Shown in pieces: positions 1 to 64,000 of a stretch of 64,000 bases of DNA. Within the stretch, counting starts at the first letter, position 1; every line of letters begins with the position of its first letter. Below the pieces are notes generated by a model. The model saw only the letters and a list, made by a program, of their open reading frames with translations. It did no database searches and was not told the DNA's origin. The stretch lies in assembly GCA_951406725.2 (NCBI GenBank), contig OX597840.1, forward strand, positions 22,940,001-23,004,000, in the 5' to 3' direction. The position numbers were made by a program, and so were the translations under genes. This DNA is from Octopus vulgaris (lineage: Eukaryota).

Positions 1-129
1 ACCAAGCAAGTGCGCATGCATGTTTGTGCTTAGGCTTAAGGTCTTAGCCTGGGGCCACAACATGGATGACTTAAGGCATTCGTGCACTTCATCAGCCCTG
101 CTCCCTTTAGGAATGACAGGAAGGATTTG
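1..129 (-). pseudogene. Helitron Pif1-like helicase fragment
   Basis: Minus-strand translation QILPVIPKGSRADEVHECLKSSMLWPQAKTLSLSTNMHAHLLG matches the Pif1/Helitron GDFRQILPV...CLKSS.LW...L..NMR segment; continues beyond the window start. Confidence 0.8.
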
Positions 130-449
130 CACACTTTTTTCTGAGTCTTTTCTTCCTCTTCCCACCTCACTCCTAACCTTATCGTCTTTTCTTTCTTTTT
201 AGCCAATTTCATGTGATTTTTCTGAAAGAATAGAAAAAATAATATAAGACATAGAATATGTTTAAAAGGTAGATATTCAAAAGTGCAAATTTATAACACT
301 TCTATTTTGCTAAATTGTAGAAGTATTAAACTTATCCAATCTCATCATTTTTGAGAAGTTTCTATCATAGAGTGGACACATGTATTATAATAACAACTCC
401 TAGACACACCAATGAAGCAGGAAAATCTGTGACAATGTATTAATGTGAA

Positions 450-820
450 CACAAAGAGTGGTAGAACCAACTGCAGTACAGAAAAGGACATTATATGAAT
501 TTCATTGTGAACCCCCGGGGATGTCATGACTGTAAGCTTTGATGGGGAGTCATGTGTATTGGCCAGCAATGGACCGGGACATTCAAAATTTGGTAAAAAT
601 CATGTAGAGATTGTGCATTAGCAGCCAAGGCACCACCAGAGAAATACCAATTGTGGTCTGAGACTATGAGTTTGTGGTCCTGGGTACATATAGACTATGC
701 TTGAGCTACTTGATCATGATTGATAGCCTTACAAAGTGGTTGGAAGGATGTAGGTGCAGTCAACCTACCTTGAAGGCAACTATAACGTTCCTGCACAAAT
801 TCTTTTGCTCAGTACGGTGT
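450..820 (+). pseudogene. Ty3/Gypsy integrase relic (H2C2 + start of catalytic core)
   Basis: Broken frames read ALMGSHVYWPAMDRDIQNLVK-SCRDCALAAKAPP...WVHIDYA...YLIMIDSLTKWLE; stops and frameshifts. Confidence 0.75.
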
Positions 821-995
821 TTGGATCTTTTCCTTTTGAACGGTAGACAATTTCTAGTTAACTAAACACTTTCAAACTTCATATACTGGTAGAATGTGTC
901 AAAATAAAACATTTTTAGGAAATAGGAAATAACCAAAAGTGCAATGAAATGTCTAAAAGAAAACAAACAGAATGAAAGTATTAAAATAACAGCCT

Positions 996-2360
996 GGATC
1001 TTTTCGGTTTGAACGGCAGTTTTTAACATAATTTCTAGGTAACTAAAAAATTTTAAACTTCGTATACTGGTAAAATATGTTTATAGAATATTTTTTTCTC
1101 TTGGCTTTGTTGAGAAAATTCTGTACTTTGAAAGATATTTGTTGTTGTATTTTTCTGCAATTTCAGCCAATCATTGACGTCTATTGAGGTAGAAAACATT
1201 CTGTGCCGTATGAATGTGTCCCTCGTTTAACCCTTTCGTTACCAAACCGCCCAAAGCCGCCCGAATTTACCTATTCATATTTAAATGAGAATATCAGAGC
1301 AAATCTCTTCAGTACATTCGTGAAAACACGTATTATACTTCGTAAACAGTTCAACTGCAGTTTTGTACAATAATCGAAGTGTAATTTTAATTCCGTGAAT
1401 TTTGGGAGATTTTTTTCCGAAATTTGTTCCTATTGTGTTTTCAAAATTTGTAATTCTGACAAAAAATGGATACGAATTTCATTATATCAAGCAGCGAGTC
1501 AGAATTCGAAGGATTTTCTACTGAAGACCTTCATAAATCTAACTCTATGACTGAAAAAAAAAGCACATGGTATTTGATAATGAATTTGATGTTTCATTTT
1601 CCGAAAGTGAAAACAGTGAATCTGAGATCTCCGATAGCGATAAAGAAAACGAATTGGCACCTGAATGGAGTGAAAATTTAAAAACTGTTTCTTTCGGTGA
1701 TTTTTCTGCAGAAACTGGACCAAGCCACAGACTTTCCCAGAAGGGTAAAAAAAGCCTTAGGCTATTTCTATTTACTTTTTCGAATGAGCCTATTTGAAAT
1801 CATTACAGCGAAAACGAACCGTTACGCTAAACGTAAACAAAACGAAAGAAAGGATAGTTTGTTATTTCCCACAACCTTAAATGAAATTAAGACTATTTTG
1901 CCATAAATATTATTATGGGTATCAGAAAGTTACCCAGAATAACAAATTCTATCGTAAAATTTTGTTGTATACCCAATTGAATATTAGCTAATATTTTCTA
2001 TAGCGATGTTTGAACAAAATTTTAATAATTTTATATTTTGTGGAATTTACCTGTATCTACCTGCAAATAGAGTCACTTTGTGACAAAAATTATAGTATAG
2101 AATTGGTTGAGAATATTTCATTAAATTATCTTCCAAAAATCAGATTAATATATCGATAAATAAAAAAGTTATAGTTGTTTAATGAAACCAGACTAAATTT
2201 ATGATTACGTTAGAAATTAATTGAAACACCTAAGGGGTGTATTTTGGTCAGAAATATAGTAACGAAAGGGTTAAGAAACAGATTGGGTTTATTTACATTT
2301 GTGAAGAAAAAAAAGATACCCTTCCCCTAACCCTGAAACAGACTGAAATGCAATAGATCG
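996..2360 (+). mobile_element. Non-autonomous interspersed repeat (TGGATCTTTTCGGTTTGAACGGCAG family), split by a piggyBac insertion
   Basis: Related copies at 822-915, 20290-20515 (-) and 45197-45400; absent from the paralogous intron (53131-53170). Confidence 0.6.
1231..2270 (+). mobile_element. Internally deleted piggyBac transposon
   Basis: TTAA TSDs at 1227-1230 and 2271-2274; TIR CCCTTTCGTTAC/GTAACGAAAGGG; frameshifted ORFs 1466-1950 with acidic N-terminus and YFYLLF..FEIITAKTNRYA..TTLNEIK..IIMGIRKLP piggyBac signature. Confidence 0.9.
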
Positions 2361-2391
2361 TATTTGTTTAGTGAAATTCTTTCTTTTAACT

Positions 2392-2601
2392 GGTATTACT
2401 TAATTAGAGTTGTCCAGGTGCGCGCACTCACGCATCCGCTCTAGCTAGTCGTGACTAGTCGATCCTACAACGACTACGTAGTATAAAGTAAATAAAACAC
2501 AAAAACACAAAGTAAATAAAACAAAAACACAAAGTAAGGATCGACTAGCTAGGGCGGATACGCGAGTGCGCGCACCGGGAGCACCCTTCTTAAGTAGTAC
2601 C
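2392..2601. mobile_element. MITE with 9-bp TSD (MULE/Mutator-type)
   Basis: TIR GGTA(T/C)TACTTAA...TTAAGTAGTACC; TSD CTTTTAACT at 2383-2391 and 2602-2610; empty site visible in the paralog near 53104-53140; relatives at 3807-4030 and 28268-28657. Confidence 0.85.
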
Positions 2602-2688
2602 CTTTTAACTTAGTCAACACATCGAAACAATCAGATATATGGCATGACACATATATAATAGAAATATTTATATAAATAAAATACTTAC

Positions 2689-3000
2689 ACAATAAATATA
2701 TATATATATATATGTATATATGTAGAGTGAGTTAACGAGGAAGGTGTGAGAAGAATATATTGTAGTGAAAACTGAATTCAGAGTGGACAAAGAGAGCTTC
2801 AAGAGAATTTCTTCCTCATTACAACAAACGTTAATTAATATTTTTCAGGTCCACATAATCAAAAATGCTGCATCTGTTTCTTTAGAAATTTAATTACCAA
2901 TCGTGTATATATTTGATTGGGTTTTCTCTTAAATATCAGTTGTCAAGTGGAACCGATCAAGCAATAAAAATGCGTAAGAAACAGGAGCAAGAAAGTCTTT
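2689..3000 (-). promoter_or_regulatory. ZNF-unit non-coding exon 1 (minus copy), donor GTAAGT at 2688-2683; matching acceptor at 223-222
   Basis: Reverse complement aligns with 14570-14850, 38100-38355 and 52790-53041; acceptor TTCTATTCTTTCAG|AAAAATCACATG is the same as in the ZNF units. Confidence 0.6.
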
Positions 3001-3053
3001 TACGAATTTATGTGAAGCACCTCAGCTCTTAATTAAAAACGGATATTAGAAAT

Positions 3054-3341
3054 AGAGTGATTTCCCCTCGTCTGTTAATTGCTAAATCTTTCCAATTCTG
3101 TTTCCTTGTTTAAGAGAGAACCCAATTGAATATACACACGTTTGATAATTAACTGTGTAAAGAAATCCGTACAGTATTCTTTATTAAATTCATCTGTAAA
3201 ATATAAATCAACGTTTGCTATTAAAAATCTAGATATTCTCTTGAAGCTGTCATTGTCCACTCAGACTCCAGACCTCACTGCTTCATCATATTCTCACATT
3301 TTCCTCGGTGACTCTCTATATATATATACGTATATTTCTAT
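3054..3341 (+). promoter_or_regulatory. ZNF-unit head motif AGAGTGATTTCCCCTCG plus non-coding exon 1, donor GTGAGT at 3342
   Basis: Homologous to the other unit heads; intron homology continues to 5240, where it is cut by a Helitron fragment. Confidence 0.6.
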
Positions 3342-4882
3342 GTGAGTATTATATTTATTTAAGCATTTCTATTGTATATGTGTCATTTTACGTACATTTG
3401 CTTATTCTGACGTGTTGAATAATTAAATTAAAAGAATCTCACCAAACAAAGCCGAAATTATATGAAAGTAAGGCTGACATTCGAATAATGTTGTTTTATT
3501 TTCTTTTAGATATTCCGTTCCAGTTTTGGTTATTTCTTACATTGCTTTGAGTCAGTGCAATACCTTGTTTACACAACATTTTCCTTTATTTTTGGCTTGT
3601 AAATCTAAGAATTTATTTAAATGCAGGGAAGTTCCGATGTAATTTCTGAAAAATAGAGAATATAGATTGTGCACTCGAAATACTGAAACGAAAAGAGGAT
3701 GGTTCACTGAAGAAATGGAACGGCATTTGTGTGAAACATTAAAAGAAATGTCTTTATTTTTGCTAGTTCTTCTCCGTCATTACAATTTACAACTTATATA
3801 TATATGGGTACTACTAGCAAAGACTGGACCCGGTGTGCGCTAGCTAGTCGTAAGTAGTTGATCCTACAACGACTTGCGCGTATGCATATGAGTTGATTTT
3901 ACAGAATAAAATAAAAGAAATTTTTAAAGAAAATAAATAAATTATTTCTTAGAACAATGGATTTGATTTTTTTACACAAATCAAATAAAATGTGTGTGAT
4001 ATATTCTTTTACTAGTTTTTAGTTTTTGGACAGCATCCATGGTAGGTACATCATTCAGGTATATATATATATATATTTATGTATATATATGTATATATAT
4101 AAAACAGAACTGGGAGAAGAAGAAGAAACAGAACGAAGCGACGAATCGAAACGAACCCGACACGAAGCGCTGTCAGACAATAGTGTAATAAATAAAATAT
4201 ATGCATACATACAAACATATATGTAAGTACCTACATCTACATGTATATATACATGCATATATAAAAATATATATATACGAGAGTACAAGACACCACAACT
4301 AGACGTAGAACTCAACAAGAAACGAAAACGGAAAAGCCATTTTTTTACAATGGAAAAACCGAGACGTGGAACTGGACGAGAAACGAAGACGGGAAAAACA
4401 TTTTTTTACAACAGAAAAACAAAGTACAGGACATCCTACACAAGGAAAAATCCCCAATCATCAGCTGTCGCTAGTTAGACTCAAGCGTGTTTCGAAGGCA
4501 AGACAGGACACGACTCGTCAAAACTAGGCCTTCCTGCCTGAGAATTAAAATAAAATTTTCTCACAGAGGGGTAAAACGAGCACGAAAAAAATGTAACACA
4601 AACAGGACAGTAACAATAAAAATGCACAATAAAATACAAGATAAAAATGCATGTACAGGAAAATACAAAACGAGAAATAAAAAGAAAATACAATACAGAA
4701 ATCAAAATAAACAAGAAAACAAACGAAAAGGCCTTTTTTCTGGCTATAGACGGAGGATGTCCTGGCAGCGCATGGAATCTTGTGTGTGTGTATGTATATG
4801 TATATATGTTTTTTTTTTTTTGGTTTGTTTTGATGTTTTCTTGTTTGTTTATTTACCCTAAACCCCTACCACCACATGAATT

Positions 4883-4954
4883 CCGGCCTGAGATTCGAAC
4901 CCGCGATCCCACGACCGCGAGTCGGCTGCTCTAACCACTAGGCCATGTGCCTCC
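4883..4954 (-). mobile_element. tRNA-derived SINE head
   Basis: GGAGGCACATGGCCTAGTGGTTAGAGC (A box) ... GGGTTCGAATCTC (B box); no complete cloverleaf. Confidence 0.75.
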
Positions 4955-5240
4955 ACATCTGTGTTACTAAACAAAGCTGTGTTGACAAGATAGAACTCCA
5001 AGGTGAAAACATTGGTTATCTAGGCCATTAACATCTATATTGGTGTGTGTGAGAGAGAGAAAGAGCGTGTGTGTCACAGATTTAATGTCCAGGAGTTGCT
5101 ATTATAATTATTGAATCTGCTCGTAATTTATTAACTTTTGGGTAAGTTTATTAGTTTGAATGCAGGTTTACTTCTACAATCCATTAAAACAGAAATGTCG
5201 TAAATTTGCACTTTTGAATATCTACCTTTTAAACATATTC

Positions 5241-5833
5241 CTTGACGCCCCACTTTATTGAGGCTACCATTGTAACAGGGTGTAGGAGGAGTGAAAATGT
5301 TTTCATTTCAACGATGCAGCTTTATCCCCCACGGTCAGACATGCCGGTCAAGTTCTGCAGATTGCAATGTCCGGTGAGACCATGCTTCACCATGTCCATC
5401 AACAAATCCCAAGGCCAAACACCATCGATTTGGGGTTTTCCATTCAATGAGGATAAATAATTGATAAACTAATTCCTTATAGGATTTCTGCTAAAATTGG
5501 CTACACCCAATTTTCAACCATAACTTTTACCAATTTTGACATATTTTACTCAAACTCGATGCCAGCACTACTTAGGACTCATGGGATCTTTGAATGCTTT
5601 AAGTTCTTAAAAAAAAAAAAAAAAACCATTAGTAGAAGTAATCGATAAACTGATTCCTTATGGTATTTCCCAATCAAATTCCCTGCGATCCCACTTTCAG
5701 CCAAACTTTTCGCCAATTTCAGCAGATTTCGCTCAAATGTTATGTCATTGTCACTTATTTTGGTTTGAAATAAATCACTTCATCTCTTAATGATCCGAAT
5801 TTAATACCGAGCAACGCCGGGTTATACTGCTAC
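5241..5833 (+). mobile_element. Helitron 3' fragment (Pif1 helicase C-terminus + terminal hairpin)
   Basis: ORF 5242-5460 FIEATIVTGC...PVKFCRLQCPVRPCFTMSINKSQGQT is the Pif1 C-terminal motif; hairpin ACCGAGCAACGCCGGGT 5806-5822 followed by CTAC|T (degenerate CTAG|T). Confidence 0.8.
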
Positions 5834-5886
5834 TCAAATATATATCAGGAAAGCCGTTAATATTTCAAGACAAGAGTTAGTTCCCC

Positions 5887-8800
5887 TTGGATGTGATGCA
5901 CCAAAGTAAACAGTCCTTCAGGTTGGCAGCTGTCTACGCCCCGAACGAGAATAGACAGTCGGGTTTCTTTCGGAACCTGGAGCCCTTTCTGGCGACGTCG
6001 AAAACAGTAATCCTAGTAGGGGACTTTAACACTGTCCTTGAAGCGCACATCGACAATGTTGGCTCGACCAATAGGAAGGGGAACCCTAGCCTCAGGGGTC
6101 TACTAGAGAGTTTTGATCTAGTGGACCGTTACCGACTGGATGAGCCGAGCGTTCCACAGTGGACGTGGAGTAACAACGACGGCTCATACAGATCGTATCT
6201 AGACAGGATATTGATTAAGAAAAGAGATAAGGATATATTCAGTTGTCCACAATTTCACATTGTGCCTTACTCAGATCACAAGTTGGTGACGTGTGAGGTA
6301 CAATTAGATAAGTGTCATAGACAAGGACCCGGGTACTGGAAGCTGAACAAGGCTAATTTGAATTGTGAAGACTTCCGTACCCGAATTAAGGTGTTAGTTC
6401 AGAGGGCATTGTGCGGCACCATCATTAACAATAGATGGTGGCACGCCCTCAAAAGAGCCATTCGTTTAGAGTCCGTTAGATTTAGCAATCAGCTAAGGAT
6501 AGATAGGGCTAGTCTAGAGGGCGATTTAGTTAAGAATCTAGACGAGGCAATGGAAGCTGGCTCTGCATCCGGAGTGTTGGCGGCAAGGGCGGTATTGTAC
6601 CGTCACCTTGACTCCAAACACGAAGGTTGCAGAGTCAGAGCAAAACTGCGCGTCGGGAAACGAGAAGGTATTAACGTAGCCGGATGGGCCCGTCGTGTGG
6701 AGAGTAAGAGAGGCAATAGAGCCTCAATAAAATCTTTGACTGACGAACAGGGACAAAAGATCTATGGACAGGAGGAGATGCAAAAGTTCCTTCACCAGCA
6801 TTTCGCGCGCGTGTTCGGGGGTGGTGGTCCGCTGGATCGGGGGAGTGCCTTAAGGGACTTCCTGGCCGGCGGGCCGCGGCTCGCGGGGCGTGAGGCGGAG
6901 TGCTGTGAGGGAGCGATCACTCCCGCGGAAATAAGGGAAGTGCTGGCCGGGTGCGCCGGGGAGAAGTCGCCGGGGCTGGATGGTCTGCCCTACGAGTTTT
7001 ACCAAAATATGCCGGACTTGTTCGGGGGAATACTGGCAGGCGTCTACACGAACTGGCAGCAGAATGGGAGAATTCCCAGCTCTGTAAGCCGGGGAGTGGT
7101 GACGCTAATCCAGAAAGACCCGAGCAAGGGGGATATAATTAGTAACTACAGGCCCATAACTCTACTTAACGTAGAGTTAAAGATTTTGGCCAAGGTGTTA
7201 GCAAAAAGGTTGACGGTTGTCGTGGAGAAACTTGTAGGGAGAGCACAGACATGTGCAATTCCAGGCAGGTCGATCCAGGACAACCTTCACCTTATACGCT
7301 ACACCCTAGATAGGGTGGGTAAAGTATCCGGCAAAGGCGGGGTAATGGTCCACTTGGACCAAAGTAAAGCCTTCGATAGGGTAGACCATGGGTACCTGGC
7401 GGCGGTCCTCGAAGCGACCGGACTGGGTCCCGAATTCCGCGGGTGGATCTCCGCTATGTACAGCGGCATCAAGTCCACCGTCCAGATAAACGGTTACCTA
7501 ACAGAACCGTTTTCGATCGAGTGTTCAGTGCGTCAGGGGTGCCCCTTGTCACCACTTTTGTACGTATTGGCTCTTGAGCCACTACTGCGAAGGTTGGAGA
7601 GGCTGGGGAGTAACTCAGATGAAATCGGAGGCGGGAGGTCGGTCACTGCTTATGCGGATGACATCACCCTCATCGTGTCCAAAGAGGCCCAACTACCTTG
7701 TGTAGAGGAGGCTATCAGAGGATACGAGGCGGTGGCAGGAGCAAAAGTTAACAGGGACAAATCGGTCGGCTTGCGCCTCGGCACCTGGAGGAACAAGCCG
7801 ATATCGTTCAGTGTTGTGGGACACTGGACGGATGGCCCTGTTAAGTTGCTGGGAGTTTGGTTTGGACCGGACTCCCAAACGGAGAAGAACTGGAGCGAGG
7901 TGACGGGCAAGGTGGAGGCCATAGTACGGACCTGGTCCGGAAGGTCTCTGTCCTTGAAAGGAAGGGCGGAGGTGGTCCAGATGTTCATTGCATCTGTAAT
8001 CACCTATCGCCTGACCGTCGTCCCTTGCCCCGACTCATGGCTTAACAAGTTGGAACGAATCCTTTTTCGCTTTTTGTGGAAAGGAGGAAAGCCACTTGTG
8101 AGACGCTCCGTGTGCTGTCAAGAACCGCTAAAGGGTGGGTTAGGGATGCCTTGGTTGATGATGCGCAGACATGCGTTGAGACTAAGACATCTCTGGCACC
8201 ACCTGGAAGGTGATAAGGTGTGGAGTCCGCTGGCAGAGGGATTTTTCCCGAGACCGGCCTCCTTAGTTAATTTTAAACCCGGTTACATCAGAAGATGCAA
8301 TCTGACTCCATGGCAAAAGGAGTGCCGACAGGCACTCACGCTAATCCACAAGACGGGCAAGGCCGGCTGCGGAAATACCACCTCGGTATTGTATAGAGGG
8401 CTGGTAGAAGGTAAAAACGATGACGTCCTAGGAGGGGCTCTGGGGTTTGATGAAGACCAGCTTGCCAATCTGTTTAAGAAAACGTTCAGGTCGGGGTATT
8501 TGGATAATTTCCAAAGATCCCTGGCCTGGCAGTGCTACAGGAATGCTTTACCTGTTCGCGAGAAGTTATCGCGGCACGGAGTTCCAGTGCCACCGACATG
8601 TCCAAGATGCGGGTTGAGCGATGAAACCGTTCAGCACGCTTTTGTTCACTGTCGGAAGTTGAACGACTTGATAAGTTACGCAGAACACGTGTTATCGCAT
8701 CTGGGACGAGTACAGCTGTCGGCTGAGTCTATGATTAAGATGATACCGCCAACTGGACTCTCGAAGGAAGGTGAGGCATGTTTTCACTGCACGGTTGCAG

Positions 8801-9000
8801 TAGTAAAGGAATGCATGTGGAGAACGAGAATGGAAGGAGCCGCGACAGGGTCCTTTATCTCCGGGCCCGGCTTGCTCACGTACTTCAGATATCATCTGAG
8901 AAGCAAGATGGGACTGGAGAGGAGGACCTTGCCGCGGGGAGTGTATGAGAAAAGATGGAAAGAAGTGGAAAGAAAGGTGGGTGTGAGAAGCCCAGCTTGA
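5887..9000 (+). CDS. Tx1-like ORF2 (truncated APE endonuclease + reverse transcriptase + C-terminal CCHC), uninterrupted 1037 aa
   Basis: VYAPN, LVGDFN, SYLDRI, SDHKLV, GPGYWKLN, KSPGLDGLP, NYRPITLLN, DQSKAFDRVDH, RQGCPLSP, YADD, CPRC...ETVQHAFVHC. Confidence 0.92.
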   Translation: MDVMHQSKQSFRLAAVYAPNENRQSGFFRNLEPFLATSKTVILVGDFNTVLEAHIDNVGSTNRKGNPSLRGLLESFDLVDRYRLDEPSVPQWTWSNNDGSYRSYLDRILIKKRDKDIFSCPQFHIVPYSDHKLVTCEVQLDKCHRQGPGYWKLNKANLNCEDFRTRIKVLVQRALCGTIINNRWWHALKRAIRLESVRFSNQLRIDRASLEGDLVKNLDEAMEAGSASGVLAARAVLYRHLDSKHEGCRVRAKLRVGKREGINVAGWARRVESKRGNRASIKSLTDEQGQKIYGQEEMQKFLHQHFARVFGGGGPLDRGSALRDFLAGGPRLAGREAECCEGAITPAEIREVLAGCAGEKSPGLDGLPYEFYQNMPDLFGGILAGVYTNWQQNGRIPSSVSRGVVTLIQKDPSKGDIISNYRPITLLNVELKILAKVLAKRLTVVVEKLVGRAQTCAIPGRSIQDNLHLIRYTLDRVGKVSGKGGVMVHLDQSKAFDRVDHGYLAAVLEATGLGPEFRGWISAMYSGIKSTVQINGYLTEPFSIECSVRQGCPLSPLLYVLALEPLLRRLERLGSNSDEIGGGRSVTAYADDITLIVSKEAQLPCVEEAIRGYEAVAGAKVNRDKSVGLRLGTWRNKPISFSVVGHWTDGPVKLLGVWFGPDSQTEKNWSEVTGKVEAIVRTWSGRSLSLKGRAEVVQMFIASVITYRLTVVPCPDSWLNKLERILFRFLWKGGKPLVRRSVCCQEPLKGGLGMPWLMMRRHALRLRHLWHHLEGDKVWSPLAEGFFPRPASLVNFKPGYIRRCNLTPWQKECRQALTLIHKTGKAGCGNTTSVLYRGLVEGKNDDVLGGALGFDEDQLANLFKKTFRSGYLDNFQRSLAWQCYRNALPVREKLSRHGVPVPPTCPRCGLSDETVQHAFVHCRKLNDLISYAEHVLSHLGRVQLSAESMIKMIPPTGLSKEGEACFHCTVAVVKECMWRTRMEGAATGSFISGPGLLTYFRYHLRSKMGLERRTLPRGVYEKRWKEVERKVGVRSPA

Positions 9001-9239
9001 CCATGGAGGAGAGAGAGGAAGTGGAAGCTGCAGGGCCTCATCAATTGCCGGGGTGTAAAAGCTCCAGTAAAACCACAAAGGTCATCTACGAGTGTTTGTT
9101 ATACTAGTTATGCAAAAATTTTTATTTTATAACGAATCCAAACGGAAATTTTAATCGAAATCTCTTAAATGTTTTTTGTATGTATGTCCTGTAATTGTCC
9201 CCTCTATGTATTGATTTTTATAATCTTAATAAAGAAATA
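5890..9239 (+). mobile_element. Tx1/L1-clade non-LTR retrotransposon copy 1, 5'-truncated
   Basis: Bounded by the direct repeat AAGAGTTAGTTCCCCTTG (5872-5889, 9240-9257); starts inside the APE domain; 3'UTR ends AATAAAGAAAT with no poly(A). Confidence 0.92.
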
Positions 9240-9451
9240 AAGAGTTAGTTCCCCTTGAACTTTCATCTGCGTTTTGAGAAAGTTGCTGCCTTTTGTTGAG
9301 AGAGTTCGAATTTTTGCTCATCGTTGTTTGTGTTAATTGTTATTTGAACAGTGCCCGTTGTGTAACGGTAATTTTCGCCCTACGGGGCAGAAAATTCCGT
9401 ATTTAAAATTGTTATTACCTTCGAGGTAATTTTTGAAACATTTTTTGAGAA

Positions 9452-10873
9452 ATGGATTTCGACTTGGCGTCGAAGAATGATTTTCCCGCGATGGGAACAA
9501 GTGAATTAAAGGACACTGAAGTAACAAAACAGTCTTTTTCGGCCGCGGTAGGCGGAACCATGATGGACGTTGAATTCAAGATCGAACAACTGTTCGAATT
9601 TAGGAACTTGGTGAAAATGGAAGGAAACGAAATCAAACTTGTACCGCCGCAAGCGAAGGTACAAGAAATAAAGGAAAAAACAGTTATATACAAAGTGTAT
9701 AGCTACAAAGAAAAGAAAATTATGGACGTCAGAAACGAAATGGTCGAAAAGTGCTTGTCCCCGGTGTGGGACAAAATTCGCCATGTCGTTCGAGGTGCTC
9801 GCAGCGCTACTGTTGAAGCACATTTTGACTCGGCTGAGGTAGCAAGAGAGGTGTCATCATTGACCCTGAAAAATGATGATATCATGCTGCTACCCTCGTA
9901 TATGGGAAAAAGAACAGCTAAACTGCTGGTAGAGGACATACCGAGAGGGTATGATATAATGTGGGTAGCAGCGGCGGTCCTGCACAATGTAGAGCGGGAA
10001 GTTTCGATTCTGCAGATGAGAAGGAAAGAGGAGGTACGCTGGAACTCCTCGTTCAGGCAGAAAACAAGATATTGGAGAACCTGCCCGATAGGATATTTAA
10101 CGAAGATGGAACGTCCATGAGAGTGTCAGTGGAGGGGCGCAGACCTAGATGTTTTAAATGTGGCGAGAAGGGTCACGTCCGCTCGAACTGCTTAAAAAAA
10201 AAAGAAAACCAACGAAGCCCCTCCTCAAAGTGCTTCAAACACTGAAGGGGAGAAGGCGGAAAAAGATAACAAGACGACGACAAGCAAAGAAACAGAAACG
10301 GAGGATTGTATCGTACAAATGGATTACACACAGGTGACACACAAAAGAAAAAAAGACAACACCCTGGACTCCCCTCCCCAAACAAGGAAAAAATCAGCAA
10401 GCACCGCAGACATACACACAAAGCAAATTCCCCAGCCCTACCCCCATGGCACTGTATTCATTGGGAAACAGTTCGCCAAACCCCTCCCCATAAAACAAGA
10501 TGTGAAAAAGTCTTTAAAAAAAAATGATAAGATCATTGCTTTTGATGAAAAAAACGAAAGGGTATATAAATACTATAAATTTTCAAAATTTAAACTATTT
10601 AGCAAGGCTACAGACATAAAAGCAACCACTCGCTTCGCAAAAATAAAGGAAGACGAGTGGAAGGAGGAAATATTACAAGAACATCTAAAGAATAGACTGA
10701 TTAGAGATGTAACAAAAGAAGTACTGGAGGGTAAACTTGTTATAACCCCGGCAACCACACCTACCCAGAGCCCGGTGGCAACGCCGGTTAAGAGCCCTGC
10801 AGCTACTACCACAAGGGAGGAAGAAGGGGAAGCGGGCAGATTTAAACTGTCATGCTCTCTTTCTCAACCGTAA
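9452..10873 (+). pseudogene. Tx1 ORF1 (gag-like, CCHC zinc knuckle), frameshifted
   Basis: ORF pieces 9452-10120, 9961-10245 (CFKCGEKGHVRSNC) and 10319-10873. Confidence 0.8.
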
Positions 10874-10900
10874 GTTCATTTATTTTTTCTCTCACCGAAA

Positions 10901-13900
10901 ATGGCTAAGCTGGGTTGTGTGAATGTACGTGGAATGGGGACGAAATGGAAACAAATTTGTTTCCTGAACGACCTCACGACACATGGAGTAGACATAGCTA
11001 TTGCAACCGAGTCCAAGATGAACGAGGCCCAAGCGTTCTCGCCTCTTCTAAATGGGTTCGAGAAATTTATTTCTCCTAGCCGAGGAAGAGGCAGAGGCGT
11101 GGCAGTCCTTATCAGGAAGAGCTTGGACTTGCAGGTAAGTACTGTCTTTCTGGACCCAGAAGGCAGGCTGGTTGTTCTGGATGTGACCCACGTAAGTAAA
11201 CAGTCCTTCAGGTTGGTAGTTGTCTACGCTCCGAACGAGGGTAGACAGACGGGTTTTTTTCGGAACCTGGAGCCCTTTTTAGCGACGTCGAAAACGGTAG
11301 TCTTAGTAGGGGACTTTAACACTGTCCTTGAAGCGCGGGTCGACAGTGTTGGCTCAACCAATAGGAAGGGGGAACCCTAGCCTCAAGGGTCTACTAGAGA
11401 GCTTTGATCTAGTGGACCGTTACCGACTGGATGAGCCGAGCGTTCCACAGTGGACGTGGAGTAACAACGACGGCTCACACAGATCGTATTTAGATAGGAT
11501 ATTTATTAAGAAAAGAGATAAGGATACGTTTAGTTGTCCACAGTTTCACATTGTGCCTTACACGGATCACAAATTTGTGACGTGTAGGATGCAATTAGAC
11601 AAGTGTCATAGACAGGGACCCGGGTACTGGAAGCTGAACAAGGCTATTTTGAATTGTGAAGACTTCCGTACCCGGATTAAGGTGTTAGTACAGAGGGCAT
11701 TGTGTGGCACCATCATTAACGATAGATGGTGGCACTCCCTCAAAAGAGCCATTCGTTCAGAGTCCATTAGATTTAGCAATCAGCTAAGGTCAGATAGGTC
11801 TAGGATAGAGGACGATTTAGTTAAGAATCTAAACGAGGCAATGGAAGCTGGCTCTGCATCCGGAGTGATGGCGGCAAGGACGGTATTGTACCGTCACCTT
11901 AACTCCAAACACGAAGGTTGCAGAGTCAGAGCTAAGCTACGCGCTGCCGGATGGGCCCGTCGAGTGGAGAGTCAGAGAGGTAACAAAGCCTCGATCAAGT
12001 CTTTAACTGACGAACAGGGACAAAAGATCTATGGACAGGAGGAGATGCAAAAGTTTCTTCACCAGCATTTCGCCCGCGTGTTCGGGGGTGGTGTGGGGCC
12101 GGAGCGGGGGAGGACCTTAAAGGACTTCCTGGCCGGCGGACCGCGGCTCTCGGGGCGTGAGGTGGAGTGCTGTGAAGAAGCGATCACTCCCGCGGAGATA
12201 GAGGGGATACTGGCCGGATGCGCCGGGGAGAAGTCGCCGGGGTTGGATGGGCTGCCCTACGAGTTTTACCAAAGTATGCCGGACTTGTTCGGGGGAATAT
12301 TGGCAGGCGTCTACACGAACTGGCAGCAGAATGGGAGAATTCCCAGTTCTGTAAGCCGGGGTGTGGTGACGCTAATCCAGAAAAAACCCGAGCAAGGGGG
12401 ATAACATTAGTAACTATAGGCCCATAACTCTACTTAATGTAGAGTTAAAGATTTTGGCCAAGGTGTTGGCAAAAAGGTTGACGGTTGTCGTGGAGAAACT
12501 TGTAGGGAGAGCACAGACATGTGCAATTCCAGGCAGGTCGATCCAGGACAATCTTCACCTTATACGCTACACCTTAGATAGGGTGGGTAAATTAACCGGC
12601 AAGGGCGGGGTAATGGTCCATTTAGACCAAAGTAAAGCGTTCGATAGGGTAGACCATGAGTACCTGGCGACGGTCCTCGAAGCGGCTGGACTGGGCCCTG
12701 AATTTCGCGGGTGGATCTCCGCTATGTATAGCGGCATCAAGTCCACCGTCCAGATAAACGGTTACCTAACGGAACCGTTTTCGATCGAACGTTCAGTTCG
12801 TCAAGGGTGCCCCTTGTCACCACTTTTGTACGTGTTGGCTCTTGAGCCATTGCTGCGAAAGTTGGAGAGGCTGGGAAGTAACTCGGATGAGATCGGAGGT
12901 GGGAGGACGGTTACTGCTTATGCGGATGACGTCACCCTATTCGTGTCCAATGAGGCCCACCTACCTTGTGTGGAAGAGGCTATCAGAGGATACGAGGCGG
13001 TGGCAGGAGCAAAGGTTAACAGGACAAGTCGGTTGGCTTGCGCCTCGGCACCTGGAGGAGCAAGTCGATATCGTCCAGTGTCGTGGGACACTGGACGGAT
13101 GGCCCTGTTAAGTTGCTAGGAGTTTGGTTTGGGCCAGACTCCCAAACGGAGAGGAACTGGAGTGAGGTGACGAGCAAGGTGGAGGCCATAGTACGGACCT
13201 GGTCCGGAAGGTTTCTGTCCTTGAAAGGAAGGGTGGAGGTGGTACAGATGTTCATTGCATCTGTAATCACTTACCGCCTGACCGTTGTCCCTTGCCCCGA
13301 TTCATGGCTTAGCAAGTTGGAGCGAATCCTTTTCCGCTTTTTGTGGAAGGGAGGAAAGCCACTTGTGAGGCGCTCCGTTTGCTGCCAGGAACCGTTAAAG
13401 GGTGGGTTAGGAATGCCTTGGTTGATGATGCGCAGACATGCGTTGAGGCTGAAGCATCTCTGGCACCACCTGGAGGATGATAAGGTGTGGAGTCCGCTGG
13501 CAGGGGAATTTTTCCCGAGACCGGCCTCCTTAGTGAATTTTAAACCCGGTCGCATCAAAAGATGGAAACTGACTTTATGGCAAAAGGAGTGCCGACAGGC
13601 ACTCACGCTGATCCACAAGGCGGGCAAGGCCGGCTGCGGAAATACCACCTCGGTATTTTATAGAAGGCTGGTAGAGGCAAAGAACGACGACGTCCTAGGA
13701 GGGGCTCTGGGGTTTGACGAAGACCAGCTTACCAACATGTTTAAAAAGACCTTCAGGACGGGGTATTTGGATAATTTCCAAAGATCCCTGGCCTGGCAGT
13801 GCTATAGGAATGCTTTACCTGTTCGCGAGAAGTTATCGCGGCACGGAATTTCAGTGCCACCGATGTGTCCAAGGTGCGAGTTGGACGATGAAACCGTCCA

Positions 13901-14267
13901 GCACGCTTTTGTACACTGTCGGAAGTTGTCCGACTTGATAAGTTACGCAGAACACGTGTTATCGCATCTGGGACGAGTACAGCTGTCGGCTGAGTCTATG
14001 ATTAAGATGATACCGCCAACTGGACTCTCGAAGGAAGGTGAGGCATGTTTTCACTGCACGGTTGCAGTAGTAAAAGAATGCATGTGGCGAACAAGAATGG
14101 AAGGAGTCGCGATAGGATCCTTTGTCTCGGGCCCCGGCTTGCTCACTTACTTCAGATATCATCTGAAGAGCAAAATGGGGCTGGAAAAGAGGATCTTACC
14201 ACGGGGTGTGTATGAGAAAAGATGGAAGGAAGTGGAAGAAAAGGTGGGTGTCAGAAACCCAGCTTAA
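10901..14267 (+). pseudogene. Tx1 ORF2 (APE + RT), three frameshifts
   Basis: ORF pieces 10901-11380, 11328-12404, 12454-13119 and 13038-14267 are collinear with, and highly similar to, the copy-1 ORF2; N-terminus LGCVNVRGM...IAIATESK is the APE start. Confidence 0.9.
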
Positions 14268-14524
14268 CTATGGAGGGAGGAGAGGAAACAAAAGCTGCGG
14301 GGCCTTATAAATTGCCGGGGTTTAAAACTTCGGTAAGATCGAAAGTTTATGAAATGTTATAATATTCTATTGGTCATGTAAAGGACAATTTACAGACGAA
14401 TTTTTATAATGAATAATCCAAATGTTATGGAAAATTTTTAATCGAACCTCTTAACTGTTTTTTGCATGTATGTCCAGTATTTGTCCTTCTATGTAACGAT
14501 TGTATAATCGTAATAAAGAAATTG

Positions 14525-14844
14525 GAGTTAGTTCCCTTTGTTGATCGTAAAAACTCTTCCTCATTAAGTGTATTTCTTGTTCTTGTTTCTCACGCACCTT
14601 CATTGTTTGATCAGTTCCACTTGACAACTGATATTTAAGAGAAAACCCAATCAAATATATACAAATGATTGGTAATTAAGTGTCCAAAGAAACAGATACA
14701 GCATTTACGATTATGTGGACCTGAAAAATATTAATTAACGTTTGTTGTAGAAACCTAGAAATTCTCTTGAAGCTGTCGTTGTCCACTCTGACTCCAGTTC
14801 TCACATCTTCCTCCTTCACTCTTTCTCTCCATATCTATTACTAT
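14525..14844 (+). promoter_or_regulatory. ZNF-unit head motif + non-coding exon 1 of the 17.2k gene (donor GTAAGT 14845; acceptor AG 16731-16732)
   Basis: Conserved among units; ACTAT|GTAAGT donor and TTCTATTCTTTCAG acceptor recur in the paralogs. Confidence 0.6.
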
Positions 14845-15362
14845 GTAAGTATTTATTTAAACATTTCTATTATATATGTGTCGTATTATGTACATTTATT
14901 TGTTTCGATGTGTTGAGAAAGTTAAAAGGAAAAAAAATCTCACTAAAACGAAATTATACGAAAGGCTGTAATTTTAATACTTTCATTGTGTTGTCGTTTT
15001 CTTTTAGACATTTCATTGCACTTTTGGTTATTTTCTAAATTATTTGTAAAAACGTCGGATCAATCCCTTGTTTAGATAACATTTATCTTTCTTTCTAACG
15101 TAAATTCGACAATTTCGTTAAATGCGGGAAAATTACGATGTAATTAGTAAGAAATGGGGAATGTATAAAAATACGAGTGTGCACTTGAAATACTGAAACG
15201 AAAAGTAAATATCGTATCGAGAGGAAATGGCTTTTATTTGAGACATAGGAAGTCTTTATTTCTGGTGGTTCTTCTGCATCATTACAACTTACAATTAATA
15301 TCTGGGGTTTGTTTTGTTTTTTCCGGAATTTTCAGAAAATCTTTGCAAATACGTATTCGCAT

Positions 15363-15778
15363 TATACGCATTGCGAAGAAAGAAAAGGATAACTTGCATA
15401 ATTAATTGAAAACAACATTAATAAAAGTGTGCAATTCTGCTTTAAACATTATATAGCTCCTTAAAAGTTTTTTCGCATTTTCGTGTGGAATTATCGGAAA
15501 ATTTTTCCAAATTTGTGACCTATATTATGAAAAAAATTGTTTTTTTCAATTTTTCCCATTTTTTAAAAAGGTTCTACAGTGGCAATTTTTTAAAAAATGG
15601 GAAACAATTTTTTCATAATGTAGGTCACAAATTTGGAGAATTTTCCGAAAATTCCACAGAAAAATGGGAAAAGAAATTTAAGGAACTATATAATGTTTAA
15701 AGCAGAATTGCACCCTTTTTAAATGTTATTTTCAATTAATTATGCAAGTTATCCTTTTCTTTCTTCGTAATGCGTATA
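15363..15778. repeat. Imperfect palindrome (~200-bp arms) in ZNF intron
   Basis: TATACGCATTGCGAAGAAAGAAAAGGATAACTTGC... vs ...GCAAGTTATCCTTTTCTTTCTTCGTAATGCGTATA. Confidence 0.85.
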
Positions 15779-16483
15779 TATTTAATATGAATATATTTTT
15801 CACTCATCCAGATAAACAATATTTCGTTTTGAAGCAACAAGGAAGAGAAACATTAATTATAATGTGTAAGAATTTATAATTAAAAGGAAAAAACAAGAAT
15901 GGTTAAATTTTAATACTATCTGCATAACAATGAAAAGAAATTATAGTTTTTCCGTAAAATAAGGATAGACTTCATTGAAGCCTCTGCCATTTGCCCCATG
16001 GAGAAGGATTGTCACCAATTTCATCAACCAACAATTTTTCTTAACATCAAAAATTCCCCACAAGAGATTTTGATGCTGCAAGTCAGACATCAATATTATT
16101 TACTGACTTTTATGCATCTTTTATGCTCAACAAAATGTTAACATTAAGCTAACCACATATATATATTTGTATATTTACGCATATACAGAAAGAGGCAGAG
16201 GAGGAGTGATGTCTATGTTATAAAACAAACCTGTGTTGATACAATAGAACACTGAGGTGAAAACATCAGATATCTACTGTCATTGACATGTATATTGGTG
16301 TGTGTGTGTGTCTAGGACAGACACAAAGTCCAGGAGGTGTTATTACGATGGATGTGTCTGTGATATAAACCTCTTGAAAATAGAGAGATGGGATAAATTT
16401 AATTGTTCAGATAAAGGATCAATTCTACAATTTATGAAAAGAGAAATGTTGTAAATTTGCACTTTTGAATATCTGCCTTTTAA

Positions 16484-16688
16484 CCCTTTAGTGTTTAAAC
16501 CGGCCATTCTACATGTTTTATATTTGAACTAACCATATCTAGCCTCTCACACCCAACCTACATTGACATTCTAAAAATAAACATTCACATCATTGAAACC
16601 TCAAAGCTATAAGATAATGCATGATTAATTCAAAACAATTTGAGTGAAAAAGTATTACATTTAACAGAGTAATCTGAACATGAAAGGG
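16484..16688. mobile_element. piggyBac-type MITE in ZNF intron
   Basis: TTAA|CCCTTT...AAAGGG|TTAA; paralogs show the empty site GCCTTTTAAACAT (e.g. near 40240, 54415). Confidence 0.85.
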
Positions 16689-17135
16689 TTAAACATGCTT
16701 TATGTCTTATATTATTATTTCTATTCTTTCAGAAAAATCACATGAAATTGGCTAAAAAGTATTTTTTACTTTTAAAGAATCATCAATATGTATCATGTTT
16801 GAAAGACTTTGCAAAGATATTCTACAAACGTATAATCCTGCTTCTATAAAACATTGCTGAATTACAGTAAAATATTTCCTCTGAGAGAGAAAGCATTTCT
16901 TTACTTCTGTGTCTGAAATGTGCAGAAGATAATCTTCTCTTTTACATATACTTTGATAGATTTCCAAAGAGTATTTGCGACATTTTTAAATATTGGCATT
17001 GATCACGTTCAGAAGAAATATAAGAGAAGTGATATTGGTTTGGAATAAACTATAAAAGCAAAAAGAAGCAAAATATCCATATATTTTGGTGAGAGAAGAA
17101 ATATTATTGAAAAGTTGTTGATCTGTACAACTTGA

Positions 17136-17948
<813 letters not shown>

Positions 17949-19324
17949 CACAGTGACATTGGTTGTAGAACATTCCTTCAGAAGGACAAGTTTGTATCTC
18001 ATAAAACCCTCTACACAAGATAGAAACTATATCAATGTGATATCAATGGTAAGCCTTTCATTTGAAATGATCCATTAACAAATCAAAAGAGCATTGACAG
18101 AGGAAGGAAAACATATCACTGTGATAGCAGTGCTTAATCATTCTATCAAAATGGAGAATTCTACACAGTCATATTAATATGAAAGATAAAACCATACCCT
18201 AAGGCATTTGTGCTAAGTCAATCTATGAAAATGATCAATTATTAAAACATAACTGCATTCATACAGAAGAGGAACCATATCACTACAATGATGATAATCA
18301 TCATCATTTAAAATTCACTTTTCCATGCTTCAATGGATCAGATGGAATTCATTGATGGAGATTTTCCTGAGCTGGGTACCCTTTCTTGTCACCAATCCTC
18401 ACCTGTTTCCAAGCAAGGAAATATTTTTCCTGGTGAGACATAATTTACGCAGAGGACTGGAAATGAAGAACTGCAGAAGTATGACGGACATCACATAATG
18501 TCTGGACAAAGATACACTCACTTGTGCATACACACACACACTCACACACGTGTATATATGTATATATAAAGAATTTCTTATAGGAGATATTTTACATGTT
18601 TTCTCTTTGTCTAAAGTTTGTAATTCCTATTAGGTAATGAAACACATGTAATGCTGAATAAATAATATCAAACTGTTTTCCAGTCTCCTTATGTGATATG
18701 TAATTACTCTGCAAAGAATATTATCCAAACCTCAGACAAAAATGATATTTATGTATATATATAAGAACCAGCTTGTTTGTACAGCTGTTATGCTTTCATT
18801 AGATTAGTGGAATAAATGAGGGGTGGGGACAGAAGTGGAGAAAAGGGAGGGAGAAATAGAGTAAGGTGATCTTATAATAATTCTGCTTCTCATTCTGTTA
18901 CTTAGCTCGTCAGTAACACTTTCATGTTATTAGAGAAAAGGGGGGTAGAGAGAGAAAAGATGATAAGACAAAGAGTGAGGCAAATAGAGAAAGAAAGAAA
19001 AGGGAGAGACAAAAAGACTAAGAAAGAAGCAAGCATGACATGTGATGGGGGGAATGTAATAGTTATTTTATGGTTAAAAAAGCTAGCTGAAGGTAGTGAT
19101 ATAGAGAAGAGTTAGAAATATAATCTTAGCAGAGGGGTGATGTTCTGATGTTGATATTAAATAAAGGCACAGAGAGAGAGAGATGATGGTGGTGGTGGTG
19201 TGTTGATAGTGAAAAGGAATTTCTTTTTTTTATTGAGACCATAACTCAACACTTGCACTTCTGTGCAATTATTTATCGTCTTCTCATTTAAGAGATTGAT
19301 ATTTGTTTCTAAGGATTAATTTAG

Positions 19325-19935
<611 letters not shown>

Positions 19936-20634
19936 CATGTTACTGTCTCAATGTCAACATTTATTAAGTCATAACAATAATTAACACTATTTGGTCTGCT
20001 AAAACACAGGCTTTTTCCTTTCATCAGTTATAGGAATTTCTTAATAAAGAATAATGAATAAGATATTTATTTTGTGCTTGTTTTTTTTGCTCTATATCAG
20101 GACCCTGTTCCCTTTCTACCTGAAACCTGTCAACTGGCTCAATGTGATGTTCCTTCAATACTACCTTCCTCCCTGCCAGTTTTGAGCTAGTTTGTCTTGC
20201 AGGGTCCTGTCGGTTTTGTTGTCACATAAAAAAGAGAAAATAACACCCAGTGCACTCTGTTGAAGGGTTGACATTAGGAAATGCATTCTGCAGTTGAAGG
20301 TTTAGTGACAGGATGTTGTCTGTTTTAGACGCAGCAAATGATTTTAGCTCAATAGAGGGCATAGGATTGGTTAAACTTACAAATTGCAATTTTCTCAAGA
20401 AAGCCAAGAGAAAAAAAAAGTTTTATTTTGACACATTGAACCAGTATACGAAGTTTAAAAGTGTTTAGTTAACTAGAAATTGTGTTGAAAACTGCTGTTC
20501 AAAAGGAAAAGATCCCATTTTAGTAATTCTTTGTACTGTTATGTCGTTTTTTATGTTCGATCTCAGGATCATAATAAAGATTTTATCACTGTGAGATTTT
20601 CTATTTAGCATTTTAGCTAAACAGAAATATATTC

Positions 20635-20720
20635 TTACAGGAGAGAAGATATATCAGTGCGAGATCTGTGGCAAATCATTCCCTCAAATGAGCGCCTTAA
20701 CACACAATACAGATATTAAT
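20635..20720 (+). pseudogene. Single C2H2 finger relic
   Basis: TGEKIYQCEICGKSFPQMSALT. Confidence 0.6.
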
Positions 20721-20799
20721 AGAATAAAACTGAGGGGGATACTGGAGGGAATCCCACCAATCAGTAGAGCCGTCTAGGTGAGAATTAGAGAACTACTAT

Positions 20800-21004
20800 G
20801 AAACGAAGGGAAATAACTTCTATAATAGTTCATTCCGGCCGTCGATCAGTCGGCCACGAAACGGCGCGCTTTCACTCTTGATGACGTCATACACTTACTG
20901 GCTTCCCGTGTGTGCAAGGTGCTTTGAAATTAACATCATTATTATTAATTAGACTAATTAGTTATCGGTCTGTGATTTGCAGTTTTTGTCTGAATACAGT
21001 AAGT
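20800..21004 (+). promoter_or_regulatory. Candidate promoter/first exon of another transcript
   Basis: CpG-rich patch, AAGGGAAATAACTT motif near 20806, CRE palindrome TGACGTCA 20883-20890, donor-like GTAAGT 20999-21004. Confidence 0.35.
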
Positions 21005-21805
21005 TTACTGATGATAATAATACTACTAATAACAATGTAATTAATAGAATTCTGTGAACTTCTCGGTGTCACAGTAATTATTTCGAAGCGAAAACATAAA
21101 AAGTTTAGGAAAAATATATTTCCTCGTCTTAAATAATAACTTCCAAACTGAAATGTTGGTTTGTTGTTTCTGAAAACCTATCATCGGCTGTTAGATGTGA
21201 TATAGAGGAAATTTATTTGTAAAATGAGAAGAAAACGTTGTGATTAATGAGTAAAATGAACGGAGAACCGGCATAACTACAGATTCATGCCCCACCACTT
21301 TGGATGATCGTAACTTTAATTAAATATTCTACGAATATTTGTTATAGTATGTAGATTCCAAATATACAAAACTTTTGTAGGAAAGTGCTTTTGGTGTGAG
21401 GAGTTTCGGGAAATTCAGCGGTGTCAACTTCAATTCTTCTTAACTTTCAAGAAAATAGATGTTATATTTTTAAATGAAATTTTCTACAAATATACCTCGG
21501 ACGATATAGATTCCGAGAAGGTAGGAATTTTGTGGGAAAACAATTCGGGGGTTACTTTTGAGGACCGTTCATTTATTTATTTTCTAAAGTATTCCTTCTT
21601 TCTTGCAACCTCTTCACTGGTTCTTGACCATGTCCATTATTGGAGCTGTTTCTTTTTGTTTGTTGCTGTGCGTGTGTCTATGCGGCAGCTTGCATAAATA
21701 TACGCGTATGTATATATATGTATTTATGTTCATACATACATATATATATATATATACTATATATATATATATATTTATGCTTATACATACATAGATATAT
21801 ATATA

Positions 21806-21843
<38 letters not shown>

Positions 21844-22084
21844 GTATGTATATATATGTATTTATGCATATACATACATATATATATGTATAGTATATAT
21901 ATATATATACAAAATATATATATGTATATACAATATATATATATATATATATTAATAAAAGGAATTCCAACCTTGTCTGATTTTCACGTTTTATTTACAA
22001 TCTTATAATGATATATTATAAGGTAATATATTATAATTGAAAAAAATAAAATGAAATAGTAGCATGTTAAATGTTCATTCTGAT

Positions 22085-22129
22085 TGAACTAGTACTTTCA
22101 TGCATTGAATTCTGCAATCTTCGGGTTCA
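22085..22129 (-). ncRNA. Minimal type I hammerhead ribozyme, one core substitution
   Basis: TGAAC-CCGAAGA-TTGCA gaattcaa TGCAT-GAAA-GTAC-TA-GTTCA: 5-bp stem I, stem II, palindromic stem III AGTACT. Confidence 0.65.
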
Positions 22130-23735
22130 TGTAGTAGTGTTGACAGTCATGCTTCACAATTTTTGACTGTAGCAAGATGATTGATTCTGTGCTATAAATA
22201 CAGCTGGGTAGGATCCAGAGTGCTAGGTTTTGCAAACTGTATTCTGACCAATCAGTGTGTAGTATCACTCAATTACTTAAGCTGATTGGTTTAGACATCA
22301 CGCTTTGTTGGACATGTCAAGAGTCCTGTATCTTGACCCTGGCCAAAGCAGCAATTGTTGGGTTATTTTTAGAAATGTTGTAAATATCCTTTGTCAGAGA
22401 TTTTTATATTTTTCTATTTCAATTGTCATCATCATCATTGTCAGCACCTTAATTATTGTTGCTAGTGGTGATGGTGGTGGCAATAGAACTTCTAACCCTA
22501 AATAAGATAATTTTCCTGCTATCTTCAGCTTGATCACCTTTAGTATTGTTGTTGTTGTTAGTGGTCATGGTCGTAGCAGTGGAAGTAATAACTCTAAGTA
22601 TTATTATTATTGCTTATTTAGCTTGGGTTCGAATTTATCAATAAAATTCTTTTCTCTGATTCTCCTCTCGATTTCACTTGGGCTGTGTAATTTGTAGAAC
22701 GGAAATATTATATACATTTTCCGGCCACATGTTGCTAGGTTACTCAAGGGTATCTGACGGACCTCTGGGTCTCTAATCTGTTGCCGGTGTACACGTGAGC
22801 GTTCTAATAGTGCGTTTCCCGTCTGACCTACATATATTTCTTCTCAATTTGGGCATTTGATGCAGTAAATTAAATTTCTGCTTTTGCAGTTCATATTCGC
22901 GTTTGTGAATATTTTCCCGGTTTTTGTGTTTATATATTGACCGGTATGTATGAATTGGCATGTGCCACATCGGCTATCATTGCGTGAATGTTTGGTCTTT
23001 GTTGCTAAGGTCAAATTTTGCCTTTGTTAGTAATGTTTTCAAGTTTTTAGGCTGTCTTTTACTAAGCACCATAGCTCGATCCGTGATTATGTCTTTTAAT
23101 TCATTACTTTGGGCAATGATTGGTAGGTTTGCTTTGGCAATGTTGAAGATATTCTGGTGACATGGGTTGTGTGTCACTATGAATGGTATGACTTGTTCTT
23201 GTTTGCCTCTTCCTTGGGTTGTCCTAAGTTGTTGTATGGGTATTTTTATAGCCCGCTGTATGCCATTTTCTATAAGTAGAGATGGGTATTTTTGTTTGAG
23301 CAAAAATTCTCTTAGTTCTATTAGGCGTTTGTTCCTGATATTTGCATCTTCTATAATGGTACAAATTCTTCTGGCTAGGCAGTATGGCATGTTGCGCTTT
23401 GTATGTGGTGGATGGCACGACTTAAAATTTAGGTATTGATGTGTGTCTGTGTGTTTATAGTATATATCTGTGGTGTTGGTGGTGTCTTTTTTAATTACCA
23501 TTATATCTAGGAATGGTAATTTGGTACTACTCATCTCCTTTGTAAATTGGAGAGATGGGTGTAGGTTGTTCAGGAGGATATTGAACTCTTCCAGAGTATT
23601 TAGAGATTCTGTCCAGATTATGAAGCAGTCGTCTAGGTATCTCTTCCATGCTTTTCAATATACTTTCTAAATCCAGTGCCATAGTTTACCTCCACCTCTT
23701 GGTAGAGTTGTTGTTCTAAGTATCCCATTACAGAG
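22085..23735 (-). mobile_element. Penelope-like element, 3' part (RT C-terminus, degenerate GIY-YIG region, pLTR)
   Basis: YLDDCFIIW...LHPSLQFTKE..LPFLDIMV...YYKHTDTHQYLNFKSCHPPHTK (ORF 22977-23534); hammerhead at the distal end. Confidence 0.85.
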
Positions 23736-23740
23736 TTGGC

Positions 23741-23787
<47 letters not shown>

Positions 23788-23829
23788 ATATATATATACT
23801 ATATATTTATATATATATATATGTATTTT

Positions 23830-23860
<31 letters not shown>

Positions 23861-23883
23861 CAAAAAATATAATACATGTATTT

Positions 23884-23926
<43 letters not shown>

Positions 23927-24299
23927 AAATATGTAAATATATATGTATAGTATATATATATATACTATATATATATATATATACTATACAAAACCTCGCA
24001 AAGCTAAGTATATATTTATATTTAAGATCTTTAAATTTTAAATAACTGACTGCTTATTGTGATCATTTGTCTTTTGGTTTCCTGTAGCTTTGCTCTCTTT
24101 TACAAACACAATGAACATACAGATATTTCCTATTTCAAAGAAATTCAAACAATACATATAAGACCAAGTTTAAAAGATTCTCACCAATTCAACTTCTCTG
24201 GTTGGCATTAAAACACCCACTCCCAATAGGGGCCTTAACTCCCACATTTTAGAGCTCCATGACATCCATTTTATAGGAGCAAAATCCTTTTAACAGGTT

Positions 24300-24522
24300 C
24301 CATAAGACTGGGATTTTGGATTCTGCATATAAAGATCAGTAGTATGGGATACATGTGTCATGATTAGAATTTTTTTAGGGTGTGTACAGAGGGAAAGAAC
24401 CCTCATCTGCAATTTTGATGAAATTTGAATCATAGATATTCCAGTTCATTAGAGAAAATATAACAGAAAAGTCTAATTCTTCAGTTGCATGTATCACAGG
24501 CAACGCCGGGTATCTCTGCTAG
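24300..24522 (+). mobile_element. Non-autonomous Helitron 3' end
   Basis: CAGGCAACGCCGGG hairpin remnant followed by CTAG|T; same terminus type as 5806-5834; 5' boundary approximate. Confidence 0.6.
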
Positions 24523-24793
24523 TAAAAGATATTTTCATTTAATAGTTTCACTTTAATACTGAAACTATTATCTCACATATATACAGGCATACCAACATAA
24601 ATACATACATATATATAATATATATATTATGCATATATATATATGTATACATCTGCACAAATTAACTTGTATATCGAGGCATTACTGTATATGCCTCCCG
24701 ACCTCCCTACATTCATACTTAATACATACATATATATATATACACACACACACACACAGCATACATCACGCATCCTCTTCCAAGTAAGTTTTG

Positions 24794-24851
<58 letters not shown>

Positions 24852-24971
24852 ATAGATATAGTAATTTTAATATTTCTAGTATTGAAAACAAGTGCATGTA
24901 TTCCACCGAAATTAGGTAAATAAAACCTTCGAACAGAGACGATCAGTGGCGACACCTGCTGGGTCTGACTA

Positions 24972-25016
24972 AGCTACATTGACAAAGGGCAAATACCCTG
25001 AAACGCATCTGTAGCT
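24972..25016 (+). ncRNA. Decayed minimal hammerhead ribozyme (Penelope pLTR relic)
   Basis: AGCTACA-TTGACAA-AGGG caaata CCCT-GAAA-CGCA-TC-TGTAGCT; 7-bp stem I intact, core CTGAnGA mutated. Confidence 0.55.
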
Positions 25017-25212
25017 GTCTGACTGGCAGTGTGAAGCAGCTGACCTCCCTTGTTCGAAGGTTATAATGGACACAGTTTGTGTGTCAAATAGCCAGCTTAA
25101 GGTGATGGCCTCATGGAGCTAGTCAGCGACAGCTTTAGTCTTATATCTATAAGACTGCCATATTAATATGGCGATAACAATATATATATATATATATGAA
25201 TGTATGTATGTA

Positions 25213-25246
<34 letters not shown>

Positions 25247-25267
25247 CAAGGGATCTGGGTTCAAGTC

Positions 25268-25413
25268 CCATGGCAGATTGTAGACAAATTCTTAAATGGC
25301 GGTGCCCCAGCATGGCCACAGCTCATGAGCTGAAATTAGATGGAATGAAATGAAATAAATATATATAAATAATTATGTATATATATATATATATACACAT
25401 TCAAGCATACACA

Positions 25414-25454
<41 letters not shown>

Positions 25455-25560
25455 TTATATATATATTTTTTTTTTCATTTCATTCCATCTAATTTCAGGT
25501 CATGAGCCATGGCCATGCTGGGGCACCGCCATTTAAAAATTTGTCAACAACAAGCCATGG
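25268..25560. repeat. Tail-to-tail inverted pair of SINE-like 3' ends
   Basis: CCATGG...AAATGGCGGTGCCCCAGCATGGCC...GAAATTAGATGGAATGAAATG at 25268-25357 and its reverse complement at 25473-25560. Confidence 0.75.
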
Positions 25561-25627
25561 TATATAATACAAACATATATATATATATAAATATATATAC
25601 ACACACACATATATATACACACACACG

Positions 25628-25661
<34 letters not shown>

Positions 25662-25689
25662 TATGTACACATACACACATATATATATA

Positions 25690-25727
<38 letters not shown>

Positions 25728-25784
25728 CACACACACATATATACACACACACGCACATATATATATATATATATACATACATGT

Positions 25785-25844
<60 letters not shown>

Positions 25845-26486
25845 GTAGAAAATTTTAGATTAAAAACCCTTAATTTAAAAAAAAAATTTTTTTTTTCCTC
25901 GCATTGATTATGGAATGACACAGAATATGTGTCTATTCTTCACTCACGGATTTACGTGTCCGTCCGACTGTTGTCTGTCTGTCTCTCTTCATCTCCATCT
26001 CTCAACCTCTGCACTATAACGCTGGCGTAACGTTTGGTGTTACGGGAGACTACTCACAAATATATTGTATGGGAGTTACTTCCATTGAACGATGCTTTGA
26101 AGCCACTTGACGTTCATATTCTGATGTTTACCTGTTAAGGGAGACTACTCTCAAATACAGATGGTTTATATATATAGGAGTTCTTGATGTAATTTACCTA
26201 CGAACTAAGATTTTCTCGTCCGTCGTTTACTGGTTTCAGTTCTTGGACAAGGCCATGCTGGAGCACCACATCGACGTGTTTACTCACACTCATCGAAGGC
26301 TGCGCTTATCTCTGTTCACACTGCTACTCATTTCGTCGTTCTCCTTTTGTTGAATTGCTAAGTTACGATGACGTAAACAGCCAAAACCGAAAATGAATCG
26401 GTCACGAGGGAGAAACACAAGTCACAGATATGGAAATATATGTGTGGGTGTGTGTGTGTGTGTGCGTGTTTGCGCACGTAAGTGTA

Positions 26487-27340
<854 letters not shown>

Positions 27341-27448
27341 TAGACATACATATATACATACATATATACATATATATATATGTATGTATATATGTATATA
27401 TACATATGTGTGTGTGTGTGTGTGTATACAGGTATGTATGTATATATG

Positions 27449-27487
<39 letters not shown>

Positions 27488-27497
27488 ATACAGGTAT

Positions 27498-27529
<32 letters not shown>

Positions 27530-27592
27530 TATTGATTTGCCTAATAGTGGTTTTATCTCTAATTTAATATAATATATCCTATACATTTATAT

Positions 27593-27625
<33 letters not shown>

Positions 27626-27663
27626 TGATCAAAATAAAATAAAAACATGATGCGAAGGATTCA

Positions 27664-27741
27664 GCGGTACATATGTTTCGGGCCTTTATTAGACAGATTT
27701 ATAACAATGCATAATGTATGTCTGTGGCCTTCTTCAGCCGC
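27664..27741 (-). ncRNA. Type I hammerhead ribozyme, mirror copy in left arm
   Basis: Reverse complement of 28024-28101. Confidence 0.7.
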
Positions 27742-28023
27742 GCACAACAGCTTCCACAAGGACATGTGTTACATCAAAAATTCTTGGTTGGGGATGCAAA
27801 TCCTCTCATTCACGTACGACATAATGCGGCAGCAGCATAGAATTGAAGCGTCCATCTCTTTCTTCTCTCAATGTGAGAAGAAAGAGATGGACATTGAGAG
27901 AAGAAAGAGATGGACGCTTCAATTCTATGCTGCTGCCGCATTATATCGTACGTGAATGAGAGGATTTGCATCCCCAAGCAAGAATTTTTGATGTAACACA
28001 TGTCCTTGTGGAAGCTGTTGTGC

Positions 28024-28101
28024 GCGGCTGAAGAAGGCCACAGACATACATTATGCATTGTTATAAATCTGTCTAATAAAGGCCCGAAACATATGTACCG
28101 C
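28024..28101 (+). ncRNA. Type I hammerhead ribozyme (intact core) in right palindrome arm
   Basis: GCGG-CTGAAGA-AGGCC...GGCCC-GAAA-CATATG-TA-CCGC; palindromic stem III ACATATGT; GUA cleavage triplet. Confidence 0.7.
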
Positions 28102-28208
28102 TGAATCCTTCGCATCATGTTTTTATTTTATTTTGATCAATTTACTCCACCACCTACACCACTAAACGGTATACACAGGTGCTTATCATTATCAAGTACT
28201 CACCCCGA

Positions 28209-28258
<50 letters not shown>

Positions 28259-28267
28259 GTATATATG

Positions 28268-28657
28268 GATACTTTTCTACAAGAGTGGTCCCGGTGCTAG
28301 CTAGTCGCGACTAGTCGATCTTACAAAGAATACATAACTCAAGTGCGCGACTAAAAATCACCTTCGAATGCGCTAGACATGTTTGAGGTTTGTTTTTAAC
28401 AAATAATTTTTTTAAACAAAGAAAATAAAACACAAAGTAAGTAATTTATTTTGTTGAGTCTTTTATTTACTTTATTTAAGACAAAACCCATTTTATTTTA
28501 TATATAATTGATATATATTTGATATATAATATACATATATTATTATGCGTGCATCTGTTAATTTGCATACTCGCGCTAGGTCGCCGTTGCAGGATCGACC
28601 AGTCATGACGGACTAGCACGAGTGCGCGCATCGGGACCATTCTATTTGAGTAGTACT
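28268..28657. mobile_element. MITE of the same family as 2392-2601
   Basis: GGTCCCGGTGC..CTAGTCGCGACTAGTCGATC ... GATCGACCAGTC...GTGCGCGCATCGGGACC...GAGTAGTAC. Confidence 0.7.
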
Positions 28658-29935
28658 TTGGTAGAGTATGGAGTACTGGTTATGTGGTCATGCTGCCTCT
28701 AATTTTTATTTCATCCCCCTGCAATGCTTCTAGATGTATCACCAACGTATGTAATGTTCTTGTCTTTACAAGCACCCCACAAGAAAATCTCTGTTTATAG
28801 ATGGGTAGAGGCGAATTATATCCAATCTACCCGGACACAACCTGTGAGATGTTCAGAGGGTTTGCAGCTATTGATTCTACTGAGGAGATCCTCTCTGCTC
28901 ACAAAGACGTGTGTCGCCATTTCCGTGAGTGGTCGTAACACCTGCGAGAGGAAGGAGAATAATTACCATTGTCCCTTTTTTTAATGAAGGACTCATGAAA
29001 TTGTAAGATGTATTTGGAGTCAGGATTTTGCTCCATGAGCCCTCTACATTTTGGGGTTTATAAAATATTAATGTTGATGAGAATAATAATAATGATTTTT
29101 TTTTTTTTTAAGTACAAAAGCTGAAATTTGTAGGAAGGGGACGAGTTAATTTCAGGGACTTGAGTGCTCTACTGCTTATTTTATTTACCTCGAAAGGATG
29201 GAAGTCATACTTTGAAAGGAAAGACGTTTGGGGCCCCAACTCATGACAGACGAAATATAAAGAGGGACCTTCACTGTGGGCTAGCTAGGAAGCTGGTCTT
29301 CAGATAAGGGACTCCTGGTTAGGTGGGAGGGGCATCTGGATGCTCAAATGTATGTATGTGTGTGTATGTATGTGTGTATATGTATGTATGTACGTATGTA
29401 TGTATGTATGTATGTGTGTATGTACGTATGTATGTATGTATGTATGTACGTATATGTATGTATGTATGTGTGTATGCACATACGTACGCATGTGCGTATG
29501 TATGTATACGCACACGTATGCATGTGCCCATGTATGTGTGTGCGTACATGTACGTGCGTATGTACGTCTGTATGCCCATATGTAGGTATGTATGTATGTA
29601 TGTACTCACGTGCTACGTATGTATGTGAGTGTCCAGGAGAATGGGCAGACGCGTCTGTGAGAGTGTGTACATGTGTAGGTGTATGTGAACGTATGTCCGT
29701 GTACTGGTATATGTCCGTCCAAGTTGTGTACATGACTGTTACTTGGTTGAAGGTTGTATACATACACACATATATGTTTGTATAGACGCACACACACACA
29801 TATATATATGTGTGGTTGTGTGTTTGTTCCTCTCATCACCGTCTAACTGTGAATGGATGCAACGTTTAGGTGCAACTGTGCACATGTAACCGTATCCATA
29901 TACACAAGTACACACACTCATAAATATATATATAT

Positions 29936-29985
<50 letters not shown>

Positions 29986-30010
29986 GTGTGTGTGTGCGTA
30001 TGTATATAAA

Positions 30011-30064
<54 letters not shown>

Positions 30065-30374
30065 TACAATCTTAAAATACTCATATATACTTATCCACTT
30101 CTATATACATGTCCTATTACACACATACACACACACACGCACGCACACATACATACAAAATACGACGCAGTATTATATATTTATATATGCATAAACGCAT
30201 ATATATACAATACATCCATCCATACATGCTCATATGTAGCACCACACACGCACATACGTATGAGACAACGTACGCTCATACAGTTACATATAACTGCACA
30301 TAAGTGTTTTAGCACCACGCATTGCAACATGTATGTAAGGATTACAAGTAAATGAGAGAGAGAGAGAGGGGTGG

Positions 30375-32647
30375 TTATAGAATGGTCCTCCTGAATGGGA
30401 TCTGGATGTTACTCCATTCGGATTTTCGGTTGAGAGTAGGTTTGTATTCTTGTATACAAACAGCTTCTGTGACCTGTCTCAACATTGCATCGGTGGGATG
30501 TGTTGATAGGATGTTCAGCTTAAGTTTCCCTAAGGATCCCTTGTGGCAGTCTACAGTATGTTGGTAGAAGATGGAGTTTGGCTTCCTTTCAATGTAGTTG
30601 TCCAGGTGTTCTTTGAACCTATCATTGATACTTATAGAAGTCTCACCTATGTATGACTCTGGGTTAGTCGCGCAAGCTCCTTCTTGGCACTCAATTTGGT
30701 ATACAGTGCCCTTGGTTTTGCAGTTTACATGAGGATTTGTCGAACATACTGCACAATTACTTTGACAGGTGATTCTATCAAATGGATATGATCTGCATAA
30801 TGCCGATTTGATAGTCCTACCCGTCTTTTCTACAACTTTAACTTTTAGGCCAGTAGTGTGCAGGATTTTCTTGAATGCCTTACTTAGCTCGTCCTTATGT
30901 GTGGCGTAAACGAACATTACTCCGTGAAATTTCCTGTTATCATACCAAGTAACGTTTCTCATCCTTTTGTTGGTGTCCCTCTCTAACCTATTCCAGAACT
31001 TGTTGCGGTACAGGGGGCATATACCGTTTTCGTCGTTCCTTAGAATGCGTTCGAATCTAGCTTTCGCTCTCTTGTACACTCTGACTCTATCGTCTTGTGT
31101 GTATCCGGAGCGTTGCATTCGGAATATGTAGTGCTGGATGTGTTGTTGTCGTTCTTGTGGTTGGCATAGTGGTGATACATTCCTCATTACTCTAATTAAG
31201 TCTGCCACTAGGATGTTGAGTCACTACGGATTACTAGTGGATTAGCCATCGGTTTATGATAGTGTGAGTGGAGTATACAGGGTTTTATGGTTCCATTAAC
31301 CATAGCATCTTCTATCCATAGCTCAGTATCTAGGACGGGTAATCGTTTACTGGGGTGTTTAGAGGGGTAGTCTATGGTAAATTTTATATTGCTGTGGATA
31401 GAGTCAGCTATGTGTTGTATAGATGTCATCACCTGTTCTTCACTTGGTAGAGGGCCCATAATTGTGTCTGTATTATAACATTTCACAACAAGGTTAATGT
31501 CGTCGACGTAACGAGAGTACATAGCCAAGTGGATGTTACGGTTTGCTAGGCACTGTTTAAAATGTTTGTCCCACCATACCATGAAGAGGTTTGCAACGTC
31601 ACCGGCGATCCCCACTCCAATAGCACCGCCTTTCGTCTGCTTATACAGTTTGTTGTCAAGCTTAAAAATATGTGTTTTCAGCGTAATTCTCAGGCTGACA
31701 CCGATAGCATGTGCGATGGTGGTTCTAATGTCGTGTGCACTTGAAGGTGGGTAGTCCGGCTTTGTCCATCCCTTCAAGCGCTCACAGTGAGTCTTTCTGT
31801 ATGCTGAGGTAATGGTAGGTGGTCTACCTCGTTTGTTACGGGTGGGACAAGAATATAGGCTATTGCGCGATAGGTATTCATTGGTACACGTCAGGGCCAG
31901 GAAGAGCCCTAGTTCATATACATCCACATTCTTAAATATCATACCACTCTCACTAACCATTTCTATACATTTATCGACAGCAAAGTCTACATCGATGGAG
32001 GGATATAGTGATACCACATCCATGCTACCTACGATGTGGTTCCTGAGGTCACACGTGTTGTTGCATTTGCGGATCCTGCTAAGGAGGTCCTCAGTAATGT
32101 CACATACATGCGCAGATAGCTCTATTAATGGTCGTAGGAATTGTGAGAGAAAATATGATATTTTGTGGTTGTTTGCATTGTTGGCACCACAAACGGGTCG
32201 GGTGGGTGGCCCAAGTATATGATCCATGTGGCTCTTATGATCTTTGCGAAGGCCATATAGGGGTGGAATTTCGTTGTTGGTGGTTAAGAAGTTGTTAGCT
32301 GTGCGCTTCTCCGACTGGAGAATGATACTCCACATCCCCATGTGAGCATTAATGATTTTTTCGTTCTCGATATATTCGAGTGTTGTAGTTTCTGTCATGT
32401 CTCTGATGTGTGGTTGCATGTTCGAAATGTAATTAGATATATTGTCAACAGACATCCTACCTGATTTGTCAGTTGGGAAACATACAATCTCTCTGTTTTT
32501 GATGCGATTTTTTAATTTAAGGCCTTTCTTAACTTTGGTGTTAAGATCGTGGGTCTTATTTACTGATCGTTCTTGTATATGCCTTTGGGTGTAATTAGAG
32601 AAGGCTGATAGAAACTTGGATTTAGTAAGGGTAAACTTCGCTTCCAA
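30375..32647 (-). mobile_element. Penelope-like retroelement, RT + GIY-YIG endonuclease, one frame break at 31208
   Basis: PTDKSG, PPLYGLRKDHK, SMDVVSLYPSI, GGAIGVGIAGDVANLFM, YVDDI; TVYQIECQ...SYIGET...RFKEH. Confidence 0.9.
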
Positions 32648-32660
32648 AGCAGCGTCAGTA

Positions 32661-33590
32661 TAGGGTGATCAGTTTTACCCATTCAGAAAACGGGATTTTG
32701 TGCGTGACACCACATGAAGTGAACTGAAAACAAACGAAATATTTACGGGATTCTTCTTTACGTACGCCATATGAACACTCGTATTAACTTGTCCAGAAAG
32801 GTCTGAGTGTTGTTTTGAAGCTAAATTTTTCAACGCTTCATTGAATACACCAGAAACGTAACAGAGTTAAAACTTTGGCGTTGCTAGAAGTGGTAGTACA
32901 TCTCGTCTTTGTTCCTCACAAAAATTCCGTTTATCTTTCATTCTGGTTACCCTTTAATGATATTTGAAATGGATAACCAAAAATTTTATATTCACTTTGT
33001 AATATTTTTCTTAAAAATAAATAAATGTGAAAATGCTGCAAACACTTTCAAAAACATTTGTAAAGTTTGTGATGATGCTGCAGGTGAATCAACTGTTCGA
33101 AGCTGGTTTGCAAAACTTGAAACTGGAGAGTTTAGCTTGGAAAACAACAGTCGCAGTGGAAGATCTTCAAAATTGGATGTGGATGTTTTGAAGGCAAAAA
33201 TCGAAGAAAACTCCAATATCAAGACTAGAGATCTTGCAGAGGAGTTGAAAGTTCTTCAAAGTATGGCTGATGAACACCTTGTGAAGCTAGGATACATTTC
33301 TTGCTATAATGTAATGGGTCCCTCACAAACTCTCAGAAAAGAATTGCTCGGAGCAGTATTCTGTTTGTGATATGTTTTTGAAATGGAATGAAAGCCTGGC
33401 TTTTTTTAAACGACTTGTGACTGGAGATGAAAAGTGAAAGAATTTTGGAAACGTTGATAACTTAATGCATTTTATGCATAAATTCATATACTTTATAAAT
33501 GCTTTCATAGACTTAATACACAGCAATCATAAAATATTCACTCTTATTTTTCACTTCTCCTATAAACAGAAAAAACTTTGCATGGTCACA
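32661..33590 (+). mobile_element. Mariner (Mos1/SETMAR-like) transposase relic
   Basis: TVRSWFAKLETGEFSLENNSRSGRS HTH region; RLVTGDEK followed by a stop; 3' boundary approximate. Confidence 0.8.
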
Positions 33591-35089
33591 ATTTTTTATC
33601 TAAAAACCGAAAATTGTATAGTAAATACATTATTCTCTATGTAAAATATAGGGGTCACAATTTCATGTGGGTAAAAGTTTAACGCAACATGGCATACACT
33701 GAAAACCACATCATTGGTAACTTATAAGCCAAGGCCTCGAGTCACATTTTAATTTGTAGGTAATATAAAAAACCTTGTTTAATTAAAATAATTACTTTGC
33801 CCTATGCACCCACCATCTATCTCTCTTTATTCTTGTGATCAGAACATCACCCATCTGCTACAATCATATTCCTAACTCTCTTCTATACAACTAGCTTTAA
33901 TTAACCTTTTAAACCATGTAATAAACATTACATTCCTCCTATCACACATCCTGCACACTTCTCTATTTGCCTCAATATTCGCCTTATCCTCTCCCTTCTC
34001 TTTCTTTTCCTCTAATTAAATGAAAGTATTACCAACAGGCTAAGTAATGTAACGACAAGCAGAATTATTATAAGATCACCTTTCTCTACTTCTCCCTCGC
34101 TTTTCTTCATTCTTCCCTCCTTTCCTCTATTACTCTACTTCTCTAACTAACAAAAGCATAACAGCTGAACAAACAAGCTGTTTATTATATATAGATGTAT
34201 ATTATTTCTGTAAGGTTTGGACAAAAACATTTGCAGAGTAATTACATAACGCATAAGGAGAGTGGAGAAAAAGTTTGATATTATTTATTCAGCATTACAT
34301 GTGTTTCATTTTCTAATAGGAATTACAAACTTTTACAGGGAGAGAAAATATTAAAATATTCTCCTATGACAAATTTTTCAAACATACACACAAATGCGTG
34401 TGTGTACCCTTGTCCAAATATTATGTGATGCTTGTAAAAGACCATTATACAAATGCAGTTGTTCATTTCCAGTCTTCTTTGTAAAATATTTCCTTGCTTG
34501 GAATCAGGTGAGGATTGGTGACAGGAAAGGCATCCAGCTGGAGAAAATCTCCATCAATGAATTCCATCTGATGGACAGAAGCATGGAAAAGTGAATGTTA
34601 AATGATGATGATTATCAGCATTGTAGTGATATGGTTCCTCTTCTGTATGAATGCATTTATGTTTTCATAATTGATCATTTTCATAGATTGATTCAACACA
34701 AATATCAAGAGCATTGAGAGAGGAGGGTGAATTAATTATACACAGTCATATTAATGTGAAAAATATTACATCTTTCATATTAATATGACTGCATAATTAA
34801 TTCACCATTTTCAAAGAATGATTAAGCACTGATATCACAGTGATACGATTTCCCTTGTCTGTCAACGTTCTTTTGATTCGTTAATGGATTGTTTCAAGTG
34901 AAAGATTTACTATAGATATCCCAGTAATATAGTTTCTATTTTCTGTGGATGTGCTTATGAGATACGAGCTTGTCCTTTTGAGATGTTGTAAACAAATATC
35001 AGTGTTACGGATCCACTTCCTAAGGAATGCACTTGTGTTTAACTAAGCAAGGATTTTGTGAGAATTATTTACCACAGATATCACAGTGA

Positions 35090-36370
35090 TTAGGATTTTT
35101 TTACAGAATGAATAAACTTATGTCTAGTTAAATGCCGACTTTTAGAGAATGATTTACCACAGATATCACAGTGATATGGCTTCTCTCCCGTATGTGTACG
35201 GTGGTGCTGAGTTAAGTTACCACTATCAGAGAATGATTTACCACAGATATCACAGGTATATGTTTTCTCCCCTGTATGAATACGTTTGTGCTTCGTTAAG
35301 CTACTTCCATCAGAGAAAGATTTACCACAAATATTACAATGGTATGGTTTTTCACCTGTATGAATACGTTTGTGTTTAGTTACGCTACCACCAACAGAGA
35401 ATGATTTACCACAAATATCACAGTGATGAGGTTTTTCCCCTGTGTGAATACGTTTGTGTATAGTTAGGGCAGTGCTTTGAGTGAATGATTTACCACAGAT
35501 ATCACAGGTATATGGTTTCTCACCTCTATGAACCCGTTTGTGTATAGTTAAATTATTGCCATCAGAGAATGATTTACCACAGATATCACAGTGATAAGGT
35601 TTTTCCCCTGTATGAACCCATATGTGTGTATTTAAGCTACCGTTCTGAGAGAATGATTTACCACAGATATCACAGTGATAAGGTTTTTCCCCTGTATGAA
35701 CCCGTATGTGTGTAGTTAAGCCATTGTTTGCAGAGGATGATCTATCCCAGTGATATGGTTTCTCGCCTGTATGAGCCCTTTTGTGTCGAATGAAGCTACT
35801 GTGATGAGAGAACGATGTACCACAGATATCACAGGAATATGGTTTCTCACCTGTGTGAATACGTTTGTGCTTAGTTAAACTACTGCCAACAGAGAATGAT
35901 TTACCACAAATATCACAGTGATATGGTTTCTCACCTGTATGAATACGTTTGTGGGCTGTTAAGTTAGTACTTTGAGAGAATGATTTACCACAGATATCAC
36001 AGTGATAGCGTTTCTCCCCTGTATGAACCTGTTTGTGAGTAGCTAAGTTATCTCTTCGACTGAATGATTTATCACAGATATCACAGGTATATGGTTTCTC
36101 TCCTGTATGGATACGTGTGTGTTGAGTCAACTTACTGCCAATAGAGAATGATTTACCACAGATATCACAGTGATATGGTTTGTCTCCTGTATGAATACGT
36201 TTGTGTTGAGCTAAGCTATTCCTGTCAAACAATAATTCACCACAGATATCACAGGGATATGGTTGTTCCCCTGTATGAATTTGTTTGTGTTGATTGAATT
36301 TACTTTCTTCTAAGAATGACTCTTTGCAGATGTCACAGTCATATGATGATTTTCTTAATTCTTCCGACAT
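35090..36370 (-). CDS. Poly-C2H2 zinc-finger protein, ~426 aa, 15 fingers (finger 8 broken)
   Basis: [15 protein letters not shown] start by homology to the paralogs (ORF track starts at 36394); acceptor at 36801-36800. Confidence 0.9.
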
Positions 36371-37317
36371 CTCTTCAAGAAAAATATAATCCATCCTTCA
36401 AGTTGTACAGATCAACAACTTTTCAAAAATATTTCTCCTCTCACCAAAATTTATGGATATTTTGCTTCTTTTTGCTTTTATAGTTTATTCCAAACAAATA
36501 TCACTTCTCTTATAGTTCTTCTAAATGTGATCAATGCCAATATTTAAAAATGCTGTAAATACTGTTTGGAAATCTATCAAAGTATATTTAAAAGAGAAAA
36601 TTATCTCTTGCACATTTCAGACACAGAAGTAAAGAAATGCTTTCTCTCTCTGAGGAAATATTTTACTGTAATTCAGCAATTTTTTATAGAAGCAGGATTA
36701 TACGTTTGTAGAATATCTTTGCAGAGTCTTTCAAACATGATACATATTGATGATTCTTTAAAAGTAAAAAATACTTTTTAGCCAATTTCATGTGATTTTC
36801 TGAAAGAATAGAAAAAAATAATATAAGACATCAAGTATGTTTAAAAGGCAGATATTCAAAAGTGCAAATTTACGACATTTCTCTTTTCATAAATTGTAGA
36901 AGCAATTCTTTATCTGAACTATTATATTTATCCCATCTCTCTGTTTTCAAGAGGTTTATATCACAGACATATCTATCGTAATAACACCTCCTGGACATTG
37001 CATCTGTCCTAGACACACACACACACACCAATATACATGTCAATGACACTAGATATCTGATGGTTTCACCTCAGTCATGTGTCGTATTAACACAGCTTCG
37101 TTTTGTAACATAGACATTACTACTCCTCTGCCTCCTTCTGTACATTCGTAAATACACAAATACATAGATACGGGCAGCTTAATGTCAAAATTCTGAGGAG
37201 CTTGAAAAATGAAAAACAGTCAGTAAATAATCAGTATGGATGACTAACAGCATCAAAATCCTTAGTGGGGAATTTTAGATGTAGGAAAAATTTTTGGTTG
37301 AGGTGGAGAATGAAATT

Positions 37318-37680
37318 AGTGGAACACAGTCAAACAAGACTGTGAAGTGAGCATTTGGACATGATACAAAAAACTCAAAAATGAAGGCTGTCTGTGCAAG
37401 GCCCAAGGATCTGGACGACCACTAACATCGGAAGAGACAGTCGAGTGGGTTTGCCAAAAACTGTTTTGAAGCCCCAAGAAGTCCATAAGAAGAACAAGTT
37501 TGGAAACCCAGATTCCTCCAAAGAGTTTGGCGCGTCCTGAAGAAGGCAATGTGCTGTTGAAATGGCCTCCACGTTCACCTGAGCTGACACCTTGCCATTT
37601 CTTTCTCAGGGAGGGCCTAGTCTATGTCTCCCCTTTTCCTGCAAGCCCAGAGGAAATTAAGCAAAGAATTATTACCATAC
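37318..37680 (+). mobile_element. Tc1/mariner transposase fragment in ZNF intron
   Basis: KWPPRSPELTPCHFFL motif (WPPRSPDL type). Confidence 0.7.
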
Positions 37681-38063
37681 TGGTCGTGAGATGTGCGAAA
37701 AATAACAGCTAAATAGCTCATAAATCACAGTTGATTTTTTTCTTTTTTTGGTTGCATAACCGAACGAATTCTCGTACGCAAAAATTTCTGAAAATACCCC
37801 AAAATAAAAATATGTGACGAGGGATTATATTAGGTGCTTAAAGCAACACTCCACACACACAAAAATTAAATAAATTAGAAAAACAGATTAATTCTAACTT
37901 TTAATGATGTAGAAAAACCACCAGAAATAAAGACTTCCTACGTCTCAAATAAAAGCCGTTCCATTTCCTCTCGATACGATATTTGCTTTTCGTTTCAGTA
38001 TTTCAAGTGCACACTCGTATTTTTATACATTCCCCATTTCTTATAAAGACAAGACACTTGTTC

Positions 38064-38349
38064 AGAGTTAATTCTTCCTAATTTTGTTGCTCCGTATGCA
38101 TGTGTATTGCTTGCTCTGTTCCGACTTTACAACTGATATTTAAGAGAAAATCTAATTAAATAGACACGTGATTGGTAATTAAGTGTCTAAAGAAACAGAT
38201 GCAGCATTTTTTTTATTATGTTGACCTGTTAAATATTAATATTCGTCGTAAAAATTCTCTTGAAGCTGTCACTGTCCACTCTAACTTTTCACTCATTCAA
38301 CATATTCTCATATTTTCATCGTTGACTCTCTCTGAATATATATTACTAT
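38064..38349 (+). promoter_or_regulatory. ZNF-unit head motif variant AGAGTTAATTCTTCCT + exon 1 of the 40.8k gene (donor 38350; acceptor 40286-40287)
   Basis: Homology to the other unit heads; no Tx1 insertion here. Confidence 0.6.
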
Positions 38350-40756
38350 GTAAGTATATTTCTATTGTATATGTATCATATTACGTACGTCTGTTTGTTT
38401 CGATGTGTTGAGTAAGTTACAAGAAAGAATCTCACTAAACAAAGACGAAATAGCGGAGGTAAAGGGCATGGACCGCACCTACCTTTCCCTAATTTTTTTG
38501 CGATGGAAACCCACTTTTTCAACTTCGGAGAGGCTGTTCTTTCAATACTTTCGTTGTGTTCTCCTTTACATTCAGATATTTCATTGCATCTTTCCTTATT
38601 TCCTATATTATTTGTTAACGTCCGATGGATACCTTGTGTAGATAACTTTTCTCTTTCTTCCTCACATGTAAATTCCGCGGGAAAATTACGATGTAATTTC
38701 TAAGACATGCGGAATCTATAAAAATACGAGTGTGCGCTTGAAATACTGAAACGAAAAGTAAATATTGTATACAGAAGAAATGGAACGGATTTTATTTAAA
38801 ACCTAGGAAGTCTTTATTTTCGAAGGTTCTTCTCCATCATTACAACTTACAATTAATATCTATTTTTCAAAGGAATCTTTCTTTAAGCACCCAATGTAAC
38901 CGCTTATCACACATTTTTATTTTGGGGGAATTTTCAGAAAATTTCTGCGTATTTCTGCTGTACATGCAAGGATTCAAACGGTTATGAAACCAACAAAGAA
39001 GGGGAAAAACCGATTGAAGAGCAGTTTAGCTGTTATTTATCGCGCACCCCACGACCACCTGATACCTTCCGAGTTTCTTTCTCACTCTTACGTGCTAATG
39101 TTTTTCAATATCTTTATTCACATAAACACATTCAATGGTCCGTTGTTGAGATTTAAGGCATTATATATGGGCGAAGTTTCGCATGTCGTAGCACAGATTT
39201 CCGTCGATTTCCGTAAAAAACTTTTATTTTTTTACATAAGTAATGAGAGCGAAAGAGACTAAGAGGAAGCGATTTTATGACGAGAAGGTTTCTCTTCGAA
39301 ATCGGCCATTCAATGGTCCGTTGTTGGGATTTAAGGCATTATATATGAATTGCACTCTGTGTTTTTATGTTATTTTCAATTAATTACCTAAGTTATCCTT
39401 TTCTCTCTTCGTAATACATATATATTTAAATTCAAATTACGATGAACGTAAACAAACGAAGTTTGCTTTAGAAGCTTTGAGATGTCTTAGGAAGTTAAAG
39501 AAGTGATTTTAAATTCTCAAAGGCAGGATATTGCTAATAATATAGCCTGAACAGGATAAGCTACCCCTATTTTGCAGAAAAGTGTTGGCGGCCGGCTATG
39601 TAATTCAAACTCACACCTCCGTGATTACGCATCGCTGTATTTTTCACTCACCACGATAAACAATATTTCGTTGCGATGTAAAAAGGAAGGGAAACATTAA
39701 TTGTAAGGTGTAAGAATTTAAAAGTAAAGAAGAAAAGGAGAATAATTTAATGTTAAAACTACATCATTTGCCCCCATTGAGAAGGATTGTCACCAATTTC
39801 CTTCTCCACCTCAACCAATAATTTTTCCTACATGAAAAATTCCCCACAAAAGATTTTGATGCTGATAGTCATCCATACTGATTATTTACTGACTTTTATT
39901 CATTTTTCATATTCAACAGAATATTGACATTAAGCTGCCTGTATGTGTGTATTTATATATTTATAAATGTACGGAAAGAGGCAGGGGAGGTGTGATATCT
40001 CTTTTACGACACATGACTGAGATGAAAACATCAGATATCTAGTGTTATTGACATGTATATTGGTGTGTGTCTATGACAGACTTAATGTCCAGGAGATGTT
40101 ATTATACTACATGTGTCTACTCCCTGATATAAACTTCTTGAAAACAGAGAGATGGGATAAATTTAATAGTTCAGATAAAGAATTACTTCTACAATTTATG
40201 AAAACAGAAATGTTGTAAATTTGCACTTTTGAATATCTGCCTTTTAAACATATTTGATGTCTTATATTATTTTTTCTATTCTTTCAGAAAATCACACGAA
40301 ATTGGCTAAAGAGTATTTTTTGCTTTTAAAGAATCATGAATATGTATCATGTTTGAAAGACTCTGCAAAGATATTCTACAAACGTATAATCCTGCTTCTA
40401 TAAAACGTTGCTGAATTACAGTAAAATATTTCCTCAGAGAGAGAAAGCATTTCTTTACTTCTGTGTCTGAAATGTGCAAGAGATAATTTTCTCTTTTAAA
40501 TATACTTTGATGGATTTCCAAAGAGTATTTGCAACATTTTTAAATATTGGCAATGATCACATTTAGAAGAAATATAAGAGAAGTGATATTTGTTTGGAAT
40601 AAACTATAAAAGCAAAAAGAAGCAAAATATCCATATATTTTGGTGAGAGAAGAAATATTATTGAAAAGTTGTTGATCTGTTCAACTTGAAGGATCGATTT
40701 TATTTGTTCTTGAAGAAATATCGGAGGAATACGGAACATCATCATATGACTGTGGC

Positions 40757-41503
40757 ATGTACAAAATGTCATTTTCAGAAAAACGTAAATCCAGTAAACA
40801 CCAAGAAATTCATACAAGTCAAGACCCATATCGCTGTGATATCTGTGGTAAATCATTCTCTGTTAGCGGTAGCTTAACGAAACACAAACGTATTCATACT
40901 GGAGAGAAACCATATCACTGTGATATCTGTGGTAAATCATTGTCTGACAGGAGTGGCTTAATTCAACACAAACGTACTCATACAGGTGAGAAACCATATC
41001 ACTGTGATATCTGTGGTAAATCATTCTCTGTTGGCAGTAGCTTAACGAAACACAAACGTATTCATACAGGCGAGAAACCATATCGCTGTGATATCTGTGG
41101 TACATCATTCTCTGCTGGCAGTAACTTCACTGCACATAAACGTATTCACACAGGTGAGAAACCATATCGCTGTGATATCTGTGGTAAATCATTCTCTGTT
41201 GGCAGTAGCTTAACTGCACATAAACGTATTCATACAGGTGAGAAACCATATCACTGTGATATCTGTGGTAAATCATTCTCTGTTGGCAGTAGCTTAACTA
41301 AACACAAGCGTATTCATACAGGGGAGAAACCCTACCACTGTGATATCTGTGGTAAATCATTCTCTGTTGGCAGTAACTTGATTGCACATAAACGTATTCA
41401 CACAGGTGAGGAACCATATTCCTGTGACATCTGTGGTAAATCATTCTCACAAAAACATCACTCAATTAAACACAAGTGTAATCGTTGTGAAGTTGATCCA
41501 TAA
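40757..41503 (+). CDS. Poly-C2H2 zinc-finger protein, 248 aa, 7 fingers + atypical terminal finger; ancestral start is ATA at 40718
   Basis: C2H2 repeats; upstream in-frame [13 protein letters not shown] aligns to [13 protein letters not shown]. Confidence 0.85.
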
Positions 41504-43180
41504 CACAGTGACATTGGTTGTATAACATTCCTTGAGAAGGACGAGTTTGTATCTCATAAAACCCTCTACACAAGATAGAAACTATATGAATGTGATATCA
41601 ATGGTAAGCCTTTCATTTGAAATCATCCATTAACGAATCAAAAGAGCATTGACAGAGGAAGGAAAACATATCACTGTGATAGCAGTGCTTAATCATTCTA
41701 TGAAAATGGAGAATTATACACAGTCATATTAATATGAAAGATAAACCCATACCCTAAGACATTTGTGCTAAATCAATCTATGAAAATGATCAATTATTAA
41801 AACATAACTGCATTTATACAGAAGAGGAACCATATCACTACAATGATGATAATCATCATCATTTAAAATTCGCTTTTCCATGCTTCAATGGATCAGATGG
41901 AATTCATTGATGGAGATTTTCCTGAGCTGTGTACCCTTTCTTGTCACCAATCCTCACCTGTTTCCAAGCAAGGAAATATTTTCCCTGGTGAGACATAATT
42001 TACGCAGAGGACTGGAAATGAAGAACTACACAAGTATGACGGTCATGATGGCCATTTACGGACATCACATAATATCTGGACAAGGGTACACTCACTTATG
42101 CATACACACTCACACACGTGTATATATGTATGTATGAAGAATTTCTTATAGGAGATATTTTACATGTTTTCTCTTTGTCTAAAAGTTTGTAATTCCTATT
42201 AGGTAATGAAACATATGTAATGCTGAATAAATACTATCAAACTGTTTTCCAGTCTCCTTATGTGATATGTAATTACTCTGCAAAAAATATTATCCAAACC
42301 TCAGACAAAAATAATATTTATGTATATATATAATAACCAGCTTGTTTGTACAGCTGTTATGCTTTCATTAGATTAGTGGAATAAATGAGGGGTGGGGACA
42401 AGTGGGGAAAAGGGAGGGAGAAATAGAGTAAGGTGATCTTATAATAATTCTGCTTCTCATTCTGTTACTTAGCTCGTCAGTAACACTTTCATGTTATTAG
42501 AGAAAAGGGGGTAGAGAGAGAAAAGATGATAAGACAAAGAGTGAGACAAATAGAGAAAGAAAGAAAAGGGAGAGACAAAAGACTAAGAAAGAAGCAAGCA
42601 TGACATGTGATAGGGGGAATGTAATAGTTATTTTATGGTTAAAAAAGCTAGCTGAAGGTTGTGATATAGAGAAGAGTTAGAAATATAATCTTAGCAGAGG
42701 GGTGATGTTCTGATGGTGAGATTAAAGAAAGGCACAGAGAGAGAGAGAGATGATGGTGGTGGTGTGTTCATAGTGAAAAAGAATTTCTTTTTTTCATAGA
42801 GACCATCACTCAACACTTGCACTTCTTTGCAATTATTTATCACCTTCTCACTTAAGAGATTGATATTTGTTTCTAAGGATTAATTTAGCCTAAACTATGG
42901 ATTCACAAGAGACACAGTTGCAAGCTGCCTGGGAAAAGATGCACAGATCTAGAGCATGGAACACTAAGAAGATATAATAAAAAAGAGGAAAAAGATGACA
43001 CCGATGGTGTTGTGAGGAATTGGATGTAGACAGATGCCAAGTATATTCAAAGAAAGCTAAAACTATGAATGCTATAAAAATGCAAATCATCCTCTCTTTC
43101 TTAAATAGGTCCTCTTAATTTTTTTCCTTCTGTAGAATTTCCATGGGTCCCACTAGTAATTAATAATAAACTAAAGTGGC

Positions 43181-43385
43181 GAACTGGCAGGGTCGTTAGC
43201 ACATTGGGGAAAATGCTTAGCTGTGGTTCTTCTGACATGACATTTGCATTTAAATTCTGCCAAGGTGGACTTGTGCTTTTAGGGGTTGGTGGAAATAAGC
43301 AACGGTTGAGCACTGGAATCGACATATTCAACTTAACACACACATACACCCGTGGAATTGCTGGCCTTGTGCCAAAATTTGAAAA
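43181..43385 (+). mobile_element. SINE remnant
   Basis: TGGCAGGGTCGTTAGC A-box-like head and GCTGGCCTTGTGCCAAAATTTGAAA tail; recognised by pattern only. Confidence 0.45.
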
Positions 43386-45399
43386 CAGTATGAACTTTAA
43401 TGTCGACTTCTTGCTCTTGCCTGTGATAATGCCAGAAGCACGTTGGCTTGCTTCAGTAGGTTCTGTTGAACCTTGGTGTGTGGCCAACTGAGGAATTCTA
43501 TCAAAGACTTTCTCCTGGCCAACAAGTACCAAGTATAATGGTTTATTCACAACTAAATACTTGTATTGCAGTTGTAAGTAGGCAGACCTATACACACACA
43601 CACACATATATTACATTAAAAATGAACTTCAATCTTGCTTCCAATGTTACATAGCCAAAATGGCACATAATGGGGAAAATACTAAGAATTAAGACTTTCC
43701 TGAAATGTGAATACAAACGGAATAAAATAAGTTTCGTGTGAATTGGACAACTGGTTCTTGAGATATTAGCAGTTTTGGTGGGTATAAATACCCAAAACAG
43801 TGCATATTGGGAAAATACACCAAAAATAACTTAACCCTGAAAAGGAAGGATTTCTAGCCTTTCGGTTAGACACATTATGACTAACTTGCCAACAAAAAAA
43901 GTTGTTTTTACAGGAAATGTTTCTATATTTTAACTTTCTTTAAACAGACAATTTTATTTATTTTTTTATTATTTTCAATTGAATACCATTACGAATATTG
44001 TTTTGGCATATTTAAAAAGTATTTCAAAGTGAAAATGGCTTTAGAAATACTGTAAATATTTCGTAAAAGACCTGTTCATAACCTCACTGTGAAATAAATT
44101 CTTTCCATAGGTTTTATTCAAGTGCATTCAATGTATCTCATCTCCAAAGATTCGGTTGCTATATCTAGCATGCCCTGTTACCATACAACAGCTATTTACG
44201 ATACAGGACTCAAAATAGCTGTTATGTGGTAGCAGGGCATGCAAGAAATAGCGGCCGAATCTTTCTTTTTCTGAGGAAAGGAGCCGTTTACGTATAATTT
44301 CAATGTCATACATTGAAAACATGTAAAATAACCCAGAAAAAAACAAAACTCTGTTGGTGGGAAACCCCAAGGTCCCCCACCACCCCTCCCCCTTTCTTTT
44401 CTGGAAGAATGTGGCGGGTCGTGGGTTTGGACTGAGCATCGTTGAATGCACTCAAAAAAACGTGTGGAAAAATTATTTCACACCAAAGTACAAACGGGTC
44501 CTTTATGAAAAAGAAAGGATGGGTCATTCAAAGCTTTCTGTCCCCTGTAAAGAACCAGGTCATCCTTGCAATTTCGGCTGATTAATCTTGAGATTGCTCC
44601 AATCTGGCCAGCCCCAAGGAAAAAGTAAGCTAAGAGCATCAGATTCCTTGGAAGAAAGCATGGAATGTATACGAAAATAAGGACGGAAAAACAGACGATG
44701 TTACACAAATATAGATACAAAATACAATAAAAATATTAATAACAAAAACAGGACATAACAACAGGTGTCTTTCGACTGGGGACGAATTGAATTCAGCTGG
44801 TGTGTGTGGGAATGAAGCCTTACGGCAGAGATACAGGGCTTCCACCAACACACGGAAGAATATCGATGTTGCACTGACCGTGGTCAGACGCAAAAAGAGG
44901 GTTAGCTGTCTGGCCTATCGGTCACGTGGGAAGAGAAGAGAGAGAAAAAGAGGAACAAAAGAATTAAGGAGGGGAAAGAGAAGAGAGAGAGTTGTAGATT
45001 TGTTCTACTGCAAGCGGTGCTCCAGCATGGCCGCAGTCGAATGACTGAAACAAAAGTAAAATTACCATGTGAAGAATACAGATTCACAAATATCTGACAA
45101 CACGTGTTGCCATGCTCAAAATGATAGCTTCCAAACCGTTTTGTGAATGAGTAAACATAATCGAACTTTAAACCATTGTAACTTAAAAACAACTTTTGGA
45201 TCTTATCGGTTTGAACGGCAGTTTTTTCTAGCAGTGTCATATGAAATTGTCACCCATAATTATGACCCTAGTATCGATCTATTGCATTTCAATGTGTTTT
45301 AGGGTTGGGGTTTTCACCTCAATAGACGTCATTGATTGGTTGAAATTGAAGGAAAAAAACATCAAATATCTAATTTTTTTTATGAAAAATGTGGATTTT

Positions 45400-45725
45400 T
45401 CCAATGTTATCACATGTCATACACAACACTGCATTTGCCATTACCCTCCTCCCACAGACACCACATGGATCCACCTTACTCACCAACACTTCTCCTTCCA
45501 CCCCACTCACTATCACCTTTGTTTTCCCAAGGTTTACCTTCAAACCCTTGCTTTCAAATGCCTCCTTCCATTTCCAAAACTTCTCTCTCATCAGAACAAG
45601 GTCATCTGCATACAGTATCTCCATTTACAGTCTCTTTCATGCATTCTCCTTCTCCACATCAACCACTATTGCAAACAACAATGGTGACAACACAGATCCC
45701 TGATGCACACCAACTTTCACCACAA
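45400..45725 (-). pseudogene. RTE-clade LINE RT fragment
   Basis: EILYADDLVLM...ESKGLKVNLGKTKV...PCGVC. Confidence 0.8.
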
Positions 45726-45746
45726 ACAAGCTGGTTACTATATATA

Positions 45747-47690
45747 TCATCATCATCATCATCATCATTTCATTTAACGTCCGCTCTCCATGCTAGCATG
45801 GGTTGGACGGTTCAACTGGGGTCTGGGGAGCCCGAAGGCTGCACCAGGCCAGTCAGATCTGGCAGTGTTTCTACAGCTGGATGCCCTTCCTAACGCCAAC
45901 CACTCCGAGAGGGTAGTGGGTGATTTTATGTGCCACCGATACAGGTGCCAGACGAGGCTGGCGAACGGCCACGCTCGGATGGTGTTTTTTATGTGCCACC
46001 GACACAGGTGCCAGATGGCCACGCTCGGATGGTGTTTTTATGTGCCACCGACACAGGTGCCAGATGAGGCTGGCGAACGGCCACGATCGAATGGTGTTTG
46101 TTACGTGCCCACAGCACGGAGGCCAGTCGATGCGGTACTGGCTACGGCCACGTTCGGATGGTTTTCTTGTGTGCCACCGGCACTGGTACCACAAAGATAC
46201 AAATTCCATTGATGTTCATCTATTTTGATTTGTTTTGATTTTCACTTATCTCAACAGGTCTTCACAAGTGTCACAAGAAGGAAGGTATGCACAGGTGGAC
46301 TGACTACGTCCCAGGTAGGGGCCACGGGTTATGGCCTGACTAGTCTTGCCGGGTCTTCGGAAGGTATTTTTATGTGCCACCGACACAGGTGCCAGATGAG
46401 GCTGGCGAACGGGCACGATCGGATGGTGTTTGTTACGTGCCCACAGCACGGAGGCCAGTCGATGCGGTACTGGCTACGGCCACGTTCGGATGGTTTTCTT
46501 GTGTGCCACCGGCACTGGTACCACAAAGATACAAATTCCATTGATGTTCATCTATTTTGATTTGTTTTGATTTTGATTTTGATTTTCACTTGCCTCAACA
46601 GGTCTTCACAAGTGTCACAAGAAGGAAGGTATGCACAGGTGGACTGACTACGTCCCAGGTAGGGGCCACGGGTTATGGCCTGACTAGTCTTGCCGGGTCT
46701 TCGGATGGTGTTTTATGTGCCACCGACACAGGTGCCAGATGAGGCTGGCGAACGGCCACGATCGGATGGTGTTTGTTATGTGCCCACAGCACGGAGGCCA
46801 GTCGATGCGGTACTGGCTACGGCCACGTTCGGATGGTTTTCTTGTGTGCCACCGGCACTGGTACCACAAAGATACAAATTCCATTGATGTTCATCTATTT
46901 TGATTTGTTTTGATTTTCACTTGCCTCAGCAGGTCTTCACAAGTGTCACAAGAAGGAAGGTATGCACAGGTGGACTGACTACGTCCCAGGTAGGGGCCAC
47001 GGGTTATGGCCTGACTAGTCTTGCCGGGTCTTCTAACGCACAGCATACTTCCATAGGTCTCGGTCTCTAGTCATTTCCTTGGTGAGACCTAAAGTTCGAA
47101 GGTCGTGCTTCACCACCTCGTCCCAGGTTTTCCTGGGTCTACCTCTTCCACAGGTTCCCTCAACTGCTAGGGTGTAGCACTTTTGCACACAACTATCTTC
47201 AGCCATTCTCGTCACATGACCATACCAGCGCAGCCGTCTCTCTTGCACACCACAACTGACGCTTCTTAGGTTCAACTTTTCTCTCATGGTACTTACACTC
47301 TGACGATTATGAACACTGACATTACACATCCATCGGAGCATACTGGCTTCATTTCTTGCGAGCTTACGCATATCCTCAGCAGTCACGGCCCATGTTTCAC
47401 TACCATGTAGCATGGCTGTACGTACGCATGCATCATACAGTCTGCCTTTTACTCTGAGCGAGAGGCCTTTTGTCACCAGCAGGGGTAAGAGCTCTCTAAA
47501 CTTTGCCCAGGCTATTCTTACTCTAGCAGTTACACTATCAGCACACCCACCCCTGCTACTGACTTGGTCTCCTAGGTAGCGGAAGCTATCAACTACTTCT
47601 AGTTTTTCTCCCTGGAACGTGGTAGAAGTTGGTCTCTGCACATTTCCAGTGTTTATTGCCCCTGAGCATCTGCCACAGACAAAAACTATT
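45747..47690 (-). mobile_element. 5'-truncated RTE-clade LINE with tandemly amplified 3'UTR and (ATG)n tail
   Basis: ORF 47033-47641 VDSFRYLGD...LHGSETW...RRLRWYGHV...GRGRPRKTW; (CAT)n at 45747-45767. Confidence 0.88.
46026..47032. repeat. Three ~331-343-bp tandem copies built from ~60-bp subrepeats
   Basis: Repeated ORF text CHRHRCQMRLANGHDRMVF...DVHLF; junction GCCGGGTCTT at ~46358, ~46701 and ~47032. Confidence 0.9.
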
Positions 47691-47700
47691 TATATATATA

Positions 47701-48193
47701 CTGTAAATCCTCGAGTATAGTCCGCCCTTGAGTATAACACCTAAACCTAAACCTAGTGTATAATACACACCCCTTCTCTAACTTGAGTCATGCGTCATTA
47801 AGCCAGCAGCACCTAGTCAAACAAACACTTCCACGCATGCGTAATACAATAATGGTGATGTTTTTAACTGTTATATGGGAATGTAAATATGTTTGCAAAT
47901 TGTTTTTGTTACATGTTATTCTGTGTTCTGAATACTTTTATTTTAATATATGTTGCTTATTGCAAGTTATGGATGATTATTTTATGACTTCATTGCTTTC
48001 AGGCTTAGCTTAAGGTATTTTCGCGCCTGACAGCACAAAATGCGTCTGAATAAACATTGCATGACAGCAAAATAGAGACTCGGACATTGCTTAGAAAATA
48101 TTTTTCAATTTTAACCTGGTATATAGTACACACTAGGGATTTTGACCGATAAATTTTGGGAAAACAATGCGGATTATACTCAAGGATTTACGG
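47701..48193. mobile_element. Tc1/pogo-type MITE
   Basis: TA|CTGTAAATCCTCGAGTATAGTCCGC ... GCGGATTATACTCAAGGATTTACGG|TA. Confidence 0.8.
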
Positions 48194-48973
48194 TATAGAT
48201 ATATATTATTTTTGTGGGCGGTTTGGATGATATTTTTTGCAGAGTAATTACATAACACATAAGGACAGTGGAGAAAAGTTTGATATTATTTATTCAGCAT
48301 TACATGTGTTTCATTTCCTAATAGGAATTACAAACTATTAGATGTGTAGAAAACATATAAGATATAAGAAAATCTTCAGACATACATAAGTGTGTGTGTG
48401 TGTGCACCCTTGTCCAGATATTATGTGGTGTTCATAAATGGCCATCATGACCGTCATACTTGTGTAGTTGTTCATTTCCAGTCTTCTGTGTAAAATATGT
48501 CTCACCAGGGAAAATATTTCCTTGCTTGGAAACGGAAGTTATCAATGAATTCAATCTGATCCATAGAAGAATATAAAAGTGAATGTTAAATGATGAGGAT
48601 CATCATCATCGTAGTGATTTGGTTCCTCTTCTGTTTGAATTCATTTACGTTATAATTGATCATTATCAGATATCTTAGGGTATGGCATATTCTTCATATT
48701 AACAGGACTGTGTATAATTAATTCACCATTTTGAAAGAATGATTCAGGTTTAACATCACAGTGATATGTTTTCCTTCCTCTGTCAATGCTCTTTTGATTC
48801 AATAATGGATGATTTCATGTCAAAGATTTACCATAGATGTCACATTCATATAGTTTCTATATTCTGTGGATGTCTTTATGAGATACGTCCTTTGTCCTTC
48901 TGAGGAAATGTTGTACAAGAAATATCACTGTGTTATGGACCCACTTCATAAGGAACGACTTCTGTTTAAATCA

Positions 48974-49108
<135 letters not shown>

Positions 49109-49183
49109 CTACCCTGTATGAATACGGTTGTGGTGAATGAAGCCACTGTTCTGAGAGAATGATTTACCACAAATATTACAAGG

Positions 49184-50053
49184 TTATGGTTTGTCCCCTG
49201 TATGAATATGTTTGTGATTAGTCAAACTAGATGTTTGAGAGAATGATTTACCACAGATATCACAGTGATATGGTTTCTCACCTGTATGAATACGCTGGTG
49301 CTTCGTTAAGTTACGTCCATCAGAGAAGGATTTACCACAGATATCACAGTGATATGGTTTCTCACCTGTATGAACACGTATGTGAGTAGTTAATTCACCT
49401 CCTCGAGAAAATGATTTACCACAGATATCACAGTGAAATGGTTTCTCACCTGTATGAATGAGTTTGTGTCTAGTTAAGTTACTTCCCTCATAGAATGATT
49501 TACCACAGATATCACAGTGAAATGTTTTCTCACCTGTATGAATGCGCTTGTGAGCAGTTAAGCTACCACTATGAGAGAATGATTTACCACAGATATCACA
49601 GGAATAAGGCTGCTCTCCTGTATGAACCCGTTTGTGTTGAGTTAAGTTAGCTTCTTGATAGAATGATTTACCACAGATATCACAGTGGTATTGTTTGTCC
49701 GCTGTATGAATACGTTTGTGAGTAGCTAAGAAATTATAACGAGAGAATGATTTACCACAGATATCACAGTGATATGGTTTCTCCCCTGTATGAATACGTT
49801 TGTGAGTAGTTAAGTTAGAGTTTTGAGAGAATGATTTACCACAGATATCACAGGTAAATGGTTTCTTCCCTGTATGAATATGCTTGTGTTTTGTTAAGTT
49901 CCTGCCATGATGGAATGATTTACCACAGATATCACAGGGATATTGTTGTTCCCCTGCATGGATTTGTTTGTGTAGATTGAATTTACTTTCTTCTAAGAAT
50001 GACTCTTTGCAGATGTCACAGTCATATGATGATTCTCTTAATTCTTCCGACAT
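49184..50053 (-). CDS. Poly-C2H2 zinc-finger protein, 289 aa, 10 fingers; further in-frame finger after the TAA
   Basis: C2H2 repeats; acceptor at 50486-50485. Confidence 0.9.
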
Positions 50054-51218
50054 CTCTTCAAGAAAAATATAATCAATCCTTCAAGTTGTACAGATCAACA
50101 ACTTTTCAAAAATATTTCTCCTCTCACCAAAATATATGGATATTTTGCTTCTTTTTGCTTTAATAGTTAATTCCAAACAAATATCACTTCTTTTATATTT
50201 CTTCTAAATGTGATCAATGCCAATATGTAAAAATGCCGCAAATACTCTTTGTAAATCTATCAAAGTATATTTAAAAGAGAAAATTATCTCTTGCACATTT
50301 CAGACACAAAAGTAAAGAAATGCTTTCTCTCTCTCAGAGGAAATATTTTACTGTAATTCAGCAATGTTTTATAGAAGCAGGATTATACATTTGTAGAATA
50401 TCTTTGCAGAGTCTTTCAAACATGATACATATTGATGCTTCTTTAAAAGTAAAAAATACTTTTTAGCCAATTTCATATGATTTTCTGAAAGAATAGAAAA
50501 AATAATATAAGACATCAAGTATGTTTAAAAGGCAGATATTCAAAAGTGCAAATTTACGACATTTCTGTTTTCATAAATTGTAGAAGTAATTCTGTAACTG
50601 AACTATTAAATTTATCCAATTTCTGCATTAGCAAAATGTTTATATCATAGAGTAGACACATCTATTATAATACCAACTCCTGGAATATAAAGTCTGTCAT
50701 AGAAAACACTTCCACACACACCAATATACATATAAATGACACTAGATTTCTGATGTTTTCATTGCAGTCTTGTATCTTTGTTTGCTAAAATAGATATCGC
50801 TCTTTCTCTACCTTCATCATCATCGTTTAACATCTGCTTTCCACACAGGCATGGGTTGTGAGGTTTGACTGAGGACTGGCAAGCCATGAGGCTGAACAAG
50901 GTTTCAATCTTATCAGGCAAGATTTCTACAGCTGGATGCTGTTTGAGCGTGTAGCGGTTGCCTTTTATGTGCCACGGAGCCAGTCAGGTAGCATTGGCAC
51001 CGACCATGCTTGAAAGGAGCTCTGTATGTGCCACCGGCATGGGTACAAGTCAGGCAGCACTAGCATCAATCATGCTCGAATGGTACTTTTTACATGCCAC
51101 CTGCATGGGAGCCATATATACAAATACATATATATATATATAATAATAATATTAGGGAATAAATTCAAACATACAACGAAAAATTAGATTTAGGATTAAA
51201 TGCAATTTTATAGTATAA

Positions 51219-51509
51219 ATATATTATATTATATTAAATTAGAGATAAAACCACTATTAGGCAAGTCAAACAGTGAAAAACATAGGCCAATACATAAAAT
51301 TAATTAAAAAATATAAAAGTTAAAATAAAATAATATATAAATATAAAAATATAAATACATACACACACATATATATATATATTTAAAATTTACAAGTTTA
51401 AATTATTTAAATAATTTTCTAAATTTTAACTTTTATATTTTTAAATTAATTTTAAATATTGGCTAAAGTTTGATTTGCCTAATAGAGGTTTTATTTCTAA
51501 TTTAATATA

Positions 51510-51520
<11 letters not shown>
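51219..51520. repeat. AT-rich inverted repeat (~100-bp arms)
   Basis: TTAAATTAGAGATAAAACCACTATTAGGCAA vs TTGCCTAATAGAGGTTTTATTTCTAATTTAA; another arm copy at 27531-27575. Confidence 0.7.
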
Positions 51521-51551
<31 letters not shown>

Positions 51552-51589
51552 TTTATAAAAATATGGTAAACTGAAAGAATGTGTGCGAA

Positions 51590-52030
51590 GGGACAGACAT
51601 ACATATACACATACACCGAGTACATACATACATACATACACACACACACATACATAGATACATACACACACACACATACATACACACACACATACTTACA
51701 CACACACACACACACATAGATACATACACACACACACATACATGCAGACATACATATACACATACACCGAGTAAAAAATTACACTGAATCGACCATACAT
51801 ACATACACACATACATACATACACATACACACATACATAGATACATACACACACACACATACATGCAGACATACATATACACATACACCGAGTAAAAAAT
51901 TACGATGAATCGGCCATACATACATACATACACACACACATACTTACACACACACACATACATAGATACATGCATACATACATATACACATACATGCATA
52001 CATACATATACACATACACCGAGTAAAAAA
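51590..52030. repeat. Tandem ~120-140-bp CA/CATA-rich units ending CATACACCGAGTA
   Basis: CACCGAGTA recurs at about 51615, 51765, 51886 and 52017; single copy in the paralog at 61308-61430. Confidence 0.8.
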
Positions 52031-52674
52031 TCAGTTATCTCTCTCTTTCACACATTACTCTCTCTGTCTCTTCGCACACACTAACAGAAGCACTTCACTG
52101 ACACAACATACTGTCTGTCTCCCACACCTCATCAAACACACACAGGCCGATTTCAAAGAGAAACCTTCTCGTCATAAAATCGCTTCCTCTTAGTCTCTTT
52201 CGCTCTCATTACTTATGTAAAAAAATAAAAGTTTTTTACGGAAATCGACGGAAATCTGTGCTACGACATGCGAAACTTCGCCCATATATAATGCCTTAAA
52301 TCTCAACAACGGACCATTGAATGTGTTTATGTGAAAAAAGATATCGAAAAACATTAGCACGTAAGAGTGAGAAAGAAACTCGGAAGGTATCTGGTGGTCG
52401 TGGGGTGCGCGATAAATAACAGCTAAATTGCTCTTCAATCGGTTTTTCCCCTTCTTTGTTGGTTTCATAACCGTTTGAATCCTTGCATGTACAGCAGAAA
52501 TACGCAGAAATTTTCTGAAAATTCCCCCAAAATAAAAATGTGATAAGCGGTTACATTGGGTGCTTAAAGAAAGATTCCTTTGAAAATAGATATAAATTGT
52601 AAGTTGTAATGATGGAGAAGAACCTTCGGAAATAAAGACTTCCTAGGTTTTAAATAAAATCAGTTCCATTTCTT

Positions 52675-52743
52675 CTGTTTCTTGCATGTAGGTCCTGTAT
52701 TTGTCCTTCTATGTAACGATTGTATAATCATAATAAAGAAATA
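52675..52743 (+). mobile_element. 3'-terminal remnant of the Tx1 element at the same target
   Basis: Nearly identical to 14455-14523; followed by AAGAGTTAGTTCCCCTTG 52744-52761. Confidence 0.85.
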
Positions 52744-53035
52744 AAGAGTTAGTTCCCCTTGTCAAAACTCTTCCTCATTAATTGTATTTCTTGTTCTTGT
52801 TTCTCACGCACCTTCATTGTTTGATCAGTTCCACTTTACGACTGATATTTAAGAGAAAATCCAATCAAATATATACAAATGATTCGTAATTAACTGTCTA
52901 AAGAAACAAATACTACATTTATGATTATGTGGACCTGCGAAATACGAAGTAACGTTCTTTGGAAAAAGGAAGAAATTCTCTTGAAGCTGTCAGTGTCCGC
53001 TCTGACTCGTTGACTCTCTTTATATCAATTACTAT
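52744..53035 (+). promoter_or_regulatory. ZNF-unit head motif + exon 1 of the 54.9k gene (donor 53036; acceptor 54458-54459)
   Basis: Homology to 14525-14850. Confidence 0.6.
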
Positions 53036-53997
53036 GTAAGTATTATAAAGACATTTCTATTGTATTAAGTATCATATTACGTACATCTGTTTGTTTCCTT
53101 GTGTTGAATAAGTCAAAAGAAAGAATCTCACTAAACAAAGACGAAATTATATGAAAGTAAGGCTGTTCTTTTAATAATTACGATGTAATTTGTAAGAAAA
53201 GATGGGGAATGTATAAAAGTACGATTGTGCACTTGAATTACTGAAACGAAAAGGCAATATGGTATACAGACGAAATGAAAGGGCTTTGAATTGAAACAGC
53301 AGAAAGTACCTAATTTGACCAAAAATAAATATAAAAATCCGTTTATATAATATTTTACTCAAAAATTTGTAGATAAGATAAAAAAAAAAATCTACACGAC
53401 ATATAAAATGAAGGCTGATCACTATTGTTTAAAAACTAGCGCCTTGTGAAATTTAGTTTACTCAAATCAGTCAGCAATAATTTAATTTTCATGCTTGAAG
53501 CATTATAAACATTTTTATGTCCATTAAAATATATAGACATTATAATAATAATAATCAAAAAGTCACTGAGAATGGTTTTAAGTGTGGTTTCACATTTTTA
53601 TAATTAGGAAATACAAAACCGAATTAAGAGGAAACATTATCTTAATTGAGTCATATGTCGTTTAAAAAAAGAACATAATAAATCCCTGCTATTTCTAGCA
53701 TGCAAAGTGACTGCATACAGCATGGGTTACCTTTGAGTTTGTTCACTCTTTTCAACAAACTCCCCTCCACAAACACACTCTAGACCGATTTTGGCCCTTC
53801 TTTTCTCCAGACTGATTCTGGCACTCAAAAAACAGGGGAGAAACCCTTTCGGTTAAGAAAAACAATTTTACCTTTTCAGAGGAGAAAGTGTTTGATATAA
53901 GGGCGATTTAGCTTCACCAACTGAAAGAGTGCAAATGAAAGGTAGTTTGGAATCTGCTACAGTGGCACCAGCTTAACGCAACACGAACGTATTAATT

Positions 53998-54180
53998 TAG
54001 AGGAGAAACCAGATCACTGTAATATCTGTGGCAAGTAATTCTATCAAAGAGGTAACTTCACTACTCACACAAGAGTTCATGGAGGGAAGAAGCCATATCA
54101 CTGTGACATCAGTGGTGAATCATTCTCTATTAGTATTTGCCTAACTAGACCCAAGCATACTCAGACCCTGGAGAAAACCC
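53998..54180 (+). pseudogene. Two degenerate C2H2 fingers inside the intron
   Basis: EEKPDHCNICGK*FYQRGNFTTHTRVHGGKKPYHCDISG. Confidence 0.75.
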
Positions 54181-54888
54181 CCTTCAGATGAAAACATCTG
54201 ATATCTAGTGCCATTGACATGTATATTGGTATGTGTGTGTGTCTAGGACAGACTTAATGTCCAGGAGGTGTTATTATAATACATGTGTCTACTCCCTGAT
54301 ATAAACTACTTGAAAATAGAGAGATGGGATAAGTTTAGTAGTTCAGATAAAGGATTGCTTCTATAATTTATGAAAACAGAAATGTCATAAATTTGCACTT
54401 TTGAATATCTGCCTTTTAAACATACTTTATGTCTTATATTATTTTTTCTATTCTTTCAGAAAATCATATGAAATTGGCTAAAAAGTATTTTTTACTTTTA
54501 AAGAATCATCAATATGTATCATGTTTGAAAGACTCTGCAAAGATATTCTACAAACGTATAATCCTGCTTCTAGAAAACATTGCTGAATTACAGTAAAATA
54601 TTTCCTCTGAGAGAGAAAGCATTTCTTTACTTCTGTGTCTGAAATGTGCAAGAGATAATTTCCTCTTTTAAATATACTTTGATGGATTTACAAAGAGTAT
54701 TTGCAGCACTTCTAAATATTGGCAATGATCACATTTAGAAGAAATATAAGAGAAGTGATATTTGTTTGGAATCAGCTGTAAAAGCGAAAAGAAGAAAAAT
54801 ATCCATAAATTTTGGTGAGAGGAGAAATAGTATTGAAAAGTTGTTGATCTGTACAACTTGAAGGATTGATTATATTTTTCTTGAAGAG

Positions 54889-56169
54889 ATGTCGGAAGAA
54901 TTAGGAAAATCATCATATGACTGTGACATCTGCAAAGAGTCATTCTTAGAAGAAAGTAAATTCAATCAACACAAACAAATTCATGCAAGGAAAAAACCAT
55001 ATCACTGTGATATCTGTGGTAAATCATTCTCTGGAAATAGCGACCTAACCACTCACAAACGTATTCATACAGGGGAGGAACCATATTCCTGTGATATCTG
55101 TAGTAAATCTTTCTCTCAAAGCAGCAGCTTAACTAAGCACAAGCGTGTTCATACAGGCGAGAAACCATATCAATGTGATATCTGTGGTATATCATTCTCT
55201 CAAAACACTACCCTAACTACGCATAAATGTATTCATTCTGGGGAGAAACCATATCACTGTGATATCTGTGGTAAATCATTCTCTGCTGGCAGTCACTTAA
55301 CTAAACACACAGGTATCCATGCAGGAGAGAAACCATATCACTGTGATATCTGTGGTAAATCATTCTCTCAGAACAGTATCTTAACTAAACACAAACGTAT
55401 TCATACAGGGGAGAAACCATATCACTGTGATATCTGTGGTAAATCATTCTCTGAAAGCAGCAGCTTAACTAGACACAGGCGTGTTCATACAGGAGAGAAA
55501 CCATATCACTGTGATATCTGTGGTAAATCATTCTCTCAGAACAGTGGCTTAACTACTCACAAATGGGTTCATACAGAGGAGAAACCATATTCCTGTGATA
55601 TCTGTGGAAAATCATTCTCTGATCACAGTCATTTAACTCAACACACACGTATCCATACAGGGGAGAAACCATATCACTGTGATATCTGTGGTAAATCATT
55701 CTCTGGAAATAGCGACCTAACCACACACAAACGTATTCATACAGGGGAGGAACCATATTCCTGTGATATCTGTGGAAGATCATTCTCTGTAAGCAGTAGC
55801 TTAACTAAACACAAGCGTATTCATACCGGGGAGAAACCATATACCTGTGATATCTGTGGTAAATCATTCTCTCGAAGTGATCACTTAGCTAAACACACAC
55901 GTATCCATACGGGAGAGAAACCGTATTCCTGTGATATCTGTGGTAAATCATTCTCTCAGAACAGTGTCTTAACTATACACAAACGTATTCATACAGGGGA
56001 GAAACCATATTCCTGTGATATCTGTGGAAGATCATTCTCTGTAAGCAGTAGCTTAACTATACACAAACGTATTCATACAGGGGAGAAACCATATACCTGT
56101 GATATCTGTGGTAAATCATTCTCTCAGAACAGTGTCTTAAATCAACACAGACGTATTCATACAGAGTAG
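54889..56169 (+). CDS. Poly-C2H2 zinc-finger protein, 426 aa, 15 fingers; intact 16th finger after the TAG
   Basis: C2H2 repeats with TGEKPY linkers. Confidence 0.92.
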   Translation: MSEELGKSSYDCDICKESFLEESKFNQHKQIHARKKPYHCDICGKSFSGNSDLTTHKRIHTGEEPYSCDICSKSFSQSSSLTKHKRVHTGEKPYQCDICGISFSQNTTLTTHKCIHSGEKPYHCDICGKSFSAGSHLTKHTGIHAGEKPYHCDICGKSFSQNSILTKHKRIHTGEKPYHCDICGKSFSESSSLTRHRRVHTGEKPYHCDICGKSFSQNSGLTTHKWVHTEEKPYSCDICGKSFSDHSHLTQHTRIHTGEKPYHCDICGKSFSGNSDLTTHKRIHTGEEPYSCDICGRSFSVSSSLTKHKRIHTGEKPYTCDICGKSFSRSDHLAKHTRIHTGEKPYSCDICGKSFSQNSVLTIHKRIHTGEKPYSCDICGRSFSVSSSLTIHKRIHTGEKPYTCDICGKSFSQNSVLNQHRRIHTE

Positions 56170-58204
56170 AAACCATATACCTGTAGTATCTGTGGTAAGA
56201 CATTCTCTGGAAACAGTCACTTAACTATCCACAAATGCATTCACTCAAGAAAAATCAATTCACAGTGATATCTGTGGCAAATCATTTACAGAAAATCATT
56301 TCTGATTTAAACAGAAGTCTTTCCTTATGAAGTGGGTCCATAACACAGTGATATATGTTGTATAACATTTCCTCAGAAGACATCCACAGAATATAGAAAC
56401 TATATGAATATGACATCCATAGTAAATTTTTGACATGAAGTCACCCATTATTGAATCAAAAGAGCATTGAAAGAGGAAGGAAAACATATCACTGTGATGT
56501 TAAACCTGAATCATTCTTTCAAAATGGTGAATTGTTTGTACACAGTCCTATTAATATGAAAGATATAACTGTAACCTAAGCTATTCGTGCTAAATCAATC
56601 TATGAAAGTGATCAATTATTGAAATGTAAATGCATTGATACAGAAGAGGAACCACGATGATGATGATGATCCTCATCATTTAACATTCTCCTATTCATGC
56701 TTCTGTGGATCAGATGGAATTCATTGATGCAGATTTTCTACATCTGGGTCCCTTTCTTGTGACCAATCCTCACCTGTATCCAAGCAAGACAATATTTTCC
56801 CTGGTGAGACATATTTTACACAGAGGACTGGAAGTGAACAACTGCACAAGTATGACGGTCATGATGGCCTTTTACGAACATCACATAATATCTGGACAAG
56901 GGTACATACACACTACACTCACATAAACTATTGTATGTCTGAAGAATTTTTCATGGGAAATATATGTTACATGTTTTCTACACATCGAAAAGTTTTTGAT
57001 TCCTATTAGGAAATGAAACACATGTAATGCTGAATAAATAATATCAAACTTTTCTCCAGTCTCCTTATGTGATTTTCTAATTACCTTGCAAAAAATATTA
57101 TCCAAACCTCCCACAAAAATAATGTACGTGTGTATATGTAATCACAAGCTTGTTTGTTCAACTGGTGTAGTTAGAGTAGTGGGGTGAGAGGGAGGGAAAA
57201 GTAAAGGAAGTTGATCTTATAATAATTCTGCTTGTCATTCCGATACTTAGGTCGTCGGTAACACTTTCATCTGATTGGAGAGAAGGTGGGAGAGAGAAAG
57301 GATAAGGCCATGAGTGGGACGGGAAGAGAGATAAGCGTGCATGACATGATAGGGGGACATATTTAGTTGAAGGTTGAGATATAGAAGAGAGTTAGGAATA
57401 TAACTTTAGAAGGTGGGTGGTGTCCTGATGGAGAGGTTAAAGAAAGGTAGAGAGAGACAGATGATGGTGGTGGTTGTGTTGGTGAATACAGAGTGAAAAG
57501 TAATATTATTTTTTTACTTGAACTAAGTTTTTTTATAACACCTACAAATTGAAATGTGTATTGGCTCTCTGACCCATCACCTTGGCTTACAAGTTACCAC
57601 TGATGTGGTTTTCAAATAAGCCATGTTACATTAAATTGTGACCCCTATATTTTACATATAAGGTAATTTTTTTAGTATACACTTCTCTTGTTTTGGATAA
57701 GAAATTGTGCCCATGTAAATTTTAAAATGTAATTTTTTTCTGTTTATGAGAAAACTGGGAAAATATGAGCGAATATTTATTTTATGAGTGCTGTGTCTAT
57801 AAACTTGTGCCTAAAGTGTATAAAGTAATTACCGTATTCCAATTTCCTTCAGTTTTCAGTGAATAGCAGATGAGCGACTATCTTTTGATGCAGACACAAT
57901 ACAGGCTACACTTTAGAGTGTTTTGGTTTCAGGAATAACCCAATCCATTGCCTCTCAAGACACCGAGGCCATGACTAGTGACCGGGACCTTTTGTTTTTG
58001 GATAATGGATAAACAGCTAAAAGATTATATAAATATATATTTATAAAATTAAAGACTTAAATCTGTACAAGATGCAAAGCAAAAAGAAAAGAATTCAATT
58101 AAGAATGCATCTGGTGAAAGAATATTGGTTTAAAAAACATACGACATAAAAATGATAACAATGAAGACTATAAGGAATATGAGGGAGATAGGGTGAATCC
58201 TTTC

Positions 58205-58600
58205 TTTTTGACAATGGCTGGGCATTGTCTTGTTGGAAGACTAATGCTTTTCTGTTGGTAATCTCCAGCCGCAGTTCTTTGATATATTTTGGTTCAAATT
58301 AGCCAGTTGATGACAGAACACATCAGAATTAATGGTCTGGTTTTATGGGAGAAGGTCATAATAAACAAAGCCTTTATGATCCCACCAAACACAAAGCATA
58401 GGTGTGTTGCCATGGATATTCATCTTTGGTTGCTTGGGGGATATTTCTTCAAACTCCAGGATCAGTTTTGCACAACATTAAGCATGCAATCCAATTTTCA
58501 TCTCCAGTCACAAGTCGTTTCCAAAAGAGGGCATGCTTTCTTTCCATTTCAAAAGCATATCCCAAACGGTATACTGGTCCCAGCAATTCTTATCTGAGAG
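58205..58600 (-). mobile_element. Mariner transposase relic (catalytic region)
   Basis: Minus strand reads KRLVTGDEN...WWDHKGFVYYDLLP..NQTINSD...QQDNAQP across broken frames. Confidence 0.7.
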
Positions 58601-59373
58601 TTTCAAGCACCCATATATTAAAGCAAAGAGTAAGATAGAAAGAGGGACAGAGAGAAGCGTACATGATATGTGATAGGGGGAACATAATATTTATTACATG
58701 GTTAAAAAAGTTAGTTGAAGTTGATGATATAGAGAAGTTAGCAATATAATTTTAGCAGAGTGGTGATGTTCTGATGGTGAGATTTGAGGCACAAAGAGAC
58801 AGAGAGATGATGGTTGTGGTGGAGGAAATGTTGATGGACAGTGCATAGTTAAAAGTAATTTGTTTTTAATTGAAAAAAACTTTTTTATATCACGTATTTG
58901 CAGAATCGTATGAATTTCCGTGTAAAAAGTACAAAATCACAATAATTTGATATTTCACACCCCTCTTTTACATGAACAAAATGACAGCTTCCAAATATTG
59001 TTTTCTAAATGGGTAAGAATGATGAAACTTTAAACCAGTGTTACACATTCATATCTATGTGTATACGCAGGTATACGTATGTAGAATACATCCCCACTTT
59101 TGGCACTATTTTGTAAGTAACAGTACGAACTATGTCTAAAGTATATATGTATCACTACGCTGAATGTAGTCCAGTTCGTGTAACATGAAAAGTAAATAAA
59201 CACGTAAAACAATAACAATGGCTTCGTATTGAGTTGTCTTTCCCATTAGAACCCAAAACTACACATAACATGGTGGCAGCGGTAAATAATTAATCAGAAA
59301 ATTCTTTGGGGGCAAGTGTGCGATAAAAACAAAGGAGTGCAAATTCTTTGGAATTATATACTCTGCAGAGGGA

Positions 59374-60240
59374 GTGAAACCAGACCCCGCTAAAGTGGAA
59401 GCCATCAGAGACATTAAAGAACCTAAAGACGAGGTGGAACTCAGGAGCTTCCTGGGACTCATTCACTACATGGGAGCCTTCATACCCAAGCTGGCCGATC
59501 ACACTGCAAATCTCCGAGAACTAAACAAAGATGACGTAGAGTTTGATTGGTGTGCTTCACACACACAGGATTTCGAAGCAATCAAAAAGCTCATCAGTAA
59601 GGAGACAACTCTGCAATACTATGACAGACGCAAACCAGTAACACTCCAAGTCGATGCTTCTATGAGAGGATTTGGTGCAGCACTGATACAGGAAGGTAAA
59701 CCCATTGCATATGTCTCTAAAGCTCTCTCACCCACAGAGACAAGGTACTCAAATATTGAAAGGGAACTCCTGGCAGTAGTATATGGATGTGAAAAGTTCC
59801 ATACATACCTGTATGGCAGACATTTCAATAGTGAAACAGACCATCGCCCGCTAGAACAAATACATAGAAAAAACCTGACGAAAGCACCAGCCAGACTGCA
59901 AAGATCACTGTTAAGGCTTCAAACATACAACTATGATATCAGGTACAAGCCAGGAAAAGACCTGATATTGGCGGATGTTCTTTCCAGACTATCCTCACAT
60001 GATAAACAGGAGATGGAAGGACAAAGCATAAAGGTCCACCACATTATAAATGTAACAACCACCCATCAGCAGACAACGTGTACAACACCTACTGCATCAG
60101 TGACAACACCCACAGAATCATCATCCCATTGGGCACCAACCACCCATCAGCAGCCCAACAACACACCTCAGACACCGGTGCGAAGCACAAGATCCACCAG
60201 ATGGAGAAAGAACATCCTGCCACCGGTTCGATACCGTTAA
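59374..60240 (+). pseudogene. Gypsy pol fragment (RT thumb/RNase H) fused to C-terminal tail
   Basis: LRSFLGLIHY, LQVDAS..GFGAALIQ, YSNIERELLAVVYGCEKFHTYLYG, TDHRPL, YKPGKDLILADVLSR. Confidence 0.85.
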
Positions 60241-60245
60241 AGAAA

Positions 60246-60567
60246 AAATATTTTCTCTTTTTATTCATGATAAAGTTTTTTTTTGAAAAAACTTTATCAT
60301 GAATAAAAAGAGAAAATATTTACATTTTTTTATCAAAATATACCATTAGTTTCAATTGCCTAAAAAAAAATTTAAGAAGTAAATGAAAACCAAAAACAAA
60401 AATATATATACATGAACTTTCAAAAACTGCTATGATTAATTTAATTTTAATCAATTTGGTTTTCATTTTCTTATTAAATTTCTTTTAGGCAATTGAAACT
60501 AATGGTATATTTTGATAAAAAAAATGTAAATATTTTCTCTTTTTATTCACGATAAAGTTTTTTCAAA
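60246..60567. repeat. Nested AT-rich inverted repeats
   Basis: Hairpin 60246-60321; ~110-bp arms 60281-60392 / 60457-60567. Confidence 0.8.
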
Positions 60568-61107
60568 AGAAAAGAAGAAAAAAAATGAAAAGATAAGTAA
60601 CTAATTCTGCTCGATTACAAAGCAGAGGCAGAATAATCTCAAGGTTTCTGCTGCAGGATGGCCACGTCGCGTTGACAATCCATTGGAATAAGGGAGACTA
60701 CTATATTTGTCTTCACTGCCAAAAGACCCCTTTTTTTTTTTTTCAAGAAGAAGGGATGTTACACATTCATATCTATGTGTGGGCGTGCGTGTGTGGAATG
60801 CGTCCCCGCTTTTGGCACTATTTTATAAGTATTACTACGCTGAGTCTAAAGTCATATCGGTGTCGCTGCGCTGAATGTAGTCCAGTTCGTGTAACATGAA
60901 AAAGTAAATAAACACGTAAAAGAATAACTATGCTTCGTATTGAGTTGTCTATCCCATTAGAACGAAACTACACATAACAGTGATGAAGCCAAATATTGAA
61001 GAAATCTCTTTCACAAAATCCCAAATCTATAAAGTAGAGCCGCAATTCTTTAAAGACTGGAGATGTTTCGCATGTCGTAGCACAAGTTTCCGTCGATTTC
61101 CGTAAAA

Positions 61108-61635
61108 AACTTTTATTTTTTTACATAAGTAATGAGAGCGAAAGAGACTAAGAGGAAGCGATTTTATGACGAGGAAGTTTCTCTTTGAAGTGCGCGTGTG
61201 TGTGTTTGATGGGGTGTGGGAGACAGACAGTATGTTGTGTAAGTGAAGTGCTTCTGTTAGTGTGTGTGAAGAGACAGAGAGAGTAATGTGTGAAAGAGAG
61301 AGATAACTGATTTTTTACTCGGTGTATGTGTATATGTATGTATGCATGTATGTGTGTGTGTGTGTGTATGTATCTATGTATGTGTGTGTGTATGTATGTA
61401 TGTATGTATGGCCGATTCATTGTAATTACGTTATCGTTATCTCTCTCTTTCACACATTACTCTCTCTGTCTCTTCACACACACTAACAGAAGCACTTCAC
61501 TTACACAACATACTGTCTGTCTCCCACACCCCATCAAACACACACACGCGCACTTCAAAGAGAAACTTCCTCGTCATAAAATCGCTTCCTCTTAGTCTCT
61601 TTCGCTCTCATTACTTACGTAAAAAAATAAAAGTT
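61108..61635. repeat. Near-perfect inverted repeat, 200-bp arms, 128-bp spacer, in ZNF intron
   Basis: Arms 61108-61307 and 61436-61635; mirror ORFs 61148-61453 (-) and 61326-61595 (+). Confidence 0.92.
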
Positions 61636-62919
61636 ATGAATTGCACTTTGTGTTTTTATGCTATTTTCAATTAATTACCTAAGTTATCCATTTCTCTCTT
61701 CGTAATACATATATATTTAAATTCAAATTACGATGAACGTAAACAAACAAACGAAGTTTGCTTTAGAAGCTTTTGAGATGTCTTAGGAAGTTTAAGAAAT
61801 GATTTTAAATTCTCAAAGGCAGGATATTGCTAATAATATAGCCTGAACAGGATAAGCTACCCCTATTTTGCAGAAAAGTGTTGGCGGCCGGCTATGAGAC
61901 TCGAACTCACACCTCCGTGATTACGCATCATTTGCCCCCATTGAGAAGGATTGTCACCAATTTCCTTCTCCACCTCAACCAATAATTTTTCCTACATGAA
62001 AAATTCCCCACAAAAGATTTTGATGCTGTTAGTCATCCATACTGATTATTTCCTGACTTTTATTCATGTTTCATGTAACACAGAATATTGATATTAAGCT
62101 GCCTGTATGTGTGTATTTATATATTTTTAAATGTACGGAAAGAGGCAGAGGAGGTGTGATATCTCTTTTACAACACATGATTGAGATTAAAACATCAGAT
62201 ATCTAGTGTTATTGACATATATATTGGTATGTGTCTATGACAGACTTAATGTCCAATAGATGTTATTATACTACATGTGTCTACTCCCTGATATAAACTT
62301 CTTGAAAACAGAGAGATGGGATAAATTTAATAGTTCAGATAAAGAATTACTTCTACAATTTATGAAAACAGAAATGTCGTAAATTTGCACTTTTGAATAT
62401 CTGCCTTTTAAACATATTTGATGTCTTATATTATTTTTACTATTCTTTCAGGAAATCACACGAAATTGGCTAAAAAGTATTTTTTGCTTTTAAAGAATCA
62501 TCAATATGTATCATGTTTGAAAGACTCTGCAAAGATATTCTACAAACGTATAATCCTGCTTCTATAAAACATTGCTGAATTACAGTAAAATATTTCCTCT
62601 GAGAGAGAAAGCATTTCTTTACTTCTGTGTCTGAAATGTGCAAGAGATAATATTCTCTTTTAAATATACTTTGATGGATTTCCAAACAGTATTTGCAACA
62701 TTTTTAAATATTGGCAATGATCACGTTCAGAAGAAATATAAGAGAAGTGATATTTGTTTGGAATAAACTATTAAAGCAAAAAGAAGCAAAATATCCATAT
62801 ATTTTGGTGAGAGGAGAAATATTATTAAAAAGTTGTTGATCTGTACAACTTGAAGGTTCGATTTTATTTTTCTTGAAGAAATATCGGAGGAATACGGAAC
62901 ATCATCATATGACTGTGGC

Positions 62920-64000
62920 ATGTACAAAATGTCATTTTTAGAAAAACGTAAATCCAGTAAACACCAAGAAATTCATACAAGTCAAGACCCATATCGCTGT
63001 GATATCTGTGGTAAATCATTCTCTGTTAGCGGTAGCTTAACGAAACACAAACGTATTCATACTGGAGAGAAACCATATCACTGTGATATCTGTGGTAAAT
63101 CATTGTCTGACAGGAGTGGCTTAATTCAACACAAACGTACTCATACAGGTGAGAAACCATACCACTGTGATATCTGTGGTAAATCATTCTCTTTTGGCAG
63201 TAGCTTAACGAAACACAAACGTATTCATACTGGAGAGAAACCATATCACTGTAATATCTGTGGTAAATCATTCTCTGATGGCACTAACTTAACCCAACAC
63301 AAACGGTTTCATACAGGGAAGAAACCATATCACTGTAATATCTGTGGTAAATCATTCTATCAAGAATTTAACTTAACTACTCACAGACGGGTTCATGGAG
63401 GGGAGAAACCATATCCCTGTGATATCTGTGGTAAATCATTCTCTGTTGGCGGTAGCTTAACGAAACACAAACATATTCATACTGGAGAGAAACCATATCG
63501 CTGTGATATCTGTGGTAAATCTTTCTCTGATGGAAGTAGCTTAACGAAGCACATATGTATTCATACAGGGGACAAACCATATCACTGTGATATCTGTGGT
63601 AAATCATTCTCTCGAAATAGTCACTTAACAAACCACAAACATATTCATACTGGAGAGAAAACATATCGCTGTGATATCTGTGGTAAATCTTTCTCTGGTG
63701 GAAGTAGCTTAACGAAGCACATACGTATTCATACAGGCGGGAAACCATATCACTGTTATATCTGTGGAAGATCATTCTCTGTTGGCAGTAACTTAACTAG
63801 ACACAAACTCATTCATACAGGGGAGAAACCATATCACTACGATATTTGTGGTAAATCATTCTCACATACTCATAGCTTAGATATTCACAAGCATATCCAT
63901 ACAGGAGATAAAAACTACCACTGTGATATCTGTGGTAATTCATTCTATGAGGGCAGCAGCTTCACTACACACAAACTAATTCATACAGGGGAGAAACCGT
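62920..64000 (+). CDS. Poly-C2H2 zinc-finger protein, partial (12 fingers seen, one with C>Y); ancestral start is ATA at 62881
   Basis: Open to the window end; acceptor AG 62450-62451; 5' part nearly identical to the 40.8k gene. Confidence 0.88.

Follow-up and report, generated by a model that had tools for sequence, protein, structure and literature searches.

A Tx1-like LINE at the heads of octopus zinc-finger genes that probably seeks a TATA-spaced start site rather than an 18-base motif

HeT-A elements carry strings of upstream-derived tags at their 5' end, HAL1-type elements possess ORF1 only, and TRE5-A of Dictyostelium inserts at a fixed position beside the transcription start of Pol III genes. 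In known target-specific LINEs the endonuclease reads one repeated sequence. Target choice in the Tx1 clade is ascribed mainly to the endonuclease, and an element is regarded as target specific when more than 20% of its flanks fall in one sequence type (Kojima 2015; PMC4494074). The LTR elements Ty3 and DGLT-A are found at the starts of tRNA genes, where the Ty3 integrase binds TBP/Brf1 (PMC6101501), and for Mu and P elements “precision targeting” of Pol II starts has been described, their insertions peaking within 50 bp (PMC7337890).

The window, the whole analysed stretch of 64,000 nucleotides from Octopus vulgaris (contig OX597840.1, positions 22,940,001 to 23,004,000, forward strand), contains two diverged LINE copies arranged head-to-tail (89.6% identity between copy A and copy B), with a short motif before, between and after them, and a third 3' end adjoining the motif at 52744. 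This arrangement had been predicted correctly, although just 68 bp are left of the third copy's 3' end and the downstream variant starts at 14523 and not at 14525. The features are as follows.

5839..5844, forward strand: TATATA, a TATA-like box in the host ZNF head, located 34 bp upstream of the motif's AGAG.
5872..5889, forward strand: upstream copy of the host 17/18-mer, putative transcription-start element and 5' target-site duplication of copy A.
5890..9238, forward strand: copy A, a 5'-truncated LINE with ORF2 open to 9000, ending in AATAAAGAAAT and lacking poly(A).
9240..9257, forward strand: middle motif, the 3' duplication of copy A and the 5' flank of copy B.
9258..14522, forward strand: copy B, a full-length two-ORF LINE.
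14523..14540, forward strand: downstream variant of the motif, heading a paralog of another type (L216/L217-like).
14524..14844, forward strand: ZNF non-coding exon 1 with a predicted 5' end and a donor GT at 14845.
16733..17948, forward strand: ZNF coding exon with acceptor AG at 16731-16732 and an open C2H2 frame at 17136-17948.
52676..52743, forward strand: 3' remnant of the third copy (68 bp), without an upstream duplicate, adjoining an inverted copy of 38771-39307.
52744..52761, forward strand: exact motif at the head of a further ZNF unit, whose coding frame spans 54862-56169.
3054..3070, forward strand: diverged unoccupied motif, in a head seemingly without its coding exon.
38064..38079, forward strand: second copy of the AGAGTTA motif, unoccupied, in a variant head of a type that lost the canonical motif.

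The last two had both been taken for unoccupied equivalents of the motif; this applies to 3054, whereas 38064 is a second, downstream AGAGTTA copy and not the orthologous motif.

Copy A is truncated at its 5' end inside the endonuclease and retains a single open frame (5881-9000, 1039 aa) with the Pfam domains Exo_endo_phos, RVT_1 and zf-RVT. It belongs to a different subfamily than copy B and is about 94-96% identical to the subfamilies that target RTE heads and a Helitron-like repeat. In copy B, ORF1 begins with the ATG at 9452 and contains a CCHC knuckle near 10150-10191, ORF2 extends from 10901 to 14267, and both ORFs carry frameshifts. A separate ORF1 of 472-478 aa was found in 19 of the 70 full-length copies, and zf-CCHC scored above the cut-off in ORF1 of two of the copies (L141 and L085). 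The CCHC zinc knuckle in ORF1 is a feature of the Tx1 clade. The closest solved relative of ORF2 is human L1 ORF2p (E=2e-58), R2 being far weaker. Features of the L1 group (APE-type) of non-LTR elements are present, namely APE endonuclease, RT, C-terminal zinc-binding region, separate ORF1, 5' truncations and target-site duplications (10-26 bp at 19 unique sites). Among the matches listed, the closest named relative is from Argonauta hians (64%), and named Tx1 references were absent from the 120 listed homologues and 8 clusters examined. The element is an L1-group, Tx1-like LINE.

The motif is host DNA that is duplicated on insertion, as the original prediction had it, because 10 of the 24 exact matches to the 17-mer in the 2.8-Gb genome are empty sites. 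The others are six 5' junctions, seven 3' junctions and one tandem junction, and every match lies within one ZNF cluster. Moreover, the motif with at most 2 mismatches is present in 33 of the 36 ZNF heads without a LINE 3' end (one of the 36 carries an ORF1-only element). Within the window the exact 18-mer occurs at 5872, 9240 and 52744, with a 3-mismatch variant at 14523, at a chance expectation of 0.04. The empty sites together with the six 5' junctions rule out that the motif is the element's own tail, following 3' ends only. A location within a small-RNA gene had no Rfam support in window positions 1-17000 and 35 other loci, where no match to a snRNA, tRNA or 5S target (as in Keno, Dewa and Mutsu) was obtained either.

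LINEs occupy 20 of 55 ZNF heads, about a third, at one conserved 17-base spot just before exon 1, in sense orientation, at a fixed position and with about 17 bp duplicated. The TATATA box is placed identically in the empty heads L012-L015, L205, L206 and L211. The distance from motif to exon-1 donor, expected to be about 290-320 nt, is 321 nt in the ZNF unit of copy B and 290 nt at the empty head L008. That the motif heads ZNF exon 1 was borne out by the splice joint from exon 1 to the finger exon (14844 to 16734), which occurred in 4 of 4 runs, all of them contigs guessed to be RNA and none on record as such. At L008, contig cover in three RNA-like runs from three studies was 130-890 in exon 1 but fell to 0 at the motif and immediately before it, whereas in a DNA-like run the cover continued at 570-850 across the motif region; this drop is a weak hint that the transcript starts at the motif. 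Ahead of the motif, however, an X6 contig of depth 35 carries 43 bases that do not align.

A census of 3' ends by exact terminal 20-mer, which misses older copies, placed 20 of 100 ends at ZNF heads. The targets of sister subfamilies are heads of LINEs that we take to be of RTE type (from a single EN+RT ORF and characteristic motifs), a hammerhead repeat, presumably Penelope-like (from characteristic motifs and the hammerhead match), and a repeat assumed to be Helitron-like from a 3' hairpin and CTAG pattern. The hammerhead matched RF00163 with E=3e-4 and 32.2 bits, below the 34-bit cut-off, and the ORF behind this target (L199) found no backing in Pfam, PDB or pairwise comparisons.

Irrespective of sequence, part of these sites, but not all, lie at a constant spacing from a core-promoter element. 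In the interval from -33 to -26, the textbook TATA spacing, which was fixed only after the flanks had been seen, TATAWA, with a peak at -29, is present at 4 of 19 unique sites (p=3e-4 against a background of 1.7% per window). It is also present in 7 of 10 multicopy target types (background 2.7%), a count that overstates the case because the types are interdependent (4 ZNF variants, 3 related RTE heads). The minus-strand control gave 0 of 19 and 0 of 10, respectively. TATAWA is absent from this interval at 15 of the 19 unique sites, CpG density is not raised at the unique sites (p=0.44), and most copies in the Helitron-like target (21 ends) lack a TATA box. In the ORF1-only family, unique non-repeat sites with a duplication (n=3 only) comprise one clear, one ambiguous and one absent TATA box. 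In L142, a head of a type related to that at 38064 is occupied at the second AGAGTTA copy instead of the canonical motif, 28-30 bp behind a nearer TATAAA. Taken together, we consider it probable that the LINE seeks Pol II starts lying some 29-31 bp downstream of a TATA box and that its endonuclease does not read the 18-mer; the element likely borrows the promoter at its landing site rather than recognising one DNA word. This best model combines start-site-directed insertion with capture of the promoter and a memory of the target by way of flank homology. It is based on the duplication of about 17 bp, the fixed position, the sense orientation, the TATA spacing and the several unrelated targets across subfamilies.

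The alternative that survives best, although we judge it rather unlikely, is that RNA-flank homology alone sets the target: nicks would be fairly unselective, read-through bases would select paralogous sites, and the TATA spacing would arise since only copies at start sites were expressed and founded subfamilies. Like the best model, it draws on microhomology, as the first host bases at unique sites match the flank of the nearest relatives over a mean run of 3.9 (2.1±0.3 when shuffled, 0 of 5000), and on tandem arrays, another copy following directly after 21 of 100 3' ends. The Helitron-like target without TATA, the (GT)n tracts, which are not start sites and hold ORF1-only relatives, and the unique sites without TATAWA also favour it. 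For the best model speak target-derived 5' tags, although they are clear in only 4 of the 70 full-length copies: L094 carries the whole RTEa duplicate although inserted elsewhere, L096, located in an RTEa site, has the RTEb duplicate, and L079 and L122 carry RTEb remnants. A ZNF-motif tag was not seen on any autonomous copy; an ORF1-only copy on C9 begins with about 85 nt of ZNF exon 1. Against flank homology alone, unrelated unique sites still have TATA at -29, and two of them hold truncated copies unable to found subfamilies, which argues against survival by expression. Moreover, different subfamilies converge on the same heads.

The original prediction amounts to an endonuclease that reads the 18-mer and a ZNF family that serves as a safe harbour. 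The preference for the motif stood for the copy B subfamily, in which 16 of 21 ends (at least 97% identical to copy B) lie at ZNF heads, placing it above the 20% mark of Kojima 2015 (all ends: 20 of 100). The motif is highly conserved, the off-target insertion L058 has its first 7 bases, and the leading role ascribed to the Tx1 endonuclease would fit. For the family as a whole sequence specificity was not supported: the refuting case named in the original prediction, unrelated flanks at copies elsewhere, partly holds, as 80 of 100 3' ends have other flanks. Endonucleases differing at about 3 of 225 residues sit at unrelated targets (16 of 40 open sequences compared), and copies with the B-type endonuclease (L059-L061) reside in an RTE head. 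Conversely, the ZNF site is common to at least four lineages, and both copy A, of the other subfamily, and an ORF1-only element are found there. Nor did the safe-harbour idea gain support, since the insertion separates the TATA box from exon 1 by 5.3 kb and an AATAAA. Recognition of the 18-mer with the ZNF family as a safe harbour is improbable.

That segmental duplications within the ZNF cluster multiplied one or two old insertions is very improbable and already largely refuted: clear duplicates exist (L069-L071, L143/L146, L144/L145, L147/L148) and chimeric flanks attest to recombination here, but in 41 of 45 pairs the elements resemble each other more closely than the flanks do, and about 15 distinct insertion events, with differing truncation points and subfamilies, are spread over two chromosomes. 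In the copy B subfamily at ZNF heads, the median identity is 98.9% for elements versus 93.5% for flanks, which argues for independent insertions.

Flanks from different paralogs were found at 4 of 8 occupied heads, namely the copy A/B locus and 3 of 7 others, and these are promoter/exon chimeras, likely formed through recombination between copies. Because the flanks of the copy A/B locus match different paralogs, the motif at 14523 is probably not a duplicate of that at 9240. Mismatches between flanking motifs were also considered as RNA-derived bases; at this locus chimeric flanks explain them better.

Under start-site-directed insertion with promoter capture, the captured host promoter would drive transcription of the element from the upstream duplicate. 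The element RNA would thus have start-site sequence at its 5' end and a few read-through bases at its 3' end. Pairing of the read-through bases with the nicked target would return a subfamily to paralogs of its source site and could also direct insertion into the element's own duplicates, giving tandem arrays. A hypothetical tether to TBP/TFIID or to open start-site DNA would bring the particle to the site, and recombination between copies in different paralogs would swap ZNF promoters. We propose only tentatively the full scheme of a LINE tethered to the Pol II pre-initiation complex that cuts at the start site, captures the promoter and re-programmes its target via RNA flank bases. Its insertion at an identical base in many ZNF paralogs would also reshuffle promoters and exons across the expanding octopus-type zinc-finger cluster.

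In the open-access literature we found neither a start-site-targeting LINE nor a link between octopus Tx1 and ZNF genes; target figures S3-S5 of PMC4494074 may list similar targets.

If true, a start-site LINE with RNA-homology target memory would explain fast changes of target specificity and would be relevant to RNA-directed gene insertion tools. With 20 of 55 heads occupied in a young ZNF subfamily and half of the testable occupied loci chimeric, it would provide a concrete engine for regulatory turnover in large cephalopod-type zinc-finger clusters.

The element shares 5' tags and an ORF1-only partner with HeT-A and HAL1, respectively, but it is not telomeric and its tags are earlier target sites. 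As far as the cited papers describe them, Tx1L (in Tx1D), Keno (U2), Kibi/Koshi, crocodilian Tx1-Mar and Tx1-9_AMi are likewise two-ORF LINEs with APE and RT and multicopy targets, and they also show insertion into other transposons, tandem insertion and a co-mobilised non-autonomous partner (PMC4494074, PMC4640811). In contrast to these, the octopus element targets the head of a family of protein-coding genes, its sister subfamilies change between unrelated targets with almost no change of the endonuclease, and the constant is the distance from a TATA box. R1Bm, SART1Bm and R2 resemble the element in flank-derived RNA bases that may anneal to the target and in a dependence on a host promoter, which is putative here, but they have one fixed target and a specific endonuclease (PMC7265360, PMC4494074). 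The association with Pol II start sites is strong, as for Mu and P, but those are DNA transposons from a data set without LINEs, whereas the octopus element sits in sense orientation at a position that varies by only a few bases and seems to provide its promoter (PMC7337890). Finally, as in Ty3 and DGLT-A, insertion is position-specific and not sequence-specific, next to the transcription start; those elements use Pol III genes and an integrase, whereas here Pol II-type TATA promoters, target-primed reverse transcription and a hypothetical tether would be involved (PMC6101501).

The window (G000:C27:22940001-23004000) carries C2H2 zinc-finger (ZNF) genes in tandem together with the following features.

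5872, 9240 and 52744: exact 18-mer motif (sequence matches)
14523: motif variant with three mismatches (sequence match)
5890..9238, plus strand: LINE copy A, 5'-truncated, ORF2 open
9258..14522, plus strand: LINE copy B, full length, frameshifted
22977-23654 and 30375-32668, minus strand: Penelope-like RT/GIY-YIG ORF fragments (by eye)
59290-60240, minus strand: fragment of Ty3/gypsy-like RT/RNase H flanked by near-inverted repeats (by eye)

The 18-mer is expected 0.04 times in the window by chance. In the 2.8-Gb genome, the exact 17-mer gave 24 matches, every one on the contig of the window (C27, 22.8-26.3 Mb), and the reversed 17-mer used as control gave none. The flanks of these matches comprised ten empty sites, six 5' junctions, seven 3' junctions and one tandem junction. 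This demonstrated that the motif is host DNA duplicated upon insertion, as the original prediction had it; the ten empty sites and six 5' junctions rule out a motif that merely follows 3' ends as the tail of the element.

Copies A and B are 89.6% identical. The domains and the best structural relative identify the element as an L1-group LINE, and from its architecture we take it to be a likely member of the Tx1 clade. The closest named ORF2 relative among the matches listed was from Argonauta hians; with the tandem C2H2 genes, this points to a probable octopus-type genome. ORF2 was frameshifted in most young full-length copies and open in none of 13 ZNF-head copies; many of these frameshifts may fall within homopolymer runs and might reflect misassembly.

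Fifty-five ZNF heads were found with a conserved exon-1 24-mer (49 on C27, six on contig C2), and the motif was present with at most two mismatches in 33 of the 36 heads that lack a LINE 3' end. Contigs joined the ZNF intron donor and acceptor (14844 to 16734) in all four runs, which came from four studies and were guessed to be RNA. At the empty head L008, exon 1 had a depth of 130-890 in three RNA-like runs; depth dropped to 18-42 at 30-50 nt past the motif start and was 0 on the motif itself, whereas a DNA-like run kept its cover where these ended. This contig cover gives a weak hint of a transcription start in or close to the motif. In the main head types, a TATA-like box precedes the motif by 31-34 bp; a hairpin directly upstream of the TATA box (window 5807-5833) is present throughout one class of heads and resembles a Helitron 3' end. 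Two further heads (window 2601-2994 and 3054-3800) stand head-to-head, the coding exon of the latter being apparently missing.

Twenty of the 55 heads were occupied: 16 directly by the LINE, three by an ORF1-only element preceded by a LINE and one by the ORF1-only element alone (L227). Bearing on a possible safe harbour, finger ORFs behind occupied heads were open (270 aa in the window; 410, 552 and 550 aa in loci L155-L157), but the ZNF promoter was pushed 5.3 kb away.

G000:C27, loci L155, L156, L157 (reverse complement) and L227: ORF1-only element with CCHC knuckle, LINE-like tail and 15-bp duplication at the ZNF motif

This element is 1.65 kb long, with an ORF1 identity of ~30% to the LINE. 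Related elements are arrayed in tandem at other targets, (GT)n among them. A second ORF1-only family (L158, G000:C9:48.06-48.07 Mb) has ~85 nt of ZNF exon 1 as its 5' end; a TATAAA precedes it by ~28 bp, and a B-type LINE has inserted immediately upstream.

Searching the genome with the LINE's terminal 20-mer gave 103 matches, of which 100 were examined (97 fetched, three in the window). These ends lay at ZNF heads (20, representing ~15 separate events), Helitron-like repeats (21), hammerhead repeats (11), three types of RTE-type LINE heads (8, 6 and 3) and other sites (31); another copy followed directly in 21 of 100. Elements were more similar than their flanks at ZNF heads (98.9% vs 93.5%, 10 loci), hammerhead (98.2% vs 88.0%, 11 loci) and Helitron-like targets (98.6% vs 95.3%, 10 loci), and therefore inserted there independently; at the RTEa target the relation was reversed (95.6% vs 98.1%, 5 loci). 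One array (L082/L160, G000:C5:29.18 Mb) holds six LINE copies head-to-tail, and its host copy has an extra 48 nt with TATATAA at -29, missing from other Helitron-like targets. At L107 (G000:C9:58.89 Mb), 24 bases of element tail lead into 11 ZNF-motif bases without element body, possibly a read-through product. The RTE-type LINEs L193-L195 have tandem ~480-bp 5' monomers containing TATA and an apparent 5' intron; the L195 ORF has a PHD-like match within its RT region.

An endonuclease reading the 18-mer, with the ZNF family as safe harbour, had been proposed. ZNF preference held for close relatives of copy B (16 of 21 ends at least 97% identical to it) but not overall (20 of 100), and among the entries listed targets tracked subfamilies in endonuclease, RT and 3'-end trees. 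However, among 16 aligned endonucleases (69 segments, 40 open) 33 of 225 columns varied, and RTEc-type and Helitron-type enzymes differed at only three of these, as did those of L059-L061 (RTE head) and L141 (ZNF head). Copy A is ~95% like the RTE/Helitron subfamilies although inserted in the ZNF motif, and the ORF1-only element at this motif likewise speaks against such specificity.

Insertion directed to start sites fits better. Duplications were definable at 59 of 77 5' junctions examined, skipping 22 array-internal ones and one without element body. The 3' anchor was preceded by a TATAWA starting 26-33 bp away (peak at 29) in seven of ten multicopy target types, a count limited by their relatedness in groups, and at four of 19 unique sites (background 2.7% and 1.7%); the minus-strand control gave 0/10 and 0/19. 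TATA was missing at most unique sites, where CpG enrichment was sought and none found, and mostly from the Helitron-like target; targeting of (GT)n by ORF1-only relatives also limits the positional reading.

Start-site insertion would let element RNA begin at the first bases of the upstream duplicate, from a captured host promoter. Four of 70 full-length copies bear the target duplicate of another site as a 5' tag, and in two (L094, L096) the tag begins at the first or second base of the foreign duplicate, which fits such RNA; L113 carries an L093-type tag by eye. The ZNF exon-1 stretch at the 5' end of the ORF1-only copy on C9 (L158) also speaks for this reading. Tags would be hidden where source and target are paralogs, such as ZNF heads. 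The first host bases at unique sites matched the flank of the nearest relatives over longer runs than by chance (mean 3.9 vs 2.1), consistent with target memory. Excerpts of the literature describe annealing of SART1Bm and R1Bm RNA to the target (PMC7265360) and co-transcription of R2 (PMC4494074).

Four of eight occupied heads with both flanks matched a single empty paralog, and four, including the window locus, matched different ones. The upstream flank of this locus is 96% identical to L013 (downstream 77%), the downstream flank 97% to L217 (upstream 61%). Recombination among inserted copies is the likely cause. The element of L136 is a mosaic, 84.5% identical to copy B at its 5' end and 99.2% at its 3' end. 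At five empty heads (L208, L214, L218, L224, L226) unrelated upstream DNA is joined precisely at the motif, which looks like a recurrent breakpoint.

The insertion feature is real, the first reading was partly correct, and the ZNF-head LINE is a variant of the target-specific LINEs; within the limited coverage of our open-literature search, no LINE with such targeting was found. Its proposed positional targeting is like that of Ty3, which sits beside the start site (PMC6101501, in excerpt), and of Mu and P at Pol II start sites (PMC7337890, in excerpt), and its proposed use of flanks resembles that of R1 and R2.
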